64,000 nucleotides of DNA. It comes from an uncultured Anaerolineaceae bacterium (GTDB taxonomy: Bacteria; Chloroflexota; Anaerolineae; Anaerolineales; UBA4823). Shown here piece by piece: positions 1 through 64,000 of this stretch (position 1 is the first letter of the stretch; each line of letters starts with the position of its first letter). Below the pieces are notes generated by a model. That model was given only the letters and a program-made list of their open reading frames with translations, searched no databases and was not told the origin of the DNA. The stretch lies in assembly GCA_964463505.1 (NCBI GenBank), contig CAYXDC010000003.1, positions 10,657 to 74,656 of the forward strand, written 5' to 3'. A program made the translations under genes and the position numbers.

Positions 1-864
1 CCTGAAAAGGAAGTAGATGTCAATCTCGCCGCCCAACATGTCGTAGCCGGGCGCTACCTCACATCTCAAGATGCTGATATGGTCTTCATCGGCCAGGGTC
101 TTGCGACAGCAATGGGCGTCCTGGCTGGTGACCGGATTACCCTGACAGGCAAGGCGACCCACGAGCAGATGCGCAGCCGGACCATGACTGTCGTTGGCAT
201 TTATGACCTCGGCATGCCCGATATTGAAAAACGCACCATATTTATGTCTCTTGCAGAAGCGCAGAGCCTGTATGATCTGAACGGTTTTTCCACCGAAGTC
301 GCGATTTCATTAAAACAGCTTGGACAAGAAGCGCTTGTCATTCAGGCCCTTGAACCCATGTTGCCCGGGTATGAGGTTGAATCCTGGGAAAGTAATTTTC
401 CTGAGCTTACCCAGGCCCTGGGCACCAAGGGTGCGGTGATGAATATTTTTAGTGTAATCATCATGATGGTAGCAGGCATCGGCATCCTGAATATGCTCCT
501 GATGGCTGTGTACGAACGCACCCGTGAAATCGGTTTAATGGGTGCGTTGGGCCTAAAACCGCGCCAAATCTCGCTGCTTTTCATCCTGGAAGGCACCATG
601 ATCGGTTTGGTTGGCGTTTTTGCAGGTATCTGCATGGGATTATTGTTTAATGGTCTGCTGATGCAGGTTGGGATTGACTTTGCTCAATTCGGTAACATAA
701 CCAGTTACATGGCTCTATTAGGTGGACCGGTTTATCCTACCTGGGGTATTGAAAATCTTGCATCGCGCGGGCTGACTGTCGCAATCATCTCAACACTGGC
801 AGCATTCTATCCAGCGCGAGAAGCGGCCAACCGCGAGCCTGCCGAAGCCTTGCATTTCGTATGA
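1..864 (+). CDS. ABC transporter permease, FtsX/MacB family (5' end lies upstream of window)
   Basis: Frame 1 is open from base 1 (PEKEVDVNLAAQHVVAGRYL..) and continuous with ORF 79..864. C-terminal FtsX-type TM bundle with YERTREIG motif. First gene of a permease-permease-ATPase-adaptor set. Confidence 0.8.
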   Translation, partial: PEKEVDVNLAAQHVVAGRYLTSQDADMVFIGQGLATAMGVLAGDRITLTGKATHEQMRSRTMTVVGIYDLGMPDIEKRTIFMSLAEAQSLYDLNGFSTEVAISLKQLGQEALVIQALEPMLPGYEVESWESNFPELTQALGTKGAVMNIFSVIIMMVAGIGILNMLLMAVYERTREIGLMGALGLKPRQISLLFILEGTMIGLVGVFAGICMGLLFNGLLMQVGIDFAQFGNITSYMALLGGPVYPTWGIENLASRGLTVAIISTLAAFYPAREAANREPAEALHFV

Positions 865-873
865 GGTAGACTG

Positions 874-2091
874 ATGATACAACTCATTAAGATGGCTTAC
901 CGTGATCTTGGGCGCAACCGCCGGCGCTCTTTTCTTTCCTCTCTAGCTCTAGGGGTTGGTCTGGCGCTTTTATTGCTGATGGCTGCTTTTGTAAATGGTG
1001 AGATGAACAGTACTTTAGATAACACCATCCGCTTGCAAAGTGGGCATCTTCAAATTCGCGCCCAAACATATGACGAAACCAAATCCAGCCTAAAATGGGT
1101 GGACCTGGTTGAAAACCCTGAGCCGCTCATCGAACAGATCGCCAGTCTGCCACAAGTGAAAGCGGCGACCCCCCGGCTGTATGCCAGCGGGATTGTGTCA
1201 GCGATGAATAAATCGTCTGGTGTGCGAGTATTTGGTATCGATCCCCTCTCCCCAGCCAATGCACCCTACAGCGAAGGCATTGTCAATGGCGAATATTTAT
1301 CAGCCGATGATCGCCAGGGTGTTTTGATCGGTCAGCCGCTGGCAGAAAAATTAGAACTGTCGACAGGTGATCAGGTTATGCTCTCGGTGAATACCTCCAA
1401 TGGGGATGTAGATGAGCAATTATTTACCATCCGAGGGATCTATTCTACCCAAACCTATGGTTTTGATAGTTCGACGATCTTTCTCCCGCTGGGGAAAGCG
1501 CAGGCTATAACCCAAACGGAAAATCATGCCAGTGCAATTTTTGTCTTATTGCAAGAACGCGATCAAACAGATGAGGTTGTGGCAGCTATGCAAACCTCGA
1601 AGTATGAAATCCTGACCTGGACTGAGATGAATGAGCTTATTCTTCAGACTGAAGAGTTATCCAATGCGTATATGAGCCTGCTGTATCTCATCGTTTTGGG
1701 AATCACGGCAACCGTCATTGTTAATACATTGGTCATGGCGGTCTACGAACGAACGCGTGAGATTGGGATCCTTTCAGCCATTGGCATGAAAAGCGGTCGC
1801 ATTATGGCTTTGTTCCTGGCCGAATCCACGTTGCTCGCCATCGGAGGCATCCTGATCGGTTTAGTTCTGGGTTCTCTGGTGGTTGGGTATCTTTCGAAAT
1901 ATGGTTTTTACATCGGCAATATGGGTATTACCGGTTTGCTTATGGAGAACAGGATTTATACTGACCCAACCTTAGAGGATACCCTCAGCCTGAGTTTGAT
2001 TGCTCTGGTCATCACTTTAATAGCTGGTCTTTATCCAGCGATATTAGCCACACGCTTGGAGCCCGTCGACGCGCTGAGGGCTGGTCAATAA
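874..2091 (+). CDS. ABC transporter permease, FtsX/MacB family
   Basis: 405 aa with an N-terminal TM, a large extracytoplasmic domain and a C-terminal TM bundle. Carries the same VYERTREIG motif as the upstream paralogue. Confidence 0.85.
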   Translation: MIQLIKMAYRDLGRNRRRSFLSSLALGVGLALLLLMAAFVNGEMNSTLDNTIRLQSGHLQIRAQTYDETKSSLKWVDLVENPEPLIEQIASLPQVKAATPRLYASGIVSAMNKSSGVRVFGIDPLSPANAPYSEGIVNGEYLSADDRQGVLIGQPLAEKLELSTGDQVMLSVNTSNGDVDEQLFTIRGIYSTQTYGFDSSTIFLPLGKAQAITQTENHASAIFVLLQERDQTDEVVAAMQTSKYEILTWTEMNELILQTEELSNAYMSLLYLIVLGITATVIVNTLVMAVYERTREIGILSAIGMKSGRIMALFLAESTLLAIGGILIGLVLGSLVVGYLSKYGFYIGNMGITGLLMENRIYTDPTLEDTLSLSLIALVITLIAGLYPAILATRLEPVDALRAGQ

Positions 2092-2110
2092 AGGGCAAAA
2101 GGATAATAAA

Positions 2111-2821
2111 ATGGAAGTTACTAAGATTCAAAACGTGACGAAGTCGTTTAAGACCGGTAAGGTCGAAACCCAGGCTCTGCGAGGGGTTAGTTTTAGCATT
2201 GAGAGTGGCGAATTCACCGCCCTGATTGGACCTTCAGGCTCGGGTAAAACAACCTTATTGCAATTAATCGGTTGTTTGGACTTGCCAACCAGCGGGCAAG
2301 TGTATGTCAATGGCAAGGATGTCAGCCACCTGAACCGTAACCAACGCGCCGATATGCGCAAGGGAACGATCGGCTTTATATTTCAATTCTTCGCGCTGAT
2401 CCCCACTCTTACCGCCTATGAAAACGTTGAAATGCCCTTACTCTTGAATGGACATACACCCACAGAGCGACGTACCCGGGTTAATCAACTACTCGAATCG
2501 GTTGGTCTTGCTGAGCGTGCACACCACCGGCCGGACCAGTTAAGCGGTGGAGAGCAGCAGCGCGTGGCGATTGCCCGAGCTTTGTCGATGAAGCCTGCCT
2601 TGATCCTGGCCGATGAGCCGACTGCTAATCTTGATACGCCGAATGGGAAACTGGTGATGGATACAATGCTAAGGCTAAACCAGGAAACAGGGGTGACTTT
2701 TGTATTTGCCACCCACGATCCGCGCGTTATTCAATATGCTCGCCGTGTGATCACGCTGCGCGATGGCTTAATTGTTGCGAATGATCTTGTTGAATCAGTC
2801 AGTATTGGAGTTAAAGAATGA
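2111..2821 (+). CDS. ABC transporter ATP-binding protein (MacB/LolD type)
   Basis: Walker A GPSGSGKTT, ABC signature LSGGEQQRVAIARAL, Walker B LILADEPT. Confidence 0.95.
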   Translation: MEVTKIQNVTKSFKTGKVETQALRGVSFSIESGEFTALIGPSGSGKTTLLQLIGCLDLPTSGQVYVNGKDVSHLNRNQRADMRKGTIGFIFQFFALIPTLTAYENVEMPLLLNGHTPTERRTRVNQLLESVGLAERAHHRPDQLSGGEQQRVAIARALSMKPALILADEPTANLDTPNGKLVMDTMLRLNQETGVTFVFATHDPRVIQYARRVITLRDGLIVANDLVESVSIGVKE

Positions 2822-4041
2822 TGCCCAAATATTTGGCTAACAATTTGTTCCTGGCCCTGTTGACCACCCTATTCTTAACAGGCTGTAGCGCTATAACTGG
2901 TACAACCCCCACCCCCTTACCAACCATTGCCTTGGATAATACCAGCAGTGCAACCTCCGTTTTACCTCAAGCAACAGGCTCCGGTGTGGCTGCGTCAGGC
3001 GTGATTGTGCCTGCTAAGGAAGCGAATATGGCTTTTGCCTCCGGTGGCATTGTTGAATCGATTGAGGTCGTCATCGGTGCACACGTGGATGCGGGTCAGG
3101 TTATCGCGCGGCTGGCTGGGGCTGAGCAGTTACAGGCTTCTTTATCGACTGCTGAGTTGGAAATATTGGTTGCACAACAAAATCTTGAAAAACTCACCAC
3201 TGACCTACCTGAAGAGCAAATTGCTGCTTTGCAGACGTTAAATGATGCTCGCAAGGCGTTGCGTGACGCCGAATTGAAGATCAGTGGTTTTGGTGTTCCA
3301 GCCGAGCAGATTGATGTGGAGGTTGCCCGCTCGAATGTCGCCCTGGCCAAGCGTGCTTTGGATCAAGCTTTGAAGGACTTTCAGCCTTATGAGAATAAGC
3401 TGGAAAGCAATTTGAAACGTGCAGCCCTGCTCAGCAAGTTGTCCGATGCGCAAAAGCTGTATGACAATGCTGTCCAACAATTAAACCGGCTTACTGGCGT
3501 ATTTGTACCAGAATTTGATATGTCTCAGGCACAAACCGAGCTGGAAATTGCCCAGACCAGGCTGACGCTGGCCGAAGACAAATATGCACAACTCGCAGAA
3601 GGGCCGGATCCTGCGGAGTTGGAATTAGCTGAAGCGCGCTTACAAAATGCTCAGGATCGAGCGCAAGCTGTGCGCGCGAATCTTGCTAATTTGGAATTGA
3701 AAGCTCCGTTTGCCGGCGTGGTGAGCCAGATCAATATTCAAGCTGGTGAATGGGTGATCCCTGGCCAATCGATCCTGGCTTTAGCGGACTTAGACCATTT
3801 ACGCGTCGAGACGACCGACTTGAGCGAGCGGGATATTCCCAATGTTGAGATTGGCCAATCGGTTACAGTACAGGTTACCGCTTTAGACCAGGAAGTCTCT
3901 GGACAGGTAACGGAGATTTCTCCCCTTGCTGACACATTGGGAGGCGACGTAGTCTATAAAACGATGATTGACCTGGATACAATTCCCTCTGATTTACGGG
4001 CGGGCATGAGCGTGGAAGTACAGTTTGGTGTCACTCAATAA
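2818..4041 (+). CDS. HlyD/membrane-fusion-family periplasmic adaptor, probable lipoprotein
   Basis: ATGA start/stop overlap with the ATPase gene. Signal peptide ends in LTGCS. Long Ala/Leu/Gln/Glu-rich coiled coil between beta-rich ends (ELKAPFAGVV). Confidence 0.8.
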   Translation: MMPKYLANNLFLALLTTLFLTGCSAITGTTPTPLPTIALDNTSSATSVLPQATGSGVAASGVIVPAKEANMAFASGGIVESIEVVIGAHVDAGQVIARLAGAEQLQASLSTAELEILVAQQNLEKLTTDLPEEQIAALQTLNDARKALRDAELKISGFGVPAEQIDVEVARSNVALAKRALDQALKDFQPYENKLESNLKRAALLSKLSDAQKLYDNAVQQLNRLTGVFVPEFDMSQAQTELEIAQTRLTLAEDKYAQLAEGPDPAELELAEARLQNAQDRAQAVRANLANLELKAPFAGVVSQINIQAGEWVIPGQSILALADLDHLRVETTDLSERDIPNVEIGQSVTVQVTALDQEVSGQVTEISPLADTLGGDVVYKTMIDLDTIPSDLRAGMSVEVQFGVTQ

Positions 4042-4113
4042 TCGTTTAAGATAAAACTAACACCCTTATCACCGAGCAGCCTTGGTGTTCTAAGGCCCTG
4101 GCCGGCATATATG

Positions 4114-4145
4114 TGCCCTCACCTGGCGTCACCCAGGTGAGGGCA
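4114..4145. terminator. GC-rich hairpin between convergent genes (possible bidirectional terminator)
   Basis: TGCCCTCACCTGG-cgtcac-CCAGGTGAGGGCA, a 13-bp perfect stem with A/T-rich flanks. Confidence 0.5.
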
Positions 4146-4173
4146 TAAATTTGTCCCTTGGCGAAGCAATAAA

Positions 4174-4944
4174 TTAACCGGATCCAAGCCGCATGATTGT
4201 GTTCTCCAACAGGGCCAGGAGCAGCAGCAGAATCAATAAAAGAAAGACAATTACCATAAACCAGGATCCGGTCAGGGTGGCCAGTATGCCAGCCAGGGTC
4301 AGAATCGCCAGGGCCAGCATGGTATAAGCTGAACGCCGAGTGCGGTCTTTTAATGGACGTTTACCTGTCTGCCATAAAAACATACCCAGGATCATTCCAA
4401 ACAGACTGGCGCTGATGCTGATCACGATGATTTGCTGGCTATTCAGCCAGGAATGATTCACCACCAGGATGCCACAGTGACTGGTGCGGGCAGGTATGCG
4501 TAATTGTTCGTTGATTAAGTAAGTCCGCGCTAAAATTAATCGATTGAACTTAAGATTCTGAATGCTCGCCATCCAGGAAAATTGGCGCTGTTCTTGGGGG
4601 TTGAGTTGGATGGTCTGACTGTCTGTTATCGCCTCGATAAATGGATCGGGGTTACTCAGATCTGTCTGAAGCATCACTTTGACCGGGCGATCCAATCGAT
4701 TCTCGACCCGGGTGGAAATGGTGGCTGTCTCTTGTGAGGTGATCAATACCGGGCAGGTCAGACCTTTGAGTCTGGCATCCATTGGGATCGATGAATCGAA
4801 AGCAGCCGCTTCACTGGTTCCCCAGAATGCGCCACCTTCCAGATCGCTCCACAGGCCCAGACTGATAAAGATCACACCAATCAAAAAACCCACAATAAAG
4901 AGCGCTGTCCCTAGAGAGTTCCAAATGGTATTTGACGATTTCAC
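4174..4944 (-). CDS. hypothetical membrane protein
   Basis: 256 aa with one N-terminal TM, a non-membrane region of about 150 aa, and C-terminal TMs ending in a poly-Leu stretch. No motif recognised. Confidence 0.55.
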   Translation of the reverse strand: MKSSNTIWNSLGTALFIVGFLIGVIFISLGLWSDLEGGAFWGTSEAAAFDSSIPMDARLKGLTCPVLITSQETATISTRVENRLDRPVKVMLQTDLSNPDPFIEAITDSQTIQLNPQEQRQFSWMASIQNLKFNRLILARTYLINEQLRIPARTSHCGILVVNHSWLNSQQIIVISISASLFGMILGMFLWQTGKRPLKDRTRRSAYTMLALAILTLAGILATLTGSWFMVIVFLLLILLLLLALLENTIMRLGSG

Positions 4945-4968
4945 TGGTTAAGCTCCTGTCCAGGTATA

Positions 4969-5337
4969 TTAGCCGGCTGTTGCCATCGAGCGCAAAACGA
5001 TCCCCACCAGGAATAAAAATCCGACGCTGTATAATAACATCACCTGGCGAGAATTTTCTCCATGCGTGTAAAGGAAAATACCTGGCACTGCCAGAACATT
5101 AATAGCGCCATACAGGATATGCATCCCACCTTGCAATTCTCCGACGCCACTGATCCACAGATATAAACCAATTAAGCCCTGTAGCACAAATAATATCTCA
5201 GCGATGACCAGTGCGCCAAAATAGCTGCTATCCACACCCTGCTTGCGGAAAAATCGCCAAAGTCCCCACACGGCCATCAGAATGATATAGAAAAGCATCG
5301 TATTGCCCAACCGGGCATGAATATCTATGATCGACAT
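4969..5337 (-). CDS. hypothetical small integral membrane protein (about 4 TM)
   Basis: 122 aa, almost entirely hydrophobic helices. No motif recognised. Confidence 0.55.
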   Translation of the reverse strand: MSIIDIHARLGNTMLFYIILMAVWGLWRFFRKQGVDSSYFGALVIAEILFVLQGLIGLYLWISGVGELQGGMHILYGAINVLAVPGIFLYTHGENSRQVMLLYSVGFLFLVGIVLRSMATAG

Positions 5338-5515
5338 CTTACTCCCTCCAGGGTTCTATCAGGATTGCATTATTATAATCCTCACCCAAGATGAAGTATC
5401 CACCTTTAAATGTGGTAATCACACCTCCCACCAGATAGCTGAGTCTTTAAGATAAAAACTTGTGCACCCAGCCGATTTTTCCTGACCAAAAGATAATAAT
5501 TGTATTAATACGTGC

Positions 5516-5544
5516 TTGCCCTTCAGGAGTGCTCATGCTATAAT
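5516..5544 (+). promoter_or_regulatory. candidate sigma70-type promoter of the Rieske/cytochrome b operon
   Basis: TTGCCC (5516-5521), 17 nt spacer, TATAAT (5539-5544). Lies about 50 nt upstream of the start codon. Confidence 0.4.
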
Positions 5545-5593
5545 TCGGGCGAGGGACAATTGGGATAATTATAATCATTTAAGGAGGATATAT

Positions 5594-6151
5594 ATGGCTA
5601 AGGAGACTGCTCCGGCCGCGGAGGGGAAAGTTCAGGTGAACCGGCGGGAATTTCTTAATCTTGCCTGGCTCGCCTCGCTTGGATTTCTGACGGTCAATGT
5701 GGCGGGGATTACTTATTTATTTGCAATGCCGCGTTTCGAAGAGGGCGAATTCGGCGGTCTTTACACAGTTGGTTCAGCAAGTGAGCTGCCAGAGATAAAT
5801 GCTGCTCCTCAGAACCATCCAAAAGTCAAACTGTGGATATCCAATACAGATAAGGGCGTAACAGCTCTGTATAAGGTTTGCACGCATCTGGGTTGTTTGT
5901 ATAACTGGAGCGATCAGGATGAGATTTTCGCCTGTCCATGTCATGGATCACAATTTTCACTGGATGGTGAATTCATCCAGGGTCCAGCGCCGCGCTCCCT
6001 AGATCGTTTTGTCCTGCGCGCAGTAGATCCTGAGACCAATCAGGTGCTGGCGCAAGCGGATAACGGGGAACCGTTACAACTGCCTGATAACCCAAATGCT
6101 GTTATTCAGGTAGATACCGGACAGCGTATTCAAGGTCAGGCGCATGCTTGA
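5594..6151 (+). CDS. Rieske [2Fe-2S] subunit of a cytochrome bc/b6f-type complex
   Basis: Rieske boxes CTHLGC and CPCHGSQF. Twin-arginine signal NRREFLN followed by a TM. Start moved to ATG 5594, which sits 6 nt after AAGGAGG; the ORF-track start 5516 has no RBS. Confidence 0.9.
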   Translation: MAKETAPAAEGKVQVNRREFLNLAWLASLGFLTVNVAGITYLFAMPRFEEGEFGGLYTVGSASELPEINAAPQNHPKVKLWISNTDKGVTALYKVCTHLGCLYNWSDQDEIFACPCHGSQFSLDGEFIQGPAPRSLDRFVLRAVDPETNQVLAQADNGEPLQLPDNPNAVIQVDTGQRIQGQAHA

Positions 6152-6205
6152 TTAATCGTTGGGTGGGGATTGTATTTGCATTAATCATTTTTGGGGAGTA
6201 AATCC

Positions 6206-7783
6206 ATGCTTAGAAACGCCAATTTGCAAGATCTCAGGAAAAAGATCGGCGGTATGATCGATCAACGCGTGCGGGCCATTACTGCCGGCTTGAGCTTGAA
6301 TGAGCTGCGGGCCTTGGTGCGCGGTGAACCGCCTACCGAAAAACCCAATCCGCGTTACAAGGTGCATACCACCAGTTTCTTGTTTCACATTCGTCCGCGT
6401 TATTATGAGAGGGGTAGTACGATATTCGCCCATACATTTCGTTTGGGCTTTTTCACCTCTTTCTTTTTCTTTGTTGAAGTGATCACCGGACTGATCTTGA
6501 TGGTGTACTATACACCTTCACCTTCAGAGGCTTATAACTCAATTCTTAAATTAATGACCAATGTCCCGTTTGGACAGATGCTGCGAGATATCCACCGTTT
6601 GGGGGCGGAAGGGATGGTCATCTTTACCACATTGCATATGTTAAGGACGTTTTTCACGGGCTCTTATAAGAAAGAGCGTTCGTTTACCTGGCTTACAGGC
6701 GTTGCGCTCCTGGGTATAACGTTATTTCTATCCTTTAGCGGCTACCTCTTGCCCTGGGATCAGCTTGCATACTGGGCAGTCACGATCGGAACCAGTATGG
6801 CGGAGGCTGCTCCAGTATTTGGGAATGAGGTCAACTTACTCATGCGGGGATCACCTGATATCGCAGCCAATGGATTATTGCGTTTCTACTTGCTGCATGT
6901 GGTGCTCATGCCATTTGCGGCGATCTTAGTCATCAGCATTCATTATTATAAGGTTTCCCGTGAACATGGCATTTCACTTCCGGCGAAATATATCGAAGGC
7001 GATGTCGCGCCTGGCGTGGCTAAAGAAGCAAAAACCAGGATTGATTTCCTTCCTGATCTGCTTACCCATGAAGTATTCCTGACAGCTTTAGGATTATTTG
7101 CGCTTGTTTTAGGCGTGACCGTATTTGGGTACCATGCACCACTGGAAAATATTGCCGATCCACAAGTTACACCTTTGGACACGAAAGCTCCCTGGTATTT
7201 CTGGTGGCTGCAAGGGATGTTGAAGCTGGGTGACAAAAGCTTGATGGGGATCGTTTTGCCCACGATCATTGTGGCAATCCTGGTTGGTGTGCCTTACATC
7301 GATCGTAATCCTCACCGCAGCCTCTACAAACGTCCACTTGCCGTATCTTTGGGGCTGGTGGCAGTTCTGGCATTGATCGTGCTGAGTTATATGGGCTTGC
7401 CTCAATATGGGATTAAAACCTCTGCCGCCACGCGTATTGTACAGGATCTGGCGCCGCAAGAAGGAGCTGGACCGGTCCATCTGATTCCGTACAATCAGCT
7501 TCAGTCGGGTGTATACGAAGTCAACCAAAGTCCCGACCGTAATCTCTGTCCTGAGGTTGATTACGGTTGTCCTGAATTAGAATCAGTCTTTGGTTCTTAC
7601 ACGGAGCGCGTCAACAACGCAATAAATGTGGGTGACCTTCCCGCAGCTAATGCGGTGATGCTGATCGAGGATTGGCAGCAAGACTTAAAGAAAGTTACCT
7701 TCCGGATAATATGGGAAGAAGATGAACAGAGCAAGACTTACGAGCGCCACCTCTATTTGCATCGCGAACGGGGGGCCGAATAA
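6206..7783 (+). CDS. cytochrome b (b6 plus subunit-IV-like halves fused) with C-terminal soluble extension
   Basis: Multi-TM protein with haem-ligand context DIHRLGAEGMVIFTTLHMLR and the PWYFWWLQ motif of the subunit-IV half. ATG 6206 follows GGGGAG. The last roughly 128 aa have no TM. Confidence 0.9.
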   Translation: MLRNANLQDLRKKIGGMIDQRVRAITAGLSLNELRALVRGEPPTEKPNPRYKVHTTSFLFHIRPRYYERGSTIFAHTFRLGFFTSFFFFVEVITGLILMVYYTPSPSEAYNSILKLMTNVPFGQMLRDIHRLGAEGMVIFTTLHMLRTFFTGSYKKERSFTWLTGVALLGITLFLSFSGYLLPWDQLAYWAVTIGTSMAEAAPVFGNEVNLLMRGSPDIAANGLLRFYLLHVVLMPFAAILVISIHYYKVSREHGISLPAKYIEGDVAPGVAKEAKTRIDFLPDLLTHEVFLTALGLFALVLGVTVFGYHAPLENIADPQVTPLDTKAPWYFWWLQGMLKLGDKSLMGIVLPTIIVAILVGVPYIDRNPHRSLYKRPLAVSLGLVAVLALIVLSYMGLPQYGIKTSAATRIVQDLAPQEGAGPVHLIPYNQLQSGVYEVNQSPDRNLCPEVDYGCPELESVFGSYTERVNNAINVGDLPAANAVMLIEDWQQDLKKVTFRIIWEEDEQSKTYERHLYLHRERGAE

Positions 7784-7794
7784 CGGCGATTACT

Positions 7795-7831
7795 GCAGGC
7801 AACTGTAGCTGTATTGGCTATAGTTGCCTGC
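7795..7831 (+). other. intra-operon stem-loop after cytochrome b
   Basis: GCAGGCAACT, 17 nt loop, AGTTGCCTGC: a 10-bp perfect stem. Only a weak T tract follows. Confidence 0.35.
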
Positions 7832-7873
7832 TTGTTATACAATATAGCCTGGTATGGGAGGGCTTGAACCATT

Positions 7874-8716
7874 ATGTCGCGGGTTAATCTTGAAATTACA
7901 CTTGGAATTTTGCTGGTTCTGATCACCAGCAGTGTGATCTTATTTTATGGTCTGCGCGAAGAAGAGCGCATGGCAGAATATAAAGCCTGGGAAAAAGCAC
8001 GCTCGATCGAAGTTGGAGCTGAATTGTTCTCAGCCCAATGCAGTCGTTGCCATGGCACACAGGGTTTGGGTATTGTAGGTTTATGCCCTCCCTTAAATGA
8101 CCGTTATTTCTTTGACGATCGCCTGGCTGATGTTGAGTGGAGCGGCACTATGGAAGATTATATTGTCGCTACAGTTTCCAGCGGACGGATGGCTTCCACA
8201 CGCCCCCAATTGTACCCAGGTGAAGGAACGCCTGCAATGCCCTCATTCCACGAGAACTATGGTGGACCATTGCGGGAAGATCAAGTCCGCAGTATTGCAG
8301 CTTTTATCTTAAATTGGGAAGAGACTGCTCAGCTCATTGAAGTGGCAACGGGACCTGTAGAAGATGCAGTTGGAACCGATATTACTGTCGAACTTCCTGA
8401 AGGGGATGCTGCAAATGGTGAGGCTCTGGCAGTCTCAATAGGCTGTGCTGCCTGCCATATCCAGGCGCCAACAGGCCCAGCCTGGCTGGCAGATTCTGGA
8501 CAGGCAGGGATTGGTGAGCGCGCTGCCCAACGGATTGCAGATCCTGATTACACAGGTAACGCGCAGACTGCCGAACAGTACCTGCTGGAGTCGATCGTCA
8601 TGCCCGGCGTGTACATGGTTCCAGATTACCAGGATCTCATGCCGAACAATTATGGCGATACTTTGGCAAAGCAAGATGTTGCTGACCTGATTGCCTATAT
8701 GCTGACACTCAAGTAG
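7874..8716 (+). CDS. dihaem c-type cytochrome with N-terminal membrane anchor
   Basis: Two CxxCH sites (CSRCH, CAACH). N-terminal TM ITLGILLVLITSSVILFYGL. Confidence 0.85.
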   Translation: MSRVNLEITLGILLVLITSSVILFYGLREEERMAEYKAWEKARSIEVGAELFSAQCSRCHGTQGLGIVGLCPPLNDRYFFDDRLADVEWSGTMEDYIVATVSSGRMASTRPQLYPGEGTPAMPSFHENYGGPLREDQVRSIAAFILNWEETAQLIEVATGPVEDAVGTDITVELPEGDAANGEALAVSIGCAACHIQAPTGPAWLADSGQAGIGERAAQRIADPDYTGNAQTAEQYLLESIVMPGVYMVPDYQDLMPNNYGDTLAKQDVADLIAYMLTLK

Positions 8717-8730
8717 GAGGGAATGGATTG

Positions 8731-9564
8731 ATGCCTGCCTCCAAAATTCTACGTTTGGTGGGGCTGTTGTTGGTCTTGCTGTGTCTCCTCTTATTTAGTG
8801 GAAGATTACAGGTAACCGCCCAAACCTCTGATGCGACCCAGCTAGAACAGGGCGCCCAACTCTATGCAGAAAACTGCGCTGTCTGTCATGGGCAGAATGG
8901 AGAAGGTCGCATAGGCGCCACCCTGTCCAAAGATTGGCCATCGATTCGCCCTGAATTGACTGTCCGTACGATCATCGAACAGGGTGTTTCAGGTTCCGTG
9001 ATGCCTGCCTGGGGTCAGGAATATGGCGGTCCACTCAGCCAGGGGGAAGTCGATGCTCTGCTGGTTTACATCCTGAGCTGGCAAACGGGAGGGGCGCCTG
9101 TAATGACGCCTCAACCCACAGCCACTTTGCGACCGGCGCTCTCTCCGGTCCCGGAGGTAGAAGGTGATCCAAATCGCGGTGGGGTCTTGTTTGATGAGAA
9201 CTGCGCCATGTGCCACGGCCCGAACGCAGAAGGCCGTATCGGCGCGACGCTGGCAAAATCCTGGCCTGGCATCCGGCCTGATCTGAGCATTAAAACCAGC
9301 ATCTCCAACGGTATTCCAGGCAGCCCCATGCCCGCCTGGAGCCAATCGAATGGCGGCCCACTGGTAGAGCAAGATATAAATGACCTGGTTGCTTTTATTT
9401 TGGCCTTACCTGCTGCTCAGGTGCTCCAGCCAACCGCTGTGGCGCCTGGTTCGGTAACATTGCCCTGGATGCAGGGATGGCTGGGCGTGCTGGTCTTTGT
9501 TTTCCTGCTGGTCATGATCCTCGTGCTGGCATGGGTCTTACAACGACGTTCTCGGACTGGCTGA
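8731..9564 (+). CDS. dihaem c-type cytochrome with signal peptide and C-terminal TM anchor
   Basis: CAVCH and CAMCH sites. Internal duplication (GEGRIGATLSKDWPSIRPEL / AEGRIGATLAKSWPGIRPDL). AGGAGG lies 10 nt before ATG 8731. Confidence 0.85.
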   Translation: MPASKILRLVGLLLVLLCLLLFSGRLQVTAQTSDATQLEQGAQLYAENCAVCHGQNGEGRIGATLSKDWPSIRPELTVRTIIEQGVSGSVMPAWGQEYGGPLSQGEVDALLVYILSWQTGGAPVMTPQPTATLRPALSPVPEVEGDPNRGGVLFDENCAMCHGPNAEGRIGATLAKSWPGIRPDLSIKTSISNGIPGSPMPAWSQSNGGPLVEQDINDLVAFILALPAAQVLQPTAVAPGSVTLPWMQGWLGVLVFVFLLVMILVLAWVLQRRSRTG

Positions 9565-9582
9565 GCTTATAAAATTGATCGC

Positions 9583-9616
9583 ACCGGGTTGTCGAAGGGC
9601 AGCCCGGTTTTTATTT
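9583..9616 (+). terminator. rho-independent terminator of the bc operon
   Basis: ACCGGGTTG / CAGCCCGGT stem (9 bp, one G.U pair) followed by TTTTTATTT. Confidence 0.65.
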
Positions 9617-9638
9617 GCCTGTCGGATGAGACTGGTTA

Positions 9639-9667
9639 TTGACAAGCATGCCCCTCTGCGGTATCCT
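9639..9667 (+). promoter_or_regulatory. promoter of the SRP RNA gene
   Basis: TTGACA (9639-9644), 17 nt spacer, TATCCT (9662-9667). Confidence 0.6.
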
Positions 9668-9670
9668 ACG

Positions 9671-9784
9671 GGGCGTGTCCGGGTGGGTCCGGCGCGGCGG
9701 AAACCCCCGAACCCCGTCAGGTCCGAGAGGAAGCAGCGGTAAGGCGGTCAATCTGGGTGCCGCCGGGTTGCCTGCCCGGGCATT
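9671..9784 (+). ncRNA. ffs: signal recognition particle RNA (small bacterial 4.5S type)
   Basis: Contains GUCAGGUCCGAGAGGAAGCAGC, which matches the conserved domain IV of E. coli 4.5S (GUCAGGUCCGGAAGGAAGCAGC). The 5' GUGUCCGGGUGGGUCCGGCG pairs with the 3' CGCCGGGUUGCCUGCCCGGGCA to form one long hairpin. End coordinates are approximate. Confidence 0.85.
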
Positions 9785-9825
9785 CTTTAAACTAAAGTAA
9801 AGCCTTACCGGCTGAGATCAATTCC

Positions 9826-10965
9826 TTAACCGTCATAATGGGGGTTTCTGGTTGGCTTGATCTTGGGCGTCTTGGTCGGTTTCTTGGTTGGCTCCACTTC
9901 AATCGCGTCATCATCCGTGGCGGTCGGTAAAAAGATTGGAGTGGGCGTCGCAGTTGGCGTTGGTGTAGCGCTTGGAAACATCAGAGGTAACAGAGTGGCA
10001 GTCTCGTCTGGTGTAGCGCTTGGCCGAACTGTGGCTGTGGGTAGCTCCGTTTTGATTACAACTGGTAGGGACGCCAGGGTAGGCAGCGGACTGGGGGTGG
10101 GGGTCCCTCTTGTGATTGGAGAACCAATTTCCGGATCGATAGATGTCGGCTGAGTAATAATCGGCTGGGTGGCGATATCATTAGCACTGGTGATACTCTC
10201 TTCGGTAATCGTCAGTGCAAGGAGCATGTCTTTTTGGGAAAGCTCAGGGAGTGTTGCAGCCAGGATGTTGAACTGCTCCGAATGATGTTCAAGGATATGC
10301 TGCAATTGTGAAGCTATCTGAGATGCTTCAGCCTGTGCGGTTTCTTGGAGCTCGTGGATTTGATTCAATGCAAGTTGTACTTGCTCTTTATATCGCTGAA
10401 TGCTGGCCGATAAAAGGTTTAAACGGCCCTTTTGGATTAGGCCCTCAATCTCGAGCATCCGGCGATCGGTAAACTCTACCTCTAATTCAGTATCATGTTT
10501 TTGGGTAATGGATAGGAATAGGGATGCTTTTTCGATAGAGAGTTTTGATTGGTAGAGAAGATCACCTGGGATTGCTGACTGAGCAGCCAATGCAAATCCA
10601 GCAGTAGATGAAAATAATAGAATAATGACCAGGGCAAGGCTACCGACGAGTTGGAGAGTCCGCCGGCTAAAGAGCGATTGGAACTGATTTAGTAAACTAT
10701 TCAGATCGAAAGATTTTGTTGCTACTTGGGGGTGAGTGCTGATTGCTCTTTGGATGCGCATTTTGTGCGCAGATTTGAGCTCTGGGGGGGCGTCAAAAAG
10801 CTGCTTCTGTTGTTCGAACCATAGCGCAGATTCCACTAATGAGCGCAGTTCTTCAGCATGTTCTGGATAAAGCACCAAAGACTGATCTATTGTGGATTGA
10901 CCAGACAGGATCGCATCCAGGCAGGTGTCTATAATGTGTGCAAATGCAACCTGGTTCGACTTCAT
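9826..10965 (-). CDS. single-pass membrane protein with DUF5667-like ectodomain and Pro/Thr-rich tail; putative anti-sigma partner
   Basis: ATGA overlap with the upstream ECF sigma gene. TM LQLVGSLALVIILLFSSTAGFALAA followed by PGDLLYQSKLSIEKA (signature recalled for DUF5667). No zinc anti-sigma HxxxCxxC motif. Confidence 0.6.
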   Translation of the reverse strand: MKSNQVAFAHIIDTCLDAILSGQSTIDQSLVLYPEHAEELRSLVESALWFEQQKQLFDAPPELKSAHKMRIQRAISTHPQVATKSFDLNSLLNQFQSLFSRRTLQLVGSLALVIILLFSSTAGFALAAQSAIPGDLLYQSKLSIEKASLFLSITQKHDTELEVEFTDRRMLEIEGLIQKGRLNLLSASIQRYKEQVQLALNQIHELQETAQAEASQIASQLQHILEHHSEQFNILAATLPELSQKDMLLALTITEESITSANDIATQPIITQPTSIDPEIGSPITRGTPTPSPLPTLASLPVVIKTELPTATVRPSATPDETATLLPLMFPSATPTPTATPTPIFLPTATDDDAIEVEPTKKPTKTPKIKPTRNPHYDG

Positions 10966-11525
10966 TTACCGGTTCCCTTATCAAGAAGCTTTCTCATAGC
11001 TTCCAGGGCTCTAAACTGCAGGACGCGCGTGGCGCCTGGGGTCTTTCCAATTGATTGAGCAATTTCATCCGGCGCCAGGCCGGTATAAAACCTGAGTATT
11101 AAAATATTCCGATAATCCTCACGAAGCTCGCCTAATACCTGGCGAATGGCAAGGTGTTCCAAATTATCAAAAGATCCCTGTGAGGTGTGGCTTGAAATAT
11201 GATCAATCAACTCCTCGTCCACCGCTATTTCCGTACGAGACCCACTTGACCGGCGGTAATGATCGGTGAGGATATTCCGGGCTACCCGATAGATAAATGC
11301 TGCAAACGGAACTCCCTGATGTTGGTAATTAGGCAGGCTTTGCCAAATACGTAAAAATACTTCTTCCGCCAGATCCTCCGCATCCTGCACATTACCTAAA
11401 TGCGAATTCAAGAAACGGAAAATGCCGTCAAAGTAAAGATCATAGAGCTCGCCAAAGGCGTTTGTATCACCTTGACGGGCACGGTCTATCAGAGGGATTA
11501 CATTGTCATCCTGTCCTTGCGGCAT
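10962..11525 (-). CDS. ECF-type RNA polymerase sigma factor (sigma-70 family, regions 2 and 4)
   Basis: Region 2 (DAEDLAEEVFLRIWQSL.., FIYRVARNILTDHYRR) and region 4 HTH (LAPDEIAQSIGKTPGATRVLQFRALEAMRKLL). Confidence 0.9.
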   Translation of the reverse strand: MPQGQDDNVIPLIDRARQGDTNAFGELYDLYFDGIFRFLNSHLGNVQDAEDLAEEVFLRIWQSLPNYQHQGVPFAAFIYRVARNILTDHYRRSSGSRTEIAVDEELIDHISSHTSQGSFDNLEHLAIRQVLGELREDYRNILILRFYTGLAPDEIAQSIGKTPGATRVLQFRALEAMRKLLDKGTGK

Positions 11526-11663
11526 CCTCTACCCTTAGAAACGTAAATCTGCAATGTTTGTTACAAAACAACTGTGTAAATCATAACAAACAATCGCCCT
11601 ACAAACCAGACGATTTTATTAGGTTAGGACTTATACACATCGTAGGACCAAATTTTTTGACAG

Positions 11664-11699
11664 AAAAAACCAGGGCTGCCGCTGGCAGGCAGCCCTGGG
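11664..11699 (-). terminator. rho-independent terminator separating the two sigma/partner pairs
   Basis: CCAGGGCTGCC-gctggca-GGCAGCCCTGG, an 11-bp stem. The A6 run on the plus-strand 5' side gives a U tract on the minus-strand transcript. Confidence 0.65.
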
Positions 11700-11757
11700 G
11701 CTTGGAATGCGGTCGGGGATTGCCCGCATTCTGAAGGGGAGGCTAAGAGTTCTGGTT

Positions 11758-12789
11758 TTACGGTTTCTTCTTCTGCCCAGGAGGAGTCGCAGTCCCGCTG
11801 GCATCTTTTTCCCATGGCCAGTGGAACCAACCATCCTGTTGTTCTTGATATCCGAATGGGGCAGGGTATAGTTCATCGTCAGAATAACCAGGCAGGGTTG
11901 CCGGATCATCGTCTCCCACAGGAGGTTCGCCTGGTCCAGGTCCATAGGCTTCGGTGGTTTCAACAGGCAGCGGATCTTCCGCATCCAGTGCTTCTAGAGG
12001 TACCTCTTCCGTTGGGAGTGGCTCCTCGGTAGCAACGGGCTGGCCGGCGCGATATCGCATTTGCCATTGAAGTGGTTCCTCTATAGCTCCTTGCAAGGTC
12101 AGCATATGGCGAGTGATATGTTGAAGCAACGCCTGATCGGGGAGTTCAGGTTGTTTGGTCATCAGCTGATCCTGGTCTCGCAGGTGGATCTGGACTTTGA
12201 CCAGATCAACTGCTAGATCTTCAGCTTCCAGCAATGCCAGGGTATCTAACGCAACCTCGATATGATTGTTGTAGCGGTTTGCTAAATCGATGCTGGGAGC
12301 CTTGTTCTCAGCAGCCAAAAGCAAGGCTTCTGCCACGCGCTGGTCAGCGTAGGTCAATGCTAAATCGATGCGCTGTTCCGGATTACCAGTCAGGTTCATG
12401 CGGACATCTTCTGTAAGTGTTTTTACTGAGTACAACAGCTCATCAGGTTGGCTATCCTGGGCAGCATAAACCGTAGCGGTTGCGCCTCCAAAGATAAGTG
12501 AAAGAGCGATCAAAATCGAAACAATTGGTGCAAACACGGGTTGCAACTCCTTCCTGCTAAACGCAGTGTTAATTTGAGATTTAAGCTCTGCCCATTTAAA
12601 TCCCAGGGCAGGCAACAATCCGATGGTGGATTGGGTTTGTTTCGCCCTGCTGGAAAGCAGGTGAGCTGCGCTTACATACTTTTGCCGAGTTTGAGCGGCC
12701 AACTCAGGGTCGCGTTCTGGTTGATCCTGCAGGATTTCTAGCTGCCGGATAACATCCAGGTCGGTTTGGGTTTCTGGGTTTTTCTTCAT
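11758..12789 (-). CDS. single-pass membrane protein with DUF5667-like ectodomain; putative anti-sigma partner (paralogue of 9826..10965)
   Basis: ATGA overlap with the ECF sigma gene at 12786. TM followed by PDELLYSVKTLTEDV. Acidic, Pro-rich C-terminus. Confidence 0.6.
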   Translation of the reverse strand: MKKNPETQTDLDVIRQLEILQDQPERDPELAAQTRQKYVSAAHLLSSRAKQTQSTIGLLPALGFKWAELKSQINTAFSRKELQPVFAPIVSILIALSLIFGGATATVYAAQDSQPDELLYSVKTLTEDVRMNLTGNPEQRIDLALTYADQRVAEALLLAAENKAPSIDLANRYNNHIEVALDTLALLEAEDLAVDLVKVQIHLRDQDQLMTKQPELPDQALLQHITRHMLTLQGAIEEPLQWQMRYRAGQPVATEEPLPTEEVPLEALDAEDPLPVETTEAYGPGPGEPPVGDDDPATLPGYSDDELYPAPFGYQEQQDGWFHWPWEKDASGTATPPGQKKKP

Positions 12790-13331
12790 AACGGCTCTAC
12801 CTCATCTTGTAACGTCTTCTTCAAGGCCTGTAAGGCTCTATGCTGTAATGCTTTGACGGCCCCAATTGGTCTATCCATGGCTTTAGCGATTTGTTCGTTT
12901 TCCCACCCTTCCAGGTATTTCAAGACAATGACCTGGCGTTGTTCAGGAGTTAATCTCTCTAAAGCGCTACGAATTTCCTCCAAGGCCATATTCTTGTGGG
13001 CTGCTTCGCTCGGGTTGCTTTCGGGATCGGCTTCTATCTCGGGGTCCAGTTCGGCTTCGATGGGCGCCCGCTGGCGAAAAATATCTGTGATCCAATTATG
13101 TGCAATCCGAAACAAGTACGCTTGTAAATATTGGCGCGGACCCTGGCGCTTTTCAATCGCTTGCAGGAACCGGGCAAACGTTTCACCCACACATTCTTCT
13201 GCCAGGTAAATATCCCCTAGCAACCGCATTGCATAACGGAATATTGCAGGGCTGAAATGATCATATATTTCGATCAGCGCTGCTTCCTCATTACGCTGAG
13301 CACGTTCCAGCAATGCCTGTTCGTTTTCCAT
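12786..13331 (-). CDS. ECF-type RNA polymerase sigma factor
   Basis: Region 2 (LFRIAHNWITDIFRQR) and region 4 (LTPEQRQVIVLKYLEGWENEQIAKAMDRPIGAVKALQHRALQALKK). Confidence 0.9.
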   Translation of the reverse strand: MENEQALLERAQRNEEAALIEIYDHFSPAIFRYAMRLLGDIYLAEECVGETFARFLQAIEKRQGPRQYLQAYLFRIAHNWITDIFRQRAPIEAELDPEIEADPESNPSEAAHKNMALEEIRSALERLTPEQRQVIVLKYLEGWENEQIAKAMDRPIGAVKALQHRALQALKKTLQDEVEPL

Positions 13332-13408
13332 TGTTTGTGCTATCCCTTAAGACGGTGATTGGGCGATTCCGATACGGTGATTTGGAAATCTGATAGAATT
13401 GAAAACCT

Positions 13409-14788
13409 ATGAAAGTTAGCCATCTTCGCATTGCCGGAGCGAGTCTCCTGATTGTTGGCTTATTGTTATTGTGGACCGGAACTCGCAAATCGCTAACCTT
13501 GATTCTCAACGGAGAAAGTAAATCTTTTACCACGCATGCACTGCGGGTGATAGATTTGCTTACTCAGTTGGGATTTGAACCGCATCCGGTGGACCGGATT
13601 TCTTTAGACCTAAAAACCTGGTTAGTGAATAAAGATGTTTTACAACTTGAACAGGCTGCCGTAGTCGTCATATATGTAGATGGTAACCTGAGCCAGTTGA
13701 CCAGTCCTATACGGGTCCCAGCGAATCTGCTTGGTTTGGCCCAGGTGCGTTTATACCCTGGTGATCGTGTGCTGGTAAATGGGCTAAATGCTGATCCGGC
13801 TATTGCACTGGATTACTCGGAAATTTACCGTATACAGGTCCTCAGAGCTGTACAGGCGCGTTTTCATGATCAATCTTCATCACAAATATTTTACACCTCC
13901 GCGCCAACAGTTGCGCAAGCATTGGCTGAACAGGGACAGGCAATTTACGCTACAGATTGGATAAATGGTGGATTTGATGCGCCGCCCAAAAATGATCTCG
14001 AGACTGAGTATCAATCTGCGCAAAAACTTGAGGTACACGCTAAAGCTGGTTTGATAGAATTCTACAGCGCGGCTGCTTCGATCGGAGCAGCCCTGGCAGA
14101 GCGGGGGATTGCCCTTCAAAGCCTGGATTACACGCAGCCTGCTACGGAAGAACCTTTGCCAGAAGATGGGGTTATCCGCCTGATGCGCGTGAGCGAGCAG
14201 GTGGTTATTGAGCAGGAGCCCATTGCCTATGAATCCGAACTCCAACCGGCGCCCGATGTTGAGCTTGACCAGCGCATCACACTACAGGCAGGAGAGTATG
14301 GACTTTTAGCCCGCCGGGTGCGTATCCGGACGGAGGATGGAGAGGAGGTATCGCGCAAGGCTGAAGCAGAATGGGTAGCCCAGCCAGTTAAGAACCGCAT
14401 TGTGGGATATGGCACCAAAGTGGTGGTGAAAACATTAAGTACTCCAGATGGTCCGATTGAATATTGGCGTTCCGTTTCAATGTATGCGACATCCTATTCG
14501 CCTTGCCGCATCTTTGATGATCGCTGTGATTCGTATACTGCGAGTGGGGCGGAGCTTAAAAAAGGCATTGTGGCGGTGCGAGGTTATTGGTACCGTTATT
14601 ATGGCGGCACGCAGGTATATGTACCCGGTTATGGTGTAGGCCTGGTCGCAGATGTGGGTGGGGGGATTCCGGGTCGCTTTTGGATCGATCTCGGATATAG
14701 TGATAGCGATTATATCTCCTGGCATCAAGATGTCACTGTATATTTTCTAACCCCGGTGCCGGACCAGATCATGTATATCGTCCAGTAA
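13409..14788 (+). CDS. DUF348 / G5 / 3D-domain cell-wall protein (YabE/RpfB-like architecture)
   Basis: N-terminal TM and repeated DUF348-like segments. G5-like region (RITLQAGEYGLLARRVRIRTEDGEEVSR..VGYGTK). C-terminal 3D domain (YATSYSP..TASGAELKKGIVAV..VPGYGVGLVADVGGGI..WIDLGY). Confidence 0.8.
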   Translation: MKVSHLRIAGASLLIVGLLLLWTGTRKSLTLILNGESKSFTTHALRVIDLLTQLGFEPHPVDRISLDLKTWLVNKDVLQLEQAAVVVIYVDGNLSQLTSPIRVPANLLGLAQVRLYPGDRVLVNGLNADPAIALDYSEIYRIQVLRAVQARFHDQSSSQIFYTSAPTVAQALAEQGQAIYATDWINGGFDAPPKNDLETEYQSAQKLEVHAKAGLIEFYSAAASIGAALAERGIALQSLDYTQPATEEPLPEDGVIRLMRVSEQVVIEQEPIAYESELQPAPDVELDQRITLQAGEYGLLARRVRIRTEDGEEVSRKAEAEWVAQPVKNRIVGYGTKVVVKTLSTPDGPIEYWRSVSMYATSYSPCRIFDDRCDSYTASGAELKKGIVAVRGYWYRYYGGTQVYVPGYGVGLVADVGGGIPGRFWIDLGYSDSDYISWHQDVTVYFLTPVPDQIMYIVQ

Positions 14789-14803
14789 ACCGGTCAATCT
14801 TGC

Positions 14804-16174
14804 ATGCCTCCAGCCTCTGAGCCGTCATCAAACCTCAAACCGGTAGCCTCCTCCAACCAGGCTTCCCCTGCAACTGGTAATCATAAACGCATGCGGGCTG
14901 GCATAGCGTTGCTGGTCGGTCGTGGGGCGCGGGATGGCTATCTGGCAGCTCTGGATCAGGGTGTGATCAGCCTGGCAAACTTTTTAGCCACACTGATCCT
15001 GGCGCGGGTTGTCTCACCGACAGAGTTGGGGGTATATGGGGTAGGGTTTACATCCTTACGCTTGATTCGCTCGTTTCAAGAAGGCTTAACAATCCAACCG
15101 GTCAACACGTTTGGCGCAGGACTGGATGAAGCAAGTTTCCGCCGCTATGCCAGCAACACCAGTCTGATCCAGTTAGGCTTAGCTGTCTTATCCGCACTAG
15201 GAGCGGCAGTTCTGGGCTGGATCTTGATCATAACGGGAAACGATACCGCCGGGCCAGCTGTGCTGGGACTTTGGTTTCCTTTCTTAACCTGGCAGATCCA
15301 GGAATACCTGCGCCGGTTGCTCTACACGCGCGGCGAAATTTTCAATGCAGTTGTTAATACCTTGCTCGCCAATAGCGTGCGGATCGGGTTGATGATCTGG
15401 TGGATGGGAGGAGGTATGCTGGATGGCATCAGTGGATTGACCGCCATCGCCTGGGGATCGTTGGTAGCGATGCTGCCTGGCATCTGGTTGACTCGCCGTT
15501 ATTGGTCACCTTCTGTGCGTGGTTTGGGTCAGACCTGGCGCCAAAATTGGGAGTTCGGGCGTTGGGTATTGGGAAGCCAGCTTGCCAATTGGGTGGCAGT
15601 CGAATTTTATCCTGTGTTGACTGCGGGGATGATCAACTTTGCCGCTGCGGGAGCTTACCGTGCCCTGCAAAATCTGGTCGCTCCTATTCATTTACTATTG
15701 CGCGCAACCGATACCTTTCTGACCCCGCGGGCGGCTCGGGTCTTTAGCAATCATGGTTGGAAGCCGCTGGCGCGCACCATTCGCCTGACTTATATCTTAT
15801 CTGGAATTCCGATCGCTGGTATTCTGGCCCTGGCAAGCATCTTCCGCAGGCCTCTCCTGGAGCTGCTGTATGGGTCTGCCTATGTAGAATACGCCGATGG
15901 CCTACTTCTGATGGCCCTGTTTTACCTCTTGTGGTTTGCCTATTCGCCTTTGCAAACGGCATTCAAGGCAACCCGCACCAGCCGGCCGATTTTTGTCGCC
16001 AATGCCGGCGCAATCCTGGCAATGTTTACTTTGGGGATTTGGATGATCCAGAATTGGGGAGTGTATGGAACGATTGCTGGGCAGGGATTGAATTCTCTGA
16101 TTGTTGCGGTCATTTTATGGTGGAGCTGGATCAGACTCTGGCGTAAGAATGGCCAGTACCAGACGCAGACTTGA
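14804..16174 (+). CDS. polysaccharide flippase (Wzx/MOP superfamily-like) membrane protein
   Basis: 456 aa with about 12-14 TM helices. Sits in a polysaccharide-gene context. Assignment rests on topology and context only. Confidence 0.65.
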   Translation: MPPASEPSSNLKPVASSNQASPATGNHKRMRAGIALLVGRGARDGYLAALDQGVISLANFLATLILARVVSPTELGVYGVGFTSLRLIRSFQEGLTIQPVNTFGAGLDEASFRRYASNTSLIQLGLAVLSALGAAVLGWILIITGNDTAGPAVLGLWFPFLTWQIQEYLRRLLYTRGEIFNAVVNTLLANSVRIGLMIWWMGGGMLDGISGLTAIAWGSLVAMLPGIWLTRRYWSPSVRGLGQTWRQNWEFGRWVLGSQLANWVAVEFYPVLTAGMINFAAAGAYRALQNLVAPIHLLLRATDTFLTPRAARVFSNHGWKPLARTIRLTYILSGIPIAGILALASIFRRPLLELLYGSAYVEYADGLLLMALFYLLWFAYSPLQTAFKATRTSRPIFVANAGAILAMFTLGIWMIQNWGVYGTIAGQGLNSLIVAVILWWSWIRLWRKNGQYQTQT

Positions 16175-16180
16175 TCACCA

Positions 16181-17440
16181 TCACCTGCTCTGGCGATGCA
16201 GAAACCTGCGTGGCAACCTACCATTCCAGCCTGGCTGCCAGCGGTACCAGAAGGTGATCAGAAAGGCTAACCCCAGCAGCTTAAGGTCAAACCCCAAATT
16301 GGAATGTTGAATGTATAGGCGGTCGAAGCGCAGTTTTTGACGCGGTGTTAAATAATAATCGCCTGCAACCTGTGCTAAGCCTGCCAACCCCGGTAGGACT
16401 CGATGTCGGTCAGCATATTCGGGCATGGATTGTAGATAATCTGCCACCAGCACAGTGCGTTGCGGGCGTGGTCCAACGAAACTCATTTCTCCACGCAGAA
16501 TGTTGATCAATTGTGGTAATTCATCCAGGGCGGTTTTGCGCAGGAATCTTCCGAAGTGTAAGACACGGTCGTCCTTTTCCTTGGCCAGCACGGGTCCAGT
16601 TCCTTCTTCAGCCCCACGTACCATGGTGCGGAATTTGTATTGGCGGAAGTTATTTCCTCCGCGCGTGACAGAATTTTTTACAAACAGGAGTGGGCCAGGA
16701 TTCTCGATCCAGATCAGCATGCAGCTGGCTAACCAGATGGGAGCTGATAGGATGATCCCCAAAGCCGCAGCCAGGATGTCGAACGCACGTTTCCATACGT
16801 TTAGAGGATCACCTTGTTGGATGCGTTGATGGTGTAGTTGCTTTACAGTCTCCTGGATTGTTACATCAGGTGGGGAATTATTTTCAGCCAGCCCCTCGCG
16901 TGTCCAGGTTAATATCAGCGCCCCGCAAAACCCGCCAGCAAGTGCAGCCATTACCAGCAATAGAGTTCGTAAAAAATCAAAATGCATTTGGTTCAAAGAA
17001 TCAAGGAACAAATATCCAATAGCGAGCAGCGCGATAGAGAATACTGCCAGACGATATCTCCAGGGTGCGCTCAATGTACTAAGCAGCAGGCTTCGTTCAA
17101 GCAGGATGACAAGCGTTCCGTGCACGACAACCAGCACAAGAGCAGCTAAAACAAAAGAACTACCGTAAGCCTGAGTTAGGTGTGTAAAGTGGAAGATGCT
17201 CCACCATGCGGCAAACATTACCAGCGCCAAAACAATCGCCCAAACAGCTCCCCAATCTGTAGAACGGGTCCCCGTGCCAGATTCAGTTGAGGTGCGAGCC
17301 AGATCGCGCGACATGCTGAAATTATACTCGAGGCGGGTGAAATGTCTGTAAACTAATCCCAACAGACGGGGTGTTATAATGGCGAATTGGAATCCAAGCC
17401 CAGTAGCCAGGAGCCAATTCGGGAATGCAAAATCAGGCAA
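16181..17440 (-). CDS. polyprenyl-phosphate sugar phosphotransferase (bacterial sugar transferase, WbaP/EpsB-like)
   Basis: C-terminal catalytic domain KRAFDILAAALGIILSAPIW..LLFVKNSVTRGGNNFRQYKFRTMV..DELPQLINILRGEMSFVGPRP. Start is uncertain: 17440 overlaps the divergent LCP gene, and ATG 17314 is the alternative. Confidence 0.88.
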   Translation of the reverse strand: MPDFAFPNWLLATGLGFQFAIITPRLLGLVYRHFTRLEYNFSMSRDLARTSTESGTGTRSTDWGAVWAIVLALVMFAAWWSIFHFTHLTQAYGSSFVLAALVLVVVHGTLVILLERSLLLSTLSAPWRYRLAVFSIALLAIGYLFLDSLNQMHFDFLRTLLLVMAALAGGFCGALILTWTREGLAENNSPPDVTIQETVKQLHHQRIQQGDPLNVWKRAFDILAAALGIILSAPIWLASCMLIWIENPGPLLFVKNSVTRGGNNFRQYKFRTMVRGAEEGTGPVLAKEKDDRVLHFGRFLRKTALDELPQLINILRGEMSFVGPRPQRTVLVADYLQSMPEYADRHRVLPGLAGLAQVAGDYYLTPRQKLRFDRLYIQHSNLGFDLKLLGLAFLITFWYRWQPGWNGRLPRRFLHRQSR

Positions 17441-18591
17441 AACCTTCTAGAAAGAAATATATCGGTCAAGGATTAGGGATATTTTTTGGATTGCTACTCT
17501 TAGCCAGTCTTTTCGCTTACCCGTATTTGCGCCAGCGTTGGTCAGCCCCACTTGGTCCTAGCTTGCAACTCCCTACACTCACACCTACAGTGGAGCTGGT
17601 GATTGCCACTCCGTCAGCGACAGCGATTGCAGAAAACGCGCCAGATCAGGAGCAGGCGACTCTACCTGCACCTGTGGCAATAGAAGCAACTGCAATGCCA
17701 ACCGCAACTCCTGAACCACTGTGTGGAGGTCCACCTGCAATGGTGGTATTAGGGATTGGGGCAGATAGTGACTTTGAATATCGCTATGGACTGGCAGATG
17801 CCATGCGGGTTGCTCGGGTGGATTTTATCAATGCTAAAGTGTCGGTATTATCTGTGCCTCGTGATCTATGGGTGGAAATTCCAGATATTGAACAACATTA
17901 CGGAATTACTCACGGGAAATTGAACCAGGCATATTTTTATGGAAGCCCGGGTATGGGATATTATGACGGTCCAGGGGAAAGCCCAGGCTTACTGGCGCGT
18001 ACCCTGGATTTGAATTTTGGTCTGCGCGTCGACCATTACGGCGCAGTAAACATGGAAACGTTCGTCAAAATTGTTGATGCTGTGGGTGGAATTGATATCT
18101 ACCTTGCCAATGATGTGGATGGACGTCCAATTGATGATCAAACTGAGGATATGGGCTACTTTTATGCTGGGCAACAGCATTTTACAGGGGACGAAGCCTT
18201 GCGCTTCTCGCGTATTCGCAAAAAATACAATGATTTCACGCGTATGGATAACCAGACCCTGGTTTTATGTTCTTTGCGCGACAAATTGCTCAACCCCTCT
18301 GTTTTGCCAAAAATTCCTCAAATTGTGGGTGCCTTTCAAGGCGCAGTGCAGACTGACCTGAGTCTGGAACAACTCACCCAACTGGCATGTTTATTACCAC
18401 ATATTGAACGGGAAGACCTGCTCTTTGCCAGCTTTCCACAGGATATGCTGGTACCCTCCAGGGTTTATAGCGAAGCGCTCAAAAACGAGACCTTTGTGCT
18501 CGATGTAGATAATGCGGAAATCCGCTCGTATGTTGAAAGATTTCTGGATGGTTCCTGGCCTACTGAGCCGAAGGAGCCGACCTGCCCGTGA
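17425..18591 (+). CDS. LytR-CpsA-Psr (LCP) family cell-envelope phosphotransferase
   Basis: N-terminal TM. LCP core DAMRVARVDFINAKVSVLSVPRDLWVEIP..QAYFYG..FSRIRK. Confidence 0.85.
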   Translation: MQNQAKPSRKKYIGQGLGIFFGLLLLASLFAYPYLRQRWSAPLGPSLQLPTLTPTVELVIATPSATAIAENAPDQEQATLPAPVAIEATAMPTATPEPLCGGPPAMVVLGIGADSDFEYRYGLADAMRVARVDFINAKVSVLSVPRDLWVEIPDIEQHYGITHGKLNQAYFYGSPGMGYYDGPGESPGLLARTLDLNFGLRVDHYGAVNMETFVKIVDAVGGIDIYLANDVDGRPIDDQTEDMGYFYAGQQHFTGDEALRFSRIRKKYNDFTRMDNQTLVLCSLRDKLLNPSVLPKIPQIVGAFQGAVQTDLSLEQLTQLACLLPHIEREDLLFASFPQDMLVPSRVYSEALKNETFVLDVDNAEIRSYVERFLDGSWPTEPKEPTCP

Positions 18592-19463
18592 GCCTTTCAA
18601 CCCTGGATATTCCAGCTATACTGCGTCAGTTTGGACTTCACCCAGACAAGAAACTGGGGCAAAATTTTCTAGTCGATCCAGAAGCCCTGGAACGCATCAT
18701 TCAGGTTGCTGAAATTCACCCGCATGACTGTGTATTAGAAATTGGCCCTGGTTTGGGCAGCCTTACCCGTTATCTGGCGACGAGTGCACGCCGTGTAATT
18801 GCAGTAGAGCTAGATCGCAAGCTCATATCACCTCTGGGGGAGATATTGGCGGAATATACCAATGTAAGGCTGGTCGAAGGGGATATCCTGGCATTGAATC
18901 CGGCGGAGCTCATCCATCAAGGGTGCTTGGTGGGTGAACAGGATGATTTAAGCGCTTATCTGGTAGTTGCCAATATTCCCTATTACATCACTTCCGCATT
19001 GATCCGCCATTTATTGGGAGCTCCGGTTAAACCAGCACGCCTGGTACTAACTGTCCAGCGGGAGGTCGCAGAGCGTATTTGTGCTGCGCCAGGTGATCTT
19101 AGCTTGCTAGCGCTCAGTGTGCAGGTTTTCGGGGAAGCAAAGGTGAAAACACGTATTCCTGCAGGTGCCTTTTATCCAGCACCCCAGGTAGATTCCGCAG
19201 TGGTACGGGTAGACTTGTATCAGGAACCACTTATCTCTGAACTCTGGTTGAAAGACTTCTTTCGTCTGGCGAAAGCTGGTTTTAGCCAAAAACGGAAGAC
19301 CTTGCGTAACGCTTTGTCAGGCGGTTTGTCCTGGCGCCCGCAAGAGGTTAGTGAGCTTCTAACTGAGGCTGGGATCGATCCGCAGCGTCGTGCTGAGACA
19401 GTCAGTCTCGCTGAATGGCAGGCTTTGACTGCGGTTTACCGTGTTAAAGCAAGTTCAGGCTGA
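18588..19463 (+). CDS. rsmA: 16S rRNA (adenine1518/1519-N6)-dimethyltransferase
   Basis: KKLGQNFLVDPEALERI, SAM motif VLEIGPGLGSLT, ANIPYYITS. GTGA overlap with the upstream gene. Confidence 0.95.
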   Translation: MSLSTLDIPAILRQFGLHPDKKLGQNFLVDPEALERIIQVAEIHPHDCVLEIGPGLGSLTRYLATSARRVIAVELDRKLISPLGEILAEYTNVRLVEGDILALNPAELIHQGCLVGEQDDLSAYLVVANIPYYITSALIRHLLGAPVKPARLVLTVQREVAERICAAPGDLSLLALSVQVFGEAKVKTRIPAGAFYPAPQVDSAVVRVDLYQEPLISELWLKDFFRLAKAGFSQKRKTLRNALSGGLSWRPQEVSELLTEAGIDPQRRAETVSLAEWQALTAVYRVKASSG

Positions 19464-19464
19464 G

Positions 19465-20862
19465 TTACCCCCACTTCCTTAAACTCAACCCGGCTAGCAG
19501 GCGCAGCACTCCGGCCAATAATAAGGCTTCTTTTAAGCCAAATATAGTTGCTAAAACAGGTCCGAGGAATGAACCACTTAGAATCCCCAGATTCAACGCT
19601 AAATTGTGCATAGCCATATAAGCCGGGCGGTTATCTTCGGGGACAACTTCCATTAATCGGTTGATCAGACCTGCGCTGGTTAGCGCCCAGGCGATACCTC
19701 CGAATATGGAAGCTGCCCAAAATAAGGTCGCATCCCATGCCAGGCTGATAAAGAATGGGTACGCGCAATACAGAATGCTGCCAATAGCCAAAACTTTGTG
19801 ATGATTAAAACGCCGGGTCAGGTGGCTCAAACGCATGGAAGTGATGAACATCATTACATAGAACAGGCTATTTCCAAGGCTGATAATGCCATCAGAATAT
19901 TTCAAGCCATTCACCATATAAAGTGGGGAGATTGGGACTGGGACATACTGGCAGGTATAAAAGAACAAATACGCTGCCAGGAGTGGACCAAACGAGCCTT
20001 TGAGCATATCCCATTGTAAAAGGGGTTTATTTGGACTGCGGGTTAGGAAGCGTAAACCCGGAGGTAAGCGAAAGCTATCCGTGAATCTTAGCATTCCTGG
20101 ACGGGCCAGATCTCCCAGGGGTTGGTGGATGCGTGGATGGTGTATGTCTGATGTTTTAAGATGCCACAAATGATAGGTAGAGAAAATACCTCCCAATGTA
20201 CCCAGGCTAAACAAAATTACATAATTAATGGGATAAATCAGGGTATCTAATAATTGACCAGAGATCAGAGCTGCTACCGTCATGGCAAGCGAGGTTAATG
20301 CATTGCGCCGGCCAATCACGGTGGAGCGCTCTTGCGGGGGGATTAAATCAGCGAGCAGGGCATTAAATGCAATTGCCAGCGCAGTGCCAGGTATCGACAT
20401 CAGCAAGGTAATTAAAACGATAATCCAAACCTGAGCAGTATTGGATAGTAAGAGCGGTAAGGGAATCAGGATTAAATAACCAAACCTGTGCAGTGCGGCT
20501 GTCAAAAAACTCACACGAGTCAGGGAGCGCCTTTCCAGCCAACGCCCAGCCGGCAATGAGAAAAATAAATTAATGACTGCCGGGCCTGCAGTGAGCAGGC
20601 TAATTTGAAAGCCGCTGGCGCCCAGGCGGGCAGCATAGATCGCAATAAAAGCCATCGTGCTACCAGCCAATATGCCGTAACCGATTACGTCGGCATAAAG
20701 GTGAACAAAATTGGCTTTGAGCTTGGGATCAGGGAGTAACGGGGTGGAGGTCGCGGTATTCAAATAGCATCTGCCAGACGCGAATCGCTGCTTCGACCTG
20801 GATGCGGAGAGACATTTTTGATTTCCCCCATCGGCGATCGGCAAAGTAGAACGGTACTTCAC
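19465..20862 (-). CDS. MFS-type membrane transporter
   Basis: About 12 TM. Start is uncertain because the ORF-track ATG 20862 overlaps the upstream gene by 134 nt. In-frame TTG 20763 is an alternative. Confidence 0.65.
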   Translation of the reverse strand: MKYRSTLPIADGGNQKCLSASRSKQRFASGRCYLNTATSTPLLPDPKLKANFVHLYADVIGYGILAGSTMAFIAIYAARLGASGFQISLLTAGPAVINLFFSLPAGRWLERRSLTRVSFLTAALHRFGYLILIPLPLLLSNTAQVWIIVLITLLMSIPGTALAIAFNALLADLIPPQERSTVIGRRNALTSLAMTVAALISGQLLDTLIYPINYVILFSLGTLGGIFSTYHLWHLKTSDIHHPRIHQPLGDLARPGMLRFTDSFRLPPGLRFLTRSPNKPLLQWDMLKGSFGPLLAAYLFFYTCQYVPVPISPLYMVNGLKYSDGIISLGNSLFYVMMFITSMRLSHLTRRFNHHKVLAIGSILYCAYPFFISLAWDATLFWAASIFGGIAWALTSAGLINRLMEVVPEDNRPAYMAMHNLALNLGILSGSFLGPVLATIFGLKEALLLAGVLRLLAGLSLRKWG

Positions 20863-21460
20863 GGAAACTATATCCTAAGCGGTAGGCTAAATAAGTAATT
20901 TCTACTTGAAATCCATAACCATTGGAACGCACTCGTTGCAGTGGCATGTTCAGCAGAGTACGGCGATGCCACAGGCGGAAACCACCTGTTGCGTCGCGCA
21001 CTGGCAATTGCAGGATCGTCCGAGCGTAATAATTGCCAAAGGCCGACAGCCCTCTCCGCCAGACAGGCCAGCGTTGGTCTACCGCTCCGCCTGGCACATA
21101 ACGCGAGCCCATGACAACATCACAGCAGTTAAGCATGTCTAAAAGGGTTACAAGAAGCTCAGGTGGGTGGGAGAAATCAGCATCCATCTGGGCGATGGCT
21201 TCAGCGCCGGACTCCAACGCCGCACGAAAGCCCTCGAGATAGGCAGTTCCTAACCCTAGTTTGCCTTGGCGGTGTAGTACATTGAATTGCCCCGGGTGCT
21301 CCCGCGCTAATGTTTCTGCTAACTCACCAGTTCCATCGGGGCTATTATCATCCACTACCAGCAGACTCAAATCGGGAATAGGCAGACGAAATAAGGCGGA
21401 GACCAGTTTATCCAGGTTCTCCGCCTCGTTATAAGTAGGTACTACTACAGTTAGTTTCAC
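20729..21460 (-). CDS. GT2 polyprenol-monophosphate mannose synthase (Dpm1/Ppm1-like)
   Basis: VVVPTYNEAENL..LLVVDDNSPDGT..MDADFSHPP..SRYVPGG..GFRLW motifs. Confidence 0.85.
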   Translation of the reverse strand: MKLTVVVPTYNEAENLDKLVSALFRLPIPDLSLLVVDDNSPDGTGELAETLAREHPGQFNVLHRQGKLGLGTAYLEGFRAALESGAEAIAQMDADFSHPPELLVTLLDMLNCCDVVMGSRYVPGGAVDQRWPVWRRGLSAFGNYYARTILQLPVRDATGGFRLWHRRTLLNMPLQRVRSNGYGFQVEITYLAYRLGYSFREVPFYFADRRWGKSKMSLRIQVEAAIRVWQMLFEYRDLHPVTP

Positions 21461-21461
21461 A

Positions 21462-22313
21462 CTACCCCTGTGTCAAAGAAATCTGAGCCTTCAAGTCTTG
21501 AACAGTATTGAAGGTCATTTTCATTGAATCGAATGGTTGTAATTTGATCGCCAACCGCGTCGGGCTTTTCTCCTGCTGTCGATCCTTTAGTGGATAGAAA
21601 TAATCTAAAGCTTGTTCTAAGCGGCTACTTATCCGTTCTGCCAGCACAGGCAGGTTCGGGATCGAAGTGACTATTATAAAGGTCGTCTGGTTGATTTGCC
21701 CGATGAAATCGTCCTGGTCACCAAATTCGCGCAAAATATTCCGAATCATCAGGCTGACAGCCCGTTGCATATCATCGGAAACGACAAAGCCGTAGGTATC
21801 GCGAAACGCATCCAGATGTTGCAATTCAACCCTCAGAAATCCATGATTTGGGTTTTCAATACATTCTGCCAGCCGTTCATCGACCAATCTTCCTTCGGGC
21901 AAGTTGGTAACCGGGTTGGTCAATGATCCTTCTGTAACACGTCTTAAGGAATTTCGCACACGCAGGCGTAACTCCTGGATATCAAACGGCTTGGTCATGT
22001 AATCATCTGCACCCAACTCAAACCCTTTCAGTCGCGCAGTGCGGGCGCGTTTTTCGGTGAGAAAAATGATCGGGATATCTGCGGTGCGACGATCGCTGCG
22101 CAAGCGCCGAGCTACCTCAAAGCCGTCAATATCGGGTAAACGAATATCCAGGATGATCAGATCAGGGTGGTTTTTGAGGGCGTAATCGACGGCTGGTTCG
22201 CCCCAATTTATTGTGCAGGCCTCATACTCTTGCACGCGGAAGTATGCCTCAAGCATCTCGGCAACATCGATATCATCTTCGACGACCAGAAGGTTTGACT
22301 TGGCTTCTACCAC
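21462..22313 (-). CDS. response regulator: REC domain plus degenerate GGDEF-like output domain
   Basis: REC features LLVVEDD, phospho-acceptor context LIILDIRLPDIDG, and DDYMTKPF. The C-terminal domain has the D.F.D.YG layout, but the GGDEF position reads IGQINQTTF. Confidence 0.85.
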   Translation of the reverse strand: MVEAKSNLLVVEDDIDVAEMLEAYFRVQEYEACTINWGEPAVDYALKNHPDLIILDIRLPDIDGFEVARRLRSDRRTADIPIIFLTEKRARTARLKGFELGADDYMTKPFDIQELRLRVRNSLRRVTEGSLTNPVTNLPEGRLVDERLAECIENPNHGFLRVELQHLDAFRDTYGFVVSDDMQRAVSLMIRNILREFGDQDDFIGQINQTTFIIVTSIPNLPVLAERISSRLEQALDYFYPLKDRQQEKSPTRLAIKLQPFDSMKMTFNTVQDLKAQISLTQG

Positions 22314-22361
22314 AGTGGCAACCCCATAAGATGGGCTGGGAAATTTGGCTGGCTAGTTTAG

Positions 22362-22997
22362 TTAGCCAATTGGTTGTTTTTGGATGACGAATTCACAGAC
22401 ACTGTGGCCCATTGCCACACATTGTGATTCGTTGACCCGGAATTCATTGCCTCCGGATAACCACTTCAGGCCTTCCTGCAAGAGGCCGGTGGCAATAAAG
22501 CATACAGGTTTATCAGAGCCTGACCGCCCCCAGCAGACAGGGCATCTGTGAATGGTATAGATAAATTCGTGTTCGCGCTCTTGAACGGTACTGTGCTGGT
22601 CGCTGATCTGGCTGAAGATCTTTGCCATAGCCGGGATACCAATGCGCATCTTCGTCGAAAGGGGTAAAACCTTGAAAGCTAAGTCGCCTGCCCCAGCCAG
22701 GGCTCCAAATGTTCGCAGACTATCTGCAAAGGCGGCACGTCCAACGCGCAGGGCCAAACCACGCCCGCCGCGTGCGCCGTACATAACCTCCAAAGCCTGA
22801 TTAAGAGCAGAGAAATCAGCAAAATTGAATTCTTTAGCCAGGTTATCAGGAGGTTTGTTTTCGATCAGATGGGGTATGTGCGCCAGGTTAAGGATAGCAT
22901 TTAATCCATTTTTGCCCATCACATCTTCCAACGAATTCAGGGAGATCAGGGCAATCTTATTCGCGTAATAATATGGGCTTTGTGGGTTCGATTCCAT
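22362..22997 (-). CDS. V4R (4-vinyl reductase-like) domain protein
   Basis: C-terminal Cys pattern CPVCWG..PVCFIATGLLQEGLKWLSG..ESQCVAMGHSVCEFVI, typical of V4R small-molecule-binding domains. Confidence 0.75.
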   Translation of the reverse strand: MESNPQSPYYYANKIALISLNSLEDVMGKNGLNAILNLAHIPHLIENKPPDNLAKEFNFADFSALNQALEVMYGARGGRGLALRVGRAAFADSLRTFGALAGAGDLAFKVLPLSTKMRIGIPAMAKIFSQISDQHSTVQEREHEFIYTIHRCPVCWGRSGSDKPVCFIATGLLQEGLKWLSGGNEFRVNESQCVAMGHSVCEFVIQKQPIG

Positions 22998-23009
22998 TTG
23001 TTTTGCCAG

Positions 23010-23438
23010 TTAGAGTAGTTTAGCGAGCGCTTCAGCCGCTCTCCGCATGTCCAATAAGATCAGGCCTAATTTAGCCTGCTCACGCGCCAACGCAGTCAGC
23101 ACCGCCTCTTCGCCAACTGACATCAGGATGACATAACCTTTTTCGCCCCGTATGTACACCTGACTTAGAGCACCGCGTCCAAGCTCAGATGCAATTCGCT
23201 CACCAAGCGACAGCATAGCTGCAGACATGGCTGAGACGCGATCCTCTTCTACTTCGTGTGGAAGGGCAGAGGCAATGATGAGGCCGTCCACGCTGACGAC
23301 TGCTGACGCCTCAATATCTGGGGATGAGACTTGTAAATCGCGCAGACGTTCAACCATCAATTGGGAACGAGACCTGGTCAACTCTAACCTCGCAGTGGAA
23401 AATTTGCCATTGCTATGACTGTGCTCCAGCAGCAACAT
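23010..23438 (-). CDS. Roadblock/LC7 (MglB-like) domain protein
   Basis: AVVSVDGLIIASALP..DRVSAMSAAMLSLGERIASELGRG..GEKGYVILMSVGEEAVLTAL. Start chosen at ATG 23438; 23528 and 23357 are also possible. Confidence 0.72.
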   Translation of the reverse strand: MLLLEHSHSNGKFSTARLELTRSRSQLMVERLRDLQVSSPDIEASAVVSVDGLIIASALPHEVEEDRVSAMSAAMLSLGERIASELGRGALSQVYIRGEKGYVILMSVGEEAVLTALAREQAKLGLILLDMRRAAEALAKLL

Positions 23439-23701
23439 ATACCTTGACAGCCAATATTTTTTGTTTAATCGTACAATACGCGCTTTCTTTTGCAGACTAA
23501 CTGTAGCATAGCCACCAAAAAGTGTCAAGCGATGAAGCCATTACAATTCTCACAATTCCCTTATCAGATGTATTAGGGAACATGCTATAATCGCTGCGCT
23601 TCCCAATTGAAATTACATCCATCATGCATATTGGTTGCAAGAACAAGGCCAATCACGAACTTTAGCCATTGGCCCGATCACAAGCATAGGAGCTATGTGC
23701 C

Positions 23702-24706
23702 ATGTCACTAAAATCTATTCATCCAATCCTGGGATTGTTCCTGGGTATTACCCTTACCCTGGGGGCATGTAGTCCTGGGGTTAGTCCGGTAGCCACCACG
23801 CAACCAGCTGAGCAGGTTCCCGCGCAGACCTCGGAGCCGGTTACTCTTAAGGTTGTCATGTTGCCTGTCTTGGATACATTGCCGGTGCGAGTTGCCCAGC
23901 AAGAAGGTCTCTTCGAACAAAATGGGGTCGTGGTTGAGTTGATACCGGCCCAGGCTGCTCCAGAACGTGACCAATTGATAACTGCTGAACAGGCTGACGG
24001 GATGATCAATGAAGTGCTCTCCACCATGTTCTACAACCAAAATGATACCCAGGTGCAAATTGTGCGTTATGCACGTAGTGCTACCAGCCAGGATTCGCTG
24101 TTTGCTATCCTAGTGGCTGGGAACAGCGGAATAGAGACCCTGGAAGCGCTTAAGGGCGTTGAGATTGGTATCTCCCAGGGCACAGTGATTGAATATCTCA
24201 CGTATCGAATGCTGGAAGCCGAGGGATTTGGGCCAGCGGATATTAAAACCGTGGCGGTACCCAATATTTCCAGCCGCGTTGAGTTACTTCAGAGTGGAGA
24301 ATTGAAAGCAGCCGTTTTGCCAGAACCTCTGACTTCTCTGGTTGTATCACAGGGGGCACGCGTGATCGTGTCGGACACGAACCATCCTGATTATAGTTTT
24401 AGCACCCTGTCGTTTCGCAAAGAAGTGATCGACCAGCATCCGGAAGCGATTCGCGCTTTCTTAAAGGCGGTAGAAGAAGCAGTGGTGCGCTTGAACACCA
24501 ACCCTGAACAATATAAGGGGATCTTGGTGGATCAACAATTGGTCCCACAACCTTTGTTGGAAAGCTTCAAAATGCCCGAGTTCAGCACCGCAGGTGTTCC
24601 TACGCAGGCGCAGTGGGATGATACGCTGTCCTGGGCGAAATCCAAAGGATTAATCAGCCAGGATCTATCCTACAGCGATTCTGTAAACGCGACCTTCTTG
24701 CCCTGA
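23702..24706 (+). CDS. ABC transporter substrate-binding lipoprotein (NMT1/SsuA-like, nitrate/sulfonate/bicarbonate family)
   Basis: Lipobox-like LTLGACS. Periplasmic-binding-protein-like sequence. Followed by a matching ATPase and permease. Confidence 0.75.
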   Translation: MSLKSIHPILGLFLGITLTLGACSPGVSPVATTQPAEQVPAQTSEPVTLKVVMLPVLDTLPVRVAQQEGLFEQNGVVVELIPAQAAPERDQLITAEQADGMINEVLSTMFYNQNDTQVQIVRYARSATSQDSLFAILVAGNSGIETLEALKGVEIGISQGTVIEYLTYRMLEAEGFGPADIKTVAVPNISSRVELLQSGELKAAVLPEPLTSLVVSQGARVIVSDTNHPDYSFSTLSFRKEVIDQHPEAIRAFLKAVEEAVVRLNTNPEQYKGILVDQQLVPQPLLESFKMPEFSTAGVPTQAQWDDTLSWAKSKGLISQDLSYSDSVNATFLP

Positions 24707-24852
24707 GCGAGCCAACTACCAACCTGCTTGGCACGGGATGCAGTGGGTAATTATCCTGACCAAGGAAGTAATTCATCCACTGTGTCCTTGTGCGTGGGGG
24801 TAAAATTACCCCAAAGTTCTCCTTGGAAAATTGCTGATTCGAAATCCCCTTC

Positions 24853-25614
24853 ATGATCAACCTGATTTCAGTAACCTACGCCTATAATGACCAGCCACCT
24901 GTCTTTCAGGAATTTGACTGGCAGGTAGGACGTGGCGAAGCCTGGGCTGTATTGGGACCATCGGGGTGTGGAAAGAGCACCTTGCTTTATTTACTGGCAG
25001 GGTTGCGTTTCCCAACCAGTGGGCATGTATTGGTGGATGGCAGCTTGCTAACCCGACCACGCCCACAGTCAGGCTTGATTTTGCAGGATTATGGGTTGCT
25101 GCCATGGGCTACAGTCCAACAGAATGCTGAACTGGGATTTCAGGTACGCACGTTTTATGGACCAGATGGCAAACATGCCCCGTCCAATCTGAAAGCCAAC
25201 TTAAGCGTAGACCCCTGGTTGGAGCGGCTGGGGTTGGCTGAGGAGCGCCATAAATTTCCAGGTCAGTTATCGGGTGGGCAGCGCCAACGTGTGGCGATCG
25301 CCCGTACTTTAGCTCTGCGCCCGGATATGCTGCTGATGGACGAGCCGTTTTCTTCCCTGGACGCCCCTACTCGAGAATCCTTGCAGGCGTTAATTTTAGA
25401 GTTGCGCGCTGAGAATAACCTGACCCAGGTGATAGTAACCCATGCAATCGAAGAGGCCGCGATGTTGGGCCAAAAAATCCTGCTTTTAGGCCAGCCTCCT
25501 AACCGGAATCCAGAGATCATTGACAATTCGGGTTCGGGCCATGCAGGATTTCGCGACTCCTCAGAGTATGTACAATTGGTCCGTGATTTACGCCGCAGGA
25601 TGGGTGAAGGATGA
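24853..25614 (+). CDS. ABC transporter ATP-binding protein (SsuB/TauB-like)
   Basis: Walker A GPSGCGKST, signature LSGGQRQRVAIARTL, Walker B LLMDEPFS. Confidence 0.9.
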   Translation: MINLISVTYAYNDQPPVFQEFDWQVGRGEAWAVLGPSGCGKSTLLYLLAGLRFPTSGHVLVDGSLLTRPRPQSGLILQDYGLLPWATVQQNAELGFQVRTFYGPDGKHAPSNLKANLSVDPWLERLGLAEERHKFPGQLSGGQRQRVAIARTLALRPDMLLMDEPFSSLDAPTRESLQALILELRAENNLTQVIVTHAIEEAAMLGQKILLLGQPPNRNPEIIDNSGSGHAGFRDSSEYVQLVRDLRRRMGEG

Positions 25615-26354
25615 AGCGCCGCGATCTCTTAGGGTCTATTCTGATTGTGCTGCTACTCTGGCATATCGCAGCCTTATTATTGGATCGCCCGATCCTGCCA
25701 ACGCCGCTCGTTGTGGGTGGCGCTCTGCTGCGCGAATTATCGAATGGGAATTTACCCCGCCATTTCTTAGTCAGTCTTTGGCGTGTGGTTGCCAGTACAA
25801 CGTTGGCGATTCTATTAGCTGTTCCGGCAGGGCTATTATTGGGCCAGTCAGCACGTCTAAACCGCCTGTTTGCGCCGATGATCTATTTGCTCTATCCTAT
25901 CCCGAAAGTAGTCCTGGTGCCGGTGGTGCTGCTCTTGTTTGGTGTTGGCGATTTCCCCAAGATCATCATCATCTTTTTGATCTTGTTCTTCCAGATACTC
26001 GTCTTAGTACGTGATCAAGCCTTGGGTATCCGTCCTGAGTTGTTGTTGAGTGTGCGCAGCCTGGGAGCAGGCCGGCGGGCGCTTTTTCGCTTTGTGTATT
26101 TACCAGCCAGTTTGCCGGCGATCCTGACAGCTTTGCGCCAATCTGTGGGCACTTCTGTGGCCGTATTGTATATTGCTGAGTTAGTGGCCACACAGTGGGG
26201 TCTGGGATACTATATATACTTCAATGGCAGCACTTTATTCAACTACCCTGCCATGTATGCCGGGATTGTGGCTCTCAGCCTTATGGGTCTGATATTGTAT
26301 TTCACGGTAGATTGGCTTGAGCGCCGGCTCTGTCCCTGGCAATTTATCAAGTAG
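25611..26354 (+). CDS. ABC transporter permease (SsuC/TauC-like)
   Basis: ATGA overlap with the ATPase gene. About 6 TM with an EAA-like loop (SLGAGRRALFRFVYLPASLP). Confidence 0.85.
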   Translation: MKRRDLLGSILIVLLLWHIAALLLDRPILPTPLVVGGALLRELSNGNLPRHFLVSLWRVVASTTLAILLAVPAGLLLGQSARLNRLFAPMIYLLYPIPKVVLVPVVLLLFGVGDFPKIIIIFLILFFQILVLVRDQALGIRPELLLSVRSLGAGRRALFRFVYLPASLPAILTALRQSVGTSVAVLYIAELVATQWGLGYYIYFNGSTLFNYPAMYAGIVALSLMGLILYFTVDWLERRLCPWQFIK

Positions 26355-26361
26355 TAATTGG

Positions 26362-27291
26362 CTAATAAAGAAAGGCGCGCGTCAGCGCCAGCCCGGCAGC
26401 GTACAGGAAGCTGTGTACCAGGGTCAATTGCCCGGTGCCAGCCAGGACACTATTCAAAGGTCGCCCGGTCAAGGTATTCACTTTGTTAACCATACTTACT
26501 GCCAGAGGCAGTGAAAGCCAGACCAGGTTGGCGAGCCAGGATAGTGTACCGGTCAGGCTCAAGATGGCTGGTAAGAGATAGGCGATGCTAACCAGCACTA
26601 AATATTCCAGCCGGGTCGCACGTGCTCCTAAGCGAACTGCCAGGGTACGTTTACCAGCAGCTTGATCGGTTGCAATATCGCGCAAGTTATTCACCACCAG
26701 AATAGCAGTGATAAGCAGTCCAACGGGGATTGACGACCAGATGGCAAGGGGGCTGATCGACAGGGCTTGCACATAATAAGTACCCAAAACAGCCACCGGA
26801 CCAAAAAAGATAAATACAAAGACTTCCCCCAACCCATTGTAGCCCAGAGGATATGGCCCGCCGGTATAAGCGATCGCAGCCAGAATAGAGGCAATCCCCA
26901 TTGCAATTACAGGCCAGCCGGCTGCCCAGGCCAGGTAAACGCCCGCCAGGGACGCCAAACCAAAGGTCACCCACATCCCGATAAAAACCTGTTGGGGTGT
27001 AAGGAGCCCGGCCTGGGTAACGCGAGTGGGACCCAGACGTTGAGCCGTATCTGCCCCTTTGTGATAATCAAAGACGTCATTGGCTAAATTGGCGCCGATC
27101 TGCAGGAGCAGAGCTCCCACGAGCGCTGCCAGCGCTGGCAGCAACTCGAATTGGTTTTGCAGACAAGCCACCCCTGAACCCACCACCACAGGTGCAGTCG
27201 CGGCTGGGAGTGTGCGCGGGCGGATTGCCAGCAACCAGGCAGATGTTTTTGGGGGGCTTGATGGAGTAGTGGATTTTGGATTATTGGCCAT
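26362..27291 (-). CDS. menA: 1,4-dihydroxy-2-naphthoate polyprenyltransferase
   Basis: UbiA-family TM protein with WLLAIRPRTLPAA and ANLANDVFDYHKGAD motifs. Start moved to ATG 27291. Confidence 0.82.
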   Translation of the reverse strand: MANNPKSTTPSSPPKTSAWLLAIRPRTLPAATAPVVVGSGVACLQNQFELLPALAALVGALLLQIGANLANDVFDYHKGADTAQRLGPTRVTQAGLLTPQQVFIGMWVTFGLASLAGVYLAWAAGWPVIAMGIASILAAIAYTGGPYPLGYNGLGEVFVFIFFGPVAVLGTYYVQALSISPLAIWSSIPVGLLITAILVVNNLRDIATDQAAGKRTLAVRLGARATRLEYLVLVSIAYLLPAILSLTGTLSWLANLVWLSLPLAVSMVNKVNTLTGRPLNSVLAGTGQLTLVHSFLYAAGLALTRAFLY

Positions 27292-27448
27292 GAGATAGAT
27301 GTTCAGCCTACGTATGATGAATTGACTGGCATATCCGCTAAAGTATACCCAATATCCCGCCTCTGGTATAATCATTTTCACTTGGTTTCCCGAGGTATGC
27401 GTGGTTAACGACAGGCGCTCTGCGTACCCGGTCCATTTGGGAGAGTCT

Positions 27449-28618
27449 ATGAAGCGATTTTTACTGGTTGGATTTTTACTTGTGGCTGCAATGGCAATGG
27501 TTGTCGCATCTGCCCGGGCAGCCGAAGGCTTGCAGACAGCCGTTTTATGTTTACCGGATATTTACATGATGGATGCTGTCGACTGCTTGCCTGCTGGTCC
27601 ATCCTCTTATTTAACCGAAATGGCTGGGCATGGGATTACATTTCCCTTACCCCCTCTGGCGTCTACACGCCCTGACCCATCCTACACCTGGGTCGATTAC
27701 CGTTACGGTCTGGTGCGCAACACCAATGCACCCGTGTACGCTTCAGTTGAGGACGCCCTGAAAGGCGTAAAAAAGAATGCTGTCCGGCGCATCGATTCAC
27801 CCTTCAGTTATATCTCGTATACGGAAGAGGTGGTGGTGGATGGGAAACGATTCTACATGATCGAACCGGGCGCCTGGATGACCGCGAATGATGTCTCACG
27901 GATCGGCGCTGTGCCGTTATTCCAAGGCTTAACCTTTCAGAGCACACCTCCAACCAGTTTGGGTTGGGTATTGACTTACTTGAGCGCCAGCGCAGTGGAG
28001 AGTAAGCGCACTCCTGGGTATGAGATACAAGATTACACAGGGCATCTTTACAATCACCTGGAAGTGGTGCCGGTTTATTCAGTTGAAAAAATTGGTGATG
28101 TGGAATGGTTCCTGGTCGGTCCCGATGAATGGCTACCTAAGAATGTGGTGGCGCGTGTAGTCCCCAATACGACACCGCCTGCAGGTATTCCAGGCGATCG
28201 CTGGATTGAGATTAATCTACATGAACAAACCATATCTGTGTACGATAATCGCCAATTGGTCTTTGCCACTCTGATGGCCAGCGGGCTGGAGCCGTTGTGG
28301 ACGCGTCCAGGATTGTTCCAAATCTATCAAAAGCTGGATTCCACTCCTATGCGGGGATCATTTGCTGCCGATGGGTCGGATGCTTATTACCTGGAGGATG
28401 TCCCCTGGACGATGTATTTTGATGAGGCGCGAGCTATCCACGGGGCTTACTGGCGCGCCAATCTGGGTTTTGCCCAGTCGCATGGCTGTGTCAATATGAC
28501 GGTGGGTGATTCCGCCTGGATTTATGAATGGGCGGAGGTCGGGGATTGGGTGTATGTATGGGATCCGTCTGGAAAGACCCCGACCGATCCAAGTTTGTAT
28601 ACCGCTGGTGGTGCATAA
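27449..28618 (+). CDS. L,D-transpeptidase (YkuD domain) with N-terminal unknown domain
   Basis: Signal peptide MKRFLLVGFLLVAAMAMVVASARA. C-terminal YkuD catalytic motif HGAYW..SHGCVNM. Confidence 0.85.
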   Translation: MKRFLLVGFLLVAAMAMVVASARAAEGLQTAVLCLPDIYMMDAVDCLPAGPSSYLTEMAGHGITFPLPPLASTRPDPSYTWVDYRYGLVRNTNAPVYASVEDALKGVKKNAVRRIDSPFSYISYTEEVVVDGKRFYMIEPGAWMTANDVSRIGAVPLFQGLTFQSTPPTSLGWVLTYLSASAVESKRTPGYEIQDYTGHLYNHLEVVPVYSVEKIGDVEWFLVGPDEWLPKNVVARVVPNTTPPAGIPGDRWIEINLHEQTISVYDNRQLVFATLMASGLEPLWTRPGLFQIYQKLDSTPMRGSFAADGSDAYYLEDVPWTMYFDEARAIHGAYWRANLGFAQSHGCVNMTVGDSAWIYEWAEVGDWVYVWDPSGKTPTDPSLYTAGGA

Positions 28619-28704
28619 GCAGATTCCAGAGCAACAAATCAGTGCTCCGGTGAACTTGTTCTCCGGAGTGCTTGTGGTTTTATTGACCCAGAGCAGGTTT
28701 TTTC

Positions 28705-28854
28705 ATGCGTCGAATACGGACAACATTTTATCTAATACTGATCCTGAGTAGTTTGAGTTGCGTGGCTGTAACGCGCCTGTGGCCGCCGGAGAATGGCCTG
28801 CCGGCGGTGGTGACCGCAGTCATCACCCAGGTGACTTGGAGCGCACCCCAGTAG
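28705..28854 (+). other. 49-codon signal-peptide-like ORF ending at an in-frame TAG, same frame as the S41 peptidase
   Basis: ATG 28705 encodes MRRIRTTFYLILILSSLSCVAVTRLWPP..SAPQ, then TAG at 28852-28854. The same frame continues as the Pro/Thr linker PAKTQTPIETATPTALPTTTPEPTATLTPT into the peptidase. Confidence 0.5.
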
Positions 28855-28983
28855 CCCGCAAAGACACAAACCCCTATCGAAACGGCTACCCCGACAGCCT
28901 TACCAACCACAACCCCTGAACCCACTGCCACACTTACCCCTACAATCATCCCAACATTAAGCATTTCACTGACCCCGTCGGCG

Positions 28984-30117
28984 TTGCAACTAGAAGTATT
29001 CGAGGATCTGTGGAATGTAGTTCAAGAAGATTATCTATACAAGGATTTTAATGGCCAGGATTGGGATGCTGTTTATCGTGAGTATCGCAGCAAGGTAATG
29101 GCTGGCCTGACGGAGGCCGATTTTTATGCTGCGATGGACGAAATGATCTATCTTTTGGGTGACGATCATTCTATCTACCTCAGCCCGGAAGAAACCGAAG
29201 CTGGCAATGCAGAGTTTGAAGGCCGTTATGATTATGCTGGCATTGGCGTGTTGAATCAGGCGGTGCCAGAACGCAGGCTGGTCACAATCATACTGGTTTT
29301 TCCGGGCAGTCCGGCTGAACAGGCAGGCCTGCTCCCACATGATAATATCCTGGAAGTGGATGGTATACCGATCCTGGATGAAGATGGCTCACGGACAGAG
29401 TTGCTGCGTGGTCCAGCAGGTAGCCAGGTGACACTAACCGTCCAGCGTCCTGGGTCTGAGCTGCGCCAGGTGGAATTAACCCGAGCAATTATCTCCAGTT
29501 CGCTACCTGTACCATACGAAGTGATAACCAGCCCCAGCGGCAAGCGTATCGGTTATATCCTGTTGGCGTCCTTTAACGATGTGACGATCAATGACCAGTT
29601 TGCGAATGCCTTGAGGATTATGACAGAAGACCAACCCCTGGATGGCATAATCATTGATAACCGGCAAAATGGTGGTGGTGCGGATGTTGTCATGGCGAAC
29701 GTGCTAGCCAATTTTACCAGTGGTAGTGTTGGTTATTTTGTCAATCGAGATGAACAACGCCCGTTGAAAATCATTGGTCGGAATATTAATGGTTCCCAGG
29801 AGCTACCTCTGGTGGTATTGGTAGGCAAGGATACCATTAGTTTTGGGGAGATATTTTCGGGAATCCTGCAAGATATCGGTCGCGCCTATCTGATTGGTGA
29901 AGCCACCGAGGGTAACGTGGAAATATTGTGGGTTTATGAATTCAGCGACGGCTCCAGTGCATGGATTGCTCACGATACCTTTAAGCCACTTAACAACCAG
30001 GATGCAGATTGGGAAGTAGATGGCATTATTCCAGACGAGATTGTTTCTGTAAATTGGGATGAAGTTATCTTACAAACCGATCCAGCAGTTCAGGCTGCAC
30101 TGGATTATTTTGAGTAG
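28984..30117 (+). CDS. S41 family C-terminal processing peptidase (PDZ-containing); 5' end problematic
   Basis: FEDLWNVVQEDYLY N-terminal helix, PDZ (GSPAEQAGLLPHDNILEVDG), and catalytic region IIIDNRQNGGG..ISFGEIF. The only start after the TAG is TTG 28984, which leaves no signal peptide. Confidence 0.8.
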   Translation: MQLEVFEDLWNVVQEDYLYKDFNGQDWDAVYREYRSKVMAGLTEADFYAAMDEMIYLLGDDHSIYLSPEETEAGNAEFEGRYDYAGIGVLNQAVPERRLVTIILVFPGSPAEQAGLLPHDNILEVDGIPILDEDGSRTELLRGPAGSQVTLTVQRPGSELRQVELTRAIISSSLPVPYEVITSPSGKRIGYILLASFNDVTINDQFANALRIMTEDQPLDGIIIDNRQNGGGADVVMANVLANFTSGSVGYFVNRDEQRPLKIIGRNINGSQELPLVVLVGKDTISFGEIFSGILQDIGRAYLIGEATEGNVEILWVYEFSDGSSAWIAHDTFKPLNNQDADWEVDGIIPDEIVSVNWDEVILQTDPAVQAALDYFE

Positions 30118-30141
30118 AAGCTATCTTAAAATAGATTAAGG

Positions 30142-30180
30142 GGGGTGTTTTTCGGCGGTGCAGCCGCCGAAAAACACCCC
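30142..30180 (+). terminator. 17-bp perfect hairpin downstream of the S41 peptidase
   Basis: GGGGTGTTTTTCGGCGG-tgcag-CCGCCGAAAAACACCCC. No canonical U tail follows. Confidence 0.45.
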
Positions 30181-30301
30181 GCCCCACAAATTTTAGATAA
30201 GTTCTAATCTGGAATATTTGCAGTGATTAAAAACCAGTGTGGTAAACTGTGCATGATCAAACCAGGTCCTTCAGTCAAACAGATAAATCCAGGAGTAAGC
30301 T

Positions 30302-32308
30302 ATGTTAACCCTCATTGAAAAGGTCCTGTTTGTCCTGGCTGTGATTGCCTCTGGAGGTGCAGCCTATCTGGCTGCCAGGCGCATACTTCTTACAATCCAA
30401 CGCGGCCAGGGGCAATTTGACTGGCAGATCGTCCCGAAGAGGCTGGGGGTAGTACTCGCAAAAACACTTAGCTTACAGCCCACATTCAAAATCCGCCTGC
30501 TGCCCAGCCTGTTCCATGCCTTAATTGCCTGGGGCTTTATTTATTATTTACTGGTTAATCTGGTGGATATCCTGTATGGGCTTTTTCCAGGTTTCTATTT
30601 CTTCGAAGACACCCTTTTCGGAGGCGTTTATCGCTTACTGGCGGACTTGTTGAGTGTGGGGGTTTTGGTGGGTATGCTGGCGATGATCATCCGGCGCTTT
30701 ATCCTGAAGCCGGATACCCTGACCGCTCGCCAGGATGTGTTGCTCCAGCCGCAAGCCAGAGCGGGTATCCGGCGTGATTCAGCAGTAGTAGGCAGTTTTA
30801 TCCTCCTGCATGTGGGCTCACGTTTCGTAGGAGCCTCACTGCTGATTGCTCAAAAAGGTCCCGATGAGTGGCAGCCTTTTGCAGGGTTGGTCGCTGGTCT
30901 CTGGTCGGGAGCCAGTGCAAGCGCTTTACAGATTGGTGAACATCTTACCTTCTGGCTGGCTATCGGCACAATCCTCGCATTTGTCCCTTATTTCCTGTAT
31001 TCAAAACACCTGCATTTATTTTTTGCCCCCATAAACTTCCTGGTCAAACCGGAACGTCGCTCGATGGGCGAATTGAGCAAATTAAATTTTGATGATGAAA
31101 GCATCGAGCAATTTGGCGCTACCCGCCTGGAGGACCTGGGATGGGAGCAGATTGTCGATGCCTATGCCTGTATCATGTGTTATCGCTGCCAGGAAGTATG
31201 CCCGGCTTACACCACCGGCAAGGTGCTCAGCCCGGCGACTTTGGAAATCAACAAACGCTATTATCTAAATTCTGCCGGTGCTTCTCTGGCAAAGGGAGAA
31301 CCAAGCTCCACCCCGCTGCTGGAGTTTGCGATAACCCCTGAGGCTGTGTGGGCATGCACCGCCTGCGGTGCATGTGTGGATATCTGCCCAGTTGGTAATG
31401 AACCCATGCGCGATATCCTGGATATTCGCCGGGCGCAGGTCCTCATGGATAATGAATTTCCGGAGCAGCTGCAAACAGCCTTTCGCGGGATGGAACGCAC
31501 CCTGAACCCCTGGAATCTACCTCCTACAGAACGGACGAAATGGGCGGAAGGCTTGAACGTGCCAACCATTGATGACAACCCTGAGCCTGAGCTATTATGG
31601 TGGGTAGGCTGTGCTCCTGCCACGGACAGCCGCGCTCAAAAAACAGCGCGTGCGTTTGTGGAAATATTGACTGCAGCAGGGGTGAACTATGCAGTTCTGG
31701 GCGAAGCCGAGCAATGCACAGGTGACTCGGCCCGGCGGGCAGGTAATGAGTTTTTGTTTAATGAGCTGGCGACCGCCAATGTAGAAATACTCAATGAAGT
31801 CGCTCCGCGCCGCATCGTCACCACTTGCCCACATTGTTTGCATACGCTGAAGAATGAGTATCCTGCTTTCGGTGGTAATTATCAGGTGGTACATCATACA
31901 CAATTAATTCAAGAATTATTGGCTGCCGGGAAAATTCACCTGCAACCGGATAATGCCGCAACGGTCACTACTTTCCATGATCCCTGCTATCTTGGAAGAC
32001 AAAACGACATTCTGACGGAACCGCGCCAGTTATTAAAGCAAGCCACCCCGCAGTATATCGAATTGGGGCGGACAGGCAAGCAGTCCTTCTGCTGTGGCGC
32101 GGGTGGGGCGCAGATGTGGAAGGAAGAAGAATCCGGGCAGCAGCGGGTGAGCGCCAACCGGATGGCTGAAGCAGTCGCCTCGGGGGCAGATGTTTTGGCG
32201 GTGGGCTGTCCATTTTGCATGGTTATGTTGACCGATGCTAAAAAGGATGCCAATGCCAGCCTGGATGTGTTGGATGTGGCCGAAGTTGTCGCCAAAGCGC
32301 TTCAGTAA
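30302..32308 (+). CDS. membrane-anchored Fe-S oxidoreductase (HdrD/GlpC-like: N-terminal TM domain, 2x[4Fe-4S], two CCG domains)
   Basis: About 5-6 N-terminal TMs. Ferredoxin motifs CIMCYRCQEVCP and CTACGACVDICP. Cys-rich CCG-type domains (C..CTGD..CPHC and C..FCCGAGG..CPFC). Confidence 0.85.
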   Translation: MLTLIEKVLFVLAVIASGGAAYLAARRILLTIQRGQGQFDWQIVPKRLGVVLAKTLSLQPTFKIRLLPSLFHALIAWGFIYYLLVNLVDILYGLFPGFYFFEDTLFGGVYRLLADLLSVGVLVGMLAMIIRRFILKPDTLTARQDVLLQPQARAGIRRDSAVVGSFILLHVGSRFVGASLLIAQKGPDEWQPFAGLVAGLWSGASASALQIGEHLTFWLAIGTILAFVPYFLYSKHLHLFFAPINFLVKPERRSMGELSKLNFDDESIEQFGATRLEDLGWEQIVDAYACIMCYRCQEVCPAYTTGKVLSPATLEINKRYYLNSAGASLAKGEPSSTPLLEFAITPEAVWACTACGACVDICPVGNEPMRDILDIRRAQVLMDNEFPEQLQTAFRGMERTLNPWNLPPTERTKWAEGLNVPTIDDNPEPELLWWVGCAPATDSRAQKTARAFVEILTAAGVNYAVLGEAEQCTGDSARRAGNEFLFNELATANVEILNEVAPRRIVTTCPHCLHTLKNEYPAFGGNYQVVHHTQLIQELLAAGKIHLQPDNAATVTTFHDPCYLGRQNDILTEPRQLLKQATPQYIELGRTGKQSFCCGAGGAQMWKEEESGQQRVSANRMAEAVASGADVLAVGCPFCMVMLTDAKKDANASLDVLDVAEVVAKALQ

Positions 32309-32343
32309 GCCCCCTGAGTTTGTAACCAGTAGTGGAAGTTGAC

Positions 32344-32850
32344 ATGAGCCATACTGTTTATATCGCACTGGGCTCCAACCTTGGTGACCGGGAAAGTAAC
32401 TTACATGCGGCAGTACAGGCTTTGGCGCCGGTGCTGCGTGTTTTGCAGTGTTCACCAGTTTATGAAACGCCGCCTTGGGGGTATCTGGATCAGCCGGCTT
32501 TCTTAAATCAGGTGCTATGTGCTGAAACCGATTTATTCCCTCGGGCCTTGTTGCGTTTCTTGCAAGGGGTTGAGGTGAAGTTGGGCCGGGTAAAATCAAT
32601 CCTGAATGGACCCAGGCCGATTGATCTGGATATCATTTTTTATGATCATCTGGTCTATACTTCACCCAAACTGACTATCCCACACCCACGTTTGCCCGGG
32701 CGGGGGTTTGTGCTGGTACCGTTGGCCGACCTGGCGGCGGATTATGTGCACCCCTTGCTGGGTGTGCTTGTAAGCGAACTCCTTGAACAGGCGGATCAAC
32801 GTGGGATTCAGCTTTATACCGGACATAGCTGTGCGGATAGAACTGAATAA
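32344..32850 (+). CDS. folK: 2-amino-4-hydroxy-6-hydroxymethyldihydropteridine diphosphokinase
   Basis: VYIALGSNLGDR, SPVYETPPWG and PRPIDLDII motifs. Start at ATG 32344. Confidence 0.9.
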   Translation: MSHTVYIALGSNLGDRESNLHAAVQALAPVLRVLQCSPVYETPPWGYLDQPAFLNQVLCAETDLFPRALLRFLQGVEVKLGRVKSILNGPRPIDLDIIFYDHLVYTSPKLTIPHPRLPGRGFVLVPLADLAADYVHPLLGVLVSELLEQADQRGIQLYTGHSCADRTE

Positions 32851-32918
32851 GCATCGTTAATCGGGTAAAATCTTTATACCTTCTTGAGCTAAAGATATGT
32901 AAACCAGGAGATAAAACA

Positions 32919-33344
32919 ATGTCTGAGATGGATATTAAACCTCTCAATTGGAATCCCGATCCTGAGATCGGCTATTCTGTTACCCGTCGACCGGATGGCG
33001 GCATGGCTTACGTTTTTACCGATCTCAAACCTGCAACCATCCGTCATTGGCGCGAGTTTGCTATAGAGCATCTGCTTAATTCCGACCGCCTGACCCGCAA
33101 TCTTTATGATCTGCGTCTGGTGCCTGAGCTGTCCGAGCAAGCTATTCAGTACGGGATCGAGGTCAATTCTGATCCTTCGACGCGCAATATACGCCTGGCA
33201 GTTGTGGTTGCAAGCGAAACTGTGCGCCAGGCTCTCCAGGAGATTGAGGCGCTCACCACTGCCGGTGGAGTCGATCTGGCTGTGTTTACGGATATCGCAG
33301 AAGCTGAAGCCTGGCTGGATCGACCGCTAACCTTGCTGGTATAA
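32919..33344 (+). CDS. hypothetical protein between folK and folP
   Basis: 141 aa, soluble, with GGAG-like RBS AGGAGA upstream. The C-terminal pattern RLAVVVASE..VFTDIAEAEAWL is faintly reminiscent of SpoIIAA/STAS-like folds. It does not resemble FolB. Confidence 0.6.
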   Translation: MSEMDIKPLNWNPDPEIGYSVTRRPDGGMAYVFTDLKPATIRHWREFAIEHLLNSDRLTRNLYDLRLVPELSEQAIQYGIEVNSDPSTRNIRLAVVVASETVRQALQEIEALTTAGGVDLAVFTDIAEAEAWLDRPLTLLV

Positions 33345-33348
33345 GCCG

Positions 33349-34257
33349 GTGACTTTCACACCCCTCACCATTGCTGCAAAAATGCTGGAATGGGGTTCCC
33401 GCACGTATGTGATGGGCATTCTAAATTTCACCCCGGATAGTTTTTCGGGGGACGGATTGATCGCGGCTGGCAAACAAGATTATCGGAGCGCGTTTGAATT
33501 GGGGTTACAACAGGCCCGAGGATATGTGGCCGCAGGTGTTGATATCCTGGACGTGGGTGGAGAGAGCACTCGCCCTGGCGCTGCCCCCGTCAGCATTGAT
33601 CAGGAGTTGGAGCGCGTAGTCCCACTTATCCAGGCTCTGGTTGCTGAAATGGATGTGCTCATTTCAGTGGATACCTATCGCGCCGCTGTCGCCGAGGCTG
33701 CCTTGAACTCTGGAGCCCACATTGTTAATGATGTATGGGGTTTACACGCTGATCCCGATCTGGCAGGGGTAGTAGCACGTCATGCTGCGCCGGTGATCCT
33801 GATGCATAATCGCAGCTCGTGGGCGCATGCGGAAATCCGTGATCGCCTGGGTGGGCGCTATGTGGGCATCCCCTATGATGATCTGATTCCGGATATACAA
33901 CGAGAGTTGTTGGAAAGTGTTGCGACAGCCCGGGCGGCTGGCATTTCCGATGAAAAAATAATCCTTGATCCGGGGATTGGCTTTGGGAAAAGCGTCGAAC
34001 AAAATTTGGAGCTGATTGACCGGCTGGCTGAGATACGCCAACTAGGCTTTCCAATTCTGCTTGGTCCTTCCCGGAAATCCTTTATTGGTTACACCCTCGA
34101 TCTGCCTCCTGATCAGCGTATTGAAGGTACCGCTGCAGCAGTTGCGGTAGGAATTGCGCGGGGAGCTGATATCATTCGTGTGCACGATGTGGAATTTATG
34201 GCGCGCGTTGCGCGCATGACCGATGCGATTGTCCGGCCCCGCTCGCCGGTATCTTAA
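33349..34257 (+). CDS. folP: dihydropteroate synthase
   Basis: VMGILNFTPDSFSGDG, DVGGESTRPGA and DPGIGFGK motifs. Start is GTG 33349 or ATG 33382. Confidence 0.95.
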   Translation: MTFTPLTIAAKMLEWGSRTYVMGILNFTPDSFSGDGLIAAGKQDYRSAFELGLQQARGYVAAGVDILDVGGESTRPGAAPVSIDQELERVVPLIQALVAEMDVLISVDTYRAAVAEAALNSGAHIVNDVWGLHADPDLAGVVARHAAPVILMHNRSSWAHAEIRDRLGGRYVGIPYDDLIPDIQRELLESVATARAAGISDEKIILDPGIGFGKSVEQNLELIDRLAEIRQLGFPILLGPSRKSFIGYTLDLPPDQRIEGTAAAVAVGIARGADIIRVHDVEFMARVARMTDAIVRPRSPVS

Positions 34258-34336
34258 ATAAATCTTGCACTGTATATTATAAGAGGATGCCTACCGGCAC
34301 GCACCGGTGGGTATCTAGATACTAAAGGAGAAACGC

Positions 34337-37063
34337 ATGGGGAATGATTATTTCAAAGCTCGCCATGTCCTGGCTACCCGGCACGGCGACCTGGTGTATT
34401 ATCGCTTAGACAAGTTGGAAGAAGATGGCCTTACCCAGCTTGACCGGCTGCCATTTTCGATCCGTGTTATGCTGGAAAACCTGCTGCGCCAATGCAATGG
34501 CATAGAAATCACCAACCAGGACGTGCTCAATCTGGCTGGATGGCGAGCTCAAGCCGAACAGCGCCCATCTTTACCTTACCGCCCGGCGCGGGTCATTATG
34601 CAAGATTTTACCGGTGTCCCCGCAGTTGTGGACCTTGCCGCTATGCGAGATGCTGTTGCACGCCTGGGTGGCGATCCCAAACGGATCAATCCGCTGGTGC
34701 CTGTCGATTTAGTTATTGATCATTCTGTGCAGGTTGATTTCTTTGCTTCCCCGGATGCGCTGGCACGGAATGCCGAATTGGAATTTCAACGCAATCGCGA
34801 GCGCTACGAGTTTTTGCGTTGGGGTCAGCAGGCTTTTGAGAATTTTAGAGTCGTCCCACCTGCTACTGGCATTGTTCACCAGGTTAACCTGGAGTATCTG
34901 GCAGACGTGGTACTTGCCAGCCAGGAAGATGGCGCTTATGTGGCTTATCCCGATACCCTGGTGGGCACCGATTCCCATACCACCATGATCAATAGCCTGG
35001 GTGTGGTGGGGTGGGGTGTGGGCGGTATTGAAGCTGAAGCTGCCATGTTGGGGCAGCCGATCGATATGGTCACGCCTGAAGTAATCGGCTTCAAGCTATA
35101 TGGCGAGTTAAGTGAGGGGGTTACCGCTACAGATTTAACGCTTACCGTAACCCAAATGCTGAGACAGAAAGGTGTTGTAGGTAAGTTTGTGGAATTTTTT
35201 GGCCCTGGATTGGCAGCCATGTCGCTACCCGACCGGGCAACCATTGCCAATATGGCTCCAGAATACGGCGCTACCATGGGCTTTTTCCCGGTGGACGATG
35301 AGACTTTGCGCTATCTTCGCTTGACTGGACGCCCAGATGAAGTCGTCGATCGCGTAGATGCTTACTGCAAGGCGCAGCATCTGTTCCGCACTGCTCAAAC
35401 TCCCGATCCCGAATTTACTGCCACGTTAGAGCTTGACTTGAGCATGGTTCAACCCAGCCTGGCTGGCCCTAAACGACCCCAGGATCGTGTGACCCTGGTA
35501 GACATGCAGCAAACCTTCCAGCTGGCCCTGACGGCGCCTAAAGCTGAGCGCGGTTATGAGCTAAAACCTGACGAGTTGGCTCGGAAAGCAATCATCTCTG
35601 GTGAAAGCAAGCTTCAAGAACCCATCGAAATGCAGCATGGGGCGGTGGTCATTGCAGCGATCACTTCCTGTACCAATACATCCAATCCATCCGTGATGTT
35701 GGGAGCCGGTTTGGTCGCCAGGAAAGCTGTTGAACGCGGCTTGAAAGTCCCACCCTACGTAAAAACCAGCCTGGCTCCTGGTTCGCGCGTAGTTACGGAA
35801 TATCTCGAAAAGGCGGATCTGATCGATCCCCTGGCTCAATTGGGCTTTAACACCGTCGGATACGGTTGTACGACCTGTATTGGCAATTCAGGCCCGCTGG
35901 CAGGGGAAGTCACCAGGGCGATTACCAGCCAGGATTTAGTGGTGGCTGGGGTTCTTTCGGGTAACCGGAATTTCGAAGGTCGCATCCATCCATATGTCAA
36001 GGCGAACTATCTGGCCTCGCCGCCCCTGGTTGTCGCCTATGCTCTGGCGGGTACGGTGAATATTGATCTGGTCAATGATCCGCTTGGGGAAGACTCAGTG
36101 GGGAATCCGGTTTATCTGCGGGACATATGGCCAACCAATCGAGAGATCCAGGAGTTGGTGACCAGAGTGGTTCAGCCGCAAATGTTCCGAGCCAAATATG
36201 CGGATGTGTTCTCCGGGAATGATACCTGGAATGCGATCCAGGCTGCGGAAAGTGAGTTGTACCCCTGGGATACAGCGTCAACCTATATTCAAGAGCCGCC
36301 GTTCTTCACTGACTTGACTCTGGATGAACCTCACATTCAAGGTATTCAAGCCGCGCGGGTTTTAGCAGTGTTGGGTGATTCCATCACCACTGATCATATC
36401 TCACCCGCAGGAGCGATCCCCATGGAAAGCCCGGCTGGAAAATATCTGGTCAATCAGGGTGTCGGGGTGCGGGATTTCAACTCTTATGGCTCACGGCGCG
36501 GCAATGATCGGGTGATGACGCGCGGCACTTTCGCTAATATTCGGCTGAAAAATCAGTTGGCTTCTGGAGTAGAGGGCGGATTTACACGCTATATGGCACC
36601 AGGTCCCGACCAGGATAAGCCAATGGCCATCTTTGAAGCCTCTGAGCATTATCGGGAAGCTGGCATTCCCTTGGTGATCCTGGCGGGTAAAGAATACGGA
36701 TCGGGCTCCAGCCGCGACTGGGCTGCCAAGGGCACACTGTTATTGGGGGTTAAGGCGGTCATTGCTGAATCGTACGAGCGTATCCATCGCTCTAATCTGG
36801 TTGGGATGGGGATACTTCCTTTACAATTCAAGGCAGGACAATCGGCTGCAGTGCTTGGCTTGACTGGTCAGGAGATCTTCTCTATCCTGGGCCTGGACGA
36901 TGACCTTCAGCATGGTAGTGAAATTAATGTGCGGGCAGAACGCTCAGATGGTAGTGCGTTATTGTTCCAGGCATTGGTGCGTATTGATACGCCCATCGAG
37001 GTAACCTACTATCGTAATGGAGGTATCCTGCACACTGTCTTACGAAAAATGCTTCAGGCATGA
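34337..37063 (+). CDS. acnA: aconitate hydratase A
   Basis: 908 aa. Motifs [44 protein letters not shown], and swivel domain [16 protein letters not shown]. Confidence 0.97.
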
Positions 37064-37098
37064 TTGTGTAGTTTGAGCGGTTCATATTCCATATATTA

Positions 37099-37131
37099 CA
37101 TCAGGAGCTGATTTCGTTTCAGCTCCTGATG
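37099..37131. terminator. bidirectional rho-independent terminator between acnA and rsfS
   Basis: CATCAGGAGCTGA-tttcgtt-TCAGCTCCTGATG, a 13-bp perfect stem. ATTTTACTT follows, and the sequence before it is A/T-rich. Confidence 0.75.
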
Positions 37132-37168
37132 ATTTTACTTATGGCTCAGGTAAAGTCAGAGAAATGAT

Positions 37169-37504
37169 TTATTGCAAGCGAACGATCACCCGTCCATGGC
37201 TCCATAAATCTTCCAAACGATAATACTCGCGCCGGTCGGGGGAGAAGAAATGGATCACGATATCCCCAAAATCTTCTAAGATCCAGCCTTCTTGGGCTTT
37301 GCCTTCAATTTTGCCGTTTAGCTGATAACGAGCTTTGACTGCTTCACGAACTGCATCCGCGAGAGCATTTAACATCCGGTCACTTGTACCGGAGGTGATG
37401 ATGAAATAATCCGTAAAATCTGAAATTTCACGAATATCTAATAACAAGATGTCTTCAGCTTTCTTTTCTTCCAGTACATCCAAGATAAAACGAGCAACTT
37501 CCAT
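37169..37504 (-). CDS. rsfS: ribosome silencing factor
   Basis: 111 aa Iojap-like protein: LEEKKAEDILLLDIREISDFTDYFIITSGTSDR..EGWILEDFGDIVIHFF. Confidence 0.9.
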   Translation of the reverse strand: MEVARFILDVLEEKKAEDILLLDIREISDFTDYFIITSGTSDRMLNALADAVREAVKARYQLNGKIEGKAQEGWILEDFGDIVIHFFSPDRREYYRLEDLWSHGRVIVRLQ

Positions 37505-37547
37505 TGTTTCCAGATCGCACCTCGTAGAGTTAATAGTTTCGATATCG

Positions 37548-38135
37548 TTACCGGGGTTCTCCTAGCGACGCCGAATAGAGTCGAGAGTAACGTGCCCCGC
37601 TGGGGGATAGCTCACTGCGTATCAGATGAACTACTTCAACGCGCATGGCTCCCAGGAAGCCTATATTATACCCGCTAAGTACCTGTACAATCTGCTGTAG
37701 TTCTGCCGGGGTTGCATTACGAGCCAGGCGCCCTAAAGTCAGATGAGGCGAGAAAGGACGGTCTTCAGGAGGATAGTCTAAATGGGATGTCCCCGACTCA
37801 ATACTTTGCTGAAGGGCAGGCAGGGCCTCGGCTGCGGTTATGCCGACCCAAATTACCCGCGGCCGGCGTACCGATGGAAAGGCGCCCAGATTGGCGACAC
37901 TGATATCGAAGGGAGCGTAGTTACCACACGCTGCCTGGATCATCTTTTGTAGTGCCTCGATATATGTGGACGAAACATCCCCCAAAAATTTTAAAGTAAG
38001 ATGGATATTACGAGCTGGCACCCAGCGCACCGCGCTCACTGGCATACGCTTTTTAAGTTCGGCACTGACCTGATCTAATCTTTGTGAGATTTCACTGGAG
38101 AGTTCGATGGCGATGAATGCACGCAATACAGACAT
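37548..38135 (-). CDS. thpR: RNA 2',3'-cyclic phosphodiesterase (2H phosphoesterase, LigT/ThpR)
   Basis: Two HxTx motifs (HLTLKFLG and HLTLGRL). Confidence 0.85.
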   Translation of the reverse strand: MSVLRAFIAIELSSEISQRLDQVSAELKKRMPVSAVRWVPARNIHLTLKFLGDVSSTYIEALQKMIQAACGNYAPFDISVANLGAFPSVRRPRVIWVGITAAEALPALQQSIESGTSHLDYPPEDRPFSPHLTLGRLARNATPAELQQIVQVLSGYNIGFLGAMRVEVVHLIRSELSPSGARYSRLYSASLGEPR

Positions 38136-38161
38136 ACAGTAATCTGATCCTGGGGTATGGT

Positions 38162-38548
38162 TTATCCAGCCAGCTCTTGGTTGGCTTGAATGGCAAGCTC
38201 GACTGCCTGGATGAGATCTGTAAACGAAACTGGTTTGGTGAGATAACTGGTGGCGCCTGCCCGCAGGCCTGCCTGGATATCCGCCGGCATATTTTTGGCA
38301 GACACAATCACGATAGGGATATTTGCCAGACTATGGTCTTGGTGGATTTGCTCCATTACTTCCAGCCCCGAGATATCTGGCATCATTAAATCCAGCAGAA
38401 TAACATCCGGCTGTTTTTCGGCTATCAGGCTGAGCGCGACGGTGCCAGCGAAGGCATTATGCGCCAAATAGCCGCGCAAGCGTAACATCTCGGCGAACAT
38501 TTCCCCTGTATCGCGTTCATCTTCAACAATGACGATATTTTTCTGCAA
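38162..38548 (-). CDS. stand-alone CheY-like response regulator receiver
   Basis: 128 aa with VIVEDERD, phospho-acceptor context VILLDLMMPDISG, and YLTKP. TTG start. Confidence 0.85.
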   Translation of the reverse strand: MQKNIVIVEDERDTGEMFAEMLRLRGYLAHNAFAGTVALSLIAEKQPDVILLDLMMPDISGLEVMEQIHQDHSLANIPIVIVSAKNMPADIQAGLRAGATSYLTKPVSFTDLIQAVELAIQANQELAG

Positions 38549-38580
38549 GTCTGGTTTTCTCTCGCCCGTACTCGGGACTA

Positions 38581-38608
38581 ATCATACAACATTTTCAGCG
38601 CTTGTCAA
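38581..38608 (-). promoter_or_regulatory. candidate sigma70 promoter for the CheY-like/thpR/rsfS unit
   Basis: The minus strand reads TTGACA (38608-38603), 16 nt spacer, TATGAT (38586-38581). Confidence 0.5.
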
Positions 38609-38639
38609 ATCATGGCGTTAATGCCCTAATTTACGCACA

Positions 38640-39269
38640 CTAGCCAGTAAAATCTGGTCGCTCGCGATCATAATCAGCTGGAGTATCCAGGTCTTTAAGA
38701 ATACTCGGGGTCGTGACAGTTAAGTAATGGATTTGATCCCTATGCTGGTTCAAGAAATCTCGCAGAGTGGCCGGAGCATCTAAAGCGAACACATTGGGCC
38801 AAATTGTACGGCTTACCAGCCAGGGATGCCCGCGCCGGTTGTTAAAACTGGGTATGATTAATGGTGAGCCTGTCTCCTGATAAGCCTCAGCCAGGGCGCG
38901 TACGGTATCGACCTCAATTTGCGGCTGGTCACCCAGCGCCACCAGCGTTGCCTGGATGTTTTCGTGGTGCTTGCCAAGCCCAACTTGCAGAGAACGCAGC
39001 ATGTCGTTACCTGTGTATTGCGGATTGAAGATGGTTTGCACTGGCAAATGCTGCAAGGCAGTTTCCACATCAGTATAGCTGCCACCGGTGACCACGATAA
39101 CCTCTGCCAGCCCAGCCTCGAGCAATACTTCTGCCACCCTGGCAATGACTGTGGTTTGCCCCCAGGGGAGCACCATCTTGGGTTGGCCCATGCGGCGAGA
39201 TTGGCCGGCAGCCAGGACAACCGCGCCAATTCTTTTGGGAGTTATGGGTTGGGAATAGAGTGAACTCAC
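38640..39269 (-). CDS. mocA: MobA-like NTP transferase, probable molybdenum cofactor cytidylyltransferase
   Basis: AVVLAAGQSRRMGQPKMVLPW signature and LGDQP motif. Sits in a Moco-hydroxylase maturation context. Confidence 0.72.
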   Translation of the reverse strand: MSSLYSQPITPKRIGAVVLAAGQSRRMGQPKMVLPWGQTTVIARVAEVLLEAGLAEVIVVTGGSYTDVETALQHLPVQTIFNPQYTGNDMLRSLQVGLGKHHENIQATLVALGDQPQIEVDTVRALAEAYQETGSPLIIPSFNNRRGHPWLVSRTIWPNVFALDAPATLRDFLNQHRDQIHYLTVTTPSILKDLDTPADYDRERPDFTG

Positions 39270-39280
39270 TGTCTTTTCCC

Positions 39281-40618
39281 TTACAGGCGCTCCAGATCCG
39301 CTGGTGTATCGATATCCAGGCCGGCTGAGGCGTCATGCCAGGGAAGCCACTGCACCGGGTAGCGGCTGAAAATAGCTCTGCCGCCGATATCGCCCTGTAA
39401 CTGGCTCAGATCCTTAAAGGTGACGCGATCAAAAAGAACCGGGTTGCCGCGCTGGCCATCAATCAAAGGACCGGTGATGGGCTTGAAGGTGTAGGAATGA
39501 GATTCAACAAGTCTGGAAATCAACGCCATGGGTACTTGTGGCTGGTCGGCCAATAAAAAGACCGCCGCTCCCGCACGGACAGGCAGAGATTGCACCCCTT
39601 TAGCGACTGAAGTTCCCTGGCCTGCTTCCCAATGTGGGTTGAACACACATTTCACAGGTAAATCTGTTACAGCTTTTTCAACCTCCTTCGAATATGCGCC
39701 GGTAATCACCAGCACGGGAGCTAATCCTGCTTGCACAGCGGTGCGCGCAGCGCGATGCACCAGTGTCTCTCCTTGCCAGTGGATGAGTTGTTTGGGCTGG
39801 CCGAAGCGACTGGCGCTACCAGCGGCCAGGACGATCCCCGCAACAGTCTCAATGACTGCATGAATGGCAGGCTCGCCTCGAGCGGGTAAGAGGCTGCTAA
39901 TAATGACGGCTTCGTAAGCCCCCAGAAGATTATCAGCCATGCGCCGTGCCACAGCCTGTAGCTCAGGAGAATCGGCTTGATTCAGTAAGACCATGCGTCT
40001 CGCAGAAGGGGGAATATTTTTCAGTCCACCGGATGGGTGGTTCAGCACCTTCGTGATGGTCTGATAGGTAATCGAGTCGCCATCCGCCAGGCCAGATAGC
40101 TGTGCATAGATTTCGGGGCGGTGGACGGAATCAGGTCCGAAGGATTTGCCTGTCGCAGACAGACCTGCGCATACCAGTACCTGGTTCACCCAGCCTGGGA
40201 TAGATGGCTCTTGCTCGGCAGGAGCTTTCAATGGTAGCAGACGGGCGCCATCAGCCTCCACCAGCACAGGCCAACCACGCGCCTCTGCCAGGCGAAATAT
40301 TGCTTCCAGGGTTTCTGTACTCGGGCCTGAAATGCGCCCGGCGTTAATGCTTGTGCCGGTAAATAAAACTACCCCGGCAGGGCGTTGTAGGGCGAATTGA
40401 GCAACTTCATCTGGAGACTGGACCCGAAAGTGGGAATCTGCCTGAGCACATTGCTCCACAGCCAGGTGAGTGGTTGTGGTAAGCAGGACCGGCCCAGCCA
40501 GCGGATTGCACTGCTTGAGAGCGTTGGCGATGGCGAACATGGCGCTGGTTTTGCCGCCTGCCCCTACGATTGCCAGCCGGGCGGTGTTATCTAAACGCAG
40601 GGCCTGTGCCAGGTTCAT
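39281..40618 (-). CDS. yqeC: fusion of a YqeC-like accessory domain (selenium-dependent hydroxylase maturation) with a second MocA-like nucleotidyltransferase domain
   Basis: N-terminal LAIVGAGGKTSAMFAIA P-loop-like start with ..EADGAR..LKAP and ..VLLNQAD, typical of YqeC as I recall. The C-terminal half has IVLAAGSASRFGQPKQLIHW and LLADQP. Confidence 0.68.
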   Translation of the reverse strand: MNLAQALRLDNTARLAIVGAGGKTSAMFAIANALKQCNPLAGPVLLTTTTHLAVEQCAQADSHFRVQSPDEVAQFALQRPAGVVLFTGTSINAGRISGPSTETLEAIFRLAEARGWPVLVEADGARLLPLKAPAEQEPSIPGWVNQVLVCAGLSATGKSFGPDSVHRPEIYAQLSGLADGDSITYQTITKVLNHPSGGLKNIPPSARRMVLLNQADSPELQAVARRMADNLLGAYEAVIISSLLPARGEPAIHAVIETVAGIVLAAGSASRFGQPKQLIHWQGETLVHRAARTAVQAGLAPVLVITGAYSKEVEKAVTDLPVKCVFNPHWEAGQGTSVAKGVQSLPVRAGAAVFLLADQPQVPMALISRLVESHSYTFKPITGPLIDGQRGNPVLFDRVTFKDLSQLQGDIGGRAIFSRYPVQWLPWHDASAGLDIDTPADLERL

Positions 40619-40619
40619 A

Positions 40620-41456
40620 TCAGCCCCATAACATTTGACGGATATCTGGGCGGCTCAGGATGGCTTCCAAAACTCCACCGCCTATCGCCAGAGCTTTTTC
40701 GGAAACATACAGGGCATGACGAGGATCGCAGCGTGGATCCAAATCACCAATTTTCATACCCGCCTGCACGAAAACACCTGCATGCATAATCCCGCGCAGC
40801 AATCCACGAAATGGGGCGCAGAGCATCGCATTGCCCACCTGAGCGATAGGCTGCCCGGCTTCAATAATTGTTCCAATTTCTGCATAGGCATTCAGGATAC
40901 CTGCCCTGGGGGCACGTAGTACTCGCTCGGCCTGATGGGTGGTCTGAACTGCGGACTCTCTGGCGGCAACCCCTTCGGGGATACCTGTATCCGGCTGCGC
41001 TGTCCCATTCCAAATAACCCGTCCTAAAAAGTGCCCGCGATTAGTTTCAATAACCGCATGACAATTTTCCCCGGCATGGAAACCTGGTCCCAAACCGATT
41101 ACGAGTGGGGCGGCTTCGCGCCCAATTTCCGGGGAATGCTTCATCATACGTGCATCGATCAACACTGCCGGGGGTAATTTATGGCGGATATCACAGCTCG
41201 GATCGCAGAGTACAGGGATTTCGTGGGCCTGTAAGATAGACTGGACTTCTTCCAGCGTATTTGCTCGCCGTGCAGTTGCTTCCTCAACTTTTACCAGGCC
41301 TGTATACATCGCCTCAGCAAACGCTACTGTCCGGCGCACTGCTAACGGTTGCGGAATTTCGGTGATGATGGACTGCAGCCCCGCGCGCAAGCAGCGCAGG
41401 GCAACCCCTGAGGCCAGGTCGCCGCCTCCACGTAGGATCAAGGTTGCTGGAGTCAT
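40620..41456 (-). CDS. yqeB: YqeB-family (short, EF2563-type) selenium-dependent molybdenum hydroxylase system protein
   Basis: LILRGGGDLASGVALRCLRAGL..PQPLAVRRTVAFAEAMYTG..VEE pattern, recalled from the YqeB C-terminal domain. 1-nt gap to the yqeC-like gene. Confidence 0.65.
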   Translation of the reverse strand: MTPATLILRGGGDLASGVALRCLRAGLQSIITEIPQPLAVRRTVAFAEAMYTGLVKVEEATARRANTLEEVQSILQAHEIPVLCDPSCDIRHKLPPAVLIDARMMKHSPEIGREAAPLVIGLGPGFHAGENCHAVIETNRGHFLGRVIWNGTAQPDTGIPEGVAARESAVQTTHQAERVLRAPRAGILNAYAEIGTIIEAGQPIAQVGNAMLCAPFRGLLRGIMHAGVFVQAGMKIGDLDPRCDPRHALYVSEKALAIGGGVLEAILSRPDIRQMLWG

Positions 41457-41475
41457 ATCTGTGTGATTGATTGTT

Positions 41476-43707
41476 CTAGATGCGTCCTAATGCCTTCAAG
41501 ATGCGCTCAGGAGTCAAGGGAAACTCATGCATCCAGACCCCGGTGGCATCGTGGACTGCGGCAATCACAGCTGGAGCCAGGGGCATAAAGGGCATTTCAG
41601 CCATGCCGCGCGCTCCCCAGGGCCCACGCGGGTCGGCGAGTTCGAGAATCTGGCTTTGCACACAATCTGGCACATCCAGCACGGTAGGAATCAAGTAAGT
41701 GGAGAGGTGCTGTGTTTGCACATAACCATCTTTCTGGACAAAATTTTCCAGAATTGCATACCCGGCAGCCTGAACCACGGCGCCTTCAATTTGCCCCTGG
41801 ATCTGTTGGGGGTTAATGGCTTTGCCGACATCATTTGTCGATACCACGTCTTTCAAATGCACGTGACCGGTTTCAGTATCCACTTCCACCAGGACAGCTT
41901 GGGCAACATATCCGTAAGAAAAATTGGGCTCGCACTTGCCGGTTTCAGGAGCAAAAGGTGTGGTGGCAGGCGGGCGATATTGATAAGTACCAACGGCTGG
42001 ACGATCTTCAGCCTGCCAGCGTTCCAGGGCCAGGTTGGCCGCGCCGCGGATGGCATTGCCCGCCATAAAAGTCATACGAGAAGCTGAGACGCTGCCGGAA
42101 TTCTTGCTTGTGGCGGTGTCGGAGGCGATCAAGACAACCTTTTCCAGCGGCACGCCAACGGCATCCGCGGTCATCTGGCAAAAGGCGGTATGGGAACCCT
42201 GCCCGACCTCGGCACCGGCGTGCTTAAGAATCACCTTTTCGATATCTGTTTTACCGTATAGCTCGATAATCGCCCAGCAGTTTTCAGGCGCTCCGAAGGA
42301 AAAGCCCACGTTCTTATAGGCGCAAGCAAACCCAACGCCGCGCTTCAGATGAGGTTCGCTGGGTGAAAGATCAAACAAACCGTTTTTAGTTGCCGGGCGT
42401 GTCCAGCCTGCCGGCAACACCTCTTGCCACCCGCTGGTGCGGGCGCATTCTGCTACAACTTCCGGCAGACTGACTCCTTTGGGCAGCGGTGTACCGACGG
42501 ATAGTAGGGAACCTTCGCGCAGTACATTACGCAGACGGATCTCTACCGGGTCCATAGCGAGTTTTTCGGCCAGGCGGTTCATTTGCGTTTCGGCTGCAAA
42601 CGCTCCCTGTGGTCCGCCAAAGCCGCGGAAAGCTCCGCCTGGGATATGATTGGTATATACCGCATACGAGTCAACCTTCACATTGGGGATCTCATAAGGC
42701 CCCGTGCACATGAGTGTCGCATTTCCCAATACTTTCGTCGACGTATAGGCATATGCCCCGCCATCGGCGATGACTTCGACCTCGGCAGCGATAACCTTGC
42801 CAGCCCTGGTAGCTCCCCAGCGAGTTTTCACGATATAAGGGTGGCGTTTGTGATGCCCAATGATTGACTCTTCCCGACTCCAGATGATCTTAACCGGGCG
42901 GTCAATGCCTCTTTGGTGCAGCCGGTAAGTTGCCAGACCTAGCACAATCTGAACCGACATATCTTCGCGCCCACCGAAGGCGCCGCCAATCGCGGGATAA
43001 ATGACGCGTACCTGCTCCAGGGGCAAGCCCAGGGAATGAGCTATTTGTTCCTGGTCTTCATGGGTCCACTGGCCTGCAACCTCAACGGTCACCCGCCCTT
43101 GCTCATCCATATAGCTGATCCCGGCTTCAGGCTGCAGGTAAGCATGTTCCTGCGCGGGGGTGTGATACTCACCTTCCACAATGACATCTGCCTGAGCAAA
43201 GGCTGCCTCAGAATCGCCGCTGCGAATGCGGTAATGACAAAATACGTTTGAATCGCGGTCTGGGTGTAGGAGCACGGCTTCTGGCTGGCGGGCCTGGAGC
43301 AAGTCTGTCACCACTGGCAGTTCATCGTAATCCACTTTGATTAAATCACGCGCCTGAGCGGCAATCTCTTCAGTATCCGCGATGACCAGAGCTATTTGGT
43401 CACCCACAAAACGCACCCGCTCGGCAAAGGGTTTGGTAGAGCCCGGTCCGCACAGCACCGGCTGATCAGGCATGATCAGACCATATTCATTTACGGGCAC
43501 ATCTTTAGCCGTAAGAACTGCCAACACGCCTGGTAATGCTTCAGCCGTTGACGTGTCGATGTGGTGGATGATGGCATGCGGGCGATTGGCGAACAGGATT
43601 TTCATATGGGCCTGGTCAGGCCTGTTGATATCTCCAGGGTAATGAGCCTGACCTGTTACTTTGCTATAGGCATCTACGCGCTGGACAGATTGACCGATCG
43701 AGGACAT
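41476..43707 (-). CDS. xanthine dehydrogenase-family molybdopterin-binding large subunit
   Basis: 743 aa. Motifs GQAHYPGD, GGAFGGRED, GGAFRGFGGPQG and E..GQ.EG (QIEGAVVQAAGY), typical of the aldehyde oxidase/XDH a/b-hammerhead plus Moco domains. Confidence 0.9.
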   Translation of the reverse strand: MSSIGQSVQRVDAYSKVTGQAHYPGDINRPDQAHMKILFANRPHAIIHHIDTSTAEALPGVLAVLTAKDVPVNEYGLIMPDQPVLCGPGSTKPFAERVRFVGDQIALVIADTEEIAAQARDLIKVDYDELPVVTDLLQARQPEAVLLHPDRDSNVFCHYRIRSGDSEAAFAQADVIVEGEYHTPAQEHAYLQPEAGISYMDEQGRVTVEVAGQWTHEDQEQIAHSLGLPLEQVRVIYPAIGGAFGGREDMSVQIVLGLATYRLHQRGIDRPVKIIWSREESIIGHHKRHPYIVKTRWGATRAGKVIAAEVEVIADGGAYAYTSTKVLGNATLMCTGPYEIPNVKVDSYAVYTNHIPGGAFRGFGGPQGAFAAETQMNRLAEKLAMDPVEIRLRNVLREGSLLSVGTPLPKGVSLPEVVAECARTSGWQEVLPAGWTRPATKNGLFDLSPSEPHLKRGVGFACAYKNVGFSFGAPENCWAIIELYGKTDIEKVILKHAGAEVGQGSHTAFCQMTADAVGVPLEKVVLIASDTATSKNSGSVSASRMTFMAGNAIRGAANLALERWQAEDRPAVGTYQYRPPATTPFAPETGKCEPNFSYGYVAQAVLVEVDTETGHVHLKDVVSTNDVGKAINPQQIQGQIEGAVVQAAGYAILENFVQKDGYVQTQHLSTYLIPTVLDVPDCVQSQILELADPRGPWGARGMAEMPFMPLAPAVIAAVHDATGVWMHEFPLTPERILKALGRI

Positions 43708-43748
43708 TGTTCTACTCCAGGGTTAGGCTGTGATTATTGAATACATAT

Positions 43749-43856
43749 GTAATTCGCTATAAGTAGCTTAACAAATCGGGCTCTCAACCAGCGAATTACT
43801 TAAGTAAAACGCCTGGCAACAAGTTAGGTTTGGCTAAGTTTCTTTTGGCGTTTTAC
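43749..43856. repeat. two adjacent 10-bp inverted-repeat pairs joined by a 12-bp palindrome
   Basis: GTAATTCGCT (43749-58), 31 nt, AGCGAATTAC (43790-99), then GTAAAACGCC (43804-13), 33 nt, GGCGTTTTAC (43847-56). TTACTTAAGTAA (43796-43807) bridges the two pairs. Confidence 0.7.
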
Positions 43857-43895
43857 TATATCATGAATGATTATACCTCTCGTTTATTTGAGGTC

Positions 43896-43924
43896 TTGCC
43901 CGATCACAACGCTTGGGGTATAAA
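43896..43924 (+). promoter_or_regulatory. candidate sigma70 promoter of the histidine phosphatase gene
   Basis: TTGCCC (43896-901), 17 nt spacer, TATAAA (43919-24). Same -35 hexamer and spacing as the Rieske promoter candidate. Confidence 0.4.
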
Positions 43925-43966
43925 CATGCTGCTATATTCGATCTTAGTATTAGTTGAGTTAATGCT

Positions 43967-44692
43967 ATGCAGCTTTATTTCATCCGCCATGGTCAATCCA
44001 CCAATAACCTGCTTTGGGAACAAACCAGCACCAGCAATGGCCGCAGTATGGACCCGGAATTGACTGATAACGGCTGGCGGCAAGCGCGTCGCCTGGCCAA
44101 GTATTTGCGCGAGAATCAGGGTACCACTCCTACGGATAGCCGCGACTCACACAATGCCTATGGCTTTGGATTAACCCATCTATACAGCAGCCTGATGGTC
44201 CGAGCAGTTGCGACCGGCAGCCAGGTCACCCGCGCTTTGAATTTGCCCCTGGTGGGCTGGCTGGATTTACATGAAGAAGGCGGAATTTATTTGAATGATC
44301 CACAATCCGGAGAACCGGTAGGGTATCCTGGGAAAACCCAGGCTTATTTTGCTTCACACTACCCGGAGTTAGTCTTGCAGGATGGTGTCGCCAAAGAAGG
44401 GTGGTGGAATCGCCCATTAGAAACATCTTCAGAAAGCGCGGCGCGTGCCCGACGCTTTTTGGATGAGCTGCTGCGCAAACATGGCAATACCACGGATAGG
44501 GTGGCGGTCTTTAGCCATGGTGGATTTTACAATGCCTTCATGCGCCAGGTCCTGGGATTGCCGGGTGAGACGCGCAAGATTTGGTTCCAGATCAATAACA
44601 CAGCCATTACCCGCCTGGATTTCAGTGAGGGAGAAGTCATTGCAGTGTATCTAAATCGGGTCGATTTTCTGCCCGCAGACTTGATTACATAA
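43967..44692 (+). CDS. histidine phosphatase family protein (phosphoglycerate mutase-like)
   Basis: N-terminal LYFIRHGQSTNN (RHG catalytic motif) and C-terminal VFSHGGF. Confidence 0.85.
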   Translation: MQLYFIRHGQSTNNLLWEQTSTSNGRSMDPELTDNGWRQARRLAKYLRENQGTTPTDSRDSHNAYGFGLTHLYSSLMVRAVATGSQVTRALNLPLVGWLDLHEEGGIYLNDPQSGEPVGYPGKTQAYFASHYPELVLQDGVAKEGWWNRPLETSSESAARARRFLDELLRKHGNTTDRVAVFSHGGFYNAFMRQVLGLPGETRKIWFQINNTAITRLDFSEGEVIAVYLNRVDFLPADLIT

Positions 44693-45602
44693 CCTTTTTA
44701 CGGGAAAAAGCCGGACTTTCTGCCAGGTATACACCCACCAAGATCAAACCTCCGCCGCTGATTAGAGCAGGGTGGATATGCTCCCCGACCAAGATTGCAG
44801 CAGCGATCACCGCGATGACCGGCTCAATGTTCTGGATCGCAGCCAGAGACGATGCTGGGGCGCGCTGGAGGGCTCGGGTATAGATCAGGTGCGCAATCCC
44901 GGTGCATAATATTCCAATTACAAGTAAATTTAGCCAGGTTATGAGTGGGAGGTGGGCCAGCTCCAACCATCCATCTTGTTGGATCCATAAGGGTAAACAG
45001 AACAAGACCCCTACCAACATCATCACACTGGCAGTGATGATCGCAGGGCGATTGGATCCCACAATCCGGTTCAAAATCGAGTAGACTGCCCAGATCACTG
45101 CCGATGCCAGAACCAGCAGACTGCCTTGCGTCACGAGCTCCCCACCGTTGAACCAATTGGACACCCCATTGGTTGAAACCACCGCTGCACCCGTTGTTGC
45201 CAGCAAGACGCCGCTGCTTTGAAGCAAGTTGAGGCGTTCTCTCAGGAAAACTGCTCCCAACAAGACGATAAAAACAGGTGCTGTGGACGCCAGGAAGGCT
45301 GCTGCGCCCGCTGCAGATGTAACCTGACCATTGACTTGTAAGAGCTGATGCAGCGTGACCCCGACGAACCCCAGCAGAGTCATGGCAGGTAAGTCCTTCC
45401 AGTGCAGGCTGCTCCAGAGCTTTTGCTGGCCAGCAACTAAGAAAAGAAGCGCGCCACCCAAACCGAACCGCACTACAATCAAGGTAAGCGGGGAAACATC
45501 TTGTAACGCTAATTTGATCAAGGGGAAAGATATCGCCCACAAGGCGATGGCGATTGCGGTTTCGATCTGAGCCAGGCGATTGGTTGGGTTCGCCAATTTC
45601 AC
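44685..45602 (-). CDS. DMT/EamA family transporter
   Basis: 10-TM protein with two EamA-like halves. Start moved to GTG 45602 behind GGTGAGG, which removes the 26-nt overlap with the TetR gene. Confidence 0.8.
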   Translation of the reverse strand: MKLANPTNRLAQIETAIAIALWAISFPLIKLALQDVSPLTLIVVRFGLGGALLFLVAGQQKLWSSLHWKDLPAMTLLGFVGVTLHQLLQVNGQVTSAAGAAAFLASTAPVFIVLLGAVFLRERLNLLQSSGVLLATTGAAVVSTNGVSNWFNGGELVTQGSLLVLASAVIWAVYSILNRIVGSNRPAIITASVMMLVGVLFCLPLWIQQDGWLELAHLPLITWLNLLVIGILCTGIAHLIYTRALQRAPASSLAAIQNIEPVIAVIAAAILVGEHIHPALISGGGLILVGVYLAESPAFSRKKVM

Positions 45603-45615
45603 TTTATTACCAGCC

Positions 45616-46221
45616 TCACCTGGAACTCTGTGCCAGGCCATCCAGATAAATCAATACCAGATGATCGATTACTTCAGCAGGTGGGGGTAATTCAGTCGCA
45701 TGGGCTGGAAAGAAGTAGGGATACATCATTCCCAGTAGCGACCAGGTTGCCAGGGCAGGATTGAGCGGACGCAGTTCGCCCTTCTGGATTCCCTGCTCGA
45801 TAACTGACTGGATTTTCCCGATGAATTTTTCGTGGTAGTCGCGGTGAAAATTTTTCCTGGCTGGGGAGCTGATCTGAGCCATCTCCTGGCTGGCAAGGCG
45901 AATCGCCGCGCGTTGGTCCTGTGGCCAGGCCAGAATCGTGTGTACCAGGGCCTGGATCTGTTCCCGGCTGGTGGTTTGTCCCTCGACAGCCGCGTCGATC
46001 AGAACTTCAATTTCATTGAGTAGCTCGTTTAATACCGCCAGAAATAGTTCTTCTTTATCTTGAAAATGATAGTAAAGAGCGGCTTTTGAGACCCCCACCG
46101 CCCGTGCCAATACGCTCATTGACAGGCCACGATAGCCTTGTTCAATGAATAAGGCGCGGGCGGTGGTCAGGATCTCCTGGCGCATGTGTTTTGGTTCACC
46201 ATTCGATCCTTGCAGTGTCAT
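45616..46221 (-). CDS. TetR/AcrR family transcriptional regulator
   Basis: N-terminal HTH ARALFIEQGYRGLSMSVLARAVGVSKAALYYHFQDKEELF. Confidence 0.9.
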   Translation of the reverse strand: MTLQGSNGEPKHMRQEILTTARALFIEQGYRGLSMSVLARAVGVSKAALYYHFQDKEELFLAVLNELLNEIEVLIDAAVEGQTTSREQIQALVHTILAWPQDQRAAIRLASQEMAQISSPARKNFHRDYHEKFIGKIQSVIEQGIQKGELRPLNPALATWSLLGMMYPYFFPAHATELPPPAEVIDHLVLIYLDGLAQSSR

Positions 46222-46233
46222 ACAAGTTTTCCC

Positions 46234-46692
46234 TTAACCAAAACTTGGGAAGAGTGGTCGAGCCCAGGGCATGCCCATCAGGATCACCAACAATGCCAGA
46301 CCGAGCCAAATGGCGGCCAAACGATGTTTTTTATTCGGTTTATCAGCTTTGCGAGGCAGGATAGTGCCCAGGTGCGCAAAAACGACTGCCAGCAGCATAA
46401 AGACAGCGTGTTCAACGGCGAAAAAGCGTATCTCACTCTGACCCATGACGGTGCCCATATCAAAATTTTGGAAAGCCTTTAAGCCTACCGGACTAAAAGC
46501 CAGATAAAGCACTAAACCAACGAGGAGCTGTATATCCACGGACATCGCAAAGAATGAGCCAATCTTACGATCCGCTGGGATCCAGGCCTGCTTGCCAAAC
46601 CAGCCGATGAATGCTCGCAGAACGGCCAGGGCGCCCAGGATGACCACCACCCAGCGCAGAATATTATGAATAGCCAAAATCGTATCGTACAT
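46234..46692 (-). CDS. hypothetical 4-TM membrane protein
   Basis: 152 aa, first gene of the membrane-protein/TetR/EamA unit. No motif recognised. Confidence 0.55.
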   Translation of the reverse strand: MYDTILAIHNILRWVVVILGALAVLRAFIGWFGKQAWIPADRKIGSFFAMSVDIQLLVGLVLYLAFSPVGLKAFQNFDMGTVMGQSEIRFFAVEHAVFMLLAVVFAHLGTILPRKADKPNKKHRLAAIWLGLALLVILMGMPWARPLFPSFG

Positions 46693-46725
46693 AGGAAAAC
46701 CTCCGGAAGAATTATTTAGAATTCG

Positions 46726-46751
46726 GCTTACTTACCGACCGGTCAGTAAGC
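46726..46751. promoter_or_regulatory. imperfect palindrome, candidate TetR operator
   Basis: GCTTACT-tacc-GACCGGTC-AGTAAGC, in the divergent region between the TetR unit and the aminotransferase gene. Confidence 0.3.
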
Positions 46752-46925
46752 AGTGCAATCTTACCAGAATTATCCTGAAAAGTCCATTAACATTGGCTAA
46801 ATTTCCTTGTTTTACGTTATCCTATCCAGTCGTTAAATCTACTGCATGGTTATCCCGAAGCCGGGTTTTATGTTACGATTCAGTCAAGTACACACCACAA
46901 ATTCATCTAAAAAAGGGAAAAGCAT

Positions 46926-48275
46926 ATGTCTGAGATATCCAATGAGGAAATTCTATCGCTTTCATTGGAGCACGGTTTCTGGACCTGGTCGGCGCAAGGC
47001 AAGGTCGCACCTATCCCTGTGGAACGCGCCGAGGGGGTCTATTTTTGGGATATAAACGGGAAACGCTATCTCGATTTCAATTCAATGGTGATGTGCGTAA
47101 ACATTGGGCATGGCAACCAGCATGTGATCAATGCGATCATTGAGCAAGCGCGTGCTTTGCCCTTTGCCGGTCCGCCCATGGCAACCCGCCCGCGCGCCAG
47201 GCTGGGCAAATTGCTGTCCGAGATCACGCCCGGCAACCTGGACCGATTTCTATTTACCCTGGGAGGCGCAGATGCCAATGAAAATGCAGTTAAGCTGGCG
47301 CGTGCTTTCACTGGCAAACATAAAATTCTAACTCGTTACCGGTCTTATCATGGCGCTACTGCCGGAGCGATGGCCCTTACTGGTGACCCGCGCCGCCTGG
47401 TGTGGGAGCCAAATCTGATGCCGGGGGTGGTGCATTTCCTCGATCCCTATCGCTACCGGTCCACCTTCCACCGCAATCGCCCGGAAGTTTCGGAGGCAGA
47501 ATTTACCCAGGATTATCTGGCCCATCTGGAAGAAATCATCACTTATGAAGGACCACATACTATAGCTGCCATTTTGATGGAAACCGTGACCGGCACCAAT
47601 GGGATCATCATCCCACCCCAGGGTTATATGCAGGGTGTACGCGAATTGTGTGACCGTTACGGCATTCTGATGATTGCTGATGAAGTGATGAGCGGTTTTG
47701 GTCGCACGGGGAAGTGGTTTGCCATCCAGCATTGGGATGTGACCCCCGATCTGATGACGATGGCCAAAGGATTGACATCCGCCTATGCTCCACTGGGGGC
47801 GGTAGCTATGCGTCCGGAGATTGCTGAATTCTTTAATGAGCGTGTCTATCAAGGTGGTTTGACATACAACTCACACCCGATCTCGCTCGCAGCAGCAGCC
47901 GCCAATATTGAAGTCTTGCGAGATGAGCATTTGGTGGAACACGCCGCAGCGCTTGCGCCGGCGCTTAAGCGCATGCTGACCGATTTAGGCGAGCAACATC
48001 CCTCTGTAGGTGATGTGCGCTCGATTGGTCTGTTTGGGATCATCGAGCTGGTCAAAAACCGGGCTACACGTGAGCCACTCGCCCCATTCAATGGCTCCAG
48101 CCCGGAGATGGTCAGTATTCGCAAATCTCTCCTGGAGCATGGTTTATATATCAGCCCGCACTGGCACACATTGCTGATAATTCCCCCTTTGATTATTACC
48201 GAAGAACAGCTGGCAGAAGGGATGGGGATGATTGATGAAGCGCTGGAGATTGCCGACCGAGTGGTAACCGGTTAA
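46926..48275 (+). CDS. class-III (omega) aminotransferase, PLP-dependent
   Basis: 449 aa with SYHG, LIADEV.SGFGRTGKWF (Lys for PLP) and MAKGLTS motifs. Substrate cannot be read from the sequence. Confidence 0.88.
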   Translation: MSEISNEEILSLSLEHGFWTWSAQGKVAPIPVERAEGVYFWDINGKRYLDFNSMVMCVNIGHGNQHVINAIIEQARALPFAGPPMATRPRARLGKLLSEITPGNLDRFLFTLGGADANENAVKLARAFTGKHKILTRYRSYHGATAGAMALTGDPRRLVWEPNLMPGVVHFLDPYRYRSTFHRNRPEVSEAEFTQDYLAHLEEIITYEGPHTIAAILMETVTGTNGIIIPPQGYMQGVRELCDRYGILMIADEVMSGFGRTGKWFAIQHWDVTPDLMTMAKGLTSAYAPLGAVAMRPEIAEFFNERVYQGGLTYNSHPISLAAAAANIEVLRDEHLVEHAAALAPALKRMLTDLGEQHPSVGDVRSIGLFGIIELVKNRATREPLAPFNGSSPEMVSIRKSLLEHGLYISPHWHTLLIIPPLIITEEQLAEGMGMIDEALEIADRVVTG

Positions 48276-49999
48276 TTCGGGGTGCGTTGCAGACGTTCTT
48301 TTTCTGCTTTGAATATGCGGTTTAGAATGGCGATACTGGCGGCATACGTGGCATCCATACCTGCATAAGAAAGGCTGCGTGCGCCTAGGTTTTTCCCTTT
48401 GCTCAGTGGGGTGTCTGAAGCGTAGTGAATAACGCCAAGATCGAACCCCAGCCCATACAGGTTGACAATTTCGTTGACCGGATGGCGCTGGGGTCGATAC
48501 ATTTCATAGACTGCCGATAAATACGGGCCAGCTTCCATCTCGATATCCGTATATCCTTCCCGGTAAAACACATCCATATAGCGGGCATTTTGCAGAAATG
48601 TACCTTGCACCGTGACAGCTTTCTGGTTGTCCAGGACTGTTCCAATAGAAATAAAGGGCGTCACATCGCCGGCGCTGATGCAATTGGCGAAAAGAAATGT
48701 ATTGTGCGAATGTTCGTCATGCACCACATTCGGGATCATCACATCGCCTACAACGCCATTCAGGGTGGCAGCTTTACCCATTACATACACTCCCAGGACG
48801 GAACCTACTGTTTCGGCTATTTCACTCAGGATTTGATATGCCCCCAATCCAAGTGGGTAGTCCACGTTCAGGATTAAAGCCTGGCTGTTGCGAAACAAAC
48901 CGCGCGCCTCAGGTGTGGCCGCGAGGTGCAGACGAGGATCTAACTGGGCGCACTCCAGGCGGCTAAGGTCCACAACCTGCGCTTCAACATCGAAGAAATT
49001 TTCGCTGGGGATACGCAGGATGCCGCAATCTCGCTCGCGGAGATTCTGCTCCTGAACCTGTTTTTGCCCATCTGCCGTTTGCTGGTATTTTTTCTGGACA
49101 TAATATAGAAAGTTCTGCGGATCGGTGTTCGAGTGCCCCGATTGAATATCCTGCCATTCATTGAGCAAGCCTTTATTGCCTGAGAGCTCCAGATAGCTCA
49201 ATAATTGCTCTTGAATGGAAACTGCCTGGGCGGTGATTAAGTTCAATAGGCTATGCGTATTGCTCGAGACAAAATAAACTGGCCTTTCCCGCAAGCCTGG
49301 GACAGCTCTGACAATTTGATCCCACCAGGCACGCGTGGCGCGGCGGTATTCTGTTAAAGAGCTGCTGAGCAGGCGCACGCGTAAATCGCGTGGATTCTGT
49401 TGAATTTTTTCCAGATTACTCGCAAAGGCCTCATCCCAAATGACCGAAAGCCGGTCGAGATCTTCTTCGGGGATATCCAGGGCATCCAATACCGTTTGGT
49501 AACCATCTGCTGTCCGGCAGAGTTCGGCTACATGCGCCTGCGCAGGCAAGCGCTGCAGGCGTTGGTGAATTTTATTCCACTCTAATTGGTACGCGATCAG
49601 GATGGGGATCAGGTCGTCTATGTCCGAGCGGCTGGAGATCACGCAAGCCAGAATTTCATTGCCATCATAATAGTAGCGTCGCCTGCGTGCGGCAGCACCT
49701 ACAGGTTGCCATTCCTGTACATTCCCAAAGCCGGTGGCGTTAAAGACAGCTTTGCCCTGGCCCATGACGACCAGGCGTGTATCTGCAATCTCTGGAGGCA
49801 GGCGCAGCAGTCCGTAGATAAAGGCCGACATATCCGGTTCGGGAGCGCGCGCTGCAGGATGGAGCAGGGAATTCATCCCGGCGTGAACTTCTTCCAGGGT
49901 GCGTATTCGCACCTCGCCCGTTGAACGCAGCAACGAATAATAGGTGCGTTGGTAGAGATCAATGCTTTCCGATTCGGTCGTCGGTACAGTACGTTCCAT
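48272..49999 (-). CDS. two-part protein: unrecognised N-terminal region (about 370 aa) plus AMP-nucleosidase/PNP-UDP-phosphorylase-like C-terminal domain
   Basis: The C-terminal LILNVDYPLG..VYVMGKAATLNGVVGDVMIP..DIEMEAGPYL..YASDTPLSKGKNL parallels E. coli Amn (LVNIGVGPSN..MIGHCGGL..GDYVL..AIDMESATIA..CVSDKPLHGE, from memory). Confidence 0.6.
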   Translation of the reverse strand: MERTVPTTESESIDLYQRTYYSLLRSTGEVRIRTLEEVHAGMNSLLHPAARAPEPDMSAFIYGLLRLPPEIADTRLVVMGQGKAVFNATGFGNVQEWQPVGAAARRRRYYYDGNEILACVISSRSDIDDLIPILIAYQLEWNKIHQRLQRLPAQAHVAELCRTADGYQTVLDALDIPEEDLDRLSVIWDEAFASNLEKIQQNPRDLRVRLLSSSLTEYRRATRAWWDQIVRAVPGLRERPVYFVSSNTHSLLNLITAQAVSIQEQLLSYLELSGNKGLLNEWQDIQSGHSNTDPQNFLYYVQKKYQQTADGQKQVQEQNLRERDCGILRIPSENFFDVEAQVVDLSRLECAQLDPRLHLAATPEARGLFRNSQALILNVDYPLGLGAYQILSEIAETVGSVLGVYVMGKAATLNGVVGDVMIPNVVHDEHSHNTFLFANCISAGDVTPFISIGTVLDNQKAVTVQGTFLQNARYMDVFYREGYTDIEMEAGPYLSAVYEMYRPQRHPVNEIVNLYGLGFDLGVIHYASDTPLSKGKNLGARSLSYAGMDATYAASIAILNRIFKAEKERLQRTPN

Positions 50000-50017
50000 A
50001 AATAGGTCTGTAGAATC

Positions 50018-50431
50018 TTAGCGGTGTCTGCCGGTGCGTTGTTGGGGACGGCTCTGGGGGCGCGAGCGGATTGGTTTAGCATCCAGTGGACCCAGGGGAT
50101 CGGGATTCACCAGCCGGTAGAAAATGGCATAGAGGAAGCTGAGTAAAGCAAAGCCAATAAAGGAAAGCAATATGGTGACGATTAAGGTTGCCACCAGATG
50201 ATCTACCACTCCCAAAAAGGGTAGCGTAATAGATTGCATTAGCTCAGCCGGCATGGGGACCCACCGCTTTTCGATATTTGCCTGGATTAGCAAGATTGCC
50301 CCAGCATATGCCATAATCGGGATCAGTAGCATCAGAATGCAGCCGATGCCGCGCCAGACTGGGTGAATCGTCCACGGACGTTGATCCAGGGGTGTGCGGC
50401 GGTTAAAAGAAGAATATTTAGCCATGACCAA
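50018..50431 (-). CDS. hypothetical small membrane protein (2 TM, basic C-tail)
   Basis: Start overlaps the stop of the FAD/2Fe-2S gene by 14 nt (8 nt if ATG 50425 is used). The next gene begins 18 nt after its stop. Confidence 0.5.
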   Translation of the reverse strand: MVMAKYSSFNRRTPLDQRPWTIHPVWRGIGCILMLLIPIMAYAGAILLIQANIEKRWVPMPAELMQSITLPFLGVVDHLVATLIVTILLSFIGFALLSFLYAIFYRLVNPDPLGPLDAKPIRSRPQSRPQQRTGRHR

Positions 50432-51869
50432 CCTCCATGTGACTGGCGCGTTCGATCGCTTCGATTATCTGGTAATAACCGGTACAACGACATAAGTTAC
50501 CGGTGATGGCGTCTTTGATTTCTTCTGTGCTGGGATGTGGATGCTCTTCCAACAGTTTGGCTGCCGACATGATAAATCCAGGTGTGCAATATCCACATTG
50601 GACTGCCCCTGTTTCTAGGAAGGCTTGTTGTACCGGGTGCAGGTGCTCGCCATCCGCCAGCCCTTCGATGGTGACAATTTCTGCCAGGTGTGCGCGGGCT
50701 GCCGGCACCAGACAGCTCATCACCGCCATCCCATCCAGGAATACGGTGCAGGCGCCACATTCTCCCTCAGCGCAGCCTTCCTTCGTACCAATTAAGCCGG
50801 CTTCCTCGCGTAATAAGCGTAATAGGGTTTTACTATGCCCACTCTCAAAGGTATAGGTTTTGCCATTAATTGTCGTAATGATGGGTGTACCCGTCTCATG
50901 GCAGGCCTGTTCGGAAAGAGGATGCGTTTCTGCATAAGAATCTTTGCCCCACAGGAATACGGGTTGTTCAGGCAATGCTTGCTTTTCCGTGTGAGCTTCG
51001 ATTTGGCGTAAGGCGCGCAATACACAGACGCGCACCATTTCATGCCGGTAAGCTGCTGAGCTTCGTACATCGTCGATGGGAGTGGCGCTCTGCATGGCTA
51101 ACTCAGCGGCCTGCTCGATGGTCGCGGGGTCGAGTTTGCGCCCGATTAAATAGGCTTCTGCATTTTGGGCGTGGATAATCGTGGGCGCAACAGCCCCCAG
51201 CGTGATTACGGCCTCTTTGATGGTATAGCCAGCCTCTTCATTTCCGCTTGAAGGCTCAAATGTGGTGATAACGGCTGCATTGACAACAGAAATGGCCTGT
51301 GCGCGGCGCAAACCTAACTTGATAAAGGTACCGCGCTGTTGACCAGTCAGGCCCGGAAAAGCAATATCCACCAACATCTCGTCCGGTTGCATCACGGTCT
51401 TGCGCACGCCTTTGTAAAACTCAGCCATCGGGATCACACGCTCACCACGGTTGGATCGCAATGTTATTTTTGCTCCCAATGTCATCAGGGGAGTGATCGT
51501 ATCATTTGCCGGTGAAGCTGTGATTAGATTCCCGGCGACCGTGCCTCGATTGCGAATTTGGGGGGCGCCAACTTCCCAGGCAGCTAATGCCAGTGGAAAA
51601 GCGCGCTCACGGATCAGCTTGGAAGCCACACAGTGGTTGTGGGTCACCAATGGACCAAGATGGATGGTTTCGTCTTCGTCCATGGTAATTTGATCTAATC
51701 CCGGGATGCGCGTTACATCAACCAGTGTATCAATACCTTTGCGCACACCGCGTTCTAGCTCTAATATCAAATCCGTTGCCCCGGCAATGATGCGGGCTTT
51801 CTCCCCTTGCTGAGCTAGAATTTCCAGAACCTGCTCAAGGCTGGTTGCATTGATGTATTCACGCCACAT
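50418..51869 (-). CDS. xanthine dehydrogenase-family FAD-binding subunit fused to a [2Fe-2S] subunit
   Basis: N-terminal CoxM/XdhB-like part (IIAGATDLILELE, GTVAGNLITASPANDT). C-terminal 2Fe-2S part (GCAEGECGACTV, CGYCTPG, CRCTGY). Confidence 0.9.
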   Translation of the reverse strand: MWREYINATSLEQVLEILAQQGEKARIIAGATDLILELERGVRKGIDTLVDVTRIPGLDQITMDEDETIHLGPLVTHNHCVASKLIRERAFPLALAAWEVGAPQIRNRGTVAGNLITASPANDTITPLMTLGAKITLRSNRGERVIPMAEFYKGVRKTVMQPDEMLVDIAFPGLTGQQRGTFIKLGLRRAQAISVVNAAVITTFEPSSGNEEAGYTIKEAVITLGAVAPTIIHAQNAEAYLIGRKLDPATIEQAAELAMQSATPIDDVRSSAAYRHEMVRVCVLRALRQIEAHTEKQALPEQPVFLWGKDSYAETHPLSEQACHETGTPIITTINGKTYTFESGHSKTLLRLLREEAGLIGTKEGCAEGECGACTVFLDGMAVMSCLVPAARAHLAEIVTIEGLADGEHLHPVQQAFLETGAVQCGYCTPGFIMSAAKLLEEHPHPSTEEIKDAITGNLCRCTGYYQIIEAIERASHMEVGHG

Positions 51870-51941
51870 GAGTTACTCCATCTGTTAAAGATTTCTGCTA
51901 ATTTTATAGGGCAATCGATCAACATCTCTGAGCGCCCAAAA

Positions 51942-52763
51942 TTATTTTGATGTGGATTTGCTACGACTTGTTTTTGATACATGCATTACCTGTCCATCTC
52001 CACCCTGTCGTAGCATGATGATCTCTGCCAGAATGCTCACCGCAATTTCTTCAGGCGTTTCTGCATTCAACTCCAGGCCCATGGGTGAATGTACGCGACT
52101 GATTTCAGCTTCTGTAACTCCACTCTCCAAAAGCATTTGTCGGGTTGTGGCCCAGCGTCTCTGCGAGCCGATCACACCAATATAGGCTGCGGGTGTCGCC
52201 AACAGGGCGGGTAAGCCAGCGATATCTACCAGTGTCCCGCGGGTGGTTAGCACCAGATAAGTCCAGGGGGTGATATCAAGCTCTTTGGGTAATTCCTCTA
52301 TGGTTGTTGGTATATAGATATCTGCTTCTGGTACCGCCTCAGGGGTACAAAATTCGGGCCGGTCATCATTGACGACTAACCGGAATCCCAACCATTGTGC
52401 CAGATGTGCCACTGCTTTCCCCACATGCCCACTGCCGATCACCACCAGGGTGGGTTTAGGTTGCACCGGTTCCACAAAAACCTCCACTTGCCCGCCGCAT
52501 ACGCCTGGGTCGCCGCGTTCTGGGTCAGACATACTGTATTCCAGGCGGCGCGGCTTGCCATCCAAAATTGCTGCCAGGGCTTCTTTGATGACACGGTTTT
52601 CTAGCTCGCCGCCGCCCACTGTGCCAGCAATGCGCCCGTCTGGGTACACCAGCATTTTGCTGCCAGTATGGCGTGGTGTGGAGCCCTGGCTGCTGATAAT
52701 CGTGCATAAGGCCCCAGCCTGGTTATTGGCCTCCAGATTTGCAAGCGCCTGGAACAAGGACAT
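51942..52763 (-). CDS. xdhC: XdhC/CoxI family Moco-insertion accessory protein
   Basis: ALCTIISSQGSTPRHTGSKMLVYPDGRIAGTVGGGELE and the Rossmann-like LVVIGSGHVG. Confidence 0.85.
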   Translation of the reverse strand: MSLFQALANLEANNQAGALCTIISSQGSTPRHTGSKMLVYPDGRIAGTVGGGELENRVIKEALAAILDGKPRRLEYSMSDPERGDPGVCGGQVEVFVEPVQPKPTLVVIGSGHVGKAVAHLAQWLGFRLVVNDDRPEFCTPEAVPEADIYIPTTIEELPKELDITPWTYLVLTTRGTLVDIAGLPALLATPAAYIGVIGSQRRWATTRQMLLESGVTEAEISRVHSPMGLELNAETPEEIAVSILAEIIMLRQGGDGQVMHVSKTSRSKSTSK

Positions 52764-52764
52764 G

Positions 52765-54108
52765 CTATCCCTCCAACAAACCCAGCACGACTGGTAGTAA
52801 CTGTTTCTTGCGCGAGACTACGCCTTCTGCCAGGCGCGTGCCATCGGACTGGAGCGGGTAGGGCAGTCCACCCAGGAGTGGTGGTTCATTAGTCAAGATC
52901 AGCCGGCTTGAGCCGCTGACAACATCGGTAACCATCAACATGGCAAAATCCAGGGCGCGCCGGTCACGCAATTGCAGCAGGGCTTTGCTCAAACCTTCCA
53001 GGTGTTCGTCTAGCTGTAAGAGATCGGTTACTTCTACCTGGGCGATGGCAAAACGCAAACCGCCTGCCTCATATTGTTTTAAGTCGCTGCTGACGATCTC
53101 TTCCGGATTGCGGGTCGCCAGACCTGTACCAGAACGCAGAACTTGCTGCCCATAAGACTCGATCGTTTCGCCGCGCAACGGGCTGTTGATCACAAACGAC
53201 CAGCGCGCCAAACGATTGGCAGCTTCTTGATCGCGCGGTGTGCAGGTCGGCGAGGTGAAGATTAATGTATCGGATAGCAAACCAGCCAGGAGCATCCCCG
53301 CCAATGCGGGCGGTGCGCTTAATCCGGCCTCCTCAATCCGTTCTGTGACTAACGTACTGGTAGAGCCGACAATATCCACGGTGAATTTTATCGGGGTATG
53401 TGTGGATGAATTGCCCAGGCGATGATGATCCAGGATTTCCAATACTTCAGCTTCTTCCAGCGCGCTTACCGCTTGACGCGGCTCGTTGTGATCCACCATG
53501 ACAATCTGCATCCGAGGGGGATTGAGTGCCTCCCGCTGCCGGCAGACTCCCATATATTGTCCTGCTTCATCTACGATGAGAAAGTCTTCGTACTCATCGC
53601 GCAAAATGCGATTCAGAGAATCACGGATGCGGCTGTTACTGATAAATTTTGGAACTTTCGTGTTAGCAGCTTGCTCGCAAGGTGTGTCAAGAATTTCAGA
53701 GATGCGCATTTCTTGCCGGTTGGCATGCGTCCCGATCAGAGTGCTGATATAGGCGAAAAGACTGGTGCCGTTAACCAATCCGAAGGGTGTGCCGTCTTCA
53801 TTGATCACAGGAGCAACGCCCCAGGTACGTGAGGCGATATTCCAGGCCTCGCGTAACGGTTGGTCAGGAGAAGTCGTAGCCAGACGCCGTGTGACCGACT
53901 CAAACCGTGGGGAAGCGTCATTAAGCAGTAAAGGCGGCTCCAGCCCCAGGTTTTTTAACACCCAGGCAGTCTGTGGGTTGATAGCACCGGCACGAGCAGC
54001 AACAACATCTGCTCCATCTCGTTCTCGCAATAACCAGGCATAACCCATCGCCGAAGCAATGGAATCTGTATCTGGGTTAACATGACCAATCACGTAAATC
54101 GTACTCAT
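52765..54108 (-). CDS. DHH-CBS-DHHA2 protein, putative CBS-regulated family II inorganic pyrophosphatase
   Basis: VIGHVNPDTDSIASAMGYAWL, a CBS-pair-like insert, then VMVDHNE and LDHHRLG. 1-nt gap to xdhC. Confidence 0.78.
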   Translation of the reverse strand: MSTIYVIGHVNPDTDSIASAMGYAWLLRERDGADVVAARAGAINPQTAWVLKNLGLEPPLLLNDASPRFESVTRRLATTSPDQPLREAWNIASRTWGVAPVINEDGTPFGLVNGTSLFAYISTLIGTHANRQEMRISEILDTPCEQAANTKVPKFISNSRIRDSLNRILRDEYEDFLIVDEAGQYMGVCRQREALNPPRMQIVMVDHNEPRQAVSALEEAEVLEILDHHRLGNSSTHTPIKFTVDIVGSTSTLVTERIEEAGLSAPPALAGMLLAGLLSDTLIFTSPTCTPRDQEAANRLARWSFVINSPLRGETIESYGQQVLRSGTGLATRNPEEIVSSDLKQYEAGGLRFAIAQVEVTDLLQLDEHLEGLSKALLQLRDRRALDFAMLMVTDVVSGSSRLILTNEPPLLGGLPYPLQSDGTRLAEGVVSRKKQLLPVVLGLLEG

Positions 54109-54155
54109 AATGAGGCGTTTCTCCGTCGCTCAGTTGTAGGTTGTCATCAAGTAGT

Positions 54156-57100
54156 CTAGGTTGTTTGTAGTGCCCGCCAAATTTTTTCCGGGGTAATGGG
54201 GTTGGCATCGATATCTACCCCACACGCGTCTCTCAGTGCATTCCCGACTGCTGGCGCGACCCCATCCATAGGAATTTCAGCTACAGCTTTCACTCCAAAA
54301 GGATGGGAAGGCTCAAACGTCTCTACGAAGATCGTATCCAGTTGGGGCATCTCGTTAGCCTGAAAGATATGATAGTCGCGGAGATTGCGCTCGCGTGCTT
54401 GCCCGGCCTCATCATACCGCATTTCTTCACAGACTGCATACCCAAGCGCCTGGGTCATTCCCCCTTCGATTTGTCCTGAGGCGGTGATTGGGTTGACGAT
54501 GGTGCCCGAGTCAACCGCCATCACCAGGCGATCTACCGTAAGCTGGCCTGTCTTAATATCCACGGTCACTTCGGCAAATTGGGCTGCAAAGGGTGGCGGG
54601 GCAACCGGTGAAACAAAGGATCCAACGCCCATAATCTGTTCTTGATCCTCATGATGCATGGCATTGTATCCGATTTCTGCCAGGCTCACCCAGCGCCCAT
54701 CGGGGCTGATTGCTTTGCGCTCGCGCAACAGGATGTCGTTGGCCTCCAGAACAGGACCATCGGATCCGGCACGCTCGTTCAGCAGGCGTGCCCCACGAGC
54801 ACGAATGCGCTCTGCGCAGGCCTGAGCCGCACGTACCACTGCCGTACCTGAGATATAAGTCGTGCTGGAAGCGTAGGCGCCTTTGTCGAAGGGAGTGAAA
54901 TCGGTATCCGATGAGTAAACCACCAGATCTTCGGTGGGCACGCCGAGTACTTCGGCAGCCATCTGAGCCAGGACCGTATCGGATCCGGTGCCCAGATCGG
55001 TTGCGCCAATCAACAGGTTAAAAGAACCATCTTCGTTCATCTTGATGCTGGCCCCGCCCATGTCCAGATACGGGATGGCGGTGCCTTGCATAACCAGAGC
55101 CACACCGATCCCGCGCCGTAGATACGGGTGGGCTTGTCCGTCTGAGCTGCTGAACTGATGCCAATTGGGGTTGCTGAATTTCTGGTCCCATCCGATTACA
55201 GCTTTGCCCTGGCGCACACATTCCTCCAAACCATTGGTCTGGATTGTCTCTGGGCGCGGCTCGCGCCCTTCACTCCAGGCTGTGCTGAAGGGGTGCAGCT
55301 CGCCTGCACGCAAGGCATTTTTTAGACGAAACTCGATTGGGTCCAATCCGAGGGTGCGGGCAATCTTTTCCATATGGCGTTCCACAGGCCAGAAACCCTG
55401 CGGCACGCCATACCCACGAAATGCCCCGGCAGGTGGGTGGTTGGTGTAAACCACGTCAGCATAGAAACGAATATTGGGAGATTGACGGTACACACCATCC
55501 CCGACATAGAGCGCCATCGCTTTGTGCCCGGTGTTGCCAGTCACGGTCAGGGCATGGCAGCCATAAGCCCCGGTATCACTCAGCGCATACATGGCATTGG
55601 CGGTGATGGTGCCATCGCGCTTCACACCGGTAACCATACGGATGCGCATGGGATGGCGCGAGCGGGCGGCGATGAATTCTTGCTCGCGTGTATATTCAAA
55701 ATAAACCGGGCGTCCGGTGGCGATCGTCAAATGGGCGGCAACATCTTCGATGAGCACTTCCTGTTTGCCACCGAAGCCACCACCAATACGCGGCTTGATC
55801 ACCCGAATGCGTTTGATCGGCAGACCAAGCACGGGGGCTAATTGCCGGCGAACATGGAAGGGCACCTGCGTACTGGTACGGATCACGAGCCGGTCATCCT
55901 CATCCCAATAAGTAATCACTACATGCGGCTCAATATGGGCCTGTTGGACTTTGGGAACTTCATACTCAGCTTCGAAGATCTGGTCGGCTTCTGCCAGACC
56001 TCTTTCTACATCACCGATATCAATATGGATGCGCGCCGCCAGGTTCAGGCTGGCATCCGAATCGGCGAAGTTGACAAATTCTGGCTCGTCATGCAGGCGT
56101 GGTGCATCGGGTTGCTGCGCCTGGGCCGGGTCGAACAATGCGGGTAAGACTTCGTAGTCCACTACGATCAGTTTTAATGCCTGCTCAGCGATATCTTCCG
56201 TCTCCGCAGCTACAAAGGCTACCCGGTCACCAACAAAGCGTACTTTATGGTCCAGTGAAAAGCTGTCCAATGGGCCAGGTATTGGATCGGATTGACCGGC
56301 GGTCGAATAGGCCACGCGCGGGATATCTTGCCAGGTCAGTACGGCGGCTACGCCGGGGACAGCGCGCGCCACTGAAACATCGATATGGCGGATGCGCGCA
56401 TGTGCATGTGGGCTGTGCAGCACTTTGGCGATCAGCATCCCTCGGCGCTCAAAATCGGCTGTAAAGGCAGGCTTGCCTTGCACCAGTTTAACGGCATCAA
56501 CTTTTAATTCGGGTTTGCCTACCTGCTGCCAGGTTTTGCTCGCTGAGCTTACCCAAATGCGTGGCATGATGGATGTGCGTGTGGGTGCGGATGCACCTGG
56601 CAAACCGCTCTCTGTTAGAGGCTCATCCTCACCAGGTCTCGGTTGCCAGCTCTCTGGGGCTGGAATAGCTAACTCCGGGGGAGGATTGCCAATTGGTTCC
56701 ACATCTTCCCCTCGTAGAACTGCTGCCGCTCGTAAAACCGCCTGCACGGGTTTGAGATAACCGGTGCAACGACACAGCACGCCAGAAAGCGCTTCGCGTA
56801 CCTCGGCTTCAGTAGGATCGGGATTATTCTCTAGCAAAGTCTGGGCGGCCAGGATCTGGGCCGGTGTGCAGTAACCGCATTGGATGGCGCCGGTTTCGAC
56901 AAAAGCCTGTTGCAGTGGGTGCAGACCGGGGGTTGTCCTCCAACCTTGCTCGGGATGCTCTCCCAGTGCTTCGATCGTCTTGATCGTATGTCCTTCAGCC
57001 TGGGCAGCCAGTAGGACACAGGAATTGGTTGGTTTTCCATCAATCAATACTGCACAGGCGCCGCACTCGCCGGTTTCACAACCATGCTTGACCCCAAAAT

Positions 57101-57194
57101 AACCATTGGCGCGCAGGACTTTCAGCAGGCTGTCTCCCGGCTGAACCTCGGCTTCAATGCTCTGGTCATTGACCTGTAGTTTTATGTTCATCAT
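54156..57194 (-). CDS. xanthine dehydrogenase-family [2Fe-2S]-Moco fusion subunit (E. coli XdhD-like architecture)
   Basis: 1012 aa. N-terminal GCETGECGACAV, CGYCTPA, CRCTGY. Pro-rich linker. Moco domains with GGGFGGKQE, AGAFRGYGVPQG and QIEGGMTQALGY. Confidence 0.9.
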   Translation of the reverse strand: MMNIKLQVNDQSIEAEVQPGDSLLKVLRANGYFGVKHGCETGECGACAVLIDGKPTNSCVLLAAQAEGHTIKTIEALGEHPEQGWRTTPGLHPLQQAFVETGAIQCGYCTPAQILAAQTLLENNPDPTEAEVREALSGVLCRCTGYLKPVQAVLRAAAVLRGEDVEPIGNPPPELAIPAPESWQPRPGEDEPLTESGLPGASAPTRTSIMPRIWVSSASKTWQQVGKPELKVDAVKLVQGKPAFTADFERRGMLIAKVLHSPHAHARIRHIDVSVARAVPGVAAVLTWQDIPRVAYSTAGQSDPIPGPLDSFSLDHKVRFVGDRVAFVAAETEDIAEQALKLIVVDYEVLPALFDPAQAQQPDAPRLHDEPEFVNFADSDASLNLAARIHIDIGDVERGLAEADQIFEAEYEVPKVQQAHIEPHVVITYWDEDDRLVIRTSTQVPFHVRRQLAPVLGLPIKRIRVIKPRIGGGFGGKQEVLIEDVAAHLTIATGRPVYFEYTREQEFIAARSRHPMRIRMVTGVKRDGTITANAMYALSDTGAYGCHALTVTGNTGHKAMALYVGDGVYRQSPNIRFYADVVYTNHPPAGAFRGYGVPQGFWPVERHMEKIARTLGLDPIEFRLKNALRAGELHPFSTAWSEGREPRPETIQTNGLEECVRQGKAVIGWDQKFSNPNWHQFSSSDGQAHPYLRRGIGVALVMQGTAIPYLDMGGASIKMNEDGSFNLLIGATDLGTGSDTVLAQMAAEVLGVPTEDLVVYSSDTDFTPFDKGAYASSTTYISGTAVVRAAQACAERIRARGARLLNERAGSDGPVLEANDILLRERKAISPDGRWVSLAEIGYNAMHHEDQEQIMGVGSFVSPVAPPPFAAQFAEVTVDIKTGQLTVDRLVMAVDSGTIVNPITASGQIEGGMTQALGYAVCEEMRYDEAGQARERNLRDYHIFQANEMPQLDTIFVETFEPSHPFGVKAVAEIPMDGVAPAVGNALRDACGVDIDANPITPEKIWRALQTT

Positions 57195-57202
57195 GCTCCC
57201 CT

Positions 57203-60106
57203 TTACAGTACTTTCTTGATGTCCAACGTTAACTCACTGGAGACGAGGCCATCCTGAGCGCCCAGGATCACAATCTCACCACCAGCTTGTGCTGAACGTA
57301 TTGCATCACCAAACTGGCGAAAATGCTCACCTGTTGTCGAAAGTACTTCGTTTCGGATCGCCTGGCGCATCGGGTCGTTAATACCGGTGAGATGGCGCAC
57401 AAGAGCGGTAAATCCTTGCGCGTCCGGTAACTGGTAGGCATCCAGATCGCCGATTGCCCCGATAATGGCTTTGGTGAGTTCCTGCTCATTTAAATCAATC
57501 TGGCTCAGGAAGGCGCTGCTTTGATCATAAATAGCAATCGTTTTTTCCAGATTGGGATCACGGTAGGACAAGAAAGTTAATATGCCGGAGAGCTGGTCGA
57601 AGGAGCACATCCCGCTGTAAGCGCCACCCTGCACGCGTACTTTATCCCACAACCAGGTTCCTCGCAGGTAAGGAGCAATCACCAGAGCGGAGCCGTGGAA
57701 ATCATAGCCATGCCAGTATAAGTCCAGGCTTTTGCCCACATAATTCACCTGGGCGGGGATGGCCAGCCCTTCTTGTGCAGCATATGCAGTCTTTTCCCAT
57801 AGGATAAGTTTGTGGCTGCCGTCAGGAAGGCGGTCCAGGAAAGCGTGCAGATTTGGCTGGACTTGCTGCCAGCTTTTTTGGTCCAGAGTGGTATTGACGA
57901 TCATAGCCTGGCGATTGACCAGGCGGCTGCGGATACCTTCGAGCGTGTCCAACACGCTGGTCCAATTGGTATCGACCTTTTCGATCAATTGGCGCAGGAA
58001 GAACAGGTAATCTATCCCGCCCATTTGCTCACTGGCCCAGTCTGCTTCAGTATGGTGCGCTCGCAAGCGACGATTTACCACACGGTGACCTGCCGGGATT
58101 AGCTGCGCTTCCATATCAGCTTTGGCTTCCAGGAGGATCTGCTTGAAACGTTCTCGGTTGTCCAGTTTGGCATCCAGGAGTAGATCGGTCAGGATGTTCA
58201 GCAGCTCACCAGTCTGACTGGTGATGGCCTTAGCATGTAAGAAGAAATAGGCTGCGCTGTTGGCTTTACCGTGCATATTGCTGGTGAACCAGTCCGCGCG
58301 GATACCTCCGGTCTCACGGCCGATGCGCTGTGAAAGGCGCACGTAATCCTGGCGAGAAGTGCCCATCTCCACCAGAGCCTGCCCAAACAGGGGCAGGTAA
58401 GGCAGCCAGGCAGTGGGCAGGGTGTGTAAGTCGAAGCCCAGGTTCAGATACACAATCCCGTTGGTGAATAAGTCATGATAATAAGTAGTTGTTCCTGAAA
58501 TGGTTACTAATTCGCCAGGGATGGTTTTGATCTGGGGATCAAGATCAACGAGCTTCAGCATGGGGATGGTAGCCATGGCAGCTGGTGAATCTGGAGTCTC
58601 CTGACGGCGCTGCAGTTCGTGCATATCGGATACGACTGCCTTTAGATCGTTGGGACTCATCTTCGCCTGCTCGGCAGCCAGCCTATCAGTTTCGGCAGCC
58701 TCCATTTGCTGCGCCAGTTTGGGGTCCGGCTCTAAAGTTAAGGTTACACGGTGCGGATTATCCACCAGGAAGGTTTGAATCAGATTCTCAAAATAATGAG
58801 TGCCAGAAGCGGCTTTGGTTTTGATGCTTGCCAGCGGGGCTTCAAAGACCAGGGACGAGAAGGGATCGCCATCATGTAACCACGTATTGAGCGCCCGTAA
58901 CATCAACGAGAGGCCGCGTGGGAATGAGCCGGTGTTGTTCTCGCGCAACCTGAATTCGATTGTATTCAATGACGCCGCAATGGTTTCAGGATCGATGCCT
59001 GTATGAGCCAGCTCTTGCAGGGTATCCAGGACAAGTTTCTCGACCTTACTGGTCTCTTGCGCATGGACGCCTTTCAAGCCGGTGGAAAAGTACATTTGGC
59101 GCAGTTCAGTCGCCAGTCCACGTCCGGTCAGGTCTTCACCCAGGCCAGAGTCGATCAAGGCTTTGCGCAGCGGAGCGGCAGGTGTGCCGATCAAAATATG
59201 CGCCAGGATGCTAAGCGCCAGGTTGGTTTCCGGATCATTGTTTTCGGCTAGTAACCAGTTAACCGTCAGATAGTGGCGCGCATCTTCAGTATCCTCACCT
59301 GTGCTATAGGGAATACTGATCTGGCGCGGGTTGGGGAAATTAGCTTGCAAGGCTACCTGAGAATTTACTGGAATTTGATCAAAATCCTTCAGCCATTCAT
59401 CCAAAATACGCAGCCTTTCTGCAGCAGGATCGTCTCCATAGAAGAAGATGCGCGCGTTGGATGGGTGATAATACATCTGGTGAAAGGCTTTGAATTGTTC
59501 GTAAGTCAGATCAGGGATAACGCGCGGATCGCCGCCGCTATCCAGTCCATAGATGTTGTCGGGGAACAAAACATGTTGGCACTTCTCAGCCAGTAAGTCG
59601 TCTGGCGAAGAGTATGCACCTTTCATTTCATTGAACACGACCCCTTTATAGCTTAGCGCGCCTTCAGTATCGAGTTGTTCGTAATGCCAACCTTCCTGTT
59701 TTAGCGTGTAGGGAGAGATCAACGGGTAAAAGACTGCGTCCAGATAAACATCGATCAGGTTGTAAAAATCTTGCAAGTTTTGGCTGGCAACCGGATAACA
59801 AGTTTTATCCGGATAAGTCATGGCGTTCAGAAAAGTATTCAGTGAGCCTTTTAACAATTCCACAAAAGGCTCTTTGACCGGGTATTTGCGCGAGCCGCAC
59901 AGGACCGAATGTTCCATAATATGTGGCAGGCCGGTTGAATCCTGCGGTGGGGTTCTGAAGTTGATCCCGAACACCTTGTTCGTATCATCGTTTTCGATGG
60001 AAAGCAGTTTGGCCCCGGTCCGTTTGTGCCGGTAGAGACGAGCCTGGGAATTAATCTCTGGGATTACTTGCTCGCGGAGCAGTTCGAATTCGTCCAGTTC
60101 AGTCAT
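57203..60106 (-). CDS. M16C insulinase-family metallopeptidase (presequence protease PreP-like)
   Basis: 967 aa. HIMEHSVLCGSRKYPVKEPFVELLKGSLNTFLNAMTYPDKTCYPVAS contains the HxxEH zinc site and closely parallels plant/yeast PreP as I recall. Confidence 0.9.
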   Translation of the reverse strand: MTELDEFELLREQVIPEINSQARLYRHKRTGAKLLSIENDDTNKVFGINFRTPPQDSTGLPHIMEHSVLCGSRKYPVKEPFVELLKGSLNTFLNAMTYPDKTCYPVASQNLQDFYNLIDVYLDAVFYPLISPYTLKQEGWHYEQLDTEGALSYKGVVFNEMKGAYSSPDDLLAEKCQHVLFPDNIYGLDSGGDPRVIPDLTYEQFKAFHQMYYHPSNARIFFYGDDPAAERLRILDEWLKDFDQIPVNSQVALQANFPNPRQISIPYSTGEDTEDARHYLTVNWLLAENNDPETNLALSILAHILIGTPAAPLRKALIDSGLGEDLTGRGLATELRQMYFSTGLKGVHAQETSKVEKLVLDTLQELAHTGIDPETIAASLNTIEFRLRENNTGSFPRGLSLMLRALNTWLHDGDPFSSLVFEAPLASIKTKAASGTHYFENLIQTFLVDNPHRVTLTLEPDPKLAQQMEAAETDRLAAEQAKMSPNDLKAVVSDMHELQRRQETPDSPAAMATIPMLKLVDLDPQIKTIPGELVTISGTTTYYHDLFTNGIVYLNLGFDLHTLPTAWLPYLPLFGQALVEMGTSRQDYVRLSQRIGRETGGIRADWFTSNMHGKANSAAYFFLHAKAITSQTGELLNILTDLLLDAKLDNRERFKQILLEAKADMEAQLIPAGHRVVNRRLRAHHTEADWASEQMGGIDYLFFLRQLIEKVDTNWTSVLDTLEGIRSRLVNRQAMIVNTTLDQKSWQQVQPNLHAFLDRLPDGSHKLILWEKTAYAAQEGLAIPAQVNYVGKSLDLYWHGYDFHGSALVIAPYLRGTWLWDKVRVQGGAYSGMCSFDQLSGILTFLSYRDPNLEKTIAIYDQSSAFLSQIDLNEQELTKAIIGAIGDLDAYQLPDAQGFTALVRHLTGINDPMRQAIRNEVLSTTGEHFRQFGDAIRSAQAGGEIVILGAQDGLVSSELTLDIKKVL

Positions 60107-60133
60107 GATGGTTTCCTTTAAGTTCTTGAGCTT

Positions 60134-60901
60134 TCAGTTGCCCAGGCGATGCATGATACGCTCAACCAGGATGGTTGCTGTGGCTGTGCGGTATTCGGCC
60201 GACGCCCACTCATCCGAAGCCATACTGTAAGCGAATTGCACTGCCTCGGCTGCGCCACCAGGCTCCGGGCCATCCATAGCCAGACGTGGGAGCTTTCCGA
60301 AGCCTATGAGTGTGATCCGTGTGCGCCCTGAAGGCCAGCTTGCCACGGCTACACCAACAATCGGCCAATCTGCAGGAGTGCGTGCTACCATTTCCAGGTC
60401 CAGGCTTACATGGCTTGGGATGGTAACCTGCGTAATTAAGCGTTTTGCCAATTTTGTCTGGCGCAGAGGTAAGAGCTCGCCTAATGCAATGCCTTCACCT
60501 GCCTGATCGGATGCAGAGACAATGGTCAGTTGCGCATCCAGGGCCAACATGGCTGCAGCAAAAGGTGACCGCCCATCGCAGGCAACCAGCGTGCCTGCCA
60601 CAGTGCCGGCCTGGCGCAGGTTATAGCTTGTTTCGCGTTGGATTGCGGTGCGTAAGGCTGAGGGTAGCTCCACTAATTCGCCCATTGCCTGTAGAGTCAG
60701 GGTCGCTCCAAGGACTATCTGGTTCCCTCGTTGCTCAACATGGTTCAGGTTCAGAGCCTGTAAGTCGACCACTCCCACCGGCTCAGGTCCCAGGCTGTGT
60801 AGTGCGGTTCCTCCCCCGGCAGGCGCCATCCGCTTATCGCTGCGGGAGAGTAAATTTAATGCCTCGTCAAGAGTTTGAGGGCGATAATATGCAGTAATCA
60901 T
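60134..60901 (-). CDS. xanthine dehydrogenase-family FAD-binding subunit (CoxM/YgfM-like)
   Basis: 255 aa with YYRPQTLDEALNLL, PAGGGTAL, VVDLQALNL and AGTVAGTL. Confidence 0.82.
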   Translation of the reverse strand: MITAYYRPQTLDEALNLLSRSDKRMAPAGGGTALHSLGPEPVGVVDLQALNLNHVEQRGNQIVLGATLTLQAMGELVELPSALRTAIQRETSYNLRQAGTVAGTLVACDGRSPFAAAMLALDAQLTIVSASDQAGEGIALGELLPLRQTKLAKRLITQVTIPSHVSLDLEMVARTPADWPIVGVAVASWPSGRTRITLIGFGKLPRLAMDGPEPGGAAEAVQFAYSMASDEWASAEYRTATATILVERIMHRLGN

Positions 60902-60931
60902 TGGAGATTAGCCTCCGTTTAAACGTAAGGG

Positions 60932-61405
60932 TTACTCGGGATAGACCTTCCAACCCGTTGATTCCAGATCTGCGGATTGGGTATATGTATCTGGGATATC
61001 TACCAAGACCAGCTCAGCCTCGGCCAATAACTCGCCCTCTGGCCCATAAATTTCACCGCGTGCTTGAGCGGTGCGGCGCTTGCTGATGCCAGCTTTTCCG
61101 ACCAACTTGAGCTGTTGACCGGTAGGCACGTTTTTCCGATAATGGATATGCATATTGGCGGTGAACATAAAACGCCCCTGCCGGTTGGGATCGTTAAACA
61201 TTTGACTGCGTGAGCCGGCTTCATCGAGCATTGCCGCAATAATGCCACCATGCACTACACCTGGATAACTTTGATACTCGTCTGAGAGCACCACATTCGA
61301 GATGATCTCTCCAGGCGCCGTTTGGTAAAATCGCAACTTCAAACCAAGTGGATTGGCAAGCCCGCAAACAAAGCAGTGTTGAGAATTAGGTTGGGGAGTG
61401 GGCAA
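60932..61405 (-). CDS. hotdog-fold thioesterase (PaaI/YbgC-like)
   Basis: CFVCGLANPLGLKLRFY and PGVVHGGIIAAMLDEA motifs. First gene of the long minus-strand unit. Confidence 0.78.
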   Translation of the reverse strand: MPTPQPNSQHCFVCGLANPLGLKLRFYQTAPGEIISNVVLSDEYQSYPGVVHGGIIAAMLDEAGSRSQMFNDPNRQGRFMFTANMHIHYRKNVPTGQQLKLVGKAGISKRRTAQARGEIYGPEGELLAEAELVLVDIPDTYTQSADLESTGWKVYPE

Positions 61406-61664
61406 GATGGTGCTCCTCCTGTTGTCGGGTATGATAGGTAGATCGCTTCAGACAAGAAAGCAGATAATTTAACAATGATCCGGAAAATTAATGGTGCTGA
61501 CTTATTATACTATCCGGTTTGTTGATTTGCCCGGAGTTGTAAGACAAGCTGCTTTGCATCGATGGCGGATTGCGCCTGGATGGCATATAGATAAATCAAC
61601 CGGAGTACGGTATAATGCCCCCACTTTCATTGTGAGGAGGTGCTTGGTTAAAAATTATCGAGGG

Positions 61665-61855
61665 AAGTCAGCGCATGGCCCCAGAATTTTTCTGGGGTGA
61701 CGAGGATGAGGGTTCCCACCTGCGAAGGTGGGTTAACCGGGTGCAGAAAGCGGCGCATTCGCCGGCTGGATGCCCTGCAGGCTGCCAGTCTGCAAGTCGG
61801 GAAAATCGAAGGATCAGCGGAAGCCCTCCGGGTGTGCTACCACCCGATTTCTCTC
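61665..61855 (+). ncRNA. glmS ribozyme (GlcN6P-dependent self-cleaving riboswitch)
   Basis: A|GCGC cleavage-site context at 61670/61671, then P1 hairpin GGCCCCAGAAUUUUUCUGGGG. UGACGAGGAUGAGGGUU matches B. subtilis UGACGAGGAUGGAGGUU. CGGCUGGAUGCC..GGCUG matches CGGCGGAUGCC..GGCUG. Located directly upstream of glmS; 3' boundary approximate. Confidence 0.85.
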
Positions 61856-62018
61856 CCTCCTACAAGAAATACAGATAAATGCTAACCAGGTAACTGGATA
61901 GATAAAACCCTGTGTGAGTAGCTCATGGAATGGCGCTTGCCTGCTGGTTGGGTTCTAATCCCGACCTGTTTAGACTGGCGCGAAAAATCAGACATCACTG
62001 ATGGAGGGATTTTCGATA

Positions 62019-63860
62019 ATGTGTGGAATAGTTGGATATATAGGGCCGCAGGATGCTACACCCATCATCCTGAATGGTCTAAAACGCCTGGAGTACCGCG
62101 GTTACGATTCGGCCGGTCTGGCCGTGCTGGAAAATTCGCACATCGAAGTGCGGCGTGATGCAGGTAAGCTGGCGCGCCTGGCTTCTTTAGTTCATGATCT
62201 GCCAGTGCATGGGCATATCGGCATTGGTCATACGCGCTGGGCAACTCACGGCGAACCAAATGCACGCAATGCGCACCCGCACATGGGCATGACTGGTGAT
62301 GTTGTCGTTGTCCACAATGGGATTGTGGAGAATTATCTGGCCTTGCGCGATGATTTACTGGCGGAAGGGATAATTTTTAAGTCTGAGACGGACAGCGAGG
62401 TGATTGTTCATCTGGTAGAGCGTTACCTGGGGGCTGGTAATAATCTGACCGAAGCAGCCCGCCTGGCGCTCAGCCACTTGAAAGGCGCGCATGGAATTGT
62501 CTTGCTCTCATCACGCGAGCCGGATAAGATCGTCGCTGCCCGGATAGGCAATGCTGGGGGAGTGGTAGTTGGTGTAGGTGAGGGTGAGATGTTTGTGGCC
62601 TCGGACCTGCCAGCTATCTTGGACCATACCCGTCGAGTTGTTTTTATCGAATCGCAACAAATGGTGACAATTACCCGCCAGGGTTTGACCCTTCAATCCT
62701 TATCCGGTGAAATATTGCCCTATGAAGTCAATACAGTCGCCTGGGATCCTGTGGCTGCAGAAAAAGGCACCTACCGGCACTTCATGGAAAAAGAGATCCA
62801 CGAACAGGTGCGCTCGCTTACGGATACCATCGGTGGGCGGGTAGATTTTGACGAAGGACGGATCCTTTTACCGGAGTTAAACCTTACCTCTGACGCCGCG
62901 CGCAGCATAAAAAAGATCGTCATCACGGCCTGCGGAACAGCAGCTCACGCTGGGATGGTGGGTAAGGTATTGATTGAACATATCGCGCGCTTGCCAGCAG
63001 AGGTGGACATCGCCTCCGAGTTCCGCTACCGTGATCCGATTGTCGATGGCGATACAGTCGTTTTGGCGATCAGCCAGTCTGGTGAAACTGCAGACACCCT
63101 GGCCGCGATGGAAGAAGCGCGTTCCAAGGGCGCACGCCTGTGGTCGATCGTCAACGCCATTGGCTCACAGGCCATGCGTATAGCCGATGGATATATATCC
63201 ATGCTCAGTGGACCAGAAATTGGTGTGGCCTCCACTAAGGCATATACCGCTCCATTGGTGGACCTGTATATGTTGGCTATCTTGCTGGGGGATTTGCGGG
63301 GGGTATTGGATGAGCGCACGCGCCGCCAGCTCATAGCTGATTTGCGACTGATCCCTGACCTGGCTGGGCGCTGCCTGGATCGTGAAGCTGAAGTGGAAAA
63401 AGTAGCCCGCACATTACTAAATATTAACCACTGCCTGTATCTGGGGCGCGGAATAAATATGCCCACAGCGTATGAAGGGGCTTTAAAACTCAAAGAGCTG
63501 TCGTACATTCATGCTGAAGGCTACCCGGCTGGCGAAATGAAACATGGCCCAATTGCCCTGATCGACCGCAATATGCCAGTGCTGGTCATCGCTCCTCGTG
63601 ATCCGTGGTATGAAAAAATGTTCAGTCAGGTGGAGCAAACCAAGGCACGCGGCGGGATGGTGATCGCTGTAGCTACCGACGGAGATGAATTGATCGCCTC
63701 CAAGGCAGACCATATCCTATGGGTGCCTGAGACACCCTGGATGCTCAGTCCCATCACAACCGTGATTCCTCTGCAGATGCTGGCGTACCACATCGCCGCC
63801 TTGCGTGGATTAGATGTGGATCAGCCGCGCAATTTGGCCAAGAGTGTTACGGTGGAATAA
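62019..63860 (+). CDS. glmS: glutamine--fructose-6-phosphate aminotransferase
   Basis: Starts MCGIVGYIG (catalytic Cys2). Two SIS domains. Ends in LAKSVTVE. Confidence 0.97.
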   Translation: MCGIVGYIGPQDATPIILNGLKRLEYRGYDSAGLAVLENSHIEVRRDAGKLARLASLVHDLPVHGHIGIGHTRWATHGEPNARNAHPHMGMTGDVVVVHNGIVENYLALRDDLLAEGIIFKSETDSEVIVHLVERYLGAGNNLTEAARLALSHLKGAHGIVLLSSREPDKIVAARIGNAGGVVVGVGEGEMFVASDLPAILDHTRRVVFIESQQMVTITRQGLTLQSLSGEILPYEVNTVAWDPVAAEKGTYRHFMEKEIHEQVRSLTDTIGGRVDFDEGRILLPELNLTSDAARSIKKIVITACGTAAHAGMVGKVLIEHIARLPAEVDIASEFRYRDPIVDGDTVVLAISQSGETADTLAAMEEARSKGARLWSIVNAIGSQAMRIADGYISMLSGPEIGVASTKAYTAPLVDLYMLAILLGDLRGVLDERTRRQLIADLRLIPDLAGRCLDREAEVEKVARTLLNINHCLYLGRGINMPTAYEGALKLKELSYIHAEGYPAGEMKHGPIALIDRNMPVLVIAPRDPWYEKMFSQVEQTKARGGMVIAVATDGDELIASKADHILWVPETPWMLSPITTVIPLQMLAYHIAALRGLDVDQPRNLAKSVTVE

Positions 63861-63888
63861 ATGACTAACGGTCGCAACAGGTCTTTAC

Positions 63889-64000
63889 TTAGGGTTCTTT
63901 GAGGACCAGACCATAACCTTTGCCAGGGATATTTACGATATATTTTGGTTTGGCCGGGTCAAGTTCGATCTTGCCGCGCAGACGGCGAATTAATTGACGT
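63889..64000 (-). CDS. OmpR/PhoB-type response regulator, C-terminal winged-helix fragment (5' part outside window)
   Basis: The minus strand reads RQLIRRLRGKIELDPAKPKYIVNIPGKGYGLVLKEP followed by a stop. Confidence 0.7.
   Translation of the reverse strand, partial: RQLIRRLRGKIELDPAKPKYIVNIPGKGYGLVLKEP

Follow-up and report, generated by a model that had tools for sequence, protein, structure and literature searches.

The Se-cofactor trait set (Haft & Self 2008; Zhang et al. 2008) comprises YqeB (TIGR03309), YqeC (TIGR03172) and YgfJ/MocA (TIGR03310). TIGR03309 is confined to selD-positive genomes (PMC2276186), and in C. difficile the yqeB deletion phenocopies the selD deletion on xanthine and urate (PMC11448449). 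A published table includes YqeB or YqeC fused to MobA-related proteins and to XdhC (PMC2432076). In E. coli, yqeB-yqeC-mocA-ygfK-ssnA-ygfM-xdhD constitutes a purine/2,8-dioxopurine catabolism island; the neighbourhood of yqeB-yqeC-mocA with ygfM-xdhD, to which a previous sequence-only reading of the present DNA had appealed, is seen in NC_000913.3. The same three families of the Se-cofactor set are found in the window, the whole 64-kb stretch of DNA analysed here, likewise beside XDH-family Moco subunits and XdhC. It is reasonably probable that four genes of the window form the distal end of a cluster that, in Anaerolineae, encodes two XDH-family molybdenum hydroxylases and cofactor maturation proteins, a selenium route included. 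The locus, from an uncultured Anaerolineae bacterium, is an ordinary copy of the YqeB/YqeC/MocA helper set, and the set itself is already on record.

Gene order and hydroxylase subunits

In the ORF listing, four co-directional minus-strand ORFs span 38640..43707 (Table 1). Their coordinates and sizes match those given in the sequence-only reading, and the sequence patterns it quoted are found in the proteins. The intergenic gaps along the run are 19, 1 and 11 nt, and this 1-19 nt spacing suggests a single transcription unit. In relatives, the cluster order is FAD255 - FeSMoco1012 - (DHH) - XdhC - FADFeS483 - Moco743 - YqeB - YqeC::MocA1 - MocA2, occurring as a single co-directional cluster in L019, L021, L022, L024, L044, L045, L061, L068 and L080, the last being the cultured Thermanaerothrix solaris. 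XdhC is conserved in the cluster across relatives, and the DHH-CBS gene lies within it in L019, L022, L024, L044, L055, L068 and L074. All parts are also present in the window, interrupted by insertions. The synteny in relatives places the cassette in one ancestral cluster with the XdhD-like and YgfM-like genes, which the earlier reading had already brought together. Three related window genes, encoding the FAD-FeS fusion, XdhC and the DHH-CBS pyrophosphatase-like protein, had been overlooked.

Table 1. Features of the locus and of the related genes in the window
Feature	Coordinates	Strand	Supporting match or position
Moco743, XDH-family hydroxylase Moco-binding large subunit, 743 aa	41476..43707	-	Ald_Xan_dh_C + MoCoBD_1 + MoCoBD_2
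YqeB, stand-alone YqeB domain, 278 aa	40620..41456	-	TIGR03309
YqeC::MocA1 fusion, 445 aa	39281..40618	-	TIGR03172 + NTP_transf_3
YqeC domain of fusion, residues 1-245	39884..40618	-	TIGR03172, Pfam YqeC
MocA1 nucleotidyltransferase domain of fusion, residues about 258-445	39284..39847	-	NTP_transf_3
MocA2, separate MocA-like nucleotidyltransferase, 209 aa, GTG start	38640..39269	-	NTP_transf_3
FAD + 2x[2Fe-2S] fusion subunit, 483 aa	50418..51869	-	FAD_binding_5, CO_deh_flav_C, Fer2, Fer2_2
XdhC-family Moco chaperone, 273 aa	51942..52763	-	XdhC_CoxI + XdhC_C
DHH-CBS-DHHA2 family II pyrophosphatase-like protein, 447 aa	52765..54108	-	DHH, CBS, DHHA2
XdhD-like 2Fe2S + Moco fusion, 1012 aa	54156..57194	-	TIGR03313 below cutoff; E. 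coli XdhD identity
M16 peptidase gene	57203..60106		Between 1012-aa FeS-Moco gene and YgfM-like FAD gene
YgfM-like FAD-binding subunit, 255 aa	60134..60901	-	FAD_binding_5

From synteny, we infer two enzymes. Enzyme A would consist of the 483-aa FAD-FeS protein and Moco743, the gene of the former immediately preceding the Moco743 orthologue in most relatives. Enzyme B would consist of the 255-aa FAD subunit and the XdhD-like fusion; in L021, L045, L061 and L080, the FAD gene directly precedes the FeS-Moco gene. The best NCBIfam match of Moco743 is pucD (569 bits, cutoff 784), and among solved structures it is closest to 4-hydroxybenzoyl-CoA reductase (1rm6), nicotinate dehydrogenase (3hrd) and aldehyde oxidoreductase (1dgj). 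Near its C-terminus, the motif GMAEMP can be read, which we take to retain the catalytic Glu of the family. The XdhD-like and YgfM-like assignments proposed previously hold: the former has the expected domains and 36.6% full-length identity to E. coli XdhD, with TIGR03313 at 688 bits (cutoff 1102), and the latter has FAD_binding_5 and 25% identity to YgfM, with only 56 bits for TIGR03312, whose cutoff is far higher (241). XdhC scores 251 bits against NF045664 (cutoff 350), and the DHH-CBS protein 329 bits against NF011443 (cutoff 335). NCBIfam equivalog cutoffs are not reached by either MocA-like sequence, by either Moco subunit or by XdhC, and the Moco subunits also stay under every selenium-enzyme equivalog cutoff.

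YqeB and the YqeC-MocA fusion

The YqeB and YqeC profile models, set beforehand as the refutation test of the earlier identifications, both match above their curated cutoffs. YqeB scores 304.1 bits against TIGR03309 (cutoff 220) and is 44% identical to E. coli YqeB over residues 271-524 of the latter, the CHAVIETNRGH motif being part of the match. The N-terminal half of the E. coli protein is an XdhC module; the window protein matches its C-terminal half. For the AF2 model of the window YqeB (pLDDT 91.6), weak matches suggest that the N-terminal half is Rossmann-like and that the C-terminal half forms a biotinyl/lipoyl-like barrel. The YqeC domain scores 167.9 bits against TIGR03172 (cutoff 73.05) over residues 15-231 of the fusion, with the Pfam YqeC match at residues 16-169. 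A conserved Walker-A-like GAGGKT(S) at residues 19-25 is situated between predicted strand 1 and helix 1, a conserved hhhEADG motif at 118-124 follows a strand, and the sole further matches are weak, to P-loop NTPases at the Walker-A-like motif. These motifs, the predicted secondary structure and the sub-threshold matches point to a putative P-loop domain.

MocA1 matches NTP_transf_3 with 117 bits at residues 261-420 of the fusion and TIGR03310 with 129 bits, below the equivalog cutoff of 186; its PDB profile and Foldseek matches are Rv0371c (2we9), 3d5n and MobA (1e5k), and it carries the motifs LAAGSASRFGQPK and LADQP. MocA2, 32% identical to MocA1, scores 128 bits against NTP_transf_3, 153 against TIGR03310 (below 186) and 157 against the DVU_1551 family NF045665 (below 315). 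In both domains, the N-terminal motif takes the LAAG form. In about 58 of 80 genome loci, the MocA2 gene immediately follows the fusion gene; in P0017, P0080, P0406 and P0449, MocA2 is joined onto the fusion protein.

Fusions on metagenomic contigs can be artefacts; hence, we considered whether the 445-aa protein had arisen by a frameshift, by an assembly error or by calling two neighbouring genes as one read-through. This explanation is refuted, its probability being negligible: the identical protein is encoded by four contigs that are independent and come from different samples, a relative at 88% has the same fusion ORF, and the ORF is uninterrupted at 429-489 aa in 80/80 genome loci. Furthermore, confidence in the AF2 model remains high through the domain junction (pLDDT 93.4, pTM 0.91), scores that fit a fixed two-domain arrangement in the predicted structure. 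No support for an artefact was found. YqeC::MocA1 is a single ORF in 87/87 related loci and appears in 122 of the 150 nearest cluster representatives, a distribution that the sequence-only reading had suggested surveying, and the same fusion was tabulated for Moorella thermoacetica (Zhang et al. 2008, Table 1, PMC2432076). The YqeC-MocA fusion is a standard architecture in Anaerolineae, already on record. The earlier interpretation therefore stands for the identity of YqeB and YqeC and for the link to the cluster, but not for the fusion as a special compact handle.

Proposed maturation route and the selenium question

Judging from family membership, the MocA-like domains would attach CMP to Mo-molybdopterin, yielding the cytosine dinucleotide cofactor and pyrophosphate, which the clustered DHH-CBS pyrophosphatase-like enzyme may remove. 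XdhC would hold the cofactor and then insert it into the apoenzyme, as is established for its family. YqeB and XdhC would together give Mo a labile selenium ligand instead of the sulfido ligand that it usually carries, with the selenophosphate of SelD as the selenium source, a step based on comparative genomics and C. difficile genetics. Beside such cooperation, it may be observed that E. coli YqeB is fused to XdhC. YqeC, a putative P-loop NTPase module tethered to MocA, would most likely couple nucleotide binding or hydrolysis to passing on the newly made dinucleotide cofactor, in the manner of MobB with MobA.

YqeC could also perform selenium chemistry itself, for instance ATP-dependent activation or transfer, with the fusion merely co-localising consecutive steps, but this is unlikely. 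YqeC is one of the two published Se-cofactor trait markers, its P-loop motif fits a kinase or ligase (E. coli YqeC has weak Walker-A matches to LpxK, MurE and FolC), and yqeB alone complemented the C. difficile double mutant only partly (PMC11448449). However, in E. coli and C. difficile, as in most of those listed in Table 1 of PMC2432076, the neighbour of yqeC is mocA and not selD. In addition, the C. difficile yqeC single mutant is wild-type-like, whereas the selD and yqeB mutants differ (PMC11448449). This missing phenotype means that the role of YqeC, even as the MobB-like MocA adaptor preferred here, may be marginal.

The YqeB/YqeC set marks probable selenium use. A possible, though doubtful, alternative is ordinary sulfido-type MCD maturation of both enzymes, YqeB and YqeC being general XdhC/MocA helpers and the SelD correlation non-causal here. 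XdhC, a sulfurated-Moco chaperone, is part of the cluster and equally compatible with that route; YqeB or YqeC homologues also occur in organisms without the complete selenium trait, where other roles are possible (Zhang 2008, PMC2432076; Peng 2016, PMC5029168); and the silent yqeC deletion in C. difficile agrees with it (PMC11448449). The Rieske/cytochrome b/cytochrome c complex of the window hints at respiration, the Se-cofactor trait being found mostly in anaerobes. The 64-kb window was found to contain neither selD nor a sirA-like or cysteine desulfurase/selenocysteine lyase gene, and of the 87 related loci only 2 have selD within 10 kb of the cassette, the other 85 lacking it. Against this, the window YqeB is well above the TIGR03309 cutoff, which delimits the SelD-linked subfamily (PMC2276186), and YqeB and YqeC occur together, a co-occurrence that is the published marker. 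Moreover, L050 has selD at 7 kb from the cassette, and SelD is common in Anaerolineales and accompanies YqeB and YqeC in Caldilinea and in Anaerolinea thermophila, the latter listed with the Se-cofactor trait (Peng et al. 2016, PMC5029168 Table S1).

Comparison with known systems

The window shares five homologues with the E. coli island, at identities of 44% (yqeB), 32% (yqeC), 24-27% (mocA), 25% (ygfM) and 37% (xdhD), and has an extra three-component-type enzyme (FAD-FeS + Moco743). SsnA and YgfK homologues are absent from the window by tblastn, as are HyuA/YgeW/X/Y/YqeA types from the Pfam/NCBIfam assignments of its genes; therefore, identity with a purine-degradation island was rejected. 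A search of the 87 related loci, covering SsnA and YgfK only, gave no SsnA match and one partial YgfK match (L052). In the XdhC/PaoD/PucA + MocA/PucB systems, an XdhC-family chaperone and a MocA-type cytidylyltransferase are similarly clustered with XDH-family genes, and the accessory genes here are likewise common to two enzymes; however, those systems are without YqeB and YqeC and obtain the sulfur ligand from cysteine desulfurase (review by Neumann & Leimkuhler, PMC2997495). Compared with the published Se-cofactor set, two MocA-like paralogues are present, selD and sirA-like genes are not nearby, and the host, an environmental Anaerolineae, is neither a gut Firmicute nor an enterobacterium. 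YqeB stands alone here, whereas it is XdhC-fused in E. coli and Haloarcula. The M. thermoacetica entry (F) 2089404-2090771, of about 455 aa, joins YqeC and a MobA-related domain like the 445-aa fusion (PMC2432076).

The fusion also resembles bifunctional MobA/MobB (Moco guanylyltransferase + P-loop adaptor; NCBIfam NF011056 and NF011059), because YqeC carries P-loop NTPase motifs: in both, a small Walker-A protein and a MobA-superfamily Moco nucleotidyltransferase share one polypeptide. MobB is annotated only as 'adaptor' and is reportedly dispensable, to which the yqeC deletion without phenotype may be likened. However, the domain order is reversed, with the P-loop domain N-terminal in YqeC::MocA1, and homology between YqeC and E. 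coli MobB is not detectable beyond the Walker-A region (a 29-column hhalign match only, at 2% probability). The predicted nucleotide is CTP for the MocA1 fusion and GTP for MobA/MobB. The likeness, with no claim of membership, may be one of functional analogy.

Cassette layout and hydroxylase cluster

The locus is soundly annotated as a Moco maturation cassette of the YqeB/YqeC type. Its four co-directional minus-strand genes occupy 38640-43707 with intergenic gaps of 19, 1 and 11 nt in the ORF listing, as the sequence-only reading had described, and encode an XDH-family Moco large subunit (Moco743), YqeB, a fusion of YqeC to a MocA-like nucleotidyltransferase (YqeC::MocA1) and a stand-alone MocA-like protein (MocA2). 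In the profile search, the top NCBIfam match of Moco743 is pucD, at 569 bits and below the cutoff, and the protein is approximately equidistant from 4-hydroxybenzoyl-CoA reductase, nicotinate dehydrogenase and aldehyde oxidoreductase. The remaining window genes specify a Rieske/cytochrome b/cytochrome c complex, ABC transporters and cell-envelope functions. The bc-type operon hints at respiratory metabolism in a carrier of a trait reported mostly from anaerobes. A response regulator gene lies downstream of the cassette, with its own promoter within the 91-nt gap, and about 25 related loci also have it 3' of the cassette, with identities of 47-63%.

Coordinates and assignments of the cassette, the neighbouring hydroxylase genes and other features of the window
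Feature	Coordinates	Strand	Details
bc-type complex operon	5516..9564	+	Rieske protein, fused cytochrome b (530 aa), two c-type cytochromes
Response regulator	38162..38548	-	single-domain, 128 aa, TTG start
Promoter of response regulator	38581..38608	-	near-consensus sigma-70-type, TTGACA-16-TATGAT
MocA2	38640..39269	-	NTP_transf_3; 209 aa, GTG start
YqeC::MocA1 fusion	39281..40618	-	TIGR03172 + NTP_transf_3; 445 aa
YqeB	40620..41456	-	TIGR03309; 278 aa
Moco743, XDH-family Moco large subunit	41476..43707	-	Ald_Xan_dh_C, MoCoBD_1, MoCoBD_2; 743 aa
Second interruption of the cluster	43967..50431		DUF6909, class-III aminotransferase, TetR regulator, EamA transporter, histidine phosphatase
Class-III aminotransferase	46926..48275	+	NF004718 family, 551 bits vs cutoff 472
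DUF6909 protein	48272..49999	-	575 aa; PF21850, 740 bits
FADFeS483, FAD + 2x[2Fe-2S] fusion	50418..51869	-	profile search
XdhC	51942..52763	-	profile search
DHH-CBS-DHHA2 family II pyrophosphatase-like	52765..54108	-	NF011443, 329 bits vs cutoff 335
FeSMoco1012, FeS-Moco fusion	54156..57194	-	1012 aa; 36.6% identity to E. coli XdhD, full length
M16 peptidase (first interruption)	57203..60106	-	967 aa, M16C/PreP-type
FAD255, FAD subunit	60134..60901	-	25% identity to YgfM

When the window proteins are mapped onto the related loci (L numbers), a cluster order emerges that reads, in one direction, FAD255 - FeSMoco1012 - (DHH) - XdhC - FADFeS483 - Moco743 - YqeB - YqeC::MocA1 - MocA2. One co-directional cluster of this order is found in L019, L021, L022, L024, L044, L045, L061, L068 and L080, and this shared arrangement supports the earlier linkage of the cassette to the XdhD-like and YgfM-like genes. 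From the same synteny, FADFeS483 is the likely partner of Moco743. The window contains the same genes, but with two interruptions. The first, an M16 peptidase gene between the FAD255 and FeSMoco1012 genes, was apparently inserted into the ancestral operon, because the FAD and FeS-Moco genes adjoin in L021, L045, L061 and L080. The second carries several genes, of which the DUF6909 and class-III aminotransferase genes also lie between the FAD-FeS and Moco743 genes in L031, L043, L048, L055, L056, L059, L067, L072 and L074; they may be part of the hydroxylase substrate pathway. The C-terminal '...DIEMEAGPY...' of the DUF6909 protein recalls nucleoside phosphorylase or AMP nucleosidase, and its search against PDB sequences gave no match.

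The DHH-CBS-DHHA2 gene is kept inside the hydroxylase cluster beside XdhC in at least 7 relatives. Such a pyrophosphatase could clear PPi from Moco cytidylylation, thereby pulling the reaction; we know of no report linking a gene of this type to that step.

The YqeC-MocA fusion and its domains

The fusion could in principle be an artefact, but this explanation is rejected: four metagenome contigs that come from different samples code for exactly this protein, a relative at 88% with identical synteny lies on a 990-kb ENA contig, and YqeC::MocA1 is one uninterrupted ORF of 429-489 aa in 87/87 related loci. The genome scan yields relatives at no fewer than 580 loci. Its closest relative shows 52% identity, so the loci retained do not include the source species. 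The top 80 all belong to Chloroflexota/Anaerolineae, among them Thermanaerothrix solaris, which is cultured, a Longilinea MAG and Candidatus Villigracilis. Both Pfam domains are present in 120/120 best database matches to the fusion. The YqeC domain alone retrieves 2388 cluster representatives at E <= 1e-10, and among the nearest 150, scored with local HMMs, 120 have one MocA-like domain and 2 have two. The fusion is thus real and, at 87/87 loci and 122/150 nearest representatives, the norm in Anaerolineae. In about 58 of the 80 genomes MocA2 comes next as a gene of its own. Rare triple fusions, YqeC-MocA1-MocA2, occur in the related proteins P0017 (646 aa), P0080 (651 aa), P0406 (670 aa) and P0449 (628 aa), which suggests that MocA1 and MocA2 function jointly and do not serve different enzymes.

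For both paralogues the nearest model is TIGR03310 (MocA/YgfJ), whose equivalog cutoff of 186.45 bits is missed by MocA1 (129.1) and MocA2 (153.2), but NTP_transf_3 of Pfam is passed (117 bits at residues 261-420 of the fusion and 128 bits, respectively; cutoff 27); they are therefore MocA-like (COG2068-type) and not equivalogs. In the alignment, VLAAGSASRFGQPK and LADQP of MocA1 correspond to VLAAGQSRRMGQPK and LGDQP of MocA2 and to ITAAGLSSRMGQWK and HGDMP of E. coli MocA, and the LAAGxSxRxGxPK and DQP motifs are kept in both paralogues. Both sequences have the N-terminal xAAG motif and the Mg-binding Dx(P) motif; the former is TAAG in E. coli MocA and LAGG in MobA. This motif reportedly sets nucleotide specificity, and the AAG form is said, in work of Neumann and colleagues from 2011, to be the CTP type. 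Structurally, the MocA half matches the MobA/MocA-related entries Rv0371c 2we9, 3d5n and MobA 1e5k.

The YqeC domain, 32% identical to E. coli YqeC, is recognized by TIGR03172 (167.9 bits, residues 15-231; cutoff 73.05) and PF19842 (116.2 bits, residues 16-169; cutoff 27.6). As the mark of a P-loop we took the Walker A sequence GxxxxGK[ST] lying after strand 1 and before helix 1, together with an acidic Walker B residue ending a hydrophobic strand. In YqeC, G19-A-G-G-K-T-S is invariant or nearly so in 150 cluster representatives, GAGGKT(S) is located between the predicted E14-19 and H23-37, and the conserved hhhEADG (LVEADG) follows the predicted strand E118-121. Other matches of YqeC are all sub-threshold and exclusively to P-loop NTPases at GAGGKT(S), namely FlhF, FtsY, SRP54, LpxK and MurE. 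Against PDB sequences the YqeC profile gives Walker-A-level matches only (E 0.4-1) and no solved relative; hhalign aligns the Walker-A region alone with E. coli MobB and is uninformative with HypB, and every Foldseek match of the whole fusion model falls on the MocA half and none on YqeC. On the basis of GAGGKT(S), hhhEADG and the sub-threshold P-loop matches, YqeC is proposed as a P-loop NTPase tethered to MocA.

YqeB and the selenium question

Both marker proteins on which the sequence-only reading relied exceed their curated model cutoffs, YqeB in TIGR03309 with 304.1 bits against 220 (residues 7-268, model positions 2-255 of 256) as YqeC does with 168 against 73. The 278-aa YqeB is 44% identical to residues 271-524 of E. 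coli YqeB and is equivalent to its C-terminal module; the N-terminal half there is XdhC. The predicted structure (pLDDT 91.6) and weak matches suggest that a Rossmann-like domain comes first and a biotinyl/lipoyl-like barrel after it. The fold has no convincing structural neighbour; in the top Foldseek match, with an E-value of 1.7e-3, the partner is pyruvate carboxylase (BCCP domain), and hhalign of YqeB against the window XdhC aligns the GxGxxG strand-loop alone. An invariant Cys of YqeB is situated in the CHAVIETNRGH motif.

TIGR03309 is restricted to selD-positive genomes (PMC2276186), and the accepted marker of the Se-cofactor trait is the joint occurrence of SelD with YqeB and YqeC. In C. 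difficile grown on xanthine and urate, delta-yqeB phenocopies delta-selD, and delta-yqeC is without phenotype (PMC11448449). DOPDH shows no activity when it is purified from a selD mutant, and no sequence signature separating selenium-type from sulfur-type enzymes is reported (bioRxiv 2025.04.24.650524). Anaerolinea thermophila UNI-1 and Caldilinea aerophila are listed as SelD+, SelA+, SelB+, YqeB+ and YqeC+ (Peng et al. 2016 Table S1, PMC5029168).

In the 64-kb window, tblastn with E. coli SelD finds no selD, the annotation contains no selenium-related genes, and the search for tRNA-Sec returned no tRNA gene of any kind. Over the window and the 87 related loci (1.5 Mb), the same query hits L050 and L053 only, placing selD within 10 kb of the cassette in 2/87 loci. 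In L050, from an Anaerolineales MAG, selD (14398..15468, +) is 7 kb downstream of the YqeC::MocA cassette, and its product is itself a selenoprotein, since an in-frame TGA stands at the active-site position (SNCAG*ASKLG). A search with this protein shows that Anaerolineales SelD sequences are plentiful in the protein database; the bulk of the matches are N-terminally truncated 316-aa calls, which probably reflect the same in-frame TGA. A selenium-dependent molybdenum hydroxylase is one whose Mo centre binds labile selenium that is not selenocysteine and whose activity depends on SelD and selenium. The curated selenium-enzyme models are missed by Moco743 (TIGR03311, Se_dep_XDH, 456 bits vs 830), by FeSMoco1012 (XdhD-type TIGR03313, 688 vs 1102) and by FAD255 (YgfM-type TIGR03312, 56 vs 241). 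With selD near the cassette in 2/87 loci and no SelD sequence tied to the source lineage, selenium dependence of both candidate hydroxylases is plausible but unproven. Thermanaerothrix solaris (L080) is a cultured carrier of the cluster in which it could be tested.

Comparison with known systems

The purine or 2,8-dioxopurine island of E. coli or Clostridium was considered as the identity of the locus. That island carries ygfK, ssnA, hyuA, ygeW, ygeX and ygeY beside the hydroxylase, none of which turned up in the window: tblastn with the E. coli queries gives no SsnA match in the window or the 87 related loci, and for YgfK none in the window and one partial match, in L052, among those loci; the HyuA and YgeW/X/Y types are absent from the Pfam/NCBIfam assignments of the window genes. 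The identification is therefore rejected. In hundreds of genomes of environmental Anaerolineae, two XDH-family enzymes share one cluster with their complete accessory set, which consists of XdhC, YqeB, YqeC::MocA, a further MocA and a pyrophosphatase.

The YqeC-MocA fusion is an already known, common architecture. Zhang et al. 2008 (Table 1, PMC2432076) list HP2 (= YqeC) in Moorella thermoacetica as fused in one gene, of about 455 aa, with the MobA-related protein of COG2068. In their table HP1 (= YqeB) is likewise joined to the MobA-related protein in Carboxydothermus, Dorea and Ruminococcus, and in E. coli and Haloarcula its fusion partner is XdhC. NCBI names such proteins in Anaerolineales MAGs 'selenium cofactor biosynthesis protein YqeC'. 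Existing knowledge is unchanged, as publications of 2008-2016 already covered the marker genes, the fusion and the occurrence of the trait in Anaerolineae; the two modest leads are that YqeC can be read as P-loop/MobB-like and that a cultured relative is available for selenium testing. The 2024 C. difficile study states explicitly that YqeB and YqeC still lack a defined biochemical role (PMC11448449), so any clean architectural clue is of some use.

The P-loop NTPase motifs lead to a testable MobB-like hypothesis. Tentatively, and with rather less than even confidence, we suggest that YqeC is no enzyme of selenium chemistry and acts as a P-loop NTPase adaptor of the cytidylyltransferase, the functional counterpart of MobB, and that XdhC, YqeB, YqeC and one or two MocA paralogues form one Moco-MCD maturation complex. 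If so, the subunit contacts of the complex could be read from alternative natural fusions, namely XdhC-YqeB (E. coli), YqeB-MocA (several Firmicutes), YqeC-MocA (here and in Moorella) and YqeC-MocA-MocA2 (rare Chloroflexota), and the YqeC-MocA interface would be directly visible in the two-domain model, which is predicted with confidence. YqeC would then serve MocA as MobB serves MobA. The mobB gene is reportedly dispensable, which would fit the missing yqeC phenotype, and the curated families of bifunctional MobA/MobB proteins resemble the YqeC-MocA arrangement.
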